From positions 1-35,912 of the IMG/VR virus record IMGVR_UViG_3300025600_000014: 35,912 nucleotides of DNA, one strand, 5' to 3'. Position numbers and translations under genes: made by a program. Numbering within the stretch: the first letter of the stretch is position 1; every line of letters begins with the position of its first letter. Source of the stretch: a virus (Duplodnaviria; Caudoviricetes). The notes under the pieces were generated by a model. It was not told the origin of the DNA and did no database searches. It was given only the letters and a program-made list of their open reading frames with translations. Shown piece by piece: positions 1 to 35,912 of the stretch.

Positions 1-99
1 ACCGATGTTGGCAAGACTGCGATGACGATGGATCAGACGTATGTTGCCGCGAAGGTCTACACAGACGGCAATCTGATTCAGCCGCTTTCAATGTATGCA
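1..99. repeat. Terminal overlap (copy 1) indicating a circular assembly
   Basis: 1-99 is identical to 35814-35912, and the capsid ORF reads in frame through the junction. Confidence 0.97.
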
Positions 100-120
100 C
101 TGAAGTACAACACAGCCTAG
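1..120 (+). CDS. Major capsid protein, C-terminal part (continues from 34818 across the junction)
   Basis: Reads TDVGKTAMTMDQTYVAAKVYTDGNLIQPLSMYALKYNTA* (TAG 118-120), an HK97-like capsid C-terminus in frame with 34818. Confidence 0.88.
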   Translation, partial: TDVGKTAMTMDQTYVAAKVYTDGNLIQPLSMYALKYNTA

Positions 121-136
121 CAACCGACGCACTATC

Positions 137-160
137 GGGGGCTGGAAACGGCCCCCATTT
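137..160 (+). terminator. Hairpin after the capsid gene (weak terminator or mRNA stabiliser)
   Basis: GGGGGCTG-GAAA-CGGCCCCC followed by ATTT; the U-tract is short. Confidence 0.5.
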
Positions 161-170
161 GAGGTGAACT

Positions 171-350
171 TTGAAGTACAGAGTTACAGCAAAGATGCCA
201 ACAAATGCAGAAGGGTTCAAGGCTGGGGACGTCATTGAGTACGACCCCGAGGTTGCCGTCCTTCTGATTGCCAAAGGCTACATAGAACAACTGGATATTG
301 AAGAGAGCAAGAGCGATAAACAGTTGCGTCATTACAATCACAAGGCATAA
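171..350 (+). CDS. Small post-capsid protein (59 aa, not in the ORF track)
   Basis: SD GAGGTG then TTG start; MKYRVTAKMPTNAEGFKAGDVIEYDPEVAVLLIAKGYIEQ resembles small head-associated proteins found after capsid genes. Confidence 0.7.
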   Translation: MKYRVTAKMPTNAEGFKAGDVIEYDPEVAVLLIAKGYIEQLDIEESKSDKQLRHYNHKA

Positions 351-363
351 GGAGGGTGTCGAT

Positions 364-1038
364 ATGAAGCCTGGGGGCCATATGTCTGATGAAACTCGGG
401 CAAAGATTTCTGCGACACTTATGGGACGACCTGCGTGGAATAAGGGCGTGTCGCCATCCGAAGAAACTAGAGCAAAAATGTCTATAGCTAGGATGGGGAA
501 TACAAATGGCCTCGGGGCATATCGTTCAGAAGAGACTCGCGCAAAGATATCTATTGCGATGAAGGGGCGCATTGCGTCTCCCGAAACGCGGGCAAAAGAG
601 TCTGAGGCATGGGAACATCGTTTGCCCGTATCAACCGAGACGCGAGCAAAAGAGTCTGCGGCTCAAAAGGGGCACGTCATGGCCGAATCTACTCGGATTG
701 CATTGCTTAATGCGAATCTTGGCAGCCACCCCTCCGCTGAGACGCGCGCTAAATTGTCTAAGTTCCATAAGGGGCTGCCCTCGGGATCATTAAGTCTCAG
801 GTGGAAAGGCGGTCAGGCGGTAACGCGCCGAAAGTTCAAGGCTAAACGTCGCACCCTTGGTTTTGTGCCACTGAATACATACTTTGAGGGGTGCGAAGCC
901 CACCACCTTGACCATGACCGCATTGTCTATATTCCGAGAGATTTGCATCGCAGCATCCGACACAATCAATGGACTGGCAAGAATATGGAACAGATCAACG
1001 CGCTTGCGTTGTCTTTTATAGGAGGGGTCAATGCCTAG
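364..1038 (+). CDS. NUMOD3-repeat HNH-like homing endonuclease (type A, ~7 repeats)
   Basis: SD GGAGGG and ATG 364; SxETRAKxS repeats; C-terminal CEAHH..IYIP..LHRSI.HNQ.TG. Confidence 0.85.
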   Translation: MKPGGHMSDETRAKISATLMGRPAWNKGVSPSEETRAKMSIARMGNTNGLGAYRSEETRAKISIAMKGRIASPETRAKESEAWEHRLPVSTETRAKESAAQKGHVMAESTRIALLNANLGSHPSAETRAKLSKFHKGLPSGSLSLRWKGGQAVTRRKFKAKRRTLGFVPLNTYFEGCEAHHLDHDRIVYIPRDLHRSIRHNQWTGKNMEQINALALSFIGGVNA

Positions 1039-1813
1039 CGCTTTGAAGGCCATAACTTCATTCCAGTTTGCGGGTCTGACCCCGACCGTCACGGGTGTGG
1101 TCAACGAGGTCACGCATACCGTAGCGCTGACGGTACCGTATGGCGTACCCGTGACGGCATTTGTTCCAACGATTACGATTTCAGCTCTTGCTTCTATCGC
1201 GCCCACATCGGGTACGGCTGGGGATTTCACTTCCCCCATTGTTTACATGGTAATGGCTGAGGACGCTTCGACACAGCAATACACGGTGACGGTTATTACG
1301 TCATTGACCCTGCTGAAGCAGTACCTTCAACTTGCCGAAAATGATGTGAGCCGGGATTCGCTTCTGCAATCCATGTGGGATGATGCGCTCATAACTATTG
1401 AAAATGAGCTGAACTACGAGGTCACAAACCATGCGGTTACATATCAGATAGTAGGAAACACGATTATCCCCTTTCCCGAACCCGTCTATTCCGGTTTGAT
1501 GGTCAAGTATCGCAACGACCTTACTGATACGGATGGTACCTATGACACAACGCTCACGCCATGGATTGACTATTATGTGTATCCGCGGCATATCGAACTG
1601 CTGACCTCGCGTTGTTCCGACCCTCGCATTATTCTTACTTATGTTGGTGGCTGGCCTACCCTCCCCGCTACGATTGAGAATGCCGCAAGAATGCTTGTGG
1701 CATATCAACTTCAACTGGTTACGACAGCACAGCCTGGAACATTCATCGACAAGCGCATACCTGCTGATGTAGCAGCAATCCTGCGGCCCTATCTTCCTTT
1801 TACACTCCCATGA
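1031..1813 (+). CDS. Head-tail connector/adaptor with an N-terminal Ig-like (DUF5018-like) domain
   Basis: N-terminal KAITSF..TVPYG..DFTSPIVYMVMAED..YTVTV; then SLTLLKQYLQL..D.LL..A..IE and YVGGWPTLPATIENAARMLVAY, typical of gp6/gp15 adaptors; position after capsid. Confidence 0.75.
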   Translation: MPSALKAITSFQFAGLTPTVTGVVNEVTHTVALTVPYGVPVTAFVPTITISALASIAPTSGTAGDFTSPIVYMVMAEDASTQQYTVTVITSLTLLKQYLQLAENDVSRDSLLQSMWDDALITIENELNYEVTNHAVTYQIVGNTIIPFPEPVYSGLMVKYRNDLTDTDGTYDTTLTPWIDYYVYPRHIELLTSRCSDPRIILTYVGGWPTLPATIENAARMLVAYQLQLVTTAQPGTFIDKRIPADVAAILRPYLPFTLP

Positions 1814-2406
1814 GACTCGGAAGCCATTTAACGATTGAGCAGAAAGCAAAAGATTCTGCCTCCTTAATGGGGCGCGTTGTTTCTGCTGAAACACGGGCGA
1901 AGATATCCGCGGCCCACAAGGGAAAGCCGGGTCATCCTATGCCAGATTCTACTCGACAGGCGCTATCGAAAGCAAACACGGGGCTTCATCCGGGGGTTGA
2001 AACTAGGGCGAAAATTGGATTGGGACACAGGGGAATATCGTTTTCGATAGAGCATCGCATCGCCCTTTCTGCCAATCACCGGGACGTGCGTGGCGAATTG
2101 AATCCCGCATGGAGGGGGGGGATTGCTCCAGAATTGATGCTAATCCGAACTAGCGACGTCTATTCTTCTTGGCGAACGGCGGTATTTACTCGCGATGCCT
2201 TTACTTGCCAGAAATGCAACAACGAGGGTGGGATATTGCGAGTGCATCACATGGATTCTTTTGCTGACATCCCCGAGAGGCGTATGGATATTGATAACGG
2301 GATTACGCTTTGCAACAATTGTCATAAAGAGTTTCATCACATATATGGCGTCCGACACAATCGCCAGTGGCAGACTGATGAATTCTTAAGCGAGGCATTA
2401 TCATGA
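1810..2406 (+). CDS. NUMOD3-repeat HNH endonuclease (type B, zinc-binding HNH)
   Basis: NUMOD3 repeats plus WRTAVFTRDAFTCQKC..VHH..DNGITLCNNCH. Confidence 0.9.
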   Translation: MRLGSHLTIEQKAKDSASLMGRVVSAETRAKISAAHKGKPGHPMPDSTRQALSKANTGLHPGVETRAKIGLGHRGISFSIEHRIALSANHRDVRGELNPAWRGGIAPELMLIRTSDVYSSWRTAVFTRDAFTCQKCNNEGGILRVHHMDSFADIPERRMDIDNGITLCNNCHKEFHHIYGVRHNRQWQTDEFLSEALS

Positions 2407-3800
2407 GCAAGATTTGGGATCCGCTCTCACCCCCAGCCCTTCCGGGGGTTGTCTGGACAAAGGGCGACAAAGGAGATAAGGGAGACACCGGGGCAGCCGG
2501 TGCGGACGGCAATCTTACGGGTCCAGTAGGCCCCACAGGTGCTACGGGTTCGCAAGGCTTAACTGGTGCTCAGGGGGAGACTGGTTCGCAGGGTATTCAG
2601 GGGGCTACGGGTGCACAAGGACCAACTGGCCCTCAGGGTACTCAGGGCATTCAAGGCAATACGGGTTCCGCTGGTTCTACTGGCGCAGCGGGGACTGTTG
2701 GTTCCAAGGGTGATACTGGAACTGCGGGGGCTGCTGGCGCTAAAGGTGACACCGGCAACACGGGTGCAACTGGCGCAGATTCGACGGTCGTAGGTCCTAA
2801 GGGAGATACAGGAATAACCGGTAACACCGGTGCAGCAGGTGCCGATGGCGATGCGTTTGTCTACGCTGATTTTACGGAGGGGCAACTTGCCGCTCTTGTT
2901 GGGCCGCAAGGTGAACAGGGGATCCAGGGCAACGCTGGTACAGCAGGGCAGAATGGCACAGCAGGAGCCACGGGAGACACGGGCAGCATTGGGGCAACGG
3001 GTTCGCAAGGTATTCAAGGTGAGACCGGCGCAACTGGTTCGACTGGAGCAGCGGGTGCAGACTCTACCGTTGCGGGTCCACAAGGGATTCAAGGTACAAC
3101 GGGGGCTACTGGAGCTGCCGGCGCAAAAGGCGACACTGGAACAACTGGCACTGCCGGTGCTGATTCAATCGTAGCCGGACCAAAGGGAGACACTGGGGAC
3201 ACCGGTGCTGCTGGAACAACGACATGGGCCGGTATTACCGACAAGCCAACGCTTGGTACTGCTGCCGCCCTGAACGTGGACGCGGATATTGCAACCCTTG
3301 TCCTACCCGCAAGTACGACCATTTCTGCTGCGGGAGCAGAACTTATCAACGATGCTAACGCTGCGGCACAACTGGCAACTCTCGGGGCTGCGGCATCGGC
3401 ATCCATTACGAACGTCGATAATACTTCCGATGCCACAAAGAACGCAGCAACCGTGACGGTAACGAACCATAGGTTTACACGGCGAGTAGATGTGCAAGCA
3501 ACGACAGACACAATTACCCCCGAGATTTCAACCTATGACATCTTCATTCGGACAGCACAGGCGCATGCCTTAGTCATCAACAACCACTCATCGAGCACGC
3601 CCGTTAATGGCGACATGATGTTGTTCGAGATTCTAAGCGATGCCACACCGCGAGCAGTAACCTATGGAAATCTGTATGTTGCCAAAGCGGGCGTGGCACT
3701 TCCCTCAATCACGGTAGCCAGCAAGAACTTGACCATGCTGTTCATTTGGCGCGTCGACCTGACGAAGTGGAATCTCTTGTCGGCAGGACAGGAAGCATAA
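2403..3800 (+). CDS. Collagen-like fibre protein
   Basis: Long Gly-X-Y tracts over roughly residues 21-272, then a globular C-terminal domain. Confidence 0.85.
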   Translation: MSKIWDPLSPPALPGVVWTKGDKGDKGDTGAAGADGNLTGPVGPTGATGSQGLTGAQGETGSQGIQGATGAQGPTGPQGTQGIQGNTGSAGSTGAAGTVGSKGDTGTAGAAGAKGDTGNTGATGADSTVVGPKGDTGITGNTGAAGADGDAFVYADFTEGQLAALVGPQGEQGIQGNAGTAGQNGTAGATGDTGSIGATGSQGIQGETGATGSTGAAGADSTVAGPQGIQGTTGATGAAGAKGDTGTTGTAGADSIVAGPKGDTGDTGAAGTTTWAGITDKPTLGTAAALNVDADIATLVLPASTTISAAGAELINDANAAAQLATLGAAASASITNVDNTSDATKNAATVTVTNHRFTRRVDVQATTDTITPEISTYDIFIRTAQAHALVINNHSSSTPVNGDMMLFEILSDATPRAVTYGNLYVAKAGVALPSITVASKNLTMLFIWRVDLTKWNLLSAGQEA

Positions 3801-4565
3801 ATGGCACAGAGCGGCGATTATACCTATACGCAATCTGGCGGTAACGCCACCATCACGGCTTATACGGGGGCGGGCGGCGCTATAACAATCCCATCAACGC
3901 TAGATACGTATCCGGTTGTTGCTATCGGGACTACTGCGTTCTACGGTAAGACTCCGACCAGCGTAATTATCCCGAATAGCGTAACCAGTATTGGCAGCAT
4001 GGCATTCTATCATATTGTGGGATTGACTAGCGTGACTATTGGGAATGGCGTAGTTAGTATTGGAGCTAGTGCATTCGAGGGTTGTTCAGGACTGACCAGT
4101 GTGACTATCGGGAGTGGCGTAACCAGCATTGGAGCTGATGCGTTCCATGATTGTACTGTGCTGACCGGCTTAATCATTCCCAATAGCGTGACCAGCATTG
4201 GCGGTAGTGCATTTGCTAGTTGTACGTCTCTAACCGCTTTGTCCATCCCCAACAGCGTAACCAGCATTGGGAATACTGCTTTCTATAATTGTACGGGACT
4301 GACTACTGTAATCATCGGGAGCGGCGTTACCAGTATTGGCAATAATGTGTTTCTGGATTGTTCCGCACTGGTAACGGCACACTTCCACGGAAATGCCCCT
4401 GCGACGTGGGGGACTACCGTGTTCTCTGGTGTTCATGCTGGCTTTGTCATCTATTACTATACAGGAGCAACTGGGTGGACAAATCCGTTCAATACCTATA
4501 CGACAGCAGCCGAAAGTCCACCGGTAACAGTCAAACCGAACTTCATTCCATTTTTTTGGGCATAA
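3801..4565 (+). CDS. BspA/TpLRR-type (LRR_5) leucine-rich repeat protein, putative adhesin
   Basis: Tandem 23-aa LTSVTIPNSVTSIGxxAFxxC repeats. Confidence 0.9.
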   Translation: MAQSGDYTYTQSGGNATITAYTGAGGAITIPSTLDTYPVVAIGTTAFYGKTPTSVIIPNSVTSIGSMAFYHIVGLTSVTIGNGVVSIGASAFEGCSGLTSVTIGSGVTSIGADAFHDCTVLTGLIIPNSVTSIGGSAFASCTSLTALSIPNSVTSIGNTAFYNCTGLTTVIIGSGVTSIGNNVFLDCSALVTAHFHGNAPATWGTTVFSGVHAGFVIYYYTGATGWTNPFNTYTTAAESPPVTVKPNFIPFFWA

Positions 4566-4585
4566 TGTGTTTTAGGAGGAACAAC

Positions 4586-5548
4586 ATGAGCATGAAAACG
4601 ACATCTTCATCTGGCGCACATAGCCATACCATTGATATTGTTGCTACCGATTTGTCAGGGATTCAAGGACAAATCACTGCCCTAGATACTCGCATTAAGG
4701 CATTGGAATCATCTAAGCCTGCCGCTCCTGCACCAATTCTTGCACCAGTTCCTGCACCGACGACGCCCACTCAACGCATCGTTTCCTTCACATCGGGCCA
4801 GACCATCAGTGCTTTCATGACCCTTCTTGCTGATGAATCCGTTGACGTGATTGAGATGGCGGCGGGGACGTATCATTTTCCCTACACGGTTATCAACATC
4901 AACCGGACGCGGCTCGTCGTGGTACGGCCAAAAATAGGTGCTGTGGTGATTCTGTCGGGTTCAGTTAGCGGGAGGGATCCTCAATTCGGCTTTGGTTTCG
5001 ATAACCCAGCTGGCAACATCACGATGCAGAATCTCATCTTCGACGGATACATCCTTGGTCAGCAGGGCATCATCCAAGCCTTCAACTGTCACGACATCAC
5101 TCTCAATGATATGGTCGTTCGCAACAGCCGTTGCAACCCGGCAATTTCTCCGCCGAATAGCTCTATAGCGATTTACATAACGTCCACTAAGACCGTGTTT
5201 GTAACAAACTTTACGGCCAATCGCTGGACTGTCGAGGCTACTGACCGTCAAATGTCGGCCCTCCAGGTCTACGGAGGGAACAACGTCACTGCTATCGGCT
5301 GGGTCGTGTCAAACGCTTGCTTCGCAGTCTATGCTAGTGGAAGTGGGAGAGGCCCACTCACTAACCTCATTCTTGATGGTTGGAAAATCAGCAACACGGG
5401 TTCCCCTACATGGGGGTTCGCCAACATATCGGTCGCTGCCGAATATTCCACGGGCAAGGTCAGCAACATGCACGCCACTGCATCAGGGGGACTTGCTATC
5501 GTGGGCACTCCGCAGCTGATTGATGGCGGCGGGAATACTTGGGCGTAG
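4586..5548 (+). CDS. Putative right-handed beta-helix (pectin-lyase-like) protein with a coiled coil and Pro-rich linker
   Basis: SD AGGAGG before ATG 4586; IEMAAGTY, NITMQNLIFDG and HDITLNDMVVRN are beta-helix-like strands. Confidence 0.65.
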   Translation: MSMKTTSSSGAHSHTIDIVATDLSGIQGQITALDTRIKALESSKPAAPAPILAPVPAPTTPTQRIVSFTSGQTISAFMTLLADESVDVIEMAAGTYHFPYTVININRTRLVVVRPKIGAVVILSGSVSGRDPQFGFGFDNPAGNITMQNLIFDGYILGQQGIIQAFNCHDITLNDMVVRNSRCNPAISPPNSSIAIYITSTKTVFVTNFTANRWTVEATDRQMSALQVYGGNNVTAIGWVVSNACFAVYASGSGRGPLTNLILDGWKISNTGSPTWGFANISVAAEYSTGKVSNMHATASGGLAIVGTPQLIDGGGNTWA

Positions 5549-5555
5549 GAGAGCC

Positions 5556-5948
5556 ATGATTAACGTAGAGATTTCGGGAATGGCAGAACTGAACAAGGTA
5601 TTGCAGGGTATGGCAAAGGAATATCCCAATGCCGTCTATCGTGGCTGTGTTGATACTGGCCTGCGGATTGAGCGGGAAGCCAAGCAGTTTGAGACGCGCA
5701 TTGACACGAACAACCTCCGATCCTCCATTGCAACACATCCCGATAAGGAAAACAAGACGGTTACGGTGACGGCTGGCGGGTCTGCTGGTACGGGCGAAGG
5801 GCAGACAGAGGACGTGAACTATGCAGTCTATCAAGAGTTTGGCACTCGCTATATTGAGCCGCTCTTGTTTATGACCCGTGCCGCAGAGGTTGGCTTTCGT
5901 GCTATGCCCGACTTCATTGCCAAGTATCTCAATGAGGTAAAGAAATGA
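5556..5948 (+). CDS. HK97 gp10-like tail-completion/neck protein
   Basis: VEISGMAEL..L, IDTNNLRSSI and YAVYQEFGTRYIEPLLFMTRA. Confidence 0.85.
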   Translation: MINVEISGMAELNKVLQGMAKEYPNAVYRGCVDTGLRIEREAKQFETRIDTNNLRSSIATHPDKENKTVTVTAGGSAGTGEGQTEDVNYAVYQEFGTRYIEPLLFMTRAAEVGFRAMPDFIAKYLNEVKK

Positions 5949-6280
5949 CTGACCTCGTTGACGCCGTTATCGTTGAACTGAAGAAGTTTCCCCTTGTGTT
6001 TGCCTCTCGCGTTTATAGGGGTTGGCCGCCCGTTACGTCACCCATGCCTGATTGTGGTGTTATGGCAACGATTGACGGTGAACGGGGCATAGATCATAAC
6101 TTGGCGTCATGGCACGTCCAGGTTGATTCGTGGGCAAAGTCCACTACTGACCTAGTGGCGGTTGAAGCTGCAATACGTGTTGTCGCTAATAAATATGGTT
6201 CGGTCGTACATCACCGCGAGATTCCAGAGAGCGGAAACACCCACGTTGTGAGCACATTTGATGCTCTCGGAGGCTTCTAG
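5945..6280 (+). CDS. Putative tail terminator protein
   Basis: Position between gp10-like and tail tube genes; RVY..PP and VQVDSWAKS. Confidence 0.65.
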   Translation: MTDLVDAVIVELKKFPLVFASRVYRGWPPVTSPMPDCGVMATIDGERGIDHNLASWHVQVDSWAKSTTDLVAVEAAIRVVANKYGSVVHHREIPESGNTHVVSTFDALGGF

Positions 6281-6843
6281 TGGCAATTACCAATATGATT
6301 GAGAAAATCGCAGTCGCACGCATAGTCGATTGCGAGATCAAAGTTTACGTTGCAGGAACCGCAACAACCCTCATCGACATTGCAGAAGTGAGCGACGTCA
6401 AGGCTTCGGTTTCATGGAGCTCTGCGCAAGCAAGGGGCGATGGTTCCACGTTTGCAGTTTCATCGAAGCTGGACAAGGCCGACATTACTTTTGGCACCAT
6501 GTGTTTATCTAAGGCCCTTCTGTCTGCCCTGACTGGGGATACTCTGTCAACCCCAAGCGCAACGACTGAAACGTCCAACTACAATGTGGCAAGCGTTCCC
6601 CCCTATTTCAGCTTTGAGGTCCAGTCAACAGACATTACCGGACTTGAAACAGTCGATGCTACGAATGGATTGCCTGCGGATGTTCACGTGAACTTCGGCA
6701 AGTGCAAGATCACGAAGATCGACAACATCCTCCCGACCGAAGATGGGTTTGCAACGATCTCCGTTACAGCTGTAGCAATTCCTGATTCAACCGGTCTCTT
6801 GTTCAAGATTGTTGCGAACGTTGCCGCAACTGCGATTGCATAA
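6280..6843 (+). CDS. Major tail (tube) protein
   Basis: Position, 187 aa, beta-rich, ARGDG and PPYFSFE segments. Confidence 0.7.
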   Translation: MAITNMIEKIAVARIVDCEIKVYVAGTATTLIDIAEVSDVKASVSWSSAQARGDGSTFAVSSKLDKADITFGTMCLSKALLSALTGDTLSTPSATTETSNYNVASVPPYFSFEVQSTDITGLETVDATNGLPADVHVNFGKCKITKIDNILPTEDGFATISVTAVAIPDSTGLLFKIVANVAATAIA

Positions 6844-6846
6844 CCC

Positions 6847-7185
6847 ATGACCATCGACGAATACAAGCATAGAACTATTGAGCTGACATTCCCCTCGGGG
6901 CTGGTATTGACCGTCCAGCCCCCGAAGGCTAAGGCGATGCTGGACGCCTCCAATGCCTCAGTTAGTCCTGTTGAAGTTATGGCAGGATTGTTGAAGCTGG
7001 TAGAGGCGGGATTTCCAGCCGACTTTACCCTTGATGACATCTCTGAGCCGAAAGATTGGGCATACCTCCAGGAGTGGGTAGCTCGTTTTTTCGCGGAGAT
7101 GTTCCCTTCCCAATCAACGAGAGTATCGAAAAGCTCCTCAAAGACCGTTACGCCAGCACAGGTAGATGGCCCCACGACTTCCTAG
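6847..7185 (+). CDS. Tail assembly chaperone (gpG-like)
   Basis: Lies between tail tube and tape measure; contains the slippery heptamer T TTT TTC at 7086-7092. Confidence 0.75.
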   Translation: MTIDEYKHRTIELTFPSGLVLTVQPPKAKAMLDASNASVSPVEVMAGLLKLVEAGFPADFTLDDISEPKDWAYLQEWVARFFAEMFPSQSTRVSKSSSKTVTPAQVDGPTTS

Positions 7186-7301
7186 ATATTGATTTTGACC
7201 AATGGGGTTTTGACTTAGCCGTATTGGGAAGTTCAAGCGAAAAGCAATCGGCAACAGCGTTCCGAGATGAGGCTATTAAGAGAATGAAAGCGAGGCGATA
7301 A
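7086..7301 (+). CDS. -1 frameshift extension of the tail chaperone (gpGT-like)
   Basis: The -1 frame is open from the slippery site (FFRGDVPFPINESIEK...) to TAA 7299-7301, which overlaps the tape measure ATG. Confidence 0.75.
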   Translation, partial: FFRGDVPFPINESIEKLLKDRYASTGRWPHDFLDIDFDQWGFDLAVLGSSSEKQSATAFRDEAIKRMKARR

Positions 7302-9148
7302 TGGATCTCCAACAGTTGGTCTTACGCATAGGTGGCGACAGTAAGGGCGCCGAATCGGCACTGGGCAATGTCGGGACCGCCACTAATAAGCTGGGCGGTA
7401 TCATCAAGACCATTATCGCCGGTGCTGCTGTTGCTGCCATGGTCAAGTGGACAGAAGTAACCATTAACCTCGGGATTGAAGCAGAAAAGGCCGCTGCACT
7501 GTTAGATGCTACCATGAAGCATACCTTGAATTCCACGAATGAGCAGGTTGCCGCTTGCAAGAGTTGGGCAGAGAATCAGGAAAAGGTCAACCATTTCGAT
7601 GCTGAAGAGCTTATGGCACAGCTTGACAAGGGTATCGTCAAGTATGGTGATCTTGGTACTGCTCAGGTTGCCGTATCTGCCGCCCAGGAAGTGGCAAGGC
7701 TTAAGGGTATTGATGTTGCCTCTGCCTACTCTCTTGTTGAACAAGCGTCAAATGGTATGGCGCGGTCTCTGAAACAGTTTGGTATTGAAGCCAAAGCGGG
7801 AACCTCGCAGTTGGGGTACCTTCAACAGATTCTAGATAAGACAAGTGGTTCAACTGAGGCTTACAACAAGACCACGGCGGGCATGATCGGCGCGATGAAG
7901 CAGTCCTATGAGGTCATGCGCGAAACACTAGGGCAAGCATTACTTCCCCTTGTGAATACGCTCATGACGCAATTGAGTCCGATCATTGAGAACTTGACCC
8001 AATACATCATCAACAACATGCCACAAATACAGAGCGCCATTGCGAAGGCATGTGATGGTATTGGCGAGGCGTTCAAGGTTGCCGGGGAAGTTATTAGGCT
8101 CGTTGCCAATGACATTAATTGGATTATTGCCAATGCTGGCATTGCTATTAACTGGATCAACAAAACCCGTGTAGCGAACGAGACAAGAGCTGCGACAAAT
8201 GCGTCTGCTGGCGAGGACTTCAATCTCACGGGTATGCTTACCCCGAACCCTGGCACAAATAGCGTTGGAACGCTATTGAATATTGCTGGCGGCAGGGGAA
8301 CAACTAATAGGGGCGTTGTTGGTAGTCTCTCTGATGTTGCGGCGGGAATCGTGAAGGTAAAAGACGCCTACGCTGGCGCGGGAGTAGCGGCGGTTGACTC
8401 GGGCATTGCTGCAACTAAGGCAAGTACTGCTGGGGCATCTGCAGCCAAGACAGCAAGCACTGCTATTGCCGATGCTGCTAAAGCCGCTGCTCAGAAGGTT
8501 GCCGATACTGCCAAGGCAACTGCTGAAGCAATCAAGCAAGCGCGACAGGCCATCTCTGATAAGATTTACACTCTCACTCACACAGATCAGCAGAATGAGC
8601 AACGTGCCCTCGATGTGGAATATGCCGCAAATCTTGTAGCAAGCAAAGACAAGCTGGCGTCAAAGACCCTCTATACCAATGAATGCAATGCCCTCTTGAA
8701 GAAATATGCGGACCTGGCGAAAACAAAAGAAGAAGAGCAGACTTCCAAAGTACAAGCCGAACTGGACAAGCGTCTGGCGGCACAACAGCGGTACAATGAC
8801 GCCGTTGCCAGCGCTACGCAATCGCTCATGGATCAGATTTTTAACGCGACTCATAACGAGCAACAGAAAGAGGCGATGGACATTGCGCAGCAAGCAGCGA
8901 CCTCCCTTGCGTCTGGCGTAGCCCCCTCGTTGATAAACAAATACGTGTCCACGATGTCAAACGGAATGCAGTCGAACGCAGGTCCAGAAACGTTGTCTGA
9001 GGCAAGTGCCGCCGTAGGTCAATATCTGTCCGGCCCCCTGAAAAAGCTCAATGACGGCATTGTGACCCTTACTGCCGCCGTGACACAGGTTGCACCTGGG
9101 GTTGGGAGCGTAATTAATGGTATGGGCAGGGGGAGCTATACGCCATGA
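7301..9148 (+). CDS. Tape measure protein
   Basis: N-terminal LVLRIGGDSK; Ala-rich and helical; position; 615 aa. Confidence 0.85.
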   Translation: MDLQQLVLRIGGDSKGAESALGNVGTATNKLGGIIKTIIAGAAVAAMVKWTEVTINLGIEAEKAAALLDATMKHTLNSTNEQVAACKSWAENQEKVNHFDAEELMAQLDKGIVKYGDLGTAQVAVSAAQEVARLKGIDVASAYSLVEQASNGMARSLKQFGIEAKAGTSQLGYLQQILDKTSGSTEAYNKTTAGMIGAMKQSYEVMRETLGQALLPLVNTLMTQLSPIIENLTQYIINNMPQIQSAIAKACDGIGEAFKVAGEVIRLVANDINWIIANAGIAINWINKTRVANETRAATNASAGEDFNLTGMLTPNPGTNSVGTLLNIAGGRGTTNRGVVGSLSDVAAGIVKVKDAYAGAGVAAVDSGIAATKASTAGASAAKTASTAIADAAKAAAQKVADTAKATAEAIKQARQAISDKIYTLTHTDQQNEQRALDVEYAANLVASKDKLASKTLYTNECNALLKKYADLAKTKEEEQTSKVQAELDKRLAAQQRYNDAVASATQSLMDQIFNATHNEQQKEAMDIAQQAATSLASGVAPSLINKYVSTMSNGMQSNAGPETLSEASAAVGQYLSGPLKKLNDGIVTLTAAVTQVAPGVGSVINGMGRGSYTP

Positions 9149-10833
9149 GCATCATAGTTAAATACTCTACTGGCAGTACCTATACTGTTGTTGCGAACAA
9201 GGTGGACATCGAAAAGGTACAGGACCTGGACGGGCAGTTCCATGTACCCTATACCTCAATCGTAGGCATGATGCGGCTGGGACTGGGAGTCCAGAAGATC
9301 ACGGTATCAGGTGACGCTCTAGACATGTCGGCCTGTCTCTGGCATGATGTGGTTGCGATCTCGTTCGACAGCGGGACCTCATATCAGACGGTGTACTTTT
9401 CAGGCGTTCCCTACGCCTCAGATTGTTGGTCCGGTATCTATCCATACATCCTTTCGCTGCTTGCCTCTCCCTTACGCGAGGGCGCGGCGGTCCGTTACCC
9501 CACAACCGGCTACAAATGGGGTAATCAGTCCATCACCGGAATCAGTCAGGCCGGTAACGTCAACGCCTATCCGATTATCCACTACCTTGCCCCTTTGTTT
9601 TACGCTCCTTTGTCGAATACCCCGATAGACTTTGCCGGTCAAGCCGTCACCTTTACGCGTTCTGCCGCTAAAGACCATGCCGGTGTGACCTATCCTGCCA
9701 ATACTCCAATCTTCGATTCCGGCCTCTACCTTGGCAGCGATACCGCACAGGACGTGGCAACGTGGACACCGCCCGCTAGTACCCTGCGGACGGTAGCAAT
9801 GCAAATCAAGCAGACACGGCCCATAACGTTGACCAACCTTATTACGAACGGAGACTTTGAGACCAATACAACGGGATGGTATTGCCCCGATACAACGACA
9901 AGAACCACTGTTTCTCCGCTTGCTGGTACCGCGTCTGCTAAATCCGTAGCCGCTGGGAACGCTGGAACGATGGACTGGGCTGGCGCCACGTTAATTTCGG
10001 GTCACACCTATTATTTTTCGGGTCTGGCAAAAACAACCGCCGCCGCGGGACGCAAGATGAAAATATATGCAGCCGTGGGCGGCGCAGCCCAAAATGGGGC
10101 TTTGGTGGACTGTTCTGTGGCAGCCCATACAGTGCCTATGACCTTTGTTGCCGCAGCAACGAGTGGAGACCTAGTATTTCAGATGGATAGTAATGTTGCC
10201 GGTGAATACTTCCTTCTGGATTCCGTTGTTTTGTATGACTTGACTGCCGCGTTTGGTGGGAACAGTGTCTATATTTGGTCATCGGCAAACAACACACTAC
10301 GGCTTGATTTTGCCTACAACTGCCTCACGTGGACTGACGCGACTACGAATGTCAGCGTTGTTTTTCCCATCTATGTATGGTTGTTGGGCCAAGTATACGG
10401 ACAAATATTGGATGTAGTGGTGATAGAAGATACCTCTCATGCCGTCACCATAGCGGTGCATCCTGATGGCGGTTCGTGGACATCTGCAACTGGAACACTT
10501 GCAGCGCTTACGTGGCCGCAACTGACACTAGGGCCGTTGGAAGGCAGTCTAGCGAACCTCATCCAGTATCCATATGTGCTGACGAGTGCAGAATACCAGG
10601 CCCTAGTCTACTCCTCATTGTCGCTGCTCTACAATACCCTATACGTCGGCAACAGGTACGCGGGAGAAATCGTAAAAGGCTCGGACAAGCGACTTGTCAA
10701 TGCCAATGGCAGCGACATCTCGGCACTCCTAGGCGGTGTGGACATCCCGATTGGATCTAGTGCGGTAACCATTGTGCAGAGTCAAGGCTTGTCGGCTCGC
10801 TGGTATGTGGAACTGAAGAGGACAGACGTATGA
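9145..10833 (+). CDS. Distal tail-like protein with an inserted carbohydrate-binding module
   Basis: Follows the tape measure gene; NLITNGDFETNTTGW..GHTYYFSG..FLLDSVVLYD is CBM_4_9-like. Confidence 0.6.
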   Translation: MSIIVKYSTGSTYTVVANKVDIEKVQDLDGQFHVPYTSIVGMMRLGLGVQKITVSGDALDMSACLWHDVVAISFDSGTSYQTVYFSGVPYASDCWSGIYPYILSLLASPLREGAAVRYPTTGYKWGNQSITGISQAGNVNAYPIIHYLAPLFYAPLSNTPIDFAGQAVTFTRSAAKDHAGVTYPANTPIFDSGLYLGSDTAQDVATWTPPASTLRTVAMQIKQTRPITLTNLITNGDFETNTTGWYCPDTTTRTTVSPLAGTASAKSVAAGNAGTMDWAGATLISGHTYYFSGLAKTTAAAGRKMKIYAAVGGAAQNGALVDCSVAAHTVPMTFVAAATSGDLVFQMDSNVAGEYFLLDSVVLYDLTAAFGGNSVYIWSSANNTLRLDFAYNCLTWTDATTNVSVVFPIYVWLLGQVYGQILDVVVIEDTSHAVTIAVHPDGGSWTSATGTLAALTWPQLTLGPLEGSLANLIQYPYVLTSAEYQALVYSSLSLLYNTLYVGNRYAGEIVKGSDKRLVNANGSDISALLGGVDIPIGSSAVTIVQSQGLSARWYVELKRTDV

Positions 10834-13076
10834 CCTTGACCCTCACGGCTTCGCAGAATAGAGAGCGTTGCACGGTCACGCTTACCGTGGCCTCTGCTGT
10901 CAGTCTGCCCTCTGCCCTTATCGTTGTGGACGGCAAGGCATACACTGGAATCTGGACATCTGGCTCCTACGTTTTCAGCTATGACCTTGCCCTCGAGCGC
11001 GGCCCGCACATCATCTACGCTCAGGCGACTGATTCAGTTGGAACGGTCTCAACAAGCCCTATCACGTATGTCATGGCCTACGAGCTATCTGAGTATGGGA
11101 TAGACGTGTATTCAGGCGACGCCAAGCTGGACGCCATTGAGCCGGTGCTGCATGATGAACTGTTCCCGGCTCTCCCTACGTTGAACTTTTCCTGTGCGGC
11201 ACTCCTGTCTGGCATCATCCAAGCCGTTATCCGAGAACGCGGCCTGAGACAATATCAGTTCGAGATTGCCACGGTCGCCATATCCGGCCCGTTCTATGTC
11301 TACACCTGCAAGGCAGCTGAGTCGTATGCCATGACCTCCGCAATCATGGCACTCCAAACGGCGTACGGCTCGACGGCAAACGCTATCTCGTTACTGGTTC
11401 CCTCGCTGAATATCGTGGGAGCGGACCTGCTGGCACAGACGACCTACCCGCAACTGTACGTGAACATCACGCCAACAGAGGTCATCAAGCAACTACTCAT
11501 CCAGTCATTGGCACAGGCATCGGTTCGCAACGGAAATTTGTACGTGTTCCCGCTGGATGTGAGCGGTCAGACACCTGACTACCACATGCAACGGTTGGAC
11601 AAGCTCACGGGCTGGCAGCGAGACGCAGATACCTTTGATGCGGTTATCGCTCATTACATCGTGAAGCAGTATCCGACACCCGACACTTTCATGACCCTTC
11701 ATGATGCTGCAAACTGGTATGGTACGGTGACAGACGTGACGCAGGTGGACCCGACATTGCTACGCCCGCCATCAGGTGCGTTGGGTATGTTGAAATCAGT
11801 AGGGGATTGCCACAGAGAAGGATTGAGCGCAGCATTCAAGTTGTTTGACCGGGTACGGTTCAATTGGTGCCCCCCCGATGTCGGCGCAACCGTCACCGTC
11901 TCGCTTCAACAGGACGCTTCAAACAAGCTGGAACTGACGCATACATTCGCCGGAGAGTCGGGCGCGGGCTTCATCCTCGAGGATGGCACAGCTACAACTG
12001 ATACCCTCACGAAAGATATCACACTATCTCCGGCTCAGCATGTCACAACCGTGGAAGGGACGACGACCGGCGCATGCTCCTATCGTGTTATCCTGTTAAA
12101 CGCCGCTGGTGCTCCTATTTGGCAAGACACTTCTGCTCCTACATTTGGGAATGTGTTCAAGGCAAATGTTCCAACATGGATATCGCAGTCCGACTACTAT
12201 CGAGCCACAACAGTGCGCATTGAGTTTACGAACCTGTACCCCATTGCTGCGAACTACGGCGTCCAAGTCATTACCTGCGACATCACCGTGCAGACATACA
12301 ACAACGTCGGGTCGCATGTGAATATGGTGTCCACTGTAAACTCCAACGTTTCCATAACCTGGAGTTCGATGTTTGGGTGTTATCGGGGCGTTTATCCCCT
12401 TCGGGGGTCAACGGGTGGACAATGGTATCAGGTCAATTCTCCTTATTATCTTACTCTGACCATGCTTCCGGATGGGTATATCCTGGATGATTACAACCAC
12501 AACTTTGGAGCAGCTGACGCTGGACCCCAACTTATATCCGTGACCGTATCCATTCTTGAAACCGTCCAGGACTACGCATGGATCTCCGCACCCTTCATTT
12601 GGAGTCCTGCCTTCAACTTGTTTGAGTCTGTCACTCTCGCGCTATCTGATTTCACTCGTACCGGTAACCCCACGAACCTCGCTACGATAGCACTCACGTG
12701 GACGGGCGACAACTACCTGGACACGCTTGTGTTGGTAGCCGATAACCCACTGCCGGTCACTGTGCGAGCTGGAACGGGGCAGCGGGCCTATACAGTAACT
12801 GATGACTTCGGCAGCGAGGCTGGAGCGCAAGCATACGCAGATGGACTTTTGCCTGTCGTGTCTGTGGCCAGAGAACAGTATACCCGGGACGTGCCGCTGT
12901 CGACCGACCTTGGTGTAGGGGATACCATCAGTGGTGATGGCGTACCCATGACGGTCTATGCAATCGACTACCGGCAGAGCGGCAAGACGCTAGCAGCGGG
13001 AAGGGCCATGGATGTTCTCATGACAAGACTGGCAGAGCAAGCGAGACGCATCGGCGCTCTCGAAAGGAAGGCATGA
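10830..13076 (+). CDS. Tail tip/hub-like protein
   Basis: Position, beta-rich sequence, C-terminal DLGVGDTI..V..I and a terminal coiled coil ARRIGALER. Confidence 0.55.
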   Translation: MTLTLTASQNRERCTVTLTVASAVSLPSALIVVDGKAYTGIWTSGSYVFSYDLALERGPHIIYAQATDSVGTVSTSPITYVMAYELSEYGIDVYSGDAKLDAIEPVLHDELFPALPTLNFSCAALLSGIIQAVIRERGLRQYQFEIATVAISGPFYVYTCKAAESYAMTSAIMALQTAYGSTANAISLLVPSLNIVGADLLAQTTYPQLYVNITPTEVIKQLLIQSLAQASVRNGNLYVFPLDVSGQTPDYHMQRLDKLTGWQRDADTFDAVIAHYIVKQYPTPDTFMTLHDAANWYGTVTDVTQVDPTLLRPPSGALGMLKSVGDCHREGLSAAFKLFDRVRFNWCPPDVGATVTVSLQQDASNKLELTHTFAGESGAGFILEDGTATTDTLTKDITLSPAQHVTTVEGTTTGACSYRVILLNAAGAPIWQDTSAPTFGNVFKANVPTWISQSDYYRATTVRIEFTNLYPIAANYGVQVITCDITVQTYNNVGSHVNMVSTVNSNVSITWSSMFGCYRGVYPLRGSTGGQWYQVNSPYYLTLTMLPDGYILDDYNHNFGAADAGPQLISVTVSILETVQDYAWISAPFIWSPAFNLFESVTLALSDFTRTGNPTNLATIALTWTGDNYLDTLVLVADNPLPVTVRAGTGQRAYTVTDDFGSEAGAQAYADGLLPVVSVAREQYTRDVPLSTDLGVGDTISGDGVPMTVYAIDYRQSGKTLAAGRAMDVLMTRLAEQARRIGALERKA

Positions 13077-13666
13077 TGAGACTAGGAACCCATCCCTCTC
13101 CTGAGGCGCGAGCAAAGATGTCTGCGGCTTGGATTGGACGTGTTGTATCTCTTGAAACTAGAGCAAAGATGTCCGCATTGCATAAAGGACAGAAGGCTTG
13201 GAACAAGGGAATTTCACCGTCAGATGAGACTCGAGCAAAAATCTCTGCTGCGGGAATGGGGCGTATTCCATCCCCTGAAACAAGAGCAAAACAGGCTTTA
13301 GCAGAAAAGGGGAAGACGGTATCACCTGAGACGTGCGCAAGGTTGTCTGCTGCGCTTATTGGAAAACCAGCATGGAATAAGGGTGTTTCCCCGTCAGATG
13401 AAACTCGGGTGAAAATTGGTATAGGACATTGGAAGGGCGGACCAAGGGTATCTATGCGTAAACGTCGTTCCAAGCGCCGCCTACTTGGTTTTAATCCATT
13501 GAACTCTTGGTTTATGGATTGTGAGGCTCACCACATCAACCAGAATGATGTGATTCACATACCGAGGAAGTTGCATCGCAGTATCTACCACGACCAATAC
13601 ACCGGACGGGGCATGGCACAGATGAACGCACTAGCAGGACAGTACCTGATGGAAAACTGGACATAG
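13073..13666 (+). CDS. NUMOD3-repeat HNH-like endonuclease (type A, ~6 repeats)
   Basis: SxETRAK repeats; KRRLLGFNPLN..CEAHH..IHIPRKLHRSIYHDQYTG. Confidence 0.85.
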   Translation: MMRLGTHPSPEARAKMSAAWIGRVVSLETRAKMSALHKGQKAWNKGISPSDETRAKISAAGMGRIPSPETRAKQALAEKGKTVSPETCARLSAALIGKPAWNKGVSPSDETRVKIGIGHWKGGPRVSMRKRRSKRRLLGFNPLNSWFMDCEAHHINQNDVIHIPRKLHRSIYHDQYTGRGMAQMNALAGQYLMENWT

Positions 13667-13676
13667 GGGGCTTGCA

Positions 13677-14039
13677 ATGTACATACGGGCGCATATGAAC
13701 TCATACCTAGACAAGACAGTCGGGAAGTTAGACACCATTGCCGCAGAACTATTGAGGGTGTGGAAGGTGACCGGTACAGATGAGGCAATCGAGGCGTTCA
13801 GATCTGCGGTCGGCGGGGTCGTGATTCCCAATGAGGATATTGTCGGTGTGCTGGATGCGGCTGTCGTGGCGAAGCAGGTCAAAGAGAAGACGGTACAGGT
13901 GGCAGAGTTACAAGCAAGTTTGGACGTGGCAACGGTAGAACTGGAAGATATGCAGAAAATGGTGACAGCGCCCGTTACTGAGAAATTGGCTAAGGCAACG
14001 ATCGACAAAGCATTACCCATAGGAGGGTATGATGAGTGA
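13677..14039 (+). CDS. Hypothetical protein (coiled coil)
   Basis: SD-like AGGGGG; overlaps the next gene. Confidence 0.6.
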   Translation: MYIRAHMNSYLDKTVGKLDTIAAELLRVWKVTGTDEAIEAFRSAVGGVVIPNEDIVGVLDAAVVAKQVKEKTVQVAELQASLDVATVELEDMQKMVTAPVTEKLAKATIDKALPIGGYDE

Positions 14040-14658
14040 CGTACAAGACGAAACATTTGCGGCGTGGACAGTGGACACCTTACGAGTGTTTCTATTGGCC
14101 AAAATAGCCGACCAGCGCGAAATGCTCCAAGAACGATATCAACAGCAAACGAAGGCCGTTGATGCCGCTTTTTCTTCTCAGCAAACCGCCATGCAAACGG
14201 CGAAGACTGAACAGACCACTGCCATGAATACCGCTCTGGATGCGCAAAAAGACGCTATCAATGCGGCCATGGCGGCAAGTGATAAGGCCACCGCCAAAGC
14301 TGAGACTGCGGCAGATAAACGGTTTGAAGAGAGCAACGGATACCGGCAACAGTTGCAGAATCAGGCTGCGACATTTGCAACCAAGGACGATATGGATGTT
14401 CGGATGAAGGCTTTCTCCGATAAACTCGATTATGAGGCACAACATCTTGAGGACATGGGGAGCGCACGAGACAGGAATATCAGTTCCCTCGAATTGCGTC
14501 TGACGAGTCGACTGGATTTGTCCAAAGGACAGGAGACAGGAACGGATGAGTCGCGCACCAACAAGCGACAGGACACGTCACTTATGGTCTCCCTTGGTAG
14601 TTTTTTGTTAGTCTTAGTCTCTGTTGCAATAGCCGTTATTACCGCGCTATCGAAGTAA
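14029..14658 (+). CDS. Coiled-coil protein with a C-terminal transmembrane helix (lysis module)
   Basis: SD GGAGGG; C-terminal LMVSLGSFLLVLVSVAIAVITAL. Confidence 0.65.
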   Translation: MMSDVQDETFAAWTVDTLRVFLLAKIADQREMLQERYQQQTKAVDAAFSSQQTAMQTAKTEQTTAMNTALDAQKDAINAAMAASDKATAKAETAADKRFEESNGYRQQLQNQAATFATKDDMDVRMKAFSDKLDYEAQHLEDMGSARDRNISSLELRLTSRLDLSKGQETGTDESRTNKRQDTSLMVSLGSFLLVLVSVAIAVITALSK

Positions 14659-14673
14659 TAGGAGCGTGATGAT

Positions 14674-15270
14674 ATGACCCTTGATGAGAAGGCAAGAGAT
14701 TTTAAGAAGTTGCACCCAACTCACAATGGCGGGCCGTGGGATGGGTGGTGCGCCGCACTCATGGCTCGCATGTGTATCGCTTACGGGGATGGCCCCATTC
14801 CCATTCCCGCTTCTGCGAAGATTGCGGCTGGTTTGGCAGGAAAGTTGAATCCCGATGCTTCCAAAGCTCCCATCGGCGCACTCCACTACTGGAAATACGG
14901 CGTCGACGGACATGTTGGTCTCGATACCAAGGGCGGCGGAACATCTGTGTTCATGGCAAGCTCCTATCTCAAAGAATCACTTGGCAACGGACTTGGATTC
15001 CAAAGCGTCACGGGATACACGCGCAATGGAGCATTCCCCTATCTCGGATGGTCGATGCTATATGCGAAGAACGGTAAGATAACTCAGGAGACAGTAGTGA
15101 CAAAACCAACAGCGCCACCAGTCGTTGTAACGTCAACAAGAAGCATTGCGGAGCAGAAGCTTATTGAGCTGAAAATCATTGACCCAGGTCACGACTCCGA
15201 TGGTGTCGTGTCGTGGAACACCCTGGAGTGGTCACTCTATCGTCTGCTACAAGCACTTGGAAAGGCATAG
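14674..15270 (+). CDS. Endolysin, CHAP/NlpC-P60-like Cys-His peptidase
   Basis: GWCAALMAR (Cys), APIGALHYW..GHVGL (His), YLGWS; lies next to the holin. Confidence 0.7.
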   Translation: MTLDEKARDFKKLHPTHNGGPWDGWCAALMARMCIAYGDGPIPIPASAKIAAGLAGKLNPDASKAPIGALHYWKYGVDGHVGLDTKGGGTSVFMASSYLKESLGNGLGFQSVTGYTRNGAFPYLGWSMLYAKNGKITQETVVTKPTAPPVVVTSTRSIAEQKLIELKIIDPGHDSDGVVSWNTLEWSLYRLLQALGKA

Positions 15271-15279
15271 GAGGCAAAC

Positions 15280-15669
15280 ATGGTACCTATCGATTGGAAC
15301 CCCGTTATCCTTGCAATCGTCGCTCTTATCAGCACGGTCATCGTCACGCTGGCTCCCGTGATGGTTACGGCATATATCAACGCACACACGGCAAAGCTCA
15401 TACAGGTGAAAACATTGGCCGACAATAACCAAGACATCGCTAATGGAATTGTGGCGATTGTCCAGAATGCGTATAAGACCTTCACGAACAGCGAGAAGTT
15501 CCAAGCTGCCTTTGAGAAATTGGACGCGCGGCTTCACCTTCCGGCTGGCGAAACACAGCAGTTGATTGAGCAGGCCGTTTCAGTGATGACGCTCACGTGG
15601 GGTGACGCCTGGGAAAAGCTTGGTGAAACGACTCCGACCGAGATTCCTGTGGTTCCTCCTGCGGTATGA
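15280..15669 (+). CDS. Holin (LL-H-like)
   Basis: N-terminal TM helix, then EKFQAAFEKL and QQLIEQAV. Confidence 0.7.
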   Translation: MVPIDWNPVILAIVALISTVIVTLAPVMVTAYINAHTAKLIQVKTLADNNQDIANGIVAIVQNAYKTFTNSEKFQAAFEKLDARLHLPAGETQQLIEQAVSVMTLTWGDAWEKLGETTPTEIPVVPPAV

Positions 15670-15860
15670 CAGAATTGACAAACGGTGATCTTCTCCTGGA
15701 CAACGGCATTGTCATTCCGGCAGCCAAGCGTACCAGGACTGAGGTTTACAGCCGCGTTGTTGGCTATCTGAGGCCTGTTTCCCAGTGGAACAAGGGGAAG
15801 AAGGCTGAATGGGCGGACAGGGTTCCTTTCGCGGTTTCTCCTGCTGTCTTGCACGGCTAG
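15666..15860 (+). CDS. Stand-alone class III RNR (NrdD) C-terminal glycyl-radical domain protein, copy 1
   Basis: EVYSRVVGYLRPVSQWNKGKKAEWADR matches the NrdD RxxGY..N.GK..E...R end; ATGA-coupled to the holin. Confidence 0.85.
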   Translation: MTELTNGDLLLDNGIVIPAAKRTRTEVYSRVVGYLRPVSQWNKGKKAEWADRVPFAVSPAVLHG

Positions 15861-15877
15861 AAAGAGTATTATACTAT
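15849..15877 (+). promoter_or_regulatory. Sigma70-like promoter
   Basis: TTGCAC-17 bp-TACTAT, with an overlapping TATACT. Confidence 0.5.
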
Positions 15878-15878
15878 T

Positions 15879-15967
15879 GGTGGTAGCTAGGATAGGTTCA
15901 TGACCCTCCGAAGCCGGTCTTATCCCCGGTGCTACCGCTTTGTCAAATGGGATGAGAAAGGATAGGT
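15879..15967 (+). ncRNA. Three-way-junction/pseudoknot leader RNA, copy 1
   Basis: P1 GGTGGTAGC/GCTACCGCT, P2, GAA, P3 GCCGG/CCGGT; loop TCTTATCC is complementary to GGATGAGA and GGATAGG downstream. Confidence 0.65.
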
Positions 15968-15976
15968 GAAAGACAA

Positions 15977-16414
15977 ATGGGATATGGACACTCTCAGTCA
16001 GAAGAAACCAGAGCAAAAATATCTGCCGCCAGAAAAGGAATTCCGATAACAGACAAACAGCGATTAGCGCGCATGGGTCATTACGTATCCCCAGAAGCTT
16101 GTGCAAAAATGTCTGTGGCGCAAATGGGCCATTTCGTATCTCCCGAAATGCGTATGAAAATTTCCGTGGCCGTGTGGAGGGGCGGGACACAAGTATGGAC
16201 GCGCAAATCCAAGGCCAAACGTCGCATGTTGGGTTTTGTTCCCATGAATCAACCGTTTGATGGTTGCGAAGCACATCACATCAATCAGAGCGACATCATC
16301 TATATCCCGAGCGAATTGCACCGCAGTATTAGTCATAACCAGTGGACTGGTCGCGGGATGGAACAGATCAATGCTCTTGCTACGGCTTGGCTTACTAGCG
16401 AATTAACTCAATAA
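15977..16414 (+). CDS. NUMOD3-repeat HNH-like endonuclease (type A, ~4 repeats)
   Basis: KRRMLGFVPMN..CEAHH..IYIPSELHRSISHNQWTG. Confidence 0.85.
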   Translation: MGYGHSQSEETRAKISAARKGIPITDKQRLARMGHYVSPEACAKMSVAQMGHFVSPEMRMKISVAVWRGGTQVWTRKSKAKRRMLGFVPMNQPFDGCEAHHINQSDIIYIPSELHRSISHNQWTGRGMEQINALATAWLTSELTQ

Positions 16415-16418
16415 AGTT

Positions 16419-16595
16419 GACCCGGAAGATTCAGCGCGGCAACGCCTTCCGGGTCGTGTGAACTTCTGCCTCTGCCACTTGGCAGAGACGCTGGAGGTGC
16501 AATTTGAGTACACGCACCAGCACGTCAGGGCGTAGCTCCTGGCGCGTCTTATCTTGTACCATACTTTCTGCATTTTTCACGTGCAATCGTTCACA
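16419..16595 (+). ncRNA. Candidate structured intergenic RNA
   Basis: GACCCGGAAG/CTTCCGGGTC, TGTGAAC/GTTCACA, CTCTGCC/GGCAGAG, AGACGC/GCGTCT and CGTCAGG/CCTGGCG. Confidence 0.45.
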
Positions 16596-16613
16596 TTTGA
16601 AAAAGGTTGGCGC

Positions 16614-16916
16614 GTGGTAATCATCACCGTGGAACGTGTACCGCGCAAGATGTTGGCGGTGTATGCAGATAAGGATGGCAATATCCCGCTCGGGGTAACA
16701 CTGACCCCCAGTAAGGACGATCGATTCAAGAAAATAGAGATCCTGGTTCAAGAGAAACTACCCCAGTACAAAGCTCGCCTTGTGCTTGCGCATGAGTTGT
16801 TCCATGCGTACCAATATCTGGCGGGGTGCGCGATGGAGGAGCAGGCCAATAACGAGATCGATGTGGTCATGGTCAAGGCCCTCGTCGACAAGAAGAAGCG
16901 CAAGGGGAAGCGTTGA
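16614..16916 (+). CDS. Small HExxH zinc-metallopeptidase-like protein (ImmA/IrrE-like)
   Basis: VLAHELFHAY followed by EEQAN; GTG start after AAAGG. Confidence 0.6.
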   Translation: MVIITVERVPRKMLAVYADKDGNIPLGVTLTPSKDDRFKKIEILVQEKLPQYKARLVLAHELFHAYQYLAGCAMEEQANNEIDVVMVKALVDKKKRKGKR

Positions 16917-17698
16917 GACTCATCGAAGCAAGCGACAAGCGCAAGGCCGTATACCTTCTGCCGCTTGGCGACGTCCATGCCGGTTCGGGCCAGACAGATT
17001 ACCAGAAATTCGAAGGGTATATCGATTGGGCAAAGCGCGAGAAGGCATACATTTTCCTCATGGGAGACATGTTCGACACAGTAGTCATGGGCGGCGTTTC
17101 CAGTCCATTTGACGCATCCATGAATCTCAGAGAGGCGAAAAAGTACATGAAAGACCGGCTCATGCCCGTAAAGCATCTTATCATCGGGGGTATCATAGGC
17201 AACCACGAAATGCGACTCATGCGCTATGCCAATGAAGATCTGATGGAAGACCTCTGTGATACGCTCGGGGTTCCCTACGCCAGGTTCTCTGCGGTTCTCC
17301 GATTGAACATCGGACGCAAAACGGGCGACGGCGGAAAGACCGATACAACGCGCGTCCACTATGTTGCCTATTGTCATCACACGACGGGCGGCGGCGGGAC
17401 ACCCGGGGGCAGATTGAACCGGGTCTATAAGCTCTCAGACATTTTCGAAGGGGCCGACGTGCTCATCGGTGCTCATAATCACATGCAGGCGGGTGTGCCA
17501 GTTGATAAGTACCGGCTCCATGTATCTGCATCGGGAAAGGCAACCCTCAGTGCAGATAAGCAGTTCCTCGTTGACTCGGGTTCTTTTGTCAAATGGAATG
17601 AGTCGTATGCAGAAGAGAAAATGCTTGCCCCTTCCCATTGCGGCTGTCCACGAATTCGACTGGATGGTGCGCGTAAGGACGTCCACGTCTCGGAATAG
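16913..17698 (+). CDS. Calcineurin-like metallophosphoesterase
   Basis: LGDVH, MGD..D, GNHE, HH and AHNH motifs. Confidence 0.9.
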   Translation: MRLIEASDKRKAVYLLPLGDVHAGSGQTDYQKFEGYIDWAKREKAYIFLMGDMFDTVVMGGVSSPFDASMNLREAKKYMKDRLMPVKHLIIGGIIGNHEMRLMRYANEDLMEDLCDTLGVPYARFSAVLRLNIGRKTGDGGKTDTTRVHYVAYCHHTTGGGGTPGGRLNRVYKLSDIFEGADVLIGAHNHMQAGVPVDKYRLHVSASGKATLSADKQFLVDSGSFVKWNESYAEEKMLAPSHCGCPRIRLDGARKDVHVSE

Positions 17699-17700
17699 TA

Positions 17701-18093
17701 TCGTGACGCAGTAGTCCACGGTTGCAACCTATGGGACATCCGTGGCAGGCCAGCGAGCCAGCACTAATAGTGCCTGCGTTCTCAGATGGCGACAGTCTGA
17801 GATTAAATGGTTACGGGCCAGCCAGGATTAAGGCAACAGCCCCCGCCAGGACTGACCTCTCGCGCTTATCTTCCAAAAACTAGGATCGGGCGCACCAAAT
17901 CAGGCGGGATGAACGGCCCGAAATGCTGGGGTTCAAGTTCCCCGCTAAGCGTGATGTTTGAGTTGTAAGCAATTTCTTTACAACTGGTTCCCGCCGTTCA
18001 CCATATTGCCTTAGCGGGCCAAGCTGAAGATGCCGCGCGATAGGGCGTTCGGCCAGTCGTACCCCCAGCCTGTTCGGTGACTGGGGGTCTTTT
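17701..18093 (+). ncRNA. Candidate large structured ncRNA
   Basis: No credible ORF; more than ten short helices including long-range ones; ends in a terminator. Confidence 0.55.
18061..18093 (+). terminator. Intrinsic terminator ending the late transcription unit
   Basis: ACCCCCAG...CTGGGGGT followed by CTTTT. Confidence 0.75.
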
Positions 18094-18947
18094 CATGTCC
18101 ACTTGGCTCTAGGCAGTTTGTTCCAGTATTGCCCAGAAAGGTTAGTATTCATGGAGCAGAACGGCACTATCCGATGGAGTTATCCATTTGGCATAACACG
18201 TTTCGTGTTACACCGCATGATGTGTACGAACCTTTAAGCCGGTTAAGGTTGCGGGGTACTTGATTGGTACGTTGATAAGGCCACTATTATCGGATAACCC
18301 CGAAAACTAAAATAGCGGCACTCGCTATTATCGTTTGGGATAGATACGGATTTGAGTATACATCTCAGATGGCAAATTGTACCCTTCGTGCGTTTAATGC
18401 ACATCTGTCCATCTATCTGCATATTTTGGACATATCCTTCTGCATATGGGCATGGCGGGTACACATCATTATTGTAACTTTCCTGCGTTCAGGGGTATTC
18501 CATATACGGCTATGCACGCTTTTGACAAGTTGATGCAAAAAATGCACCTACTCGAACTCACGAGGATTCCTCGTATGTTCCTTAGAAATATTTGAAGTAT
18601 CCGGTTTTTCCAGACGGTTGGTCCTGATTTCTGTGGTCAAAGCTAGAAATAGCCCCGTTAAAGTGTTGTGGTCACATGTTGCAGGCCATTGTTGTGACGA
18701 AATGGTCAGGCGAACCGTCTGCGCTAAATATACATTTTTGTATATTTCAAGCATATGCGTTGCAGAAAATTGTCGCAAGTTGTCACAGTAACCCCACTCT
18801 ACCCTGTACTGCCATTTTATAGGAGAATTGGCGGCAATAAACGTCCATTCATACAGCGAGATATGAAAACCCCGCAAAACGCACAGAAATGGCATTAGCC
18901 GCAATATGTATAAACAGTATTGACAACTTGCCACATTTATGGCACAT

Positions 18948-18976
18948 TTGCCACAGTTCCGATTTTGTGTTATACT
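18948..18976 (+). promoter_or_regulatory. Early promoter (sigma70, extended -10) overlapped by TTGCCACA direct repeats
   Basis: TTGCCA-17 bp-TATACT with TG at 18968-69; TTGCCACA at 18928 and 18948. Confidence 0.7.
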
Positions 18977-19254
18977 AAAAAGGACGTAGCGTACCCAACC
19001 CCACTTCGGCAAAAGTGGGGTTTCCTTATACCCACTCCCCACTGTGAAGATTATGCTATTTTCATTCACAATCATGCTGTTCACAAAATAGAAATCGGAT
19101 TAAGATATTAGCAGCAAGGGGAACAAGGGTTCCCAACCGTAAGCGAAAGTAGCGCACTGATAACTCAAAAAGGCTCCCGATACCAGACACCATCACGATA
19201 GTTGGCTACTCGGTCCCAGAATGCGATCTAAAAATCTAACCAAAGGAGATAGAT

Positions 19255-19524
19255 ATGACGAATCGAATGGTTGTCTTAACCGGCTACCGCATGGAATCAC
19301 TTAAACGGCACGACCGCAAGAAGTACGACCGCTTGAATGAAATGGTTTCAGATGGACTTAGAGACAGTCCCGAACCCGACATCGAGTGGAACTCTACGGT
19401 TGGCAGACTGGAACCCAAACCCGACCCTGAACCCGATCGTTGTGCTTGGGTATGCCCTAGTACCTGTCGTAATTGTCTCGTTGAAAACTGTGCCGATAGA
19501 CTGGCGGGAGGGGTCAATGAATGA
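19255..19524 (+). CDS. Hypothetical early protein with a Cys-rich C-terminus
   Basis: SD AAGGAG; CAWVCPSTCRNCLVENC. Confidence 0.7.
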   Translation: MTNRMVVLTGYRMESLKRHDRKKYDRLNEMVSDGLRDSPEPDIEWNSTVGRLEPKPDPEPDRCAWVCPSTCRNCLVENCADRLAGGVNE

Positions 19525-19642
19525 AGAACAGAAAGAAGCAATAGAAATCATTCTGTGCGCTGTTTCGCGTCAAGAGATATACCTCTCGACCGCCATGAAA
19601 CAGATCGAAGCAATCTGGCCGAAAGCGGCGGGAGGTGAGTGA
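19517..19642 (+). CDS. Small hypothetical protein
   Basis: SD GGAGGGG; overlaps both neighbours. Confidence 0.55.
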   Translation: MNEEQKEAIEIILCAVSRQEIYLSTAMKQIEAIWPKAAGGE

Positions 19643-19881
19643 TGCTAAGTAGTGGACAGGTGACAGCATTGGACGCCGTCAAGGTTTCGGTCGCTCGCAA
19701 GTTTTCTTATGACCGCTCAGACGGCAACGGGAATCGAGAAGCGGGACTGACATTGCGATGCAGAATTGGAGAGCCGGTTACCATCACTGGCCATTGCCAG
19801 ACGGTTGACGAACTCGAATACGCCGTGGCTCGTCTCATTGCCACAGCAAGAAGGGAGGTGGGGCATGGCAAAGCAGTGTAA
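19639..19881 (+). CDS. Hypothetical protein
   Basis: SD GGAGGTG; coupled start. Confidence 0.6.
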   Translation: MMLSSGQVTALDAVKVSVARKFSYDRSDGNGNREAGLTLRCRIGEPVTITGHCQTVDELEYAVARLIATARREVGHGKAV

Positions 19882-20092
19882 CCCACTACGTGAGTGGAGG
19901 TGGAACAGAATGATGACGACCGCCAATGCTGCGCGAGAACTTGGATTGCTCCCTGAAACATATCGGACTCTTGAATATCTGCCAAGCAAACTGAGTATCA
20001 CCACTGACACAATCTTGCACATCGCAAGCATAACACACATCCCGCTGGAAGTCCTCGTAGACTATCTCGAATCGAACCACGCCCCTGCTTGA
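19865..20092 (+). CDS. Cro/XRE-type helix-turn-helix regulator
   Basis: LREWRWNRMMTTANAARELGLLPETYRTLE..TILHIASITHIPLEVL; SD GGAGGTG. Confidence 0.7.
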   Translation: MAKQCNPLREWRWNRMMTTANAARELGLLPETYRTLEYLPSKLSITTDTILHIASITHIPLEVLVDYLESNHAPA

Positions 20093-20116
20093 CATGAACC
20101 CGATTCCGAGTACAAT
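20089..20116 (+). promoter_or_regulatory. Sigma70-like promoter
   Basis: TTGACA-16 bp-TACAAT. Confidence 0.75.
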
Positions 20117-20121
20117 ATATA

Positions 20122-20208
20122 CAGCAGCCTAGCGTGGCGTAATTAACCACGTGAAACTAGACTCCTTTCTAGGGGCTGCTGCCATCAAAACAAAGGAGAC
20201 AAAGGAGT
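20122..20208 (+). ncRNA. Three-way-junction/pseudoknot leader RNA, copy 2
   Basis: P1 CAGCAGCC/GGCTGCTG, P2 GCGTGG/CCACGT, GAAA, P3 CTAG/CTAG; loop ACTCCTTT is complementary to AAAGGAG and AAAGGAGT (SD). Confidence 0.7.
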
Positions 20209-20216
20209 GTGAGACA

Positions 20217-20756
20217 ATGAAGCTTGGACAGCACATGACAGACGAACAGCGAGCCAAAGAGTCTGCGTCAAAATTGGGGCATACCACATCAATTGAAACG
20301 CGGGCAAAGATATCTTCGACGCGCATGGGGATTAGACCATCACCTGAAACGCGGGCAAGGGTATCTGAAATCCTTATGGGCCACGTCGTTACCCCCGAGA
20401 CGCGAACAAAGACGTCAGCATGGCAACAGGGGCGCAAACTTTCGCCTGAAACGTGTGCGAAGATAGCTATTGCGCATTGGAGGGGCGGTCAGAAAATGGC
20501 CGACGCCAGAACTCGCGCCAAGCGCCGCACGCTCGGTTTCAATCCTCTGAACTCTCCCCTTTCGGGATGTGAGGGTCATCACGTCAATCGGCTTGACGTC
20601 ATCTATATGCCCACAAAACTACATCAAAGCATCCATCACAATCAGCATACTGGCAGAGGAATGGCGCAGATGAACGCCATTGCCTACAATTTTCTATTCA
20701 AACAAGAGGTGGAAGCCGCAATCGCGGCAAAGGAGACAACCAATGTTAGTGGCTAA
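20217..20756 (+). CDS. NUMOD3-repeat HNH-like endonuclease (type A, ~5 repeats)
   Basis: ATG 20217 after the SD; KRRTLGFNPLN..CEGHH..IYMPTKLHQSIHHNQHTG. Confidence 0.85.
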   Translation: MKLGQHMTDEQRAKESASKLGHTTSIETRAKISSTRMGIRPSPETRARVSEILMGHVVTPETRTKTSAWQQGRKLSPETCAKIAIAHWRGGQKMADARTRAKRRTLGFNPLNSPLSGCEGHHVNRLDVIYMPTKLHQSIHHNQHTGRGMAQMNAIAYNFLFKQEVEAAIAAKETTNVSG

Positions 20757-21570
20757 GAACGAGGGTAGCGAACGCATCCTTATACCGGCCGGAACACACG
20801 TCGCGCGTTGCTATGGAATGATTGATCTGGGAACGCAATATTCAGAGAAGTTCGGGAACTGGAGTCACAAAATCCAGGTACAGTTTGAACTCTGTAACGA
20901 ATTAATGGATGATGGCAGACCTTTGGCTATTAGCAAGAAATATACGCTCAGCCTTAACGACAAGGCTAGCCTGAGGAAAGACCTTGAAAGCTGGTTGGGA
21001 AGAGGCATCACCGAGAAAGAAGAGAAAGCGGGGTTCGCGCTTGGTTCTATGTTGGGCGCTCCGTGTTTGCTCTCCGTGATTCATGCTGAGAGTGGCGGCA
21101 AGACGTACGCGAACGTGGCGGGCGTGATGTCTGTACCAAAAGGAACAACCGTGCCCGAACAGAGCAATCCTATGATTTCCTATGATGTGGAAAATGGAAA
21201 GGATGTGGTGTGGGAAAAGCTGCCCGAATGGATCCGAACCATGATTGAGCAGAGCAAGGAGTTCAAGGACGGCGACGAACCGACACCCGAAGAAGCTGCC
21301 GACACCTCTATGCCGTTTCCCGACATTCCCGAAGAGTCGACCGAACCAGCCACACCACCTGAGACCTATATCTACGGTCCTAAGACCTATACCCGTGAGG
21401 AGTGGTTGGACAGTCTGCATCAAGCGTCTGCATTTGACCATCTGCCCGAACCTGCAGATATGGATGCCATGAAGCATGATGACCTACTGGCGGCTGGCAA
21501 GGTGATGATCAAGCAGTTGCAGGACTTCTGCGCGACGAACAAGAAGAAAACAGAAAAGAAGGCCTCGTGA
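20743..21570 (+). CDS. Phage ssDNA-binding/replication-associated protein (NGO0469-like)
   Basis: IPAGTHVARCYGMIDLGTQ..YTLSLNDKASLRKDLESW..G.PC.LSV.H..YANV, followed by an acidic linker. Confidence 0.6.
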   Translation: MLVAKNEGSERILIPAGTHVARCYGMIDLGTQYSEKFGNWSHKIQVQFELCNELMDDGRPLAISKKYTLSLNDKASLRKDLESWLGRGITEKEEKAGFALGSMLGAPCLLSVIHAESGGKTYANVAGVMSVPKGTTVPEQSNPMISYDVENGKDVVWEKLPEWIRTMIEQSKEFKDGDEPTPEEAADTSMPFPDIPEESTEPATPPETYIYGPKTYTREEWLDSLHQASAFDHLPEPADMDAMKHDDLLAAGKVMIKQLQDFCATNKKKTEKKAS

Positions 21571-21571
21571 A

Positions 21572-21757
21572 ATGGTCACAGCCGAAGAACTTGCAATCCT
21601 CAAAAAGTCGCCCCATGAGCTGGCGGTTACCGTGGCTCTGCTATGTCTGGCGAATGGTATCCCGGCAGTCAAGGTCCTGGAGGACGTGTACCGTGAGGGT
21701 CAAAGGTCGGTAACCGACGATCCACAGGCATGGGGACTAATTGGAGGCAGGGCGTGA
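21572..21757 (+). CDS. Hypothetical protein
   Basis: Tightly packed ORF in the early operon. Confidence 0.55.
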   Translation: MVTAEELAILKKSPHELAVTVALLCLANGIPAVKVLEDVYREGQRSVTDDPQAWGLIGGRA

Positions 21758-21915
21758 GATATAGAATACATCATTTTGTGCTAGCAGAATTGGCCGAGGA
21801 CAACTTTATCGTATCCGGCGACACCATAGAAGAAGTCCGGGCAGCGGCGAAACGGGAACTGGCAAGAAGGGGTTGGAAAGAAGAAGATTGTTGGTCGGAG
21901 GACTTGCCATGCTGA
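21754..21915 (+). CDS. Hypothetical protein
   Basis: SD GGAGG; GTGA overlap with the previous gene. Confidence 0.55.
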   Translation: MRYRIHHFVLAELAEDNFIVSGDTIEEVRAAAKRELARRGWKEEDCWSEDLPC

Positions 21916-22325
21916 CCCCTCCCTGCAACACGCAAGCGAACGAGTACATCGACAAGATGTTTGCTGCCCTGTCAACGCTTGGCACCCTGAATGAGCTGTA
22001 CCGTACCGAATTGGGTGATGCTATCAACAAGTCTGCCGCCTTCAAGCTACTGTATGCCACGGTGTTGATTGAAGAAAAGGCGGGGCCGGACGTCAAGGTC
22101 ACCGTCGACGAACTCAAAGCCAAAGTCACGAAGCGCGTCAACGCCGCCGAAAAGGTTGCCGATATTGCCGAAGCCCTCAGTAAGGGTACCAGGGAGGCGA
22201 TGGAGCTGCAGAAAGAAACGATCGGGGCCTGTCAGTCGGCCCTTGCCTACGCCAAAGCAGAACTGGAAGCAACGCCGAACGCAAACCCACCGAACCATGA
22301 GCCATTGTTTGGAGGTGTGACATGA
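21909..22325 (+). CDS. Hypothetical coiled-coil protein
   Basis: SD GGAGG; helical sequence. Confidence 0.6.
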   Translation: MLTPPCNTQANEYIDKMFAALSTLGTLNELYRTELGDAINKSAAFKLLYATVLIEEKAGPDVKVTVDELKAKVTKRVNAAEKVADIAEALSKGTREAMELQKETIGACQSALAYAKAELEATPNANPPNHEPLFGGVT

Positions 22326-22546
22326 GCGAGAAAACAATCCGCACCATTACCATCAAGGCCGAGGGTGAACTTGGGCTTACCCCCGATGTTGCTGGGCTGA
22401 TATCCTCTTGCGTCAAAATGCACGCCGAGAATGGAAGGGAGACGGGCGACCTGTACTTCCAAGACTTACACGTCACCTATTCTTATGCTGAGCACAAGGT
22501 GGTCAAGAAGGGGCCGAAGAAGAAGCCCGTGGAGGTATCCGTATGA
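22322..22546 (+). CDS. Hypothetical protein
   Basis: SD GGAGGTG; ATGA overlap. Confidence 0.6.
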   Translation: MSEKTIRTITIKAEGELGLTPDVAGLISSCVKMHAENGRETGDLYFQDLHVTYSYAEHKVVKKGPKKKPVEVSV

Positions 22547-22710
22547 ACACCTTGACCGCTCTTGAATTACGCAAGCACGACCTCCGGCAGGACCTGGTAC
22601 ATACTGCGAAAACCTATGGAAAGGCCGCCCGGGAGACGGCGAAGATTATGCACAAGATCCAGGAAGTGCAGCGGGCAGAAAGTTATCTCAAAAGGGAGAT
22701 GACAACATGA
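22543..22710 (+). CDS. Small hypothetical protein (55 aa, not in the ORF track)
   Basis: SD GGAGGT; ATGA overlaps at both ends. Confidence 0.55.
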   Translation: MNTLTALELRKHDLRQDLVHTAKTYGKAARETAKIMHKIQEVQRAESYLKREMTT

Positions 22711-22868
22711 TCATTTTCATTCTCTGGTTCATTCTCTGTCTCATGGTGGCTGGACTTTGGAGCTGGAAGGGCAGAAGTTACGCAGGTGGGTTTTGGCTTA
22801 GCTTCTTCTTTTCCCCATTGGTCGGATTCATTGTTGGGATTTGTCTTGCCCCGGCAAGGCGGGCATGA
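22707..22868 (+). CDS. Small two-TM membrane protein (53 aa, not in the ORF track)
   Basis: MIIFILWFILCLMVAGLWSWKGRSYAGGFWLSFFFSPLVGFIVGICLAP; ATGA overlaps. Confidence 0.65.
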   Translation: MIIFILWFILCLMVAGLWSWKGRSYAGGFWLSFFFSPLVGFIVGICLAPARRA

Positions 22869-23344
22869 GTACCTTGATCCCGGCAGAGAATAAGTTTCAT
22901 AAAGGTAATGGCGCGGACGGGAAGCACTACTGGTTAACCCCGCCCGCCCTGTTCCAACGATTGTTGGCGCGATTTGGTTTTACCTTTGACCCCTGTCCTT
23001 ATCCAAAGCCCGATGACTTCGACGGTTTGACTTGTGAGTGGGAATCATCTAACTATGTCAACCCCCCCTTTGGATCCATTATTCACCAAGGGAAAAAGAA
23101 GGGGCCGACGGCGTGGGCTAGAAAGGCGATTGAGGAAAACAAGAAGGGGAAGCGCGTTGTTCTTGTCTATCCGATTGATAAGTGGATATTGATGCTGTTG
23201 GCGGCTGGCGCGACAGTAGAGAACCTTGGGGACGTAAGGTGGCTTGCGACAGAGGATGGTTCTGAGGGGAAAGGAACGGGGCGGCACATAGCCTGTTTCA
23301 TTTTGGAACCGCCCCCCATCTCTACAAACGGTAATTTACGGTGA
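22865..23344 (+). CDS. Phage DNA N6-adenine methyltransferase (Dam-like)
   Basis: WLTPP..F..FDPCP..DGL..W..YVNPPF (NPPF catalytic motif). Confidence 0.8.
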   Translation: MSTLIPAENKFHKGNGADGKHYWLTPPALFQRLLARFGFTFDPCPYPKPDDFDGLTCEWESSNYVNPPFGSIIHQGKKKGPTAWARKAIEENKKGKRVVLVYPIDKWILMLLAAGATVENLGDVRWLATEDGSEGKGTGRHIACFILEPPPISTNGNLR

Positions 23345-23374
23345 TGGAAAATCTGCCCGCTATTCATGCGGCAT

Positions 23375-23502
23375 CCAGCAAAGGGTATACACTAGGGGGT
23401 ATCAACTGTTTCCAAAATGGAAATAGCTCAGACAGAACAACTGGGCATCCATCGATAGTCTAGACGAACATACCCCCCCCCGGCGCGAGTCCCCGCTGCT
23501 GG
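23375..23502 (+). ncRNA. Candidate multibranch structured element
   Basis: CCAGCA/TGCTGG encloses GGGGGTAT/ATACCCCC, CTGTTTCCA/TGGAAATAG and CTCAG/CTGGG. Confidence 0.4.
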
Positions 23503-23503
23503 G

Positions 23504-23531
23504 TTGTGCGGCTAGTCGTTTCTGCTATACT
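23504..23531 (+). promoter_or_regulatory. Promoter (extended -10)
   Basis: TTGTGC-16 bp-TATACT with TG at 23523-24. Confidence 0.55.
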
Positions 23532-23537
23532 GATATG

Positions 23538-23621
23538 GGAGACGGCTTGGGACAGTTAGCTACTGTTCGACAGCCGACCATACCGGCGCCGCCTCCATCT
23601 TTCTTTTGTATGGTGTATGGT
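23538..23621 (+). ncRNA. Three-way-junction/pseudoknot leader RNA, copy 3
   Basis: P1 GGAGACGGC/GCCGCCTCC, P2 GGACAGT/ACTGTTC, GACA, P3 GCCG/CGGC; loop ACCATAC is complementary to tandem GTATGGT GTATGGT. Confidence 0.65.
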
Positions 23622-23706
23622 GAGAGTCTTGTGCGGAGCCTCCCACCAATAGGAATGGCAAAATCCTAACTAGGTTTGGAGGTGAGTATGTACTGCTCAG
23701 CGGCAA

Positions 23707-24741
23707 ATGAGTCTTGAAAATCCCCAACTTGAAGACGGCCACCTTAGGATCGTCAACAGCATAGCCGAAACCCTTGCGCGTACCCAGTTGTCCGGGTACG
23801 AGTCGCGGGTTTTATGGTTTCTCTGGCGCAAGACCTATGGCTGGTCGAAGAAAACCGACCTTATAAGTCTAAGCCAGTGGGTTGATGGGACTGGCATATG
23901 CAAGCAACATGTCGCCACCACTATCAAGCGTCTTGTCCAGCGCAACATCATCATCAAGTACGCCGGACGCAAAGCGACCGTAACCGAAATCGGTAATGAT
24001 AGGGGCGTAACCGAAATCGGTTACGGCGTTATCTGTATGTATGAATTCAACAAGCGTTATGGCACTTGGCAATCGTTACCGAAATCGGTTACGTTACCGA
24101 AATCGGTTACGGAGGTGGTACCGAAATCGGTACCCACAACAGATACTCTTACAACAGATAAAGGATTAAAAGAAAAAGATTGCGCCGAAAATGAAAAAAC
24201 CGGCGCTCCTCTCTTCGAAAATCTTCCTGAAGTCATCAAAGAACCAGAGACTAAACCAGACAAGGCAATCCAGGTTACGACTTCTGTTCCCTATCTGTTG
24301 GCTTCCTGGTTCTATTCCTCGCGCGGTATTCCCGCTCAGCCCACCCCTGCCGATATGCGGAACTTTAAGCTGTTGTTGCAGTTCTACTCTGAGTCTGTCA
24401 TCAAAAAGGGTATTGAGTGGCGACTTACCTCTGATTCTGATGGGTATTGGACAACGCATATTTCGTCTGCTTCTATCTATCGCAACTTTGGCAACTGGAT
24501 GGCAGAATCGTCAGTCAAGGCAATCAGTCTGAGACAATGGGTTCAGCAGAATCCCGACATGGACTTTGATCGTTTCGTTGACCCTCTTGCCCGCGCTGAT
24601 GCTTTTATGCGGGCGTTCAATGAGGCGAAGAAGAATCGGCTGGTGTACTTTGAAGACGCAGACTATGCCATGTACAAGAAGGCAATCCGCATTAAGACAG
24701 CGGAATCCAAAGCAGAGACAAAGGAGGTAAATCGTGGTTGA
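23707..24741 (+). CDS. Replication initiator, lambda O-like (Phage_rep_O N-terminus)
   Basis: PQLEDGHLRIVNSIAETL..LSGYESRVL..LWRKTYGWSKK.D.ISLSQ; internal iterons. Confidence 0.85.
   Translation: MSLENPQLEDGHLRIVNSIAETLARTQLSGYESRVLWFLWRKTYGWSKKTDLISLSQWVDGTGICKQHVATTIKRLVQRNIIIKYAGRKATVTEIGNDRGVTEIGYGVICMYEFNKRYGTWQSLPKSVTLPKSVTEVVPKSVPTTDTLTTDKGLKEKDCAENEKTGAPLFENLPEVIKEPETKPDKAIQVTTSVPYLLASWFYSSRGIPAQPTPADMRNFKLLLQFYSESVIKKGIEWRLTSDSDGYWTTHISSASIYRNFGNWMAESSVKAISLRQWVQQNPDMDFDRFVDPLARADAFMRAFNEAKKNRLVYFEDADYAMYKKAIRIKTAESKAETKEVNRG
23979..24134. repeat. Replication-origin iterons: five copies of palindromic ACCGAAATCGGT
   Basis: Copies at 23983, 24010, 24078, 24096 and 24120, followed by an A-rich tract. 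Confidence 0.85.
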
Positions 24742-25102
24742 ATATACGGGCCTGGAAAAAAGCAAGCAGTTGGCAAAGATGCAATTTATGAAGAAAGATG
24801 AAGGTTATCCCTGTGACGCAATATACATGGGTAAGTACGACTATTCGCTGGACACGAGTTTTGTCGAACAGTTTGCCAATACAAAATTGTATGAATACCC
24901 CGCCTACCGTGCCGACACGCTTCTATCGTGGCTTCTGGGACGTGGGTATTTTGAATATATCATGGCAAACGCCGCAGATGAAATAGTAGTGGCATTCAGT
25001 GACAGTGCCTTTCCTATCGGCACGGTTGAAACGAGGGCAAAAACCCTTGCTGACGCTCTGGCAGACGTTGTGTTCACCGTTCTTGCCTCGCGCCCGAGGT
25101 GA
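24734..25102 (+). CDS. Hypothetical protein
   Basis: SD AAGGAGGT; GTG start. Confidence 0.65.
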   Translation: MVEYTGLEKSKQLAKMQFMKKDEGYPCDAIYMGKYDYSLDTSFVEQFANTKLYEYPAYRADTLLSWLLGRGYFEYIMANAADEIVVAFSDSAFPIGTVETRAKTLADALADVVFTVLASRPR

Positions 25103-25106
25103 AGTG

Positions 25107-25553
25107 ATGGACGAAATCAGTAGCGTTATGGGGCGTCTTGCTCAGTTAAGCCGGAACATAGAACCTCTCGAGATGCTTGTGCGTGAGGAACTGGCAGGAA
25201 TGGATGATCATACGTTTTGGACGTCTGTTTGTCACGGCGACATCGTGGACGCGCTTGAGGAGGTACCCGAAGGAACTCACCTGTTCCAGTGTGCCTGGGG
25301 CAACCGCGAGATATTCTCTGAGCGGAACAATCCGCACCATTACATGATTGCCAAAGATCCCGGGGTTCCAGTACGCAGAAGCGAGCCGAAGCCCGAGATT
25401 CAAGTCAACGTCGCACAACTGGCGCGGTTTGTTATGGCTTGTCCCTATGAGGGAACAGAGCGGTGTCCACGGCGGAACTTTGCATTTGCTGATACAAGCA
25501 AAGAAGAGAAACGGAAAGAGAAACAACTGGCCTGGCCTGAGGAGGTAAAATGA
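25107..25553 (+). CDS. Hypothetical protein
   Basis: SD GAGGTG; operon packing. Confidence 0.6.
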   Translation: MDEISSVMGRLAQLSRNIEPLEMLVREELAGMDDHTFWTSVCHGDIVDALEEVPEGTHLFQCAWGNREIFSERNNPHHYMIAKDPGVPVRRSEPKPEIQVNVAQLARFVMACPYEGTERCPRRNFAFADTSKEEKRKEKQLAWPEEVK

Positions 25554-25981
25554 CTAAGGTTGAGGAACTGCGCGGACACATAGTTGATATGGCGGATGGC
25601 GTTTCGTTTTCGGAAATTACCTGCTTTCTTGGATTGCTTGATTCTTATGCCGCCGTTTCCCATGCCGAAGGCGTGGCAGAAGGGGAGCGCGATAAGGGAC
25701 TACAAGGGAGCAATTTCCGAAAGGTGGCCAACTTATTGTCAGAAGCGAACGCCAAACTTGTTACCGCTCGTGCCGAAGGCGTGGCAGAGGGGGAAGAGCA
25801 GGAGAGGGAGAGGATAGTAGCAGTTGGCTCCCGTGGTTTAGTATTGCATGATGGAGACCTGTTGGTTGGAGGCGTGCCGGAATTGCGAAAGAAGTTTTCG
25901 ACAGAGGGGTACGTATACATCGTTGCCGCATCTGCTCTCGCTCCGAACGTCCTCGCGCCCACAAAGGAGGTGGCGGGATGA
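25550..25981 (+). CDS. Hypothetical protein with an internal AEGVAEGE duplication
   Basis: SD GGAGGT; TGCCGAAGGCGTGGCAGA occurs twice. Confidence 0.6.
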   Translation: MTKVEELRGHIVDMADGVSFSEITCFLGLLDSYAAVSHAEGVAEGERDKGLQGSNFRKVANLLSEANAKLVTARAEGVAEGEEQERERIVAVGSRGLVLHDGDLLVGGVPELRKKFSTEGYVYIVAASALAPNVLAPTKEVAG

Positions 25982-26250
25982 ATCAGTATGACAGCATGAC
26001 TGTTGATGAACTGTTGTTTGAGTATGCGGAATGGGCGCGTAACCATGCTGGAACTCATTGGGAGATACATGGGGAAAAGGGCGTGGTTGTTGATGATGAG
26101 AATCCGTTGAATGTGGTGGCAAGAAAACATGCCCTTGTTGCCGCCCTTCGTCGCAAGGTTATCGAAGAGGCAAGCGTGGGGGTGGTGAAACTGTCGCATA
26201 ATGGTGTGGCAAGCGACTACGACATCGTTCCTCACAAGGAGACCACATGA
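25978..26250 (+). CDS. Hypothetical protein
   Basis: SD AAGGAGGTG; ATGA overlap. Confidence 0.6.
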   Translation: MNQYDSMTVDELLFEYAEWARNHAGTHWEIHGEKGVVVDDENPLNVVARKHALVAALRRKVIEEASVGVVKLSHNGVASDYDIVPHKETT

Positions 26251-26444
26251 CAGAGTTGCAGAACGGTGATCTCCAACTGGACAACGGTGTCATCATCCCG
26301 GCAGCCAAGCGTACCAGGTGTGAGGTCTATAGCAGGGTTGTTGGTTATTTGAGACCCGTAGCCCAGTGGAACAAGGGGAAGAAGGCGGAATGGGCGGATA
26401 GAATATGCTTTACGGCCACAACAACGCCAAAGGAGACCAAATGA
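26247..26444 (+). CDS. Stand-alone class III RNR (NrdD) C-terminal glycyl-radical domain protein, copy 2
   Basis: CEVYSRVVGYLRPVAQWNKGKKAEWADR; SD AAGGAG. Confidence 0.85.
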   Translation: MTELQNGDLQLDNGVIIPAAKRTRCEVYSRVVGYLRPVAQWNKGKKAEWADRICFTATTTPKETK

Positions 26445-26698
26445 GGACTACGCATCGGCATCGTGAGACGCGCAAATCAAAGGTTCTAAACATCCCCTCG
26501 TACCACATTGTCTATCCGCCGATTGATGCAGAAAGGCTACAGGCGGCAATGTTGCGGGCAAGCGCGACCGTCATGGTTGGGCTAGTGAATAGGATCAGCA
26601 AAGAAGAAGTGATTGAGCTGTTCGGGCGAATCGAGCCGCAGGACTTTCCGATGCAACTGTTGCCGATGGAGAAAGAGGGGGTGACGCATGAAGATTGA
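26441..26698 (+). CDS. Hypothetical protein
   Basis: SD AAGGAG; ATGA overlap. Confidence 0.55.
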   Translation: MRTTHRHRETRKSKVLNIPSYHIVYPPIDAERLQAAMLRASATVMVGLVNRISKEEVIELFGRIEPQDFPMQLLPMEKEGVTHED

Positions 26699-26813
26699 CA
26701 AGATTCTAGACAATATCTTCAAGGTTAAGGTATTGCTGAATGAGATTGCCGATGAGGTGATTAAGATAAAAGCAAGGGAGGCCAAGCAAGTCAAGCAAGT
26801 AGAAGGCAAGTAG
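26688..26813 (+). CDS. Small hypothetical protein (41 aa)
   Basis: SD GAGGGGG; MKIDKILDNIFKVKVLLNEIADEVIKIK. Confidence 0.45.
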   Translation: MKIDKILDNIFKVKVLLNEIADEVIKIKAREAKQVKQVEGK

Positions 26814-26851
26814 TACCCAAATCGCAGTAGCCCCGGCAAGGGCGGAGGTGT

Positions 26852-27316
26852 GTGAGTATGAGCGTAGTATTGCGTAGGAAGGTTAGTGGGCAAGTTGTCA
26901 GGGTCGAATCGTCGGTCGACAAGCCGAAACGCAAGAAGAGAACCCCGCGTCAGATCGAGGATGATTTATGTTGTACCCTCTGGTCCGCGGCGGTCAGGAC
27001 CCGAGATGGATATGTCTGTCAGTATTGTGGAACCCCCACGAAGAAAGCGGAGGCACACCATATCTTCACGCGTCAGCACAAGTCAACAAAGTTTGATCTG
27101 GACAATGGGATCACTCTCTGCTGGCCCTGCCATAAGTATCGTGCAGTCAGTGGCGATTTTGCATACTGGGAACAGCATCAATGGCTTGGGCTTAAGAAAT
27201 GGGAAGCGTTACACGCCAGGACAATGGCAACGGTTAAGACAACGGACGCCTGGTATGCCGAACAGGAAGCGCAATTGCGGGCGAAACTTGAAAAGTTGCA
27301 GGCGGTGATGACATGA
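26852..27316 (+). CDS. NinG/Rap-like HNH nuclease
   Basis: DDLCCTLWSAAVRTRDGYVCQYCG..EAHH..KFDLDNGITLCWPCH plus a NinG-like helical tail. Confidence 0.75.
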   Translation: MSMSVVLRRKVSGQVVRVESSVDKPKRKKRTPRQIEDDLCCTLWSAAVRTRDGYVCQYCGTPTKKAEAHHIFTRQHKSTKFDLDNGITLCWPCHKYRAVSGDFAYWEQHQWLGLKKWEALHARTMATVKTTDAWYAEQEAQLRAKLEKLQAVMT

Positions 27317-27459
27317 CTTCCGGCGATCAGTTCAAGCCGATTGAAATGCCTTATCTCAGGATGTGGCGGGAACGCCTTGAAGCAGAGAAACTTGCTAAGG
27401 CCGTCAAGTCTGTGGTTAAGAAGCGCAAGAAAGCCAAGAAGTCGAAGGCGCAGAAATGA
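27313..27459 (+). CDS. Small basic hypothetical protein
   Basis: ATGA overlaps on both sides; Lys-rich end. Confidence 0.45.
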   Translation: MTSGDQFKPIEMPYLRMWRERLEAEKLAKAVKSVVKKRKKAKKSKAQK

Positions 27460-28007
27460 AATGGGCTAAGTCTCGTAATCATTGTCCTGACTATTACGCA
27501 TGGCAAGATCTCGGGCGTGTCATGTTTGTGACGCTGGTTCTTGCCCTCATCGCCTCTCTGGTGATTGCCCTGTTGGTTTTCATCATGAGCCCCGGGGTTG
27601 CAACTGCCGGTGATGTTACCAACTACCGTCAGGCCCGCCGTCTGGCAGTCCTTCCCATCGACAAGGTTACGACAAGGGCGTCAGAACCCGTCAAGACCCT
27701 GTTCATGGAGGTTTCAGCATATTCGCCCTCGGTTTTTGAGTGTGACAGCAACCCCATGACAACGGCCAGCGGCAAACGTGTCTATGTCGGCGGTGTGGCT
27801 GCAGACCTTAGCAGGTTCCCATTTGGAACAATTCTGCTGATACCTGGCTATAACGGCGGGAAACCGTGTCAAGTCATCGACACCGGCTCTGCCATCAAGG
27901 GCGCCAAGCTGGACGTGTTTTTCTTTTCGACACATGAAGCTGCTCACTTCGGGCGCAGACGCAATGTCAAAGTCCAGGTGCTATACGTACCTAGGGTGAA
28001 GAAATGA
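27456..28007 (+). CDS. Membrane-anchored 3D-domain (MltA-like) peptidoglycan hydrolase
   Basis: TM helix; SAYS..TASG..VAAD..PFGT..IDTGSAIKG.KLDVF carries the three Asp residues. Confidence 0.85.
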   Translation: MKWAKSRNHCPDYYAWQDLGRVMFVTLVLALIASLVIALLVFIMSPGVATAGDVTNYRQARRLAVLPIDKVTTRASEPVKTLFMEVSAYSPSVFECDSNPMTTASGKRVYVGGVAADLSRFPFGTILLIPGYNGGKPCQVIDTGSAIKGAKLDVFFFSTHEAAHFGRRRNVKVQVLYVPRVKK

Positions 28008-28076
28008 CCAGCCCTCTCTGGACGATCATTGCTTTGTGTCTGCTATTGGCTTGGCTGCAAAATCGAGGGGGTGAGC

Positions 28077-28355
28077 ATGGAGAGGATTGAGATCATAAAT
28101 TTACACGTCGTTCGTGAGTACCACCGTGAACTGGGCGTCGATCGTGAGACAGTCGTGGAAATCATGGAATCCATCTACGCCGCTGCTTATACGGAAGGCC
28201 GACTGTGGCAGAAGGCAGAAATCCAGCGCTGCGCAAGAAAGACAAATGGCGACGGGTATATTCCCTCAGGCTACGCTTCGGGGGCCTACATCGTGCCGGG
28301 GTTCGTGCTTGAACCAGCGGCAGGCGAAGCTGTAACGGAGAAGGTATCCGAATGA
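28077..28355 (+). CDS. Hypothetical protein
   Basis: SD GAGGGGG before ATG 28077. Confidence 0.55.
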   Translation: MERIEIINLHVVREYHRELGVDRETVVEIMESIYAAAYTEGRLWQKAEIQRCARKTNGDGYIPSGYASGAYIVPGFVLEPAAGEAVTEKVSE

Positions 28356-28804
28356 TCTCCCTTGTGGACGTTGCAAATCGCGCTGGCTACACCGTCATCA
28401 GCCACTATGGATTGACGGTTATGGAGCTGGGGGGCGACGGCGATTGGACGCGAGTAGAAAGAGCCTGTCGGCGGTTTGTGCGGCACAGTCGCATCTATGA
28501 CCATTATACAATCGTTGTCCGCAACGCAGATGGAACGCGCGACCTGCGGGACGTAGGACTGAACCAGGTTCGTTTTGCCGTATTGCCTCCAGTTTCTCAT
28601 CGCTGGGTTCAGCGCAAGGGAGAGTATTCGGGGGTGAGGAAAAGCGGCAAGAAGTTCATGGGCAGGATATGGGTGAACCATAAGGAAATTTACGTAGGAA
28701 CATATCTGGACGCGATCAGCGCAGCAAAAGCGAGAGACAGGTATGTTATCGATCATGGTCTCGCGCTACATCTGAATTTTCCCATTGATGCGGTTGTAGC
28801 ATAG
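28352..28804 (+). CDS. AP2-domain DNA-binding protein (HNH-AP2 derivative with a degenerate N-terminus)
   Basis: YSGVRKSGKKFMGRIWVNHKEIYVGTYLDAISAAKARD..LNFP. Confidence 0.75.
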   Translation: MISLVDVANRAGYTVISHYGLTVMELGGDGDWTRVERACRRFVRHSRIYDHYTIVVRNADGTRDLRDVGLNQVRFAVLPPVSHRWVQRKGEYSGVRKSGKKFMGRIWVNHKEIYVGTYLDAISAAKARDRYVIDHGLALHLNFPIDAVVA

Positions 28805-28820
28805 GAAGCGGTTTTCCGGC

Positions 28821-28848
28821 TTGACTGGGGACAAAAATACGGTATAAT
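28821..28848 (+). promoter_or_regulatory. Late promoter
   Basis: TTGACT-16 bp-TATAAT upstream of terS. Confidence 0.75.
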
Positions 28849-28936
28849 ATAATCTGCAAATGGTGACCCTCGTAGCCGCGCCGGCAAGCGCGAAACATCA
28901 GTTTCTATCGGATATACAGGATTCTTATAACTATAC

Positions 28937-28984
28937 GCCCCACTCATCCCTTCGCATAGTCGGGGGACAGGTGGGGCTTTCTTC
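28937..28984 (+). terminator. Terminator/attenuator in the late leader
   Basis: GCCCCAC..TCCCTTCG/CGGGGGA..GTGGGGC followed by TTTCTTC. Confidence 0.55.
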
Positions 28985-29035
28985 ATATCCAGACATAGGA
29001 ACCCTACGAAGAATTGCAAACGGTACATCCAATAT

Positions 29036-29103
29036 GGTGAGCGCATTTGACAAGGCTGTGACTGCGGTCGCGCCTGCTCGGGTTAGAGTCCCGAGGCTCA
29101 CCA
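29036..29103 (+). ncRNA. tRNA-like small RNA (acceptor stem and T-arm, no D-stem or canonical anticodon arm)
   Basis: GGTGAGC/GCTCACC-A; CTCGGG-TTAGAGT-CCCGAG; inner AGGC/GCCT and GTGAC-TGCG-GTCGC. Confidence 0.5.
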
Positions 29104-29137
29104 ACCCTCCATGGATAGCTATTGAGGATCTGCCGTA

Positions 29138-29560
29138 ATGGGTAGGCCTCGCATCAATTGGCAACAGATACACAACGAGTACACAACGAGTCCCGAGGCA
29201 ATCAGCAAGCAGGACTTGGCAGATAAGTACGGGATCAATCGCACAACCCTGAGCCTGAAGGCAACGAAAGAACAGTGGGATATTGCCCGTGCTTCGTTTT
29301 TGCGCTTGACCTCCGATAAGGCAACCGAAAAGAAAGCCGATGCAGTATCAACCTTTGCTGCTGAATGGAATGGCACATGTGTCGATTCAGCAAAGCGGTT
29401 GAATATCAAGGCGTTGGCAGAGATGGACGCAGGCGGCAAGGTGCGAGATATAGCGGGTGCGTTGAAGATTGCTCAGGACATGGGCAAGGCCGCAGCAGGT
29501 GAATCACCTGAGGACACATTGCTGTCGATTCTTGCTGGACTGCAGAAGAGGTACGAATGA
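29138..29560 (+). CDS. terS: Terminase small subunit (putative)
   Basis: N-terminal HTH INWQQI..EY..SKQDLADKYGI..TL....EQW; directly upstream of terL. Confidence 0.7.
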   Translation: MGRPRINWQQIHNEYTTSPEAISKQDLADKYGINRTTLSLKATKEQWDIARASFLRLTSDKATEKKADAVSTFAAEWNGTCVDSAKRLNIKALAEMDAGGKVRDIAGALKIAQDMGKAAAGESPEDTLLSILAGLQKRYE

Positions 29561-30858
29561 ACGCCCCCCGTATCTGCGACGACCTCGAAACAATAGGGCA
29601 GATCAGGACGCAGGAAGGGTTGCGTCCATTGGTCTTGTTTCCTTGGCAGCGCGAGTTCATCAAGGCAACGCTATCACATGACAGGATTGCCGTGCTGAAG
29701 AGTCGTGACATTGGCAGCTCTACTGTGGCGGTGATCCTCTACACCTATCTCGCAATGGTATTTGGGGGAGATCTAGTCATCTGTTCGTATAAGCTGGACT
29801 CTGCCAAGTCGCTATTCGAGACGGCAAGAACGTTCATTGCCAATTTGCCCGAAGCGTGGCAACCCATAGCAAGGCTCAAAACGGATACCGACTACCATGC
29901 CATACTCCCAAATGGATCGCACCTGAGAGCAATGGAAATGACGAAGAACGTAGGCCGCTCATTCCGAGCCAAGTATCTGCTTGCTTCTGAGTTGGCCTTT
30001 TGGAGTTCCCCCCGTGAAAGTTGGCAGGCTGTGAGTGGTTCAGGTGTTGCGGGCATGTCCATTACTGCCGAATCAACTCCCAACCCTGGTCCTGAAGGTT
30101 CTCTATTCGAGTCCCTATTGGACAATCCTGCGTGGTATCGGATGGAACAGAACTATGAGGGCAACCCCGCGCATACAGAAGCGTGGCGTGTGTCCAAACT
30201 TGCAGAGTTGGACGGTGATGAGGAAAGGTTCGCTCAGGAATATGCCTGTAGTCTGAACAAAGCCTCGATGAACAAGTCTGTCATTCCTCTCGCTTCCATT
30301 CTTGCCGCTATGGGTCGCGTTCACACTGGAACTGATTTGCCTCATGTTCTCGGAGTCGACGTCGCCAGATTCGGGTCCGACAACAGCGTTATAACTGTTC
30401 GACACGGTAATGCGGTCATCAGTCAAGAGAGTATTCATGGTATGGATTTAATGACCTTGGCAAAGCGCGTACGTGATGTTGCAGCAGAAGATATGAGCGA
30501 GGCTGTGAACGTCGATGTGATTGGGATAGGCGCTGGGGTAGTCGACGCGCTCAATGACATGGGTGTTCAAGGCGTCAACGGTGTGAATGTGGCAGAACAG
30601 GCTTGGGACTCTGAGAAGTTTGCGAATAGGAAAGCCGAATTGTACTGGGGTCTCAGAGATCGCTTTCTCAATGACGATATCTGCATTCCTGATGATCAAG
30701 ACTTGAAGCGAGAGTTGATGGTGACGTTTGATTATACCATCACTGGAAAAATCTGCATCCAAAGTAAGGACCGCGTCAAAGAGACGCTGGGCAGGTCCCC
30801 CGACAGAGCCGAATCCCTGATGCTCGCTTTCACGCCAAGCATGTGTGTGGTCGCCTAA
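29557..30858 (+). CDS. terL: Terminase large subunit
   Basis: PWQ, VLKSRDIGSST (Walker A), LLASELAFW (Walker B), ESTPN, GVDVARFGSD and SPDRAES. Confidence 0.93.
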   Translation: MNAPRICDDLETIGQIRTQEGLRPLVLFPWQREFIKATLSHDRIAVLKSRDIGSSTVAVILYTYLAMVFGGDLVICSYKLDSAKSLFETARTFIANLPEAWQPIARLKTDTDYHAILPNGSHLRAMEMTKNVGRSFRAKYLLASELAFWSSPRESWQAVSGSGVAGMSITAESTPNPGPEGSLFESLLDNPAWYRMEQNYEGNPAHTEAWRVSKLAELDGDEERFAQEYACSLNKASMNKSVIPLASILAAMGRVHTGTDLPHVLGVDVARFGSDNSVITVRHGNAVISQESIHGMDLMTLAKRVRDVAAEDMSEAVNVDVIGIGAGVVDALNDMGVQGVNGVNVAEQAWDSEKFANRKAELYWGLRDRFLNDDICIPDDQDLKRELMVTFDYTITGKICIQSKDRVKETLGRSPDRAESLMLAFTPSMCVVA

Positions 30859-30859
30859 G

Positions 30860-31441
30860 ATGCCAACGGGAATATACGTACGGACAGAAGCGCAGAAGAG
30901 GAACATTTCTGCTGGCATGATGGGAAACCAAAACCGCCTTGGGGGTCACGTTTCAGATGAAACCAAAGCAAAGATTTCTGCGACAATGGCGGGCGTATCC
31001 AAGTCCGATGAGACAAGGGGGCACATGTCAATTGCTCAAGTGGGGCACCCAGTATCCCTTGACGCTCGTGCAAACATGTCTATGGCACAGAGAGGGAACA
31101 CAAACAGGCGGGGCCGCCACCTTGTTTACTCAGAAGAAACTTGGGCAAGGTTGTCCGCTGCCCACATGGGTTTAGGTTGGAAGGGCGGTCCAATGGCATT
31201 TAGGCGCAGGTCTAAGGCTAAGCGCCGCTTGCTCGGGTTTGTTCCATTGAATGAGTGCTTTGTTGGTTGCGAAGGGCATCACATTGACAACGAACGGGTC
31301 ATCAATATGCCTCACGCTCTGCATCGTAGCGTTTACCATAATCAGCATACTGGACAGGGCATGGCAAAGATTAACGCGATTGCCTACAACTTCCTTTTCA
31401 AGCAGGAAGTAGAAGAGGCATTGGAGGCAAGACGTGGCTAA
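30860..31441 (+). CDS. NUMOD3-repeat HNH-like endonuclease (type A, ~5 repeats)
   Basis: KRRLLGFVPLN..CEGHH..INMPHALHRSVYHNQHTG. Confidence 0.85.
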   Translation: MPTGIYVRTEAQKRNISAGMMGNQNRLGGHVSDETKAKISATMAGVSKSDETRGHMSIAQVGHPVSLDARANMSMAQRGNTNRRGRHLVYSEETWARLSAAHMGLGWKGGPMAFRRRSKAKRRLLGFVPLNECFVGCEGHHIDNERVINMPHALHRSVYHNQHTGQGMAKINAIAYNFLFKQEVEEALEARRG

Positions 31442-33437
31442 TTGGTTATCTAGAACATTCGGACGCAAGGACGGTGTGCCATTTAACACAGCCATGGCCG
31501 ATGTTATGAGCGTCCTTTACCCTGACAAGGGGCAGATGTTGGTCACCGATGCCCGCACCGCAGTCGACAAGAGCGTGTGGATCCTGAGAGCGGTTTCTAC
31601 AGTTGCGACCCGGATAGGCTCCCTGCCTTGGCATTTGATGAACGGCGACAAGGTAGTGGAAGGCAAGTCAGCAGTCTTGACTAGGCCCTCACCAAACCAG
31701 ACTGGAACTGAATTCGTGGAAAGAATCATCGCCTGGGAATTGTTACAGGGTACGGGTATGGTTTACGTCGAGGTTCCCGCCATCAAGGGTCTCACCGTCC
31801 TCGATGCTGACATGATCCTCATTGACAAGGGCGGCAACATCAATTACCGCGAGCCGGGATTGAACGGGCAATACTCCGATAGACAGTTACTGAAATCCAA
31901 CATTGTGCTGTTCCCGAACTTCAGCATCACGGGTCAGCTCGGTCTCTCTGAACTACGTCCCATTCTTGACACCGCCAACATGGATGAAGGCGCCAAGCAA
32001 GTTTGGAATAGCCAGATGAGTTCAGGCGGTGCTTTGGCCGGACTGATGACGACCGATTTCAAGTTGACTGGACCCGAACTCATGGCGGCTAAGAAGGCAT
32101 GGGAGGAAAAGTATTCGGGTATCCAGAAAGCGGGCGGCATTGGCTGGCTTTCTGCTGGTTACCACTTTGAGAAACTGGGCATAAGCGCAGCCGATCTGAA
32201 ACTGTTGGAAGTCAGCAAGGTTACCCGTGAGGAAATAGGCGCGGCATTTGGCGTACCTGGTGTGTTTTTGAATGATACGCAAAGCGTGGACTACAGCAAC
32301 GCGCAGACACAAGAGCGCATCCTCTACTCGAATACGATTATCCCCAAGGCCGACAGACTGGCGGACCGGATTACTACGTTCCTGCTGCCGCTACTGCCAG
32401 GACTTAAGGGGTTGACGTTCAAGTTTGACTACTCGGGCATTGAGTGTCTACAAGCAAACAGGCTAGAGCGGGCGCAGAGTGATGAGATAGAGTTCCGCTC
32501 GGGCAAACTGACCATCAACGAGGCGCGGATACGGGATGGGCTGAAGAAGGTTGCATGGGGAGATGTGTTCTGGTGCAGCGCGATGCTTGTTCCAATTTCA
32601 ACATCCGACTTGCCAGAGCCGCCCCCACCTGTTGCACCTCCTGCAACTACTGAACCTGTTGTGCCACCTGAGGGCGATTCTGTGCCCGTGGCTGAGCCAA
32701 AGGGTATCAAGGCGTTGCATAGCCCGGAAGCGCGTAAGCTCATCGCCAAGGCGTTCATTGCCAAGACTGCCCCACAGGAGAAAAAGTTTGCACAGGCAAC
32801 GATGAAGGCGTTCAACAAGCAAGCCAAGGTTGTTGAATCATGGGTGGCAGATGGAGCTAAGGCGGTTGCAACTAAGCCCCTTCGCGCACTGCTTGATGAT
32901 TCAGATTTTGTGGATAACTGGCACTCACTGTTCGTGGCGTTCGGCATGCAATCTGCTGAAGAAGTTGCTGCTCGCTACTCCATGGCCGTTCCTGATGGTT
33001 CAGCAATCCTTAAGTGGATTCGAGCGCAGGAAAGCAAGCAATCCAAGCTTGTTAACCAGACAACTGCCGATGAAATCTCGCAGATATTGGCAGACGCGAG
33101 AGCCAATGGAGCCTCGATTCCAGATATGGTCAAGGCTACGAAGGGCTACTTCGACAATATCGCCTATCGTGCCGAGCGAGTTGCCCGCACAAATGTCATA
33201 GCAGCCAACAATGCTGCTGCCCAGGATGTGTATACGGAAAACGGCGTTAAGCAGCATGAATGGCTTTCAACAAACGACAGCCGTGTGCGCGATGATCATG
33301 CCGAAGCAGATGGGCAAGTTGTTGGAGTAGATGAACCGTTTAACGTGGGGGGCGAATCCCTAATGTATCCAGGCGACCCCGCTGGAAGCGCAGATGAAAC
33401 AATTAACTGTCGCTGTACGATTTTACCTGTGATCTAG
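31434..33437 (+). CDS. HK97-family portal protein fused to a MuF (SPP1 gp7-like) head morphogenesis domain
   Basis: Portal motifs LTRPSPNQT, GLS.L, EIGAAFGVP, YSNAQTQ and LTINEAR; Pro-rich linker; MuF RAERVART..EWLSTNDSRVRDDH..DGQ..YPGDP..INCRC. Confidence 0.9.
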   Translation: MANWLSRTFGRKDGVPFNTAMADVMSVLYPDKGQMLVTDARTAVDKSVWILRAVSTVATRIGSLPWHLMNGDKVVEGKSAVLTRPSPNQTGTEFVERIIAWELLQGTGMVYVEVPAIKGLTVLDADMILIDKGGNINYREPGLNGQYSDRQLLKSNIVLFPNFSITGQLGLSELRPILDTANMDEGAKQVWNSQMSSGGALAGLMTTDFKLTGPELMAAKKAWEEKYSGIQKAGGIGWLSAGYHFEKLGISAADLKLLEVSKVTREEIGAAFGVPGVFLNDTQSVDYSNAQTQERILYSNTIIPKADRLADRITTFLLPLLPGLKGLTFKFDYSGIECLQANRLERAQSDEIEFRSGKLTINEARIRDGLKKVAWGDVFWCSAMLVPISTSDLPEPPPPVAPPATTEPVVPPEGDSVPVAEPKGIKALHSPEARKLIAKAFIAKTAPQEKKFAQATMKAFNKQAKVVESWVADGAKAVATKPLRALLDDSDFVDNWHSLFVAFGMQSAEEVAARYSMAVPDGSAILKWIRAQESKQSKLVNQTTADEISQILADARANGASIPDMVKATKGYFDNIAYRAERVARTNVIAANNAAAQDVYTENGVKQHEWLSTNDSRVRDDHAEADGQVVGVDEPFNVGGESLMYPGDPAGSADETINCRCTILPVI

Positions 33438-33447
33438 GAGGCTAGTC

Positions 33448-34137
33448 ATGGACGCAACGAAGATGAAGCGCATATTCTATCCAGTAATCAAAGGTGAGAC
33501 GATTGGCAATATCGCGTCTGCCACAATCACCACAAATGATACGGATAGACAGAATGAAATCATGGAACCCGATGGAATGAGCATCACCAATTACATGGGC
33601 AATCCCGTTGTGCAGTATGGTCACGCCTATCAGGGCGCAGAGTCTATTCCCGTTGGACGCGCAATATCCCTAGAGATTGTCCACGAAGGTGACCACAAGG
33701 CAATCAGGGCACAATGGGAGTGGCAACAAGATGATGTGACCCCGTTGATTACCGCTGTCAAAAAGTCATGGGAGCGTGGATTTCTGAACACTGTCTCTGT
33801 TGGCTTCCTGGCAAACGAGTATCAAGACAACACGATTGCCAAGTCTGAGCTATTGGAGTTCAGCATTGTTCCCGTGCCCGCTAACCCTATGGCCCTGCGT
33901 CTCAATGGATTCACTGATGCAGAGGTCAAGGCGCTCGGGGTTGATGTGACACCCGAAACCCTGATTGCCGACCTTGAAGTCTTAGTTACGACTAAGGAGG
34001 GGCGTGTGTTGTCCAGCAAGAACTATGAGCTGATTACTAACGCCATTGATGCGCTTACTGCGCTACGTGAAGCAGCTACGACTGAGCCGAAAGCTGAATC
34101 ATGGCTGGAAATGTTGCATAAGGCGCTAGGGGCATAA
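33448..34137 (+). CDS. HK97-type prohead protease
   Basis: DRQNE, NPVVQYGH..PVG, LNTVSVGF and LLEFSIVPVPANP. Confidence 0.9.
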   Translation: MDATKMKRIFYPVIKGETIGNIASATITTNDTDRQNEIMEPDGMSITNYMGNPVVQYGHAYQGAESIPVGRAISLEIVHEGDHKAIRAQWEWQQDDVTPLITAVKKSWERGFLNTVSVGFLANEYQDNTIAKSELLEFSIVPVPANPMALRLNGFTDAEVKALGVDVTPETLIADLEVLVTTKEGRVLSSKNYELITNAIDALTALREAATTEPKAESWLEMLHKALGA

Positions 34138-34143
34138 ATAACG

Positions 34144-34806
34144 ATGGGGCATGTTGCGTGGAATAAGGGGATTCCGATGTCGGAGTCTGTTCGGGCCGCG
34201 CTACTGAAGGCAAATCGTGGTCGTTCGCTTTCAGAGGAACACAAGGCAAAACTGTCTGCGATTAGTAGCGCCGCATCTCCTGAAACTCGCGCAAAGATTT
34301 CTGCGGGCCTGATGGGGCACAAGATGTCTGACGTAAACAAGGCCGCATTATTGAAGTCTCACCTCGGGCTTAAGCAGTCCCCTGAATGGTGCGCTAACAA
34401 GGCCGCGTCAATTACCGGTCCGCTTAGCCACAACTGGAAGGGCGGGGTTACTCCTCAAAAAGAGCTTATTCGGGCAAGCGCCCCTTATGCAAATTGGCGC
34501 ACTGCCGTGTTTGAGCGTGACGATTTCACTTGTGCAATTTGTGGTGAGCGTGGCAAGAAGTTGCAAGCGCATCACATGGACTGCTTTGCAGATTTTCCAG
34601 AAAGACGATTGGACGTGGATAACGGTATCACGTTCTGTGTGGACTGCCACAAACAATTCCATCTTCAGTATGGAACAAGACACAATCGCCGGTGGCAGGC
34701 CGATGAGTTTGTGCTAGAGGCATTGAGCAAGAGTACGTCAGGAGACGTGCAGCCCGGGCCGATAGACGATTTACTCGCAACGTTAGAAGTCTATCAAGTG
34801 ACCTGA
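34144..34806 (+). CDS. NUMOD3-repeat HNH endonuclease (type B)
   Basis: WRTAVFERDDFTCAICG..LQAHH..DNGITFCVDCH. Confidence 0.9.
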   Translation: MGHVAWNKGIPMSESVRAALLKANRGRSLSEEHKAKLSAISSAASPETRAKISAGLMGHKMSDVNKAALLKSHLGLKQSPEWCANKAASITGPLSHNWKGGVTPQKELIRASAPYANWRTAVFERDDFTCAICGERGKKLQAHHMDCFADFPERRLDVDNGITFCVDCHKQFHLQYGTRHNRRWQADEFVLEALSKSTSGDVQPGPIDDLLATLEVYQVT

Positions 34807-34817
34807 GGAGGTCTGAA

Positions 34818-35912
34818 GTGACTGAGCAAGAGAAAGCAATGCAACAGGATATTATCGACGGGGTGGCAGAGAAGCTGGTAAAAGAAGGCTCCTTTGCAAC
34901 TCGTGATCAGCTTCACACTGATTTAATGGACGCCATGAAGTCTGTAACCATTACCCCCGATCTTAGCGCAAACGGGGAACTGACCCCGAAGCAGGAAGCG
35001 GAAGGCAAGGCCGCATGGTACAGACAGTGTCTCGGTAAGGGTCTCCCTTGGGAAGCTAAGGCCTGGACTAGCGCAACATCTGGCGCTGCTGCCGAGCTGA
35101 TTCCGACGGTTGTCGCAAACAGTCTTGTGTTGAAGTTGGACAATACGCCCTTCCGCCGGTCCGTAACGCAGTATCCGTACAGCCCGAAGGGAACGATTCT
35201 GGCAGAATCAACACTGCCGCTGGCCTACCGTATGCTTGCTGGTAAGCCCGTTCCTGAAGCGACCCCGACGCTTTTGCCAATTGAATATTCCACTTCTGGC
35301 ATCATGGCATGGATGGGAATCGACAACGACCTCATTCGCAATGCCACGATTCGCACCATCCCCTATATTGAGGATGCCCTTGTTCGCGCCATTGCTCGCA
35401 GGGAGACCTATGAGTGGACGCTTGGTATTCATGGCGGGGCTACGTTCGAAATGACCGGCATGGTTGGACGCGCGACTGCCGTTGATATGGTTGCAACGCA
35501 TGACACTCTCGCGGAAGTTACCAAAGCCGACCTGCTCAAGTTGTTCTGGTCGCTTGATGGCATGTACGCTGATGGTGGCGTACTGATTGCGCCCAATTCA
35601 TTCCTGGCACAGATCGCTCTTCTGAACGATCCTCTCGTTGCTGGCGGAATGAACTATTTTGACATCGGCACCATGAAGTTCTTCGGTGGAATCGATGTGA
35701 TTCGTATGCCCGAGAGCTGCTTTGACTCACCCGCGGATGGCAAGGTTGCCGCGTACTTTGGTGATCCTAAGGCCTACTACCTCTTTAGCGATGGACCTAT
35801 CCAGATTGCCACGACCGATGTTGGCAAGACTGCGATGACGATGGATCAGACGTATGTTGCCGCGAAGGTCTACACAGACGGCAATCTGATTCAGCCGCTT
35901 TCAATGTATGCA
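34818..35912 (+). CDS. Major capsid protein (HK97 fold), about 371 aa, completed at 100-120 (not in the ORF track)
   Basis: SD GAGGAGG and GTG 34818; the frame is open to the contig end; ELIPTVVAN, IDNDLIRNA..YIEDALVRAIARRE and AYFGDPKAY. Confidence 0.9.
   Translation, partial: MTEQEKAMQQDIIDGVAEKLVKEGSFATRDQLHTDLMDAMKSVTITPDLSANGELTPKQEAEGKAAWYRQCLGKGLPWEAKAWTSATSGAAAELIPTVVANSLVLKLDNTPFRRSVTQYPYSPKGTILAESTLPLAYRMLAGKPVPEATPTLLPIEYSTSGIMAWMGIDNDLIRNATIRTIPYIEDALVRAIARRETYEWTLGIHGGATFEMTGMVGRATAVDMVATHDTLAEVTKADLLKLFWSLDGMYADGGVLIAPNSFLAQIALLNDPLVAGGMNYFDIGTMKFFGGIDVIRMPESCFDSPADGKVAAYFGDPKAYYLFSDGPIQIATTDVGKTAMTMDQTYVAAKVYTDGNLIQPLSMYA
35814..35912. repeat. Terminal overlap (copy 2)
   Basis: Exact 99-bp match to 1-99. 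Confidence 0.97.

Follow-up and report, generated by a model that had tools for sequence, protein, structure and literature searches.

Two short phage genes encode stand-alone NrdD glycyl-radical loops and are candidate radical subunits for a two-gene class III ribonucleotide reductase of the likely host

The window, which is the whole stretch of DNA analysed here (35,912 nucleotides; IMG/VR record IMGVR_UViG_3300025600_000014), is a complete virus record (100%) with direct terminal repeats, and profile searches found siphovirus-type head, tail, lysis and replication genes in it. It encodes two small free-standing proteins, P0001 and P0002, that carry the glycyl-radical loop of NrdD, the class III ribonucleotide reductase (RNR) (Table 1). 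An earlier note made from the sequence alone had described this pair of open reading frames as 46/52 identical, with one copy in the early replication region and the other coupled by ATGA to the holin gene, and all of this was confirmed. The ATGA overlap joins copy 1 to the stop codon of the PF09682 holin. A strong SD sequence (AAGGAG) precedes copy 2, which has its own ATGA overlap with the upstream ORF and overlaps its neighbours on both sides. Copy 2 stands at the end of the string of replication and early small genes, 1.5 kb downstream of the O-like initiator. Contigs of the public run X1, from which the record may derive, span both copies within their flanks, and both copies also occur in two other IMG/VR records (L005 with L010, and L006 with L011). 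No tRNA and no Rfam match was found in the window, and the promoter and terminator counts at 14500–20500 were at chance level.

Table 1. Positions of the two short genes and of related features in the window
Feature	Position	Strand	Evidence
Copy 1 (P0001, 64 aa), stand-alone NrdD glycyl-radical-loop protein	15666..15860	+	profile matches to NrdD models
Copy 2 (P0002, 65 aa), second stand-alone Gly-loop protein	26247..26444	+	profile matches to NrdD models
Holin, context; stop overlaps copy 1 start	15280..15669	+	PF09682, E 1.9e-6, above cut-off
O-like replication initiator; marks early region holding copy 2	23707..24741	+	PF04492, E 1.2e-21
Imperfect protospacer (30/36) for Caldisericota G090 spacer	9734..9769		spacer match; host evidence

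Both proteins match only the C-terminal end of the NrdD profiles, namely 531–562 of the 562 positions of PF13597 (Pfam NRDD), above the cut-off, and 548/549–579 of the 581 positions of TIGR02487. PF13597 was the sole Pfam match of both proteins at E≤0.01, and NrdD models were their sole NCBIfam matches at E≤1. When the NrdD and GrcA families were compared, NrdD was thus matched by the two proteins, and PF01228, the PFL-type Gly_radical domain, by neither. The claim that the phage has no NrdD barrel or activase also held: these two genes are the only PF13597 matches in the whole record, and no radical-SAM match and no class I/II RNR (PF02867) was found in the phage genome. Measured from stop to stop, the two frames have 77 and 80 codons, which shows that neither copy is the tail of a longer frame.

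The predicted radical site of P0001 is Gly33, in R30-V-V-G33-Y34. In the AlphaFold2 single-chain model (mean pLDDT 76.5, pTM 0.36), strands 25–29 and 34–37 lie around Gly33 and a helix follows at 43–50, so that sequence and predicted model both have the RxxGY loop as a hairpin and then a helix. Fold searches with this isolated, very small model returned nothing at E≤0.001 with Foldseek and nothing at Z≥2 with VIA wide. The best PDB sequence matches are the C-termini of single-chain NrdDs from T. maritima (4COI/4U3E), P. copri (8P23) and phage T4 (E 0.002, 0.002 and 0.15), which share the RxxGY loop and the helix after it. The tyrosine after the radical glycine is conserved, like Tyr712 of PcNrdD (PMC11226230). 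In contrast to single-chain NrdD, the phage proteins do not have barrel, finger loop and zinc site on one chain, and their scores are far under the full-length cut-offs. The separate piece consists of loop and tail, the zinc ribbon staying on the barrel, and about 20 additional residues extend its N-terminus.

A search for related proteins of 35–112 aa gave 1422 matches. Among 62 viral loci, 13 encode a full-length NrdD and 49 a short gene; this phage differs from those 13 in having neither barrel nor activase. Whole-record searches covered 36 of the 49 short-gene loci (11 of these records at least 90% complete); the other 13 were left out, being from near-copies of this phage (6), near-duplicates of others (4) or contigs under 5 kb (3). 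Each of the 36 records has one short match and no barrel. The matches in GenBank phages were three weak ones, to a 144-aa zinc-ribbon type in ANMV-1, a full NrdD in PhiF1 and one unannotated protein, and the ESM Atlas returned PF13597 clusters only.

In most related phages the short gene lies in the early region, ahead of a 3D-domain gene. It stands between terminase and portal in L012, L013, L021 and L024 and downstream of a holin-like gene in L022. Across phages the gene recurs in at least three genome positions, both early and late. The late positions in several phages suit a role in DNA-precursor supply less well than an early position does.

The purifying selection that the earlier note had read from the synonymous differences was borne out. 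Codons 1–53 of the two copies differ by 15 synonymous and 7 non-synonymous changes, and dN/dS between the copies is 0.10. Among 19 distinct phage genes pN was below pS in all 171 pairs, and the median dN/dS over the 96 unsaturated pairs was 0.083; L033, which failed the motif filter, and L013, which is identical to L012, were excluded from this analysis. Purifying selection thus acts on the phage genes, with dN/dS of about 0.1. The radical glycine is present in all 121 stored homologues, a partly circular count since homologues were gathered by similarity, and the phage genes specify it with three different codons.

Of at least 433 cellular loci, 80 were kept, and among these the nearest relatives of the phage genes are 65-aa genes of Ca. 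Cryosericum (Caldisericota). The best 10 of the 80 are Cryosericum-type, with 73–87% identity, while the best 13 belong to Caldisericota or group with them. The 65-aa protein of genome G090 is identical to P0001 at 45/54 positions and to P0002 at 43/54. These cellular genes are orthologues of the phage genes; the latter differ from them in being phage-borne, in two copies, with no barrel or activase alongside. In databases the cellular genes are mostly named (anaerobic) ribonucleoside-triphosphate reductase or hypothetical protein. "Small subunit of split class III RNR" is our own descriptive label and comes from no database.

In these Caldisericota loci the small gene accompanies an NrdD that has no loop. 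The barrel gene is of about 683 aa, with ATP-cone, NxN flap and MCCR finger loop, and it ends past the zinc ribbon. The Cryosericum-type gene order is nrdD (barrel), a gene of 470–480 aa without Pfam or NCBIfam match, the 65-aa small gene and nrdG2, and the NrdG2 adjoining the small gene matches TIGR02495 above the cut-off. The G090 barrel covers positions 1–551 of the 581 of TIGR02487 and P0001 covers 549–579. In the alignment the split barrels stop after CxxH..CxxC, where fused NrdDs run on into (T/C)EVYSR. At the level of sequence, the host barrel stops exactly where the match of the phage protein starts, and the two boundaries are complementary.

PF13597 is found in 68 of the 93 Caldisericota genomes examined. 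The match is a barrel ending at position 521–538 of the model in 50 of them and a fused NrdD in 16; one genome has a short zinc-bearing piece only and one is below the cut-off. The small gene is present in 49 of the 50 barrel-type genomes (44 intact, 5 interrupted), and in the remaining one the barrel is at a contig end. The cellular orthologues thus co-occur with a loop-less barrel and NrdG. This supports one option of the earlier note, that the phage proteins complement a naturally split NrdD. The five interrupted genes have an insertion within the Tyr codon directly after the radical Gly, with the hallmarks of a group I intron (exon-end U, terminal G) and conserved elements that we take to be those of such an intron. 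Both exons were seen in four cases and one is at a contig end; one insertion has a LAGLIDADG ORF, and Rfam did not detect these host introns.

The small gene lies next to the barrel gene, 1.5 kb or 7 kb away from it, behind nrdG, or unlinked. Readthrough or splicing into a fused host NrdD was ruled out by this variable spacing, and an active enzyme would need the small protein to act in trans. The split arrangement was also found in 9 further loci of other phyla, and the barrel tree requires at least three switches between the split and the fused form. Of 23 Cryosericum-type genomes none had a class I or dimeric class II RNR (PF02867), and of 5 none had a monomeric class II RNR (TIGR02505), although these genomes are MAGs whose completeness is not stated, which leaves the absence unproven. 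Class III looks like the only RNR of the host.

Ca. Cryosericum is the likely, though not certain, host, to judge indirectly from gene matches, phage DNA matches, a CRISPR spacer and shared peat runs. The phage DNA matches cluster in Cryosericum-type genomes. A G090 spacer matches the window with 6 mismatches and lies in a two-repeat CRISPR-type remnant. The repeat of this remnant is that of a 15-copy array in genome G002, which contains the Ca. Cryosericum septentrionale record L071; the 14 spacers of the G002 array match neither the window nor the 62 viral loci. The phage is present in peat metagenome runs, and host-type small-gene alleles occur in the same runs. The earlier suggestion of an anaerobic host holds.

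The same note had headlined the repair of O2-cleaved single-chain host NrdD by a GrcA-type mechanism, and this reading does not fit the genomes of the likely host. It has a precedent, since GrcA/YfiD of E. coli and Y06I of T4 are likewise small free-standing Gly-loop proteins that have no barrel and need the host activase, and Y06I shows that a phage can carry a PFL radical spare part (PMC8683613). Moreover, a fused NrdD with an extra small gene occurs in 9 of the 80 kept cellular loci (e.g. L093), where the extras carry their own zinc ribbon. However, no fused NrdD, and hence no single-chain enzyme to be rescued, was found in the 50 barrel-type Caldisericota genomes. The phage proteins also match the split-type host protein over its whole length, including the N-terminal extension, whereas the fused NrdDs of the phylum scan are matched from residue 23–25 only. 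Repair of this kind is therefore unlikely. Compared with GrcA/YfiD, the phage protein has about half the size and an NrdD-type loop (PF13597) in place of PF01228, and since the partner barrel is never made with a loop, it would be a normal subunit and not a rescue part.

The two copies had also been taken as a duplication serving two timings or roles. This was not upheld, because the copies are not each other's closest relatives and all 36 other viral records examined are single-copy. Over codons 17–55 the copies are 81% identical, whereas copy 1 is 86% identical to genes of other phages and 85% to a host gene. Since copy 1 is closer to these than to copy 2, the copies are most likely mosaic, brought in with two different gene modules, and not a recent duplication. 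With 6 of its 47 branches starred, the protein tree is too weak to fix the direction of transfer or to prove the mosaic origin.

We also considered whether the genes are neutral captured remnants, or attP replacement pieces by which a phage would integrate into the small gene of the host, since nrdD is a known attachment site of some Tn7-like elements (bioRxiv 2025.07.27.667033) and an exact run of 47 nt is common to copy 1 and a host gene. A remnant does not agree with dN/dS of 0.08–0.10 or with complete genes that have their own starts. As to attP, a tyrosine integrase was found in 0 of 10 near-complete phages and a resolvase-type recombinase in 0 of 5. Codon shuffling produced a 47-nt run in 4.7% of cases, and in other phages there are runs of 50 and 53. 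The attP piece was rejected on these grounds. Remnant and attP together are largely refuted, and very improbable.

Some other use for the radical or the fold, as O2 sink, packaged cargo or subunit of a partner other than the barrel, would fit a gene that occurs at several genome positions, and a PFL-type enzyme (PF01228) is present in 4 of 5 host genomes. Such a use is quite improbable, however, since neither phage protein matches PF01228, their sequence closely follows the host NrdD subunit, and activases are reportedly specific to the Gly loop (PMC13450708).

The reading that accounts for the phage protein as an extra radical subunit, supplied in trans to the two-gene class III RNR of the host, is in our judgement probably the right one. 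It is drawn from the loop-less host barrel, the host 65-aa orthologue beside nrdG2 and the purifying selection on the phage genes. YfiD and Y06I, which serve PFL, are precedents both for such action in trans and for a part of this type in a phage (PMC8683613). In class III chemistry, the domain is outside the barrel when NrdG removes a hydrogen from its loop Gly; the loop then re-enters the barrel to give a thiyl radical, and O2 cuts the chain at that Gly (PMC12662201, PMC11226230, PMC4493059). By this scheme, host NrdG2 with SAM would put the radical on Gly33 of the phage protein, and the hairpin 25–37 would dock in the host barrel to form the thiyl radical. Cleavage by O2 would hit only the 7-kDa chain, which leaves the barrel reusable, and a fresh small piece could reload the intact barrel. 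A phage that has no RNR of its own would profit from supplying more radical chain. Its gain would be dNTP supply through what is apparently the host's only RNR, at a cost of 195 bp of DNA per copy. The host already has its own small subunit, and this weighs against a supply role.

Phage mimics of host subunits can, when small, act as inhibitors. The phage proteins could in this way be decoys that titrate NrdG or block the barrel and alter host nucleotide metabolism, and the late gene positions in several phages would suit this. Nevertheless, Gly33, Tyr34 and the loop are identical to those of the host protein, and a phage without its own RNR would rely on host dNTPs. We regard a decoy or inhibitor as improbable.

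A naturally divided RNR has a known parallel in the class II enzyme NrdJa/NrdJb, which also exists as a barrel and a separate C-terminal chain (PMC9669993). A class III RNR split in this manner was not described in the searched text of the literature, which included PMC9669993, PMC12288474, PMC4390871, PMC2795772, bioRxiv 2022.04.23.489257 and bioRxiv 2025.07.27.667033; RNRdb notes, theses, supplements and subscription papers may mention one. According to a 2026 review, it is still to be settled whether glycyl-radical enzymes beyond PFL have spare-part proteins (PMC13450708). The split NrdD makes this question testable with three expressible proteins, the barrel, the 65-aa subunit and NrdG2, and provides a small natural substrate for the study of radical installation by NrdG. 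It also explains many short database entries named anaerobic RNR.

On balance we lean to the broader view that the class III RNR of Cryosericum and of many anaerobes consists of two chains, one of them an exchangeable 7-kDa radical cartridge, and that phages ship this cartridge alone, early and late, boosting or protecting dNTP synthesis. If true, no glycyl-radical enzyme before this one would have had a detachable radical subunit, and the cartridge would be the first autonomous radical cofactor beyond PFL, carried by phages as a one-domain auxiliary metabolic gene. It suggests that phages of anaerobes may aid host nucleotide synthesis with a gene of 195 bp, of a kind that fragment filters would drop.

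The separate 65-aa radical-loop gene of Caldisericota (the small gene) is interrupted by group I-type introns in five genomes (G065–G069), and the insertion point is the Tyr codon directly after the radical Gly. Rfam search of these introns gave no match. In Cryosericum-type loci, a conserved protein of 470–480 aa with a hydrophobic N-terminus, which has no family match, is encoded between the barrel gene and the small gene.

Other genes of the window also have DNA matches in Caldisericota. The NGO0469-family gene matches 13 genomes at 65–67%, and no obvious phage genes surround the match at the one locus inspected (L223). The BspA-type LRR and pectate-lyase-like ORFs match Caldisericota genes at 68–77%, and they are possibly adhesion modules derived from the host. 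The 36-kb phage genome is dotted with eight endonuclease-like ORFs, seven containing NUMOD3 and one other HNH endonuclease-like. A stretch of about 1.5 kb contains hairpins but no convincing gene, and related phages contribute many variant contigs there. It gave no Rfam match at E ≤ 1, and could be an origin, a control region or a non-coding RNA.

Locations of features in the window and in other loci (L-numbers)
Feature	Location	Remark
Gene-poor stretch	window 17700-19250	
NGO0469-family protein	window 20680-21570	NF046043
BspA-type LRR protein and pectate-lyase-like ORF	window 3801-5548	near collagen-repeat fibre gene
NUMOD3/HNH endonuclease-like ORFs (7 + 1)	window 298-1038, 1810-2406, 13073-13666, 15977-16414, 20151-20756, 30845-31441, 34144-34806, 26852-27316	
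Small-gene intron	L217:1514-1733	
Small-gene intron	L218:1257-2131	~870 bp, LAGLIDADG ORF inside
Small-gene intron	L219	
Small-gene intron	L220:891-1104	
Small-gene intron	L221	
470-480-aa protein (examples)	L066:6543-7961; L227:2761-4209	
Fused NrdD, extra zinc-ribbon/Gly-loop gene, nrdG	L091, L093, L094, L097, L098, L107, L125, L137, L143	Patescibacteria-type and Pacearchaeota records
Stand-alone zinc-ribbon/Gly-loop protein	L239:2177-2611	ANMV-1, published archaeal virus; annotated there as anaerobic RNR

Desulfobacterota-type genomes (L108, L110, L114 and L121) and ANMV-1 encode stand-alone proteins that combine a zinc ribbon with the Gly loop, and no barrel gene lies near them. In a different arrangement, an extra gene of ~92–95 aa (one called at 121 aa) encoding both elements lies between a fused full-length NrdD and the activase gene nrdG. 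The strongest candidates for a genuine GrcA-like spare part are these extra genes beside fused NrdD (L091, L093 and others).

Follow-up and report, generated by a model that had tools for sequence, protein, structure and literature searches.

A small folded RNA, predicted from sequence, is the 5' end of transcripts that encode nuclease-like or replication proteins in a single phage group. The analysis supports a structured 5' leader whose P3 loop would pair with both copies of a downstream target, the second at the ribosome-binding site. A palindrome in the P2 loop is kept by compensatory change, and this covariation points to the involvement of a second RNA molecule. Three copies of the leader lie in the window, the whole 35,912-nucleotide stretch of viral DNA that was analysed; all features located below are on the plus strand.

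Three copies of the leader in one window

Copy 1 follows a promoter-like site at 15849..15875 (-35-like TTGCAC, 15849-15854; -10 TATACT, 15870-15875), which is a consensus match only. Its three-way junction (15880..15938) is closed by P1 (15880-15887/15931-15938) and carries P2 (15890-15909), with the loop palindrome TCATGA (15898..15903) as a predicted kissing site, and P3 (15914-15929), with its loop at 15918-15925. Target 1 (15950..15957) can form 8 bp with the P3 loop, one of them G-U; target 2 (15960-15966) can form 7 bp and belongs to a feature, 15960..15969, that includes its overlap with the SD-like AGGTGA. The gene that follows (15977..16414) encodes a 145 aa NUMOD3 protein with an HNH-like C-terminal domain, assigned at motif level.

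Copy 2 has the same arrangement. A promoter-like site, TTGACA-16-TACAAT (20089..20116), matches the consensus at 11 of 12 positions and precedes a three-way junction at 20122..20181 (P1, 20122-20129/20174-20181; P2, 20132-20152; P3, 20157-20172, with its loop at 20161-20168). The P2-loop palindrome is TAATTA (20140..20145), and targets of 7 bp (20192..20198) and 8 bp (20201..20208) follow, the second including the SD AGGAG, 8 nt before the ATG of a 179 aa NUMOD3 protein with a motif-level HNH-like C-terminal domain (20217..20756). The preliminary description had equated the second target with the SD in copies 1 and 2. This holds for copy 2, where the target contains AGGAG, but in copy 1 the target overlaps only the 5' part of AGGTGA.

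Copy 3 begins downstream of a -10 box, TATACT (23526..23531), and its junction occupies 23538..23596 (P1, 23538-23546/23588-23596; P2, 23550-23568, with the palindrome TAGCTA at 23557..23562; P3, 23573-23587, with its loop at 23577-23583). Its two targets (23608..23621) are directly adjacent, at 23608-23614 and 23615-23621, with 7 bp each. As had been noted before, this copy precedes a replication initiator: the gene at 23707..24741 encodes an O-like protein of 344 aa assigned by PF04492 (E = 1.2e-21) and PHROGs. Target 2 is not the SD, which lies about 57 nt further downstream within a sequestering hairpin (23639..23686) found only in the copy-3 subtype. The 5' arm of this hairpin can alternatively pair with target 2 and the next bases, a predicted anti-SD relay through which target 2 may act. 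Calculations for this subtype put the relay effect at 2-6 kcal/mol for 100 nt and at -0.3 to 2.4 for 115 nt; the SD is paired in the minimum free energy (MFE) structure of both relay states, and energetic support is weak. A TTG start after target 2 and a 9-codon ORF that overlaps the initiator start (23688..23717, not conserved in population variants) were not taken as functional because both vary in population contigs.

Re-examination agrees with the preliminary description on the layout, coordinates, -10 boxes and both targets of the three copies. The predicted folds bear out its shared P1/P2/P3 junction, which is both the MFE and the centroid structure of all three cores (z-scores -2.0, -4.0 and -3.2 for copies 1 to 3, with 6, 0 and 2 of 200 shuffles folding as well). 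A strict descriptor demanding two targets finds three sites in the window and none in 30 shuffles; a loose one demanding one target finds seven against a shuffle mean of 6.0 and is by itself at chance level, and both descriptors were derived from these same three copies. The covariance model finds no fourth copy in the window (next best E = 0.13). Contigs of a separate run (X2) cover all three copy regions with 0 differences.

The RNA starts at the predicted +1, at a fixed spacing from the -10 box. The promoter is upstream of the RNA, and the SD lies outside P1-P3 in the predicted folds. Among 37 distinct homolog rows from related phage records, a TAnnnT box stands 5-11 nt upstream in 33, and both targets are downstream on the same strand. 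A U-tract after P1 is absent in most copies.

The statement that the motif could not be assigned to a named Rfam family is upheld: Rfam 15 covariance models gave no match in the window at the gathering score or at E<=5, and in 15 homolog loci their sole matches, all outside the motif, were two tRNAs and three weak snoRNA ones. The motif is also undescribed in the literature we compared, the alignments of PMC10690425 and PMC5737381 lying outside that comparison. Three known kinds of RNA were tried and rejected. A tRNA-like or RNase P substrate would carry CCA after an acceptor-like stem, which a loose test finds in 3 of 37 rows, and ARAGORN reports no tRNA in the window. The hammerhead core, CUGAnGA, is present in none of the 37 rows. 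An exonuclease-blocking (xrRNA-like) RNA was set aside, as the molecule begins at the predicted +1.

A compact three-way junction with a pseudoknot, placed in a 5' leader over an SD, also resembles a ligand-sensing riboswitch or a self-cleaving ribozyme. We consider either very improbable, given the absence of an Rfam match at E<=5 and of the hammerhead core, and the lack of a common metabolite theme among the downstream genes; self-cleavage would have no upstream strand to cut, because the RNA begins at the predicted +1. The ligand control once suggested for this element finds no footing, since the P2 and P3 loops both vary freely across the 37 rows and conservation is confined to a few junction bases (U, G-A and C), with few invariant unpaired positions.

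Covariation of helices, targets and the P2-loop palindrome

The stem covariation claimed from three copies extends to the 37 homologs, in which P1, P2 and P3 all covary. Two-sided changes occur in 15 of their 16 pairs, and 92.6% of helix cells are paired, compared with 71.7% in shuffled alignments. The proposed complementarity of the P3 loop to two downstream sites is likewise borne out, since the loop covaries with both: two-sided changes affect 6 of 7 pairs in the target 1 helix and 6 of 8 in the target 2 helix (91.4% paired), and these pairs lay outside the covariance model. At least 7 bp can form with the cognate loop at both sites in 26 of 37 rows, as opposed to 1.4% of 1296 non-cognate pairs. 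The gap between targets is always 0-4 nt.

Could these be features of the DNA, such as a cruciform, an operator or an insertion footprint, with no role for RNA? The tandem repeats are about 10 nt apart, as in operators, and the 4-base P2 cores resemble restriction or methylation sites and lack G-T pairs. Nonetheless, G-U pairs in the stems, P2 among them, and in both target helices point to an RNA-level element, the distance to the -10 box is fixed, and the loop and both repeats covary across 23 different P3-loop sequences. The axis of the palindrome is also displaced by half a base from that of P2, which would not be so in a DNA dyad. We regard a purely DNA-level element as highly doubtful.

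In 25 of 37 rows target 2 outranks target 1 in computed strength, in most cases through one extra A-U pair. This would suit a kinetic timer acting in cis, in which the P3 loop catches target 1 during transcription (ON) and later slides on to target 2, the stronger one (OFF); the linker lets the loop reach both. Such a timer is close to the model of the preliminary description, a decoy-versus-SD switch. Under it the palindrome simply tunes the rate or has another purpose. Four P2-less hairpins (L009, L024, L026 and L019; three distinct leader sequences), one of them before an HNH-like gene, have no loop palindrome but keep both targets, indicating that target duplication does not need a kiss, a further point for the timer. 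A one-way slide does not predict the nine rows, window copy 1 included and one an alignment artefact, in which target 1 is the stronger. Target 1 leads by some 2 kcal/mol in each of the four TCTTATCC-loop copies, and so it does in the P2-less class (7-8 bp versus 6 bp). The loop-target covariation fits a cis switch, but the strongest covarying pair of the alignment, in the P2 loop, is left unexplained by it, and we think a cis timer rather unlikely.

The P2-loop palindrome was missed in the preliminary description. A self-complementary core is present in 33 of 37 copies, in the form of eight different palindromes, and eight of the nine distinct ungapped cores are palindromic; under column shuffling the mean is 4.7 and the maximum 13 in 10000. 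Columns 24/27 are the top pair of the alignment by corrected mutual information, and 25/26 rank fifth. Since columns 25 and 26 are adjacent and cannot pair within one strand, two molecules likely kiss. Copies that are 96% and 93% identical elsewhere differ at the core (TATA/TCGA and TATA/AATT), and 12 of the 15 rows that were not used for training are palindromic, including the core TCGA, which the training rows lack.

The loop has a 2+6+1 layout, which we take to match that of the HIV-1 DIS. In 16 of 35 rows the outermost bases of the 6-mer do not pair, four rows have no palindromic core in the aligned columns, and one population contig end has a non-palindromic P2 loop. Kissing duplexes are weak by computation (median -3.4 kcal/mol; AU-only cores, -0.6 to +0.6), and the extended P2 duplex, at -6.8 kcal/mol, separates poorly from a random-core control at -5.1. 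Seven P3 loops are combined with two or more different P2 cores. Within genomes, P2 cores are shared in 1 of 14 pairs, with about 1.5 expected, and loop codes are not more orthogonal than chance.

Downstream genes and a candidate mechanism

Of the 37 copies, 28 are followed first by a nuclease-like gene and six by a replication initiator; in eight more an initiator is the second gene and overlaps the first, two of these being judged by likeness only. The NUMOD3-HNH naming of the genes after copies 1 and 2 is confirmed by Pfam for NUMOD3; Pfam does not find HNH, which stands at motif level (invariant HH, H, H and N in a predicted strand-strand-helix). Fold and sequence searches with this domain gave no clear match: Pfam WHH was hit in 1 of 17 at E = 0.028, and the best PDB row, a T5 endonuclease (Z 2.9, rmsd 4.3, 70 aligned), is tied with unrelated rows.

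Matches to the covariance model occur in 23 of 64 whole virus records at E<=0.001 and in 14 of 36 metagenome pattern matches at E<0.001. A pattern scan of genome contigs yielded seven matches, none with targets or a model score; 80 endonuclease VII loci of other phages gave no model match at E<=0.001, and BLAST found none for copy 2 against plasmids or copy 1 against cultured phages. The sequence collections with the family are labelled peat metagenome, and no host is named among close relatives of the initiator or terminase.

The tight linkage to nuclease-like genes, the conserved junction U, G-A and C, and the palindrome, since palindromes are typical sites of dimeric proteins, would all suit a leader bound by the downstream nuclease or another phage protein that picks the target. 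This is quite unlikely in our view: the downstream genes come from three or more groups of nucleases and from several families of initiators, and the palindrome differs between near-identical cassettes, which is more in keeping with base pairing than with recognition by a protein.

With about as much confidence as doubt, we read the leader, on sequence evidence, as a homodimeric, concentration-sensing translational repressor. On a new transcript, the P3 loop would fold back through an A-rich linker onto its own target 1, leaving target 2 and the SD free and the gene ON. A second leader copy would then dock P2 loop to P2 loop, and its P3 loop would pair with target 2, blocking the ribosome (OFF). 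The docking copy would most plausibly be a piece of leader whose own targets have been removed by 3' decay; this free fragment is hypothetical because most copies lack a U-tract after P1. A trans-acting processed sRNA, once offered as an alternative, is closer to the evidence of the P2 palindrome. The dimer would supply two P3 loops for two targets, shut-off would depend on concentration, expression would come as a pulse cut off by the accumulating leader RNA, and resident RNA would silence an incoming cassette sharing both loop codes.

The palindrome fits equally well a dimer that activates, in which the monomer's P3 loop sits on target 2 (OFF) and kissing swaps the loops to target 1, freeing the SD. 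Nuclease synthesis would then wait until genomes are abundant. In favour of this dimer, target 2 mostly binds more strongly, T4 homing endonucleases are restrained until middle or late infection (PMC2988022), and IsrK activates its own mRNA in trans (PMC4825925). Yet initiators, which directly follow six copies and come second after eight, are needed at low copy number, and copies with a damaged target 2 would be permanently ON. An activating dimer appears unlikely.

The repressor reading can be taken further, with a little more doubt than confidence, to an RNA repressor with two keys: palindromic kissing would count copies, the two loops of the dimer would clamp a tandem mRNA operator, and the keys would be swapped independently between cassettes. 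If so, a combinatorial code would limit homing nucleases, set the initiator dose and provide cassette-specific immunity in this phage, in which no integrase or CI-type repressor was detected.

Comparison with known systems

Were the protein-free feedback switch true, it would be a compact recodable part for which nature already offers 8 kissing cores and 23 recognition loops. Should nothing beyond the cis timer hold, the leader would still stand as a new RNA family and add a form to the control of nucleases by SD sequestration. Few RNA homodimers are known to have a regulatory role. That RNA dimerisation might sense concentration was raised in 2022 as no more than a possibility (PMC9104694); this family would let it be tested on a 100-nt RNA with natural compensatory variants and a simple reporter.

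Among the nearest systems are Gifsy-1 IsrK and the phage P4 CI RNA, with which we group the P1 c4 RNA. IsrK and the CI RNA (seqA/seqC) are likewise made from the leader of their own operon and act in trans on that transcript, and the CI RNA pairs with two complementary sites (PMC4825925). The P4 sites flank the RNA, whereas here both are downstream, in tandem and over the SD. IsrK is an activator and the CI RNA brings about termination; the present leader has an additional self-complementary loop and no Rfam match. RNA structure also limits translation of nucleases in T4-like phages (I-TevI/II/III, segB and mobE), where PMC2988022 describes simple cis hairpins at the ribosome-binding site, bypassed by a late promoter inside. 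In the leader described here the promoter is upstream, a loop contacts the target and the target is doubled.

In I-complex plasmids, a concentration-dependent kissing RNA governs initiator translation (RNAI/Inc and the repZ pseudoknot), and the loop sequence determines the specificity group, according to PMC10724649. That regulator is an opposite-strand counter-transcript, whereas the leader described here would come from the same strand and recognise itself by its palindrome; of 16 promoter-like sites found by a consensus scan, which can miss some, no minus-strand one is placed to cover any copy. A six-base apical-loop palindrome drives homodimers of the HIV-1 DIS (PMC7357161), which is GC-rich, fixed and used for packaging, whereas the P2 loop has a variable core, often of A and U alone, and is coupled with another recognition loop. 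ARRPOF RNA, from bacterial mobile elements, is replication-linked and dimerises with itself, its pseudoknots switching between cis and trans; it is 255 nt long and domain-swapped, and tandem SD targets are not described in the available text of PMC12990946. The proposed RNA dimer would clamp its tandem mRNA operator much as a dimeric protein repressor does on DNA.

The leader motif and its homologs

Three copies of the motif were confirmed in the window, at 15879-15967, 20122-20208 and 23538-23621. The P1-P2-P3 layout held for all three, with the minimum free energy structure equal to the centroid in each fold, and both downstream targets were found in every copy. A strict descriptor matched 3 sites in the window versus none in 30 shuffles, and a loose descriptor was at chance level there; because the descriptor was drawn from the same three copies, the homologs are the real test. 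These came from protein-seeded and pattern scans, followed by a covariance model trained on 22 copies. At E ≤ 0.001 this search yielded 37 distinct full-length matches, drawn from 29 sources, and 15 of them were not in the training set. Matches truncated at locus ends (L073, L310 and one in L024; L numbers denote homologous loci in related phage records) and near-duplicates (L016, L088, L092) were excluded.

The covariation that the preliminary description had set as a check was present: when the sequences are aligned by fitting to the model, two-sided change is seen at 15 of the 16 helix pairs, and pairing falls to 33-50% in slid-alignment controls. Kinship among the sequences inflates the pair-change counts, but pair types are nevertheless many (40 beyond the first). 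We regard it as nearly certain that the motif is a functional RNA structure, real and covarying. An Rfam search gave no family match. The motif was found in 23 of the 64 whole records searched, in none of the 80 unrelated loci with endonuclease VII and among 0 of 7 genome pattern matches, and the family looks restricted to this phage group.

Tandem targets and a palindromic P2 loop

The proposed complementarity between the P3 loop and a duplicated downstream sequence was borne out across homologs by covariation. The loop-target pairs lie outside the covariance model; two-sided change was seen in 6 of 7 pairs with target 1 and 6 of 8 with target 2. There are 23 distinct P3-loop sequences, and the cognate loop finds two sites of at least 6 bp in 31 of 37 aligned copies, versus 6.6% of 1296 non-cognate pairs (at least 7 bp: 26 of 37, versus 1.4% of 1296). 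The helices tolerate G-U pairs. These patterns of change indicate that selection is acting on both targets. The stronger site is target 2 in 25 copies and target 1 in 9 (L311 being an artefact), with 3 ties. A TAnnnT box lies 5-11 nt 5' of the motif in 33 of 37 copies, and the start codon is usually 7-10 nt 3' of target 2. The linker from P3 to target 1, A-rich in most copies, fits the expectation for a cis pseudoknot.

The preliminary description had missed a palindrome in the 9-nt P2 loop. Columns 24-27 are palindromic in 33 of 37 copies (AATT 7, TATA 7, AGCT 6, CATG 4, GATC 3, TCGA 2, CGCG 2, TGCA 2), the remaining four being TGCT twice and two poorly aligned copies. Counting each ungapped core once, eight out of nine are palindromes, versus 1 in 16 by chance; the palindromic count never exceeded 13 in column shuffles, and columns 24/27 are the strongest covarying pair in the alignment. 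Near-identical cassettes differ by exchange of entire palindromes, and P2 codes are combined with P3 codes in various ways. Since the two central bases adjoin and cannot pair within one strand, the partner would have to be another molecule, and the palindrome probably has some intermolecular role. A DNA dyad is the less probable reading, given that the axes of the palindrome and of P2 do not coincide and that G-U pairs occur in the stems. Many of the kissing duplexes are AU-only and weak by calculation, which counts against a dimer. At low power, nothing indicated that the codes in one genome are selected to be orthogonal.

Downstream genes, leader variants and genome setting

The first ORF after the 37 copies is an endonuclease VII in 8 cases and an HNH gene in 5 (Pfam or PHROGs); in 15 it joins a NUMOD3 or zinc-ribbon N-terminus to a conserved HH...H...N domain that appears HNH-like by motif only. 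The others are 2 cut or frameshifted relatives, 6 replication initiators and 1 unknown 70-aa ORF. After 8 additional copies an initiator comes second and overlaps the first gene (six identified by scan or match, the other two by resemblance); its start codon could not be placed in L037 and L315. Five paralogs in the window (298-1038, 13073-13666, 15977-16414, 20217-20756 and 30845-31441) have invariant HH, H, H and N residues in a shared C-terminal domain without clear Pfam or PDB match, which across the group combines with NUMOD3 or zinc-ribbon N-termini. Nine genes in the window are NUMOD3- or HNH-like and the motif precedes two; the covariance model found no copy before the other seven in the window, the majority of which abut or overlap the preceding gene. 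At L088:968-1070, a variant of the L058 cassette, a deletion between short repeats runs from target 2 into the nuclease gene and takes out the SD and start. Two tRNA genes (L107:1076-1226) lie a few hundred bases 5' of a divergent motif copy.

Window copy 3, L037, L315 and L042 form a subtype with a conserved SD-hiding hairpin 3' of target 2, whose 5' arm is complementary to target 2 and the next bases; window and L042 differ by one compensatory change in this pairing, read by eye. Blocking target 2 changed the calculated SD-opening cost by +2 to +6 kcal/mol in 100-nt fragments and by -0.3 to 2.4 in 115-nt fragments. An anti-SD relay is plausible. Two G-U changes that preserve pairing, in target 1 and in P3 respectively, occur among population variants. 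Four loci (L009:50-128, L024:3303-3385, L026:8266-8345, L019:4931-5010) carry, in the genomic slot of window copy 1, a P2-less form. It is a simple hairpin of 12-13 bp that follows a -10 box; the loop has 8 nt, and the two targets stand in tandem across the SD. These loci show that both targets can be retained where the palindrome is absent; they give no target covariation because all have one common loop core. Motif-less initiator genes in L014 and L033 have in common a different conserved leader (L014 ~4550-4846, L033 ~11100-11392), apparently structured and 3' of their own promoter-like sites.

The window is a complete 35.9 kb virus record with portal, terminase, tail, holin and O-like replication initiator genes; no integrase or CI-type repressor was found among the window ORFs scanned (36 and 33 ORFs). 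Positions 17700-18560 form a long, strongly folding region without clear genes, with patches 71-98% conserved in several relatives and rearranged in other runs; it had no Rfam or ARAGORN match and is possibly a non-coding RNA or origin. A second conserved non-coding element (18939-19156; 86% identity in L147) lies 3' of a TATACT box and has a 10-bp hairpin. At 28821-29137 a strong promoter-like site, TTGACT-16-TATAAT, is followed by a 290-nt structured leader, conserved in part in L139 and L141, before the probable small terminase. Two paralogous proteins of 64-65 aa (15666-15860 and 26247-26444), common across the phage group, match NrdD (PF13597) at the C-terminal end only.

A possible repressing dimer and known systems

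In the simplest joint reading, a palindromic kiss would join two RNAs and supply two P3 loops for two adjacent targets. The mRNA would engage its own loop with target 1, leaving target 2 to the loop of the second copy, so that repression would depend on RNA concentration. Because a full-length partner's loop would already be busy, the effective repressor would be a hypothetical leader fragment without targets. We infer the OFF sign because target 2 overlaps the SD and initiators are required at low copy number. Against the dimer stand the P2-less hairpins, the weakness of the AU-only kisses, the greater strength of target 2 in most copies and the absence of any sign of orthogonal codes. The case for this repressing dimer is, in our judgement, evenly balanced.

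The literature searched (non-subscription journals; PMC5737381 by main text) contained no description of the motif, and the family is apparently undescribed so far. PMC10690425 tabulates candidate RNAs located 5' of HNH or NUMOD3 genes; five of these that were looked up are of marine, freshwater or gut origin, and an unnamed candidate there may belong to this family. The novelty claim rests on the motif layout and would be lessened if a cis timer, in which the RNA's own P3 loop would move from target 1 to target 2, were true. The trans action proposed here resembles that of the own-leader RNA of P4 CI/IsrK (PMC4825925), from which the motif is set apart by having both of its targets 3' and in tandem. 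The proposed dose sensing resembles plasmid antisense control, which works through kissing (PMC10724649), but the motif probably differs in that its regulator would be the same-strand leader and not a counter-transcript.
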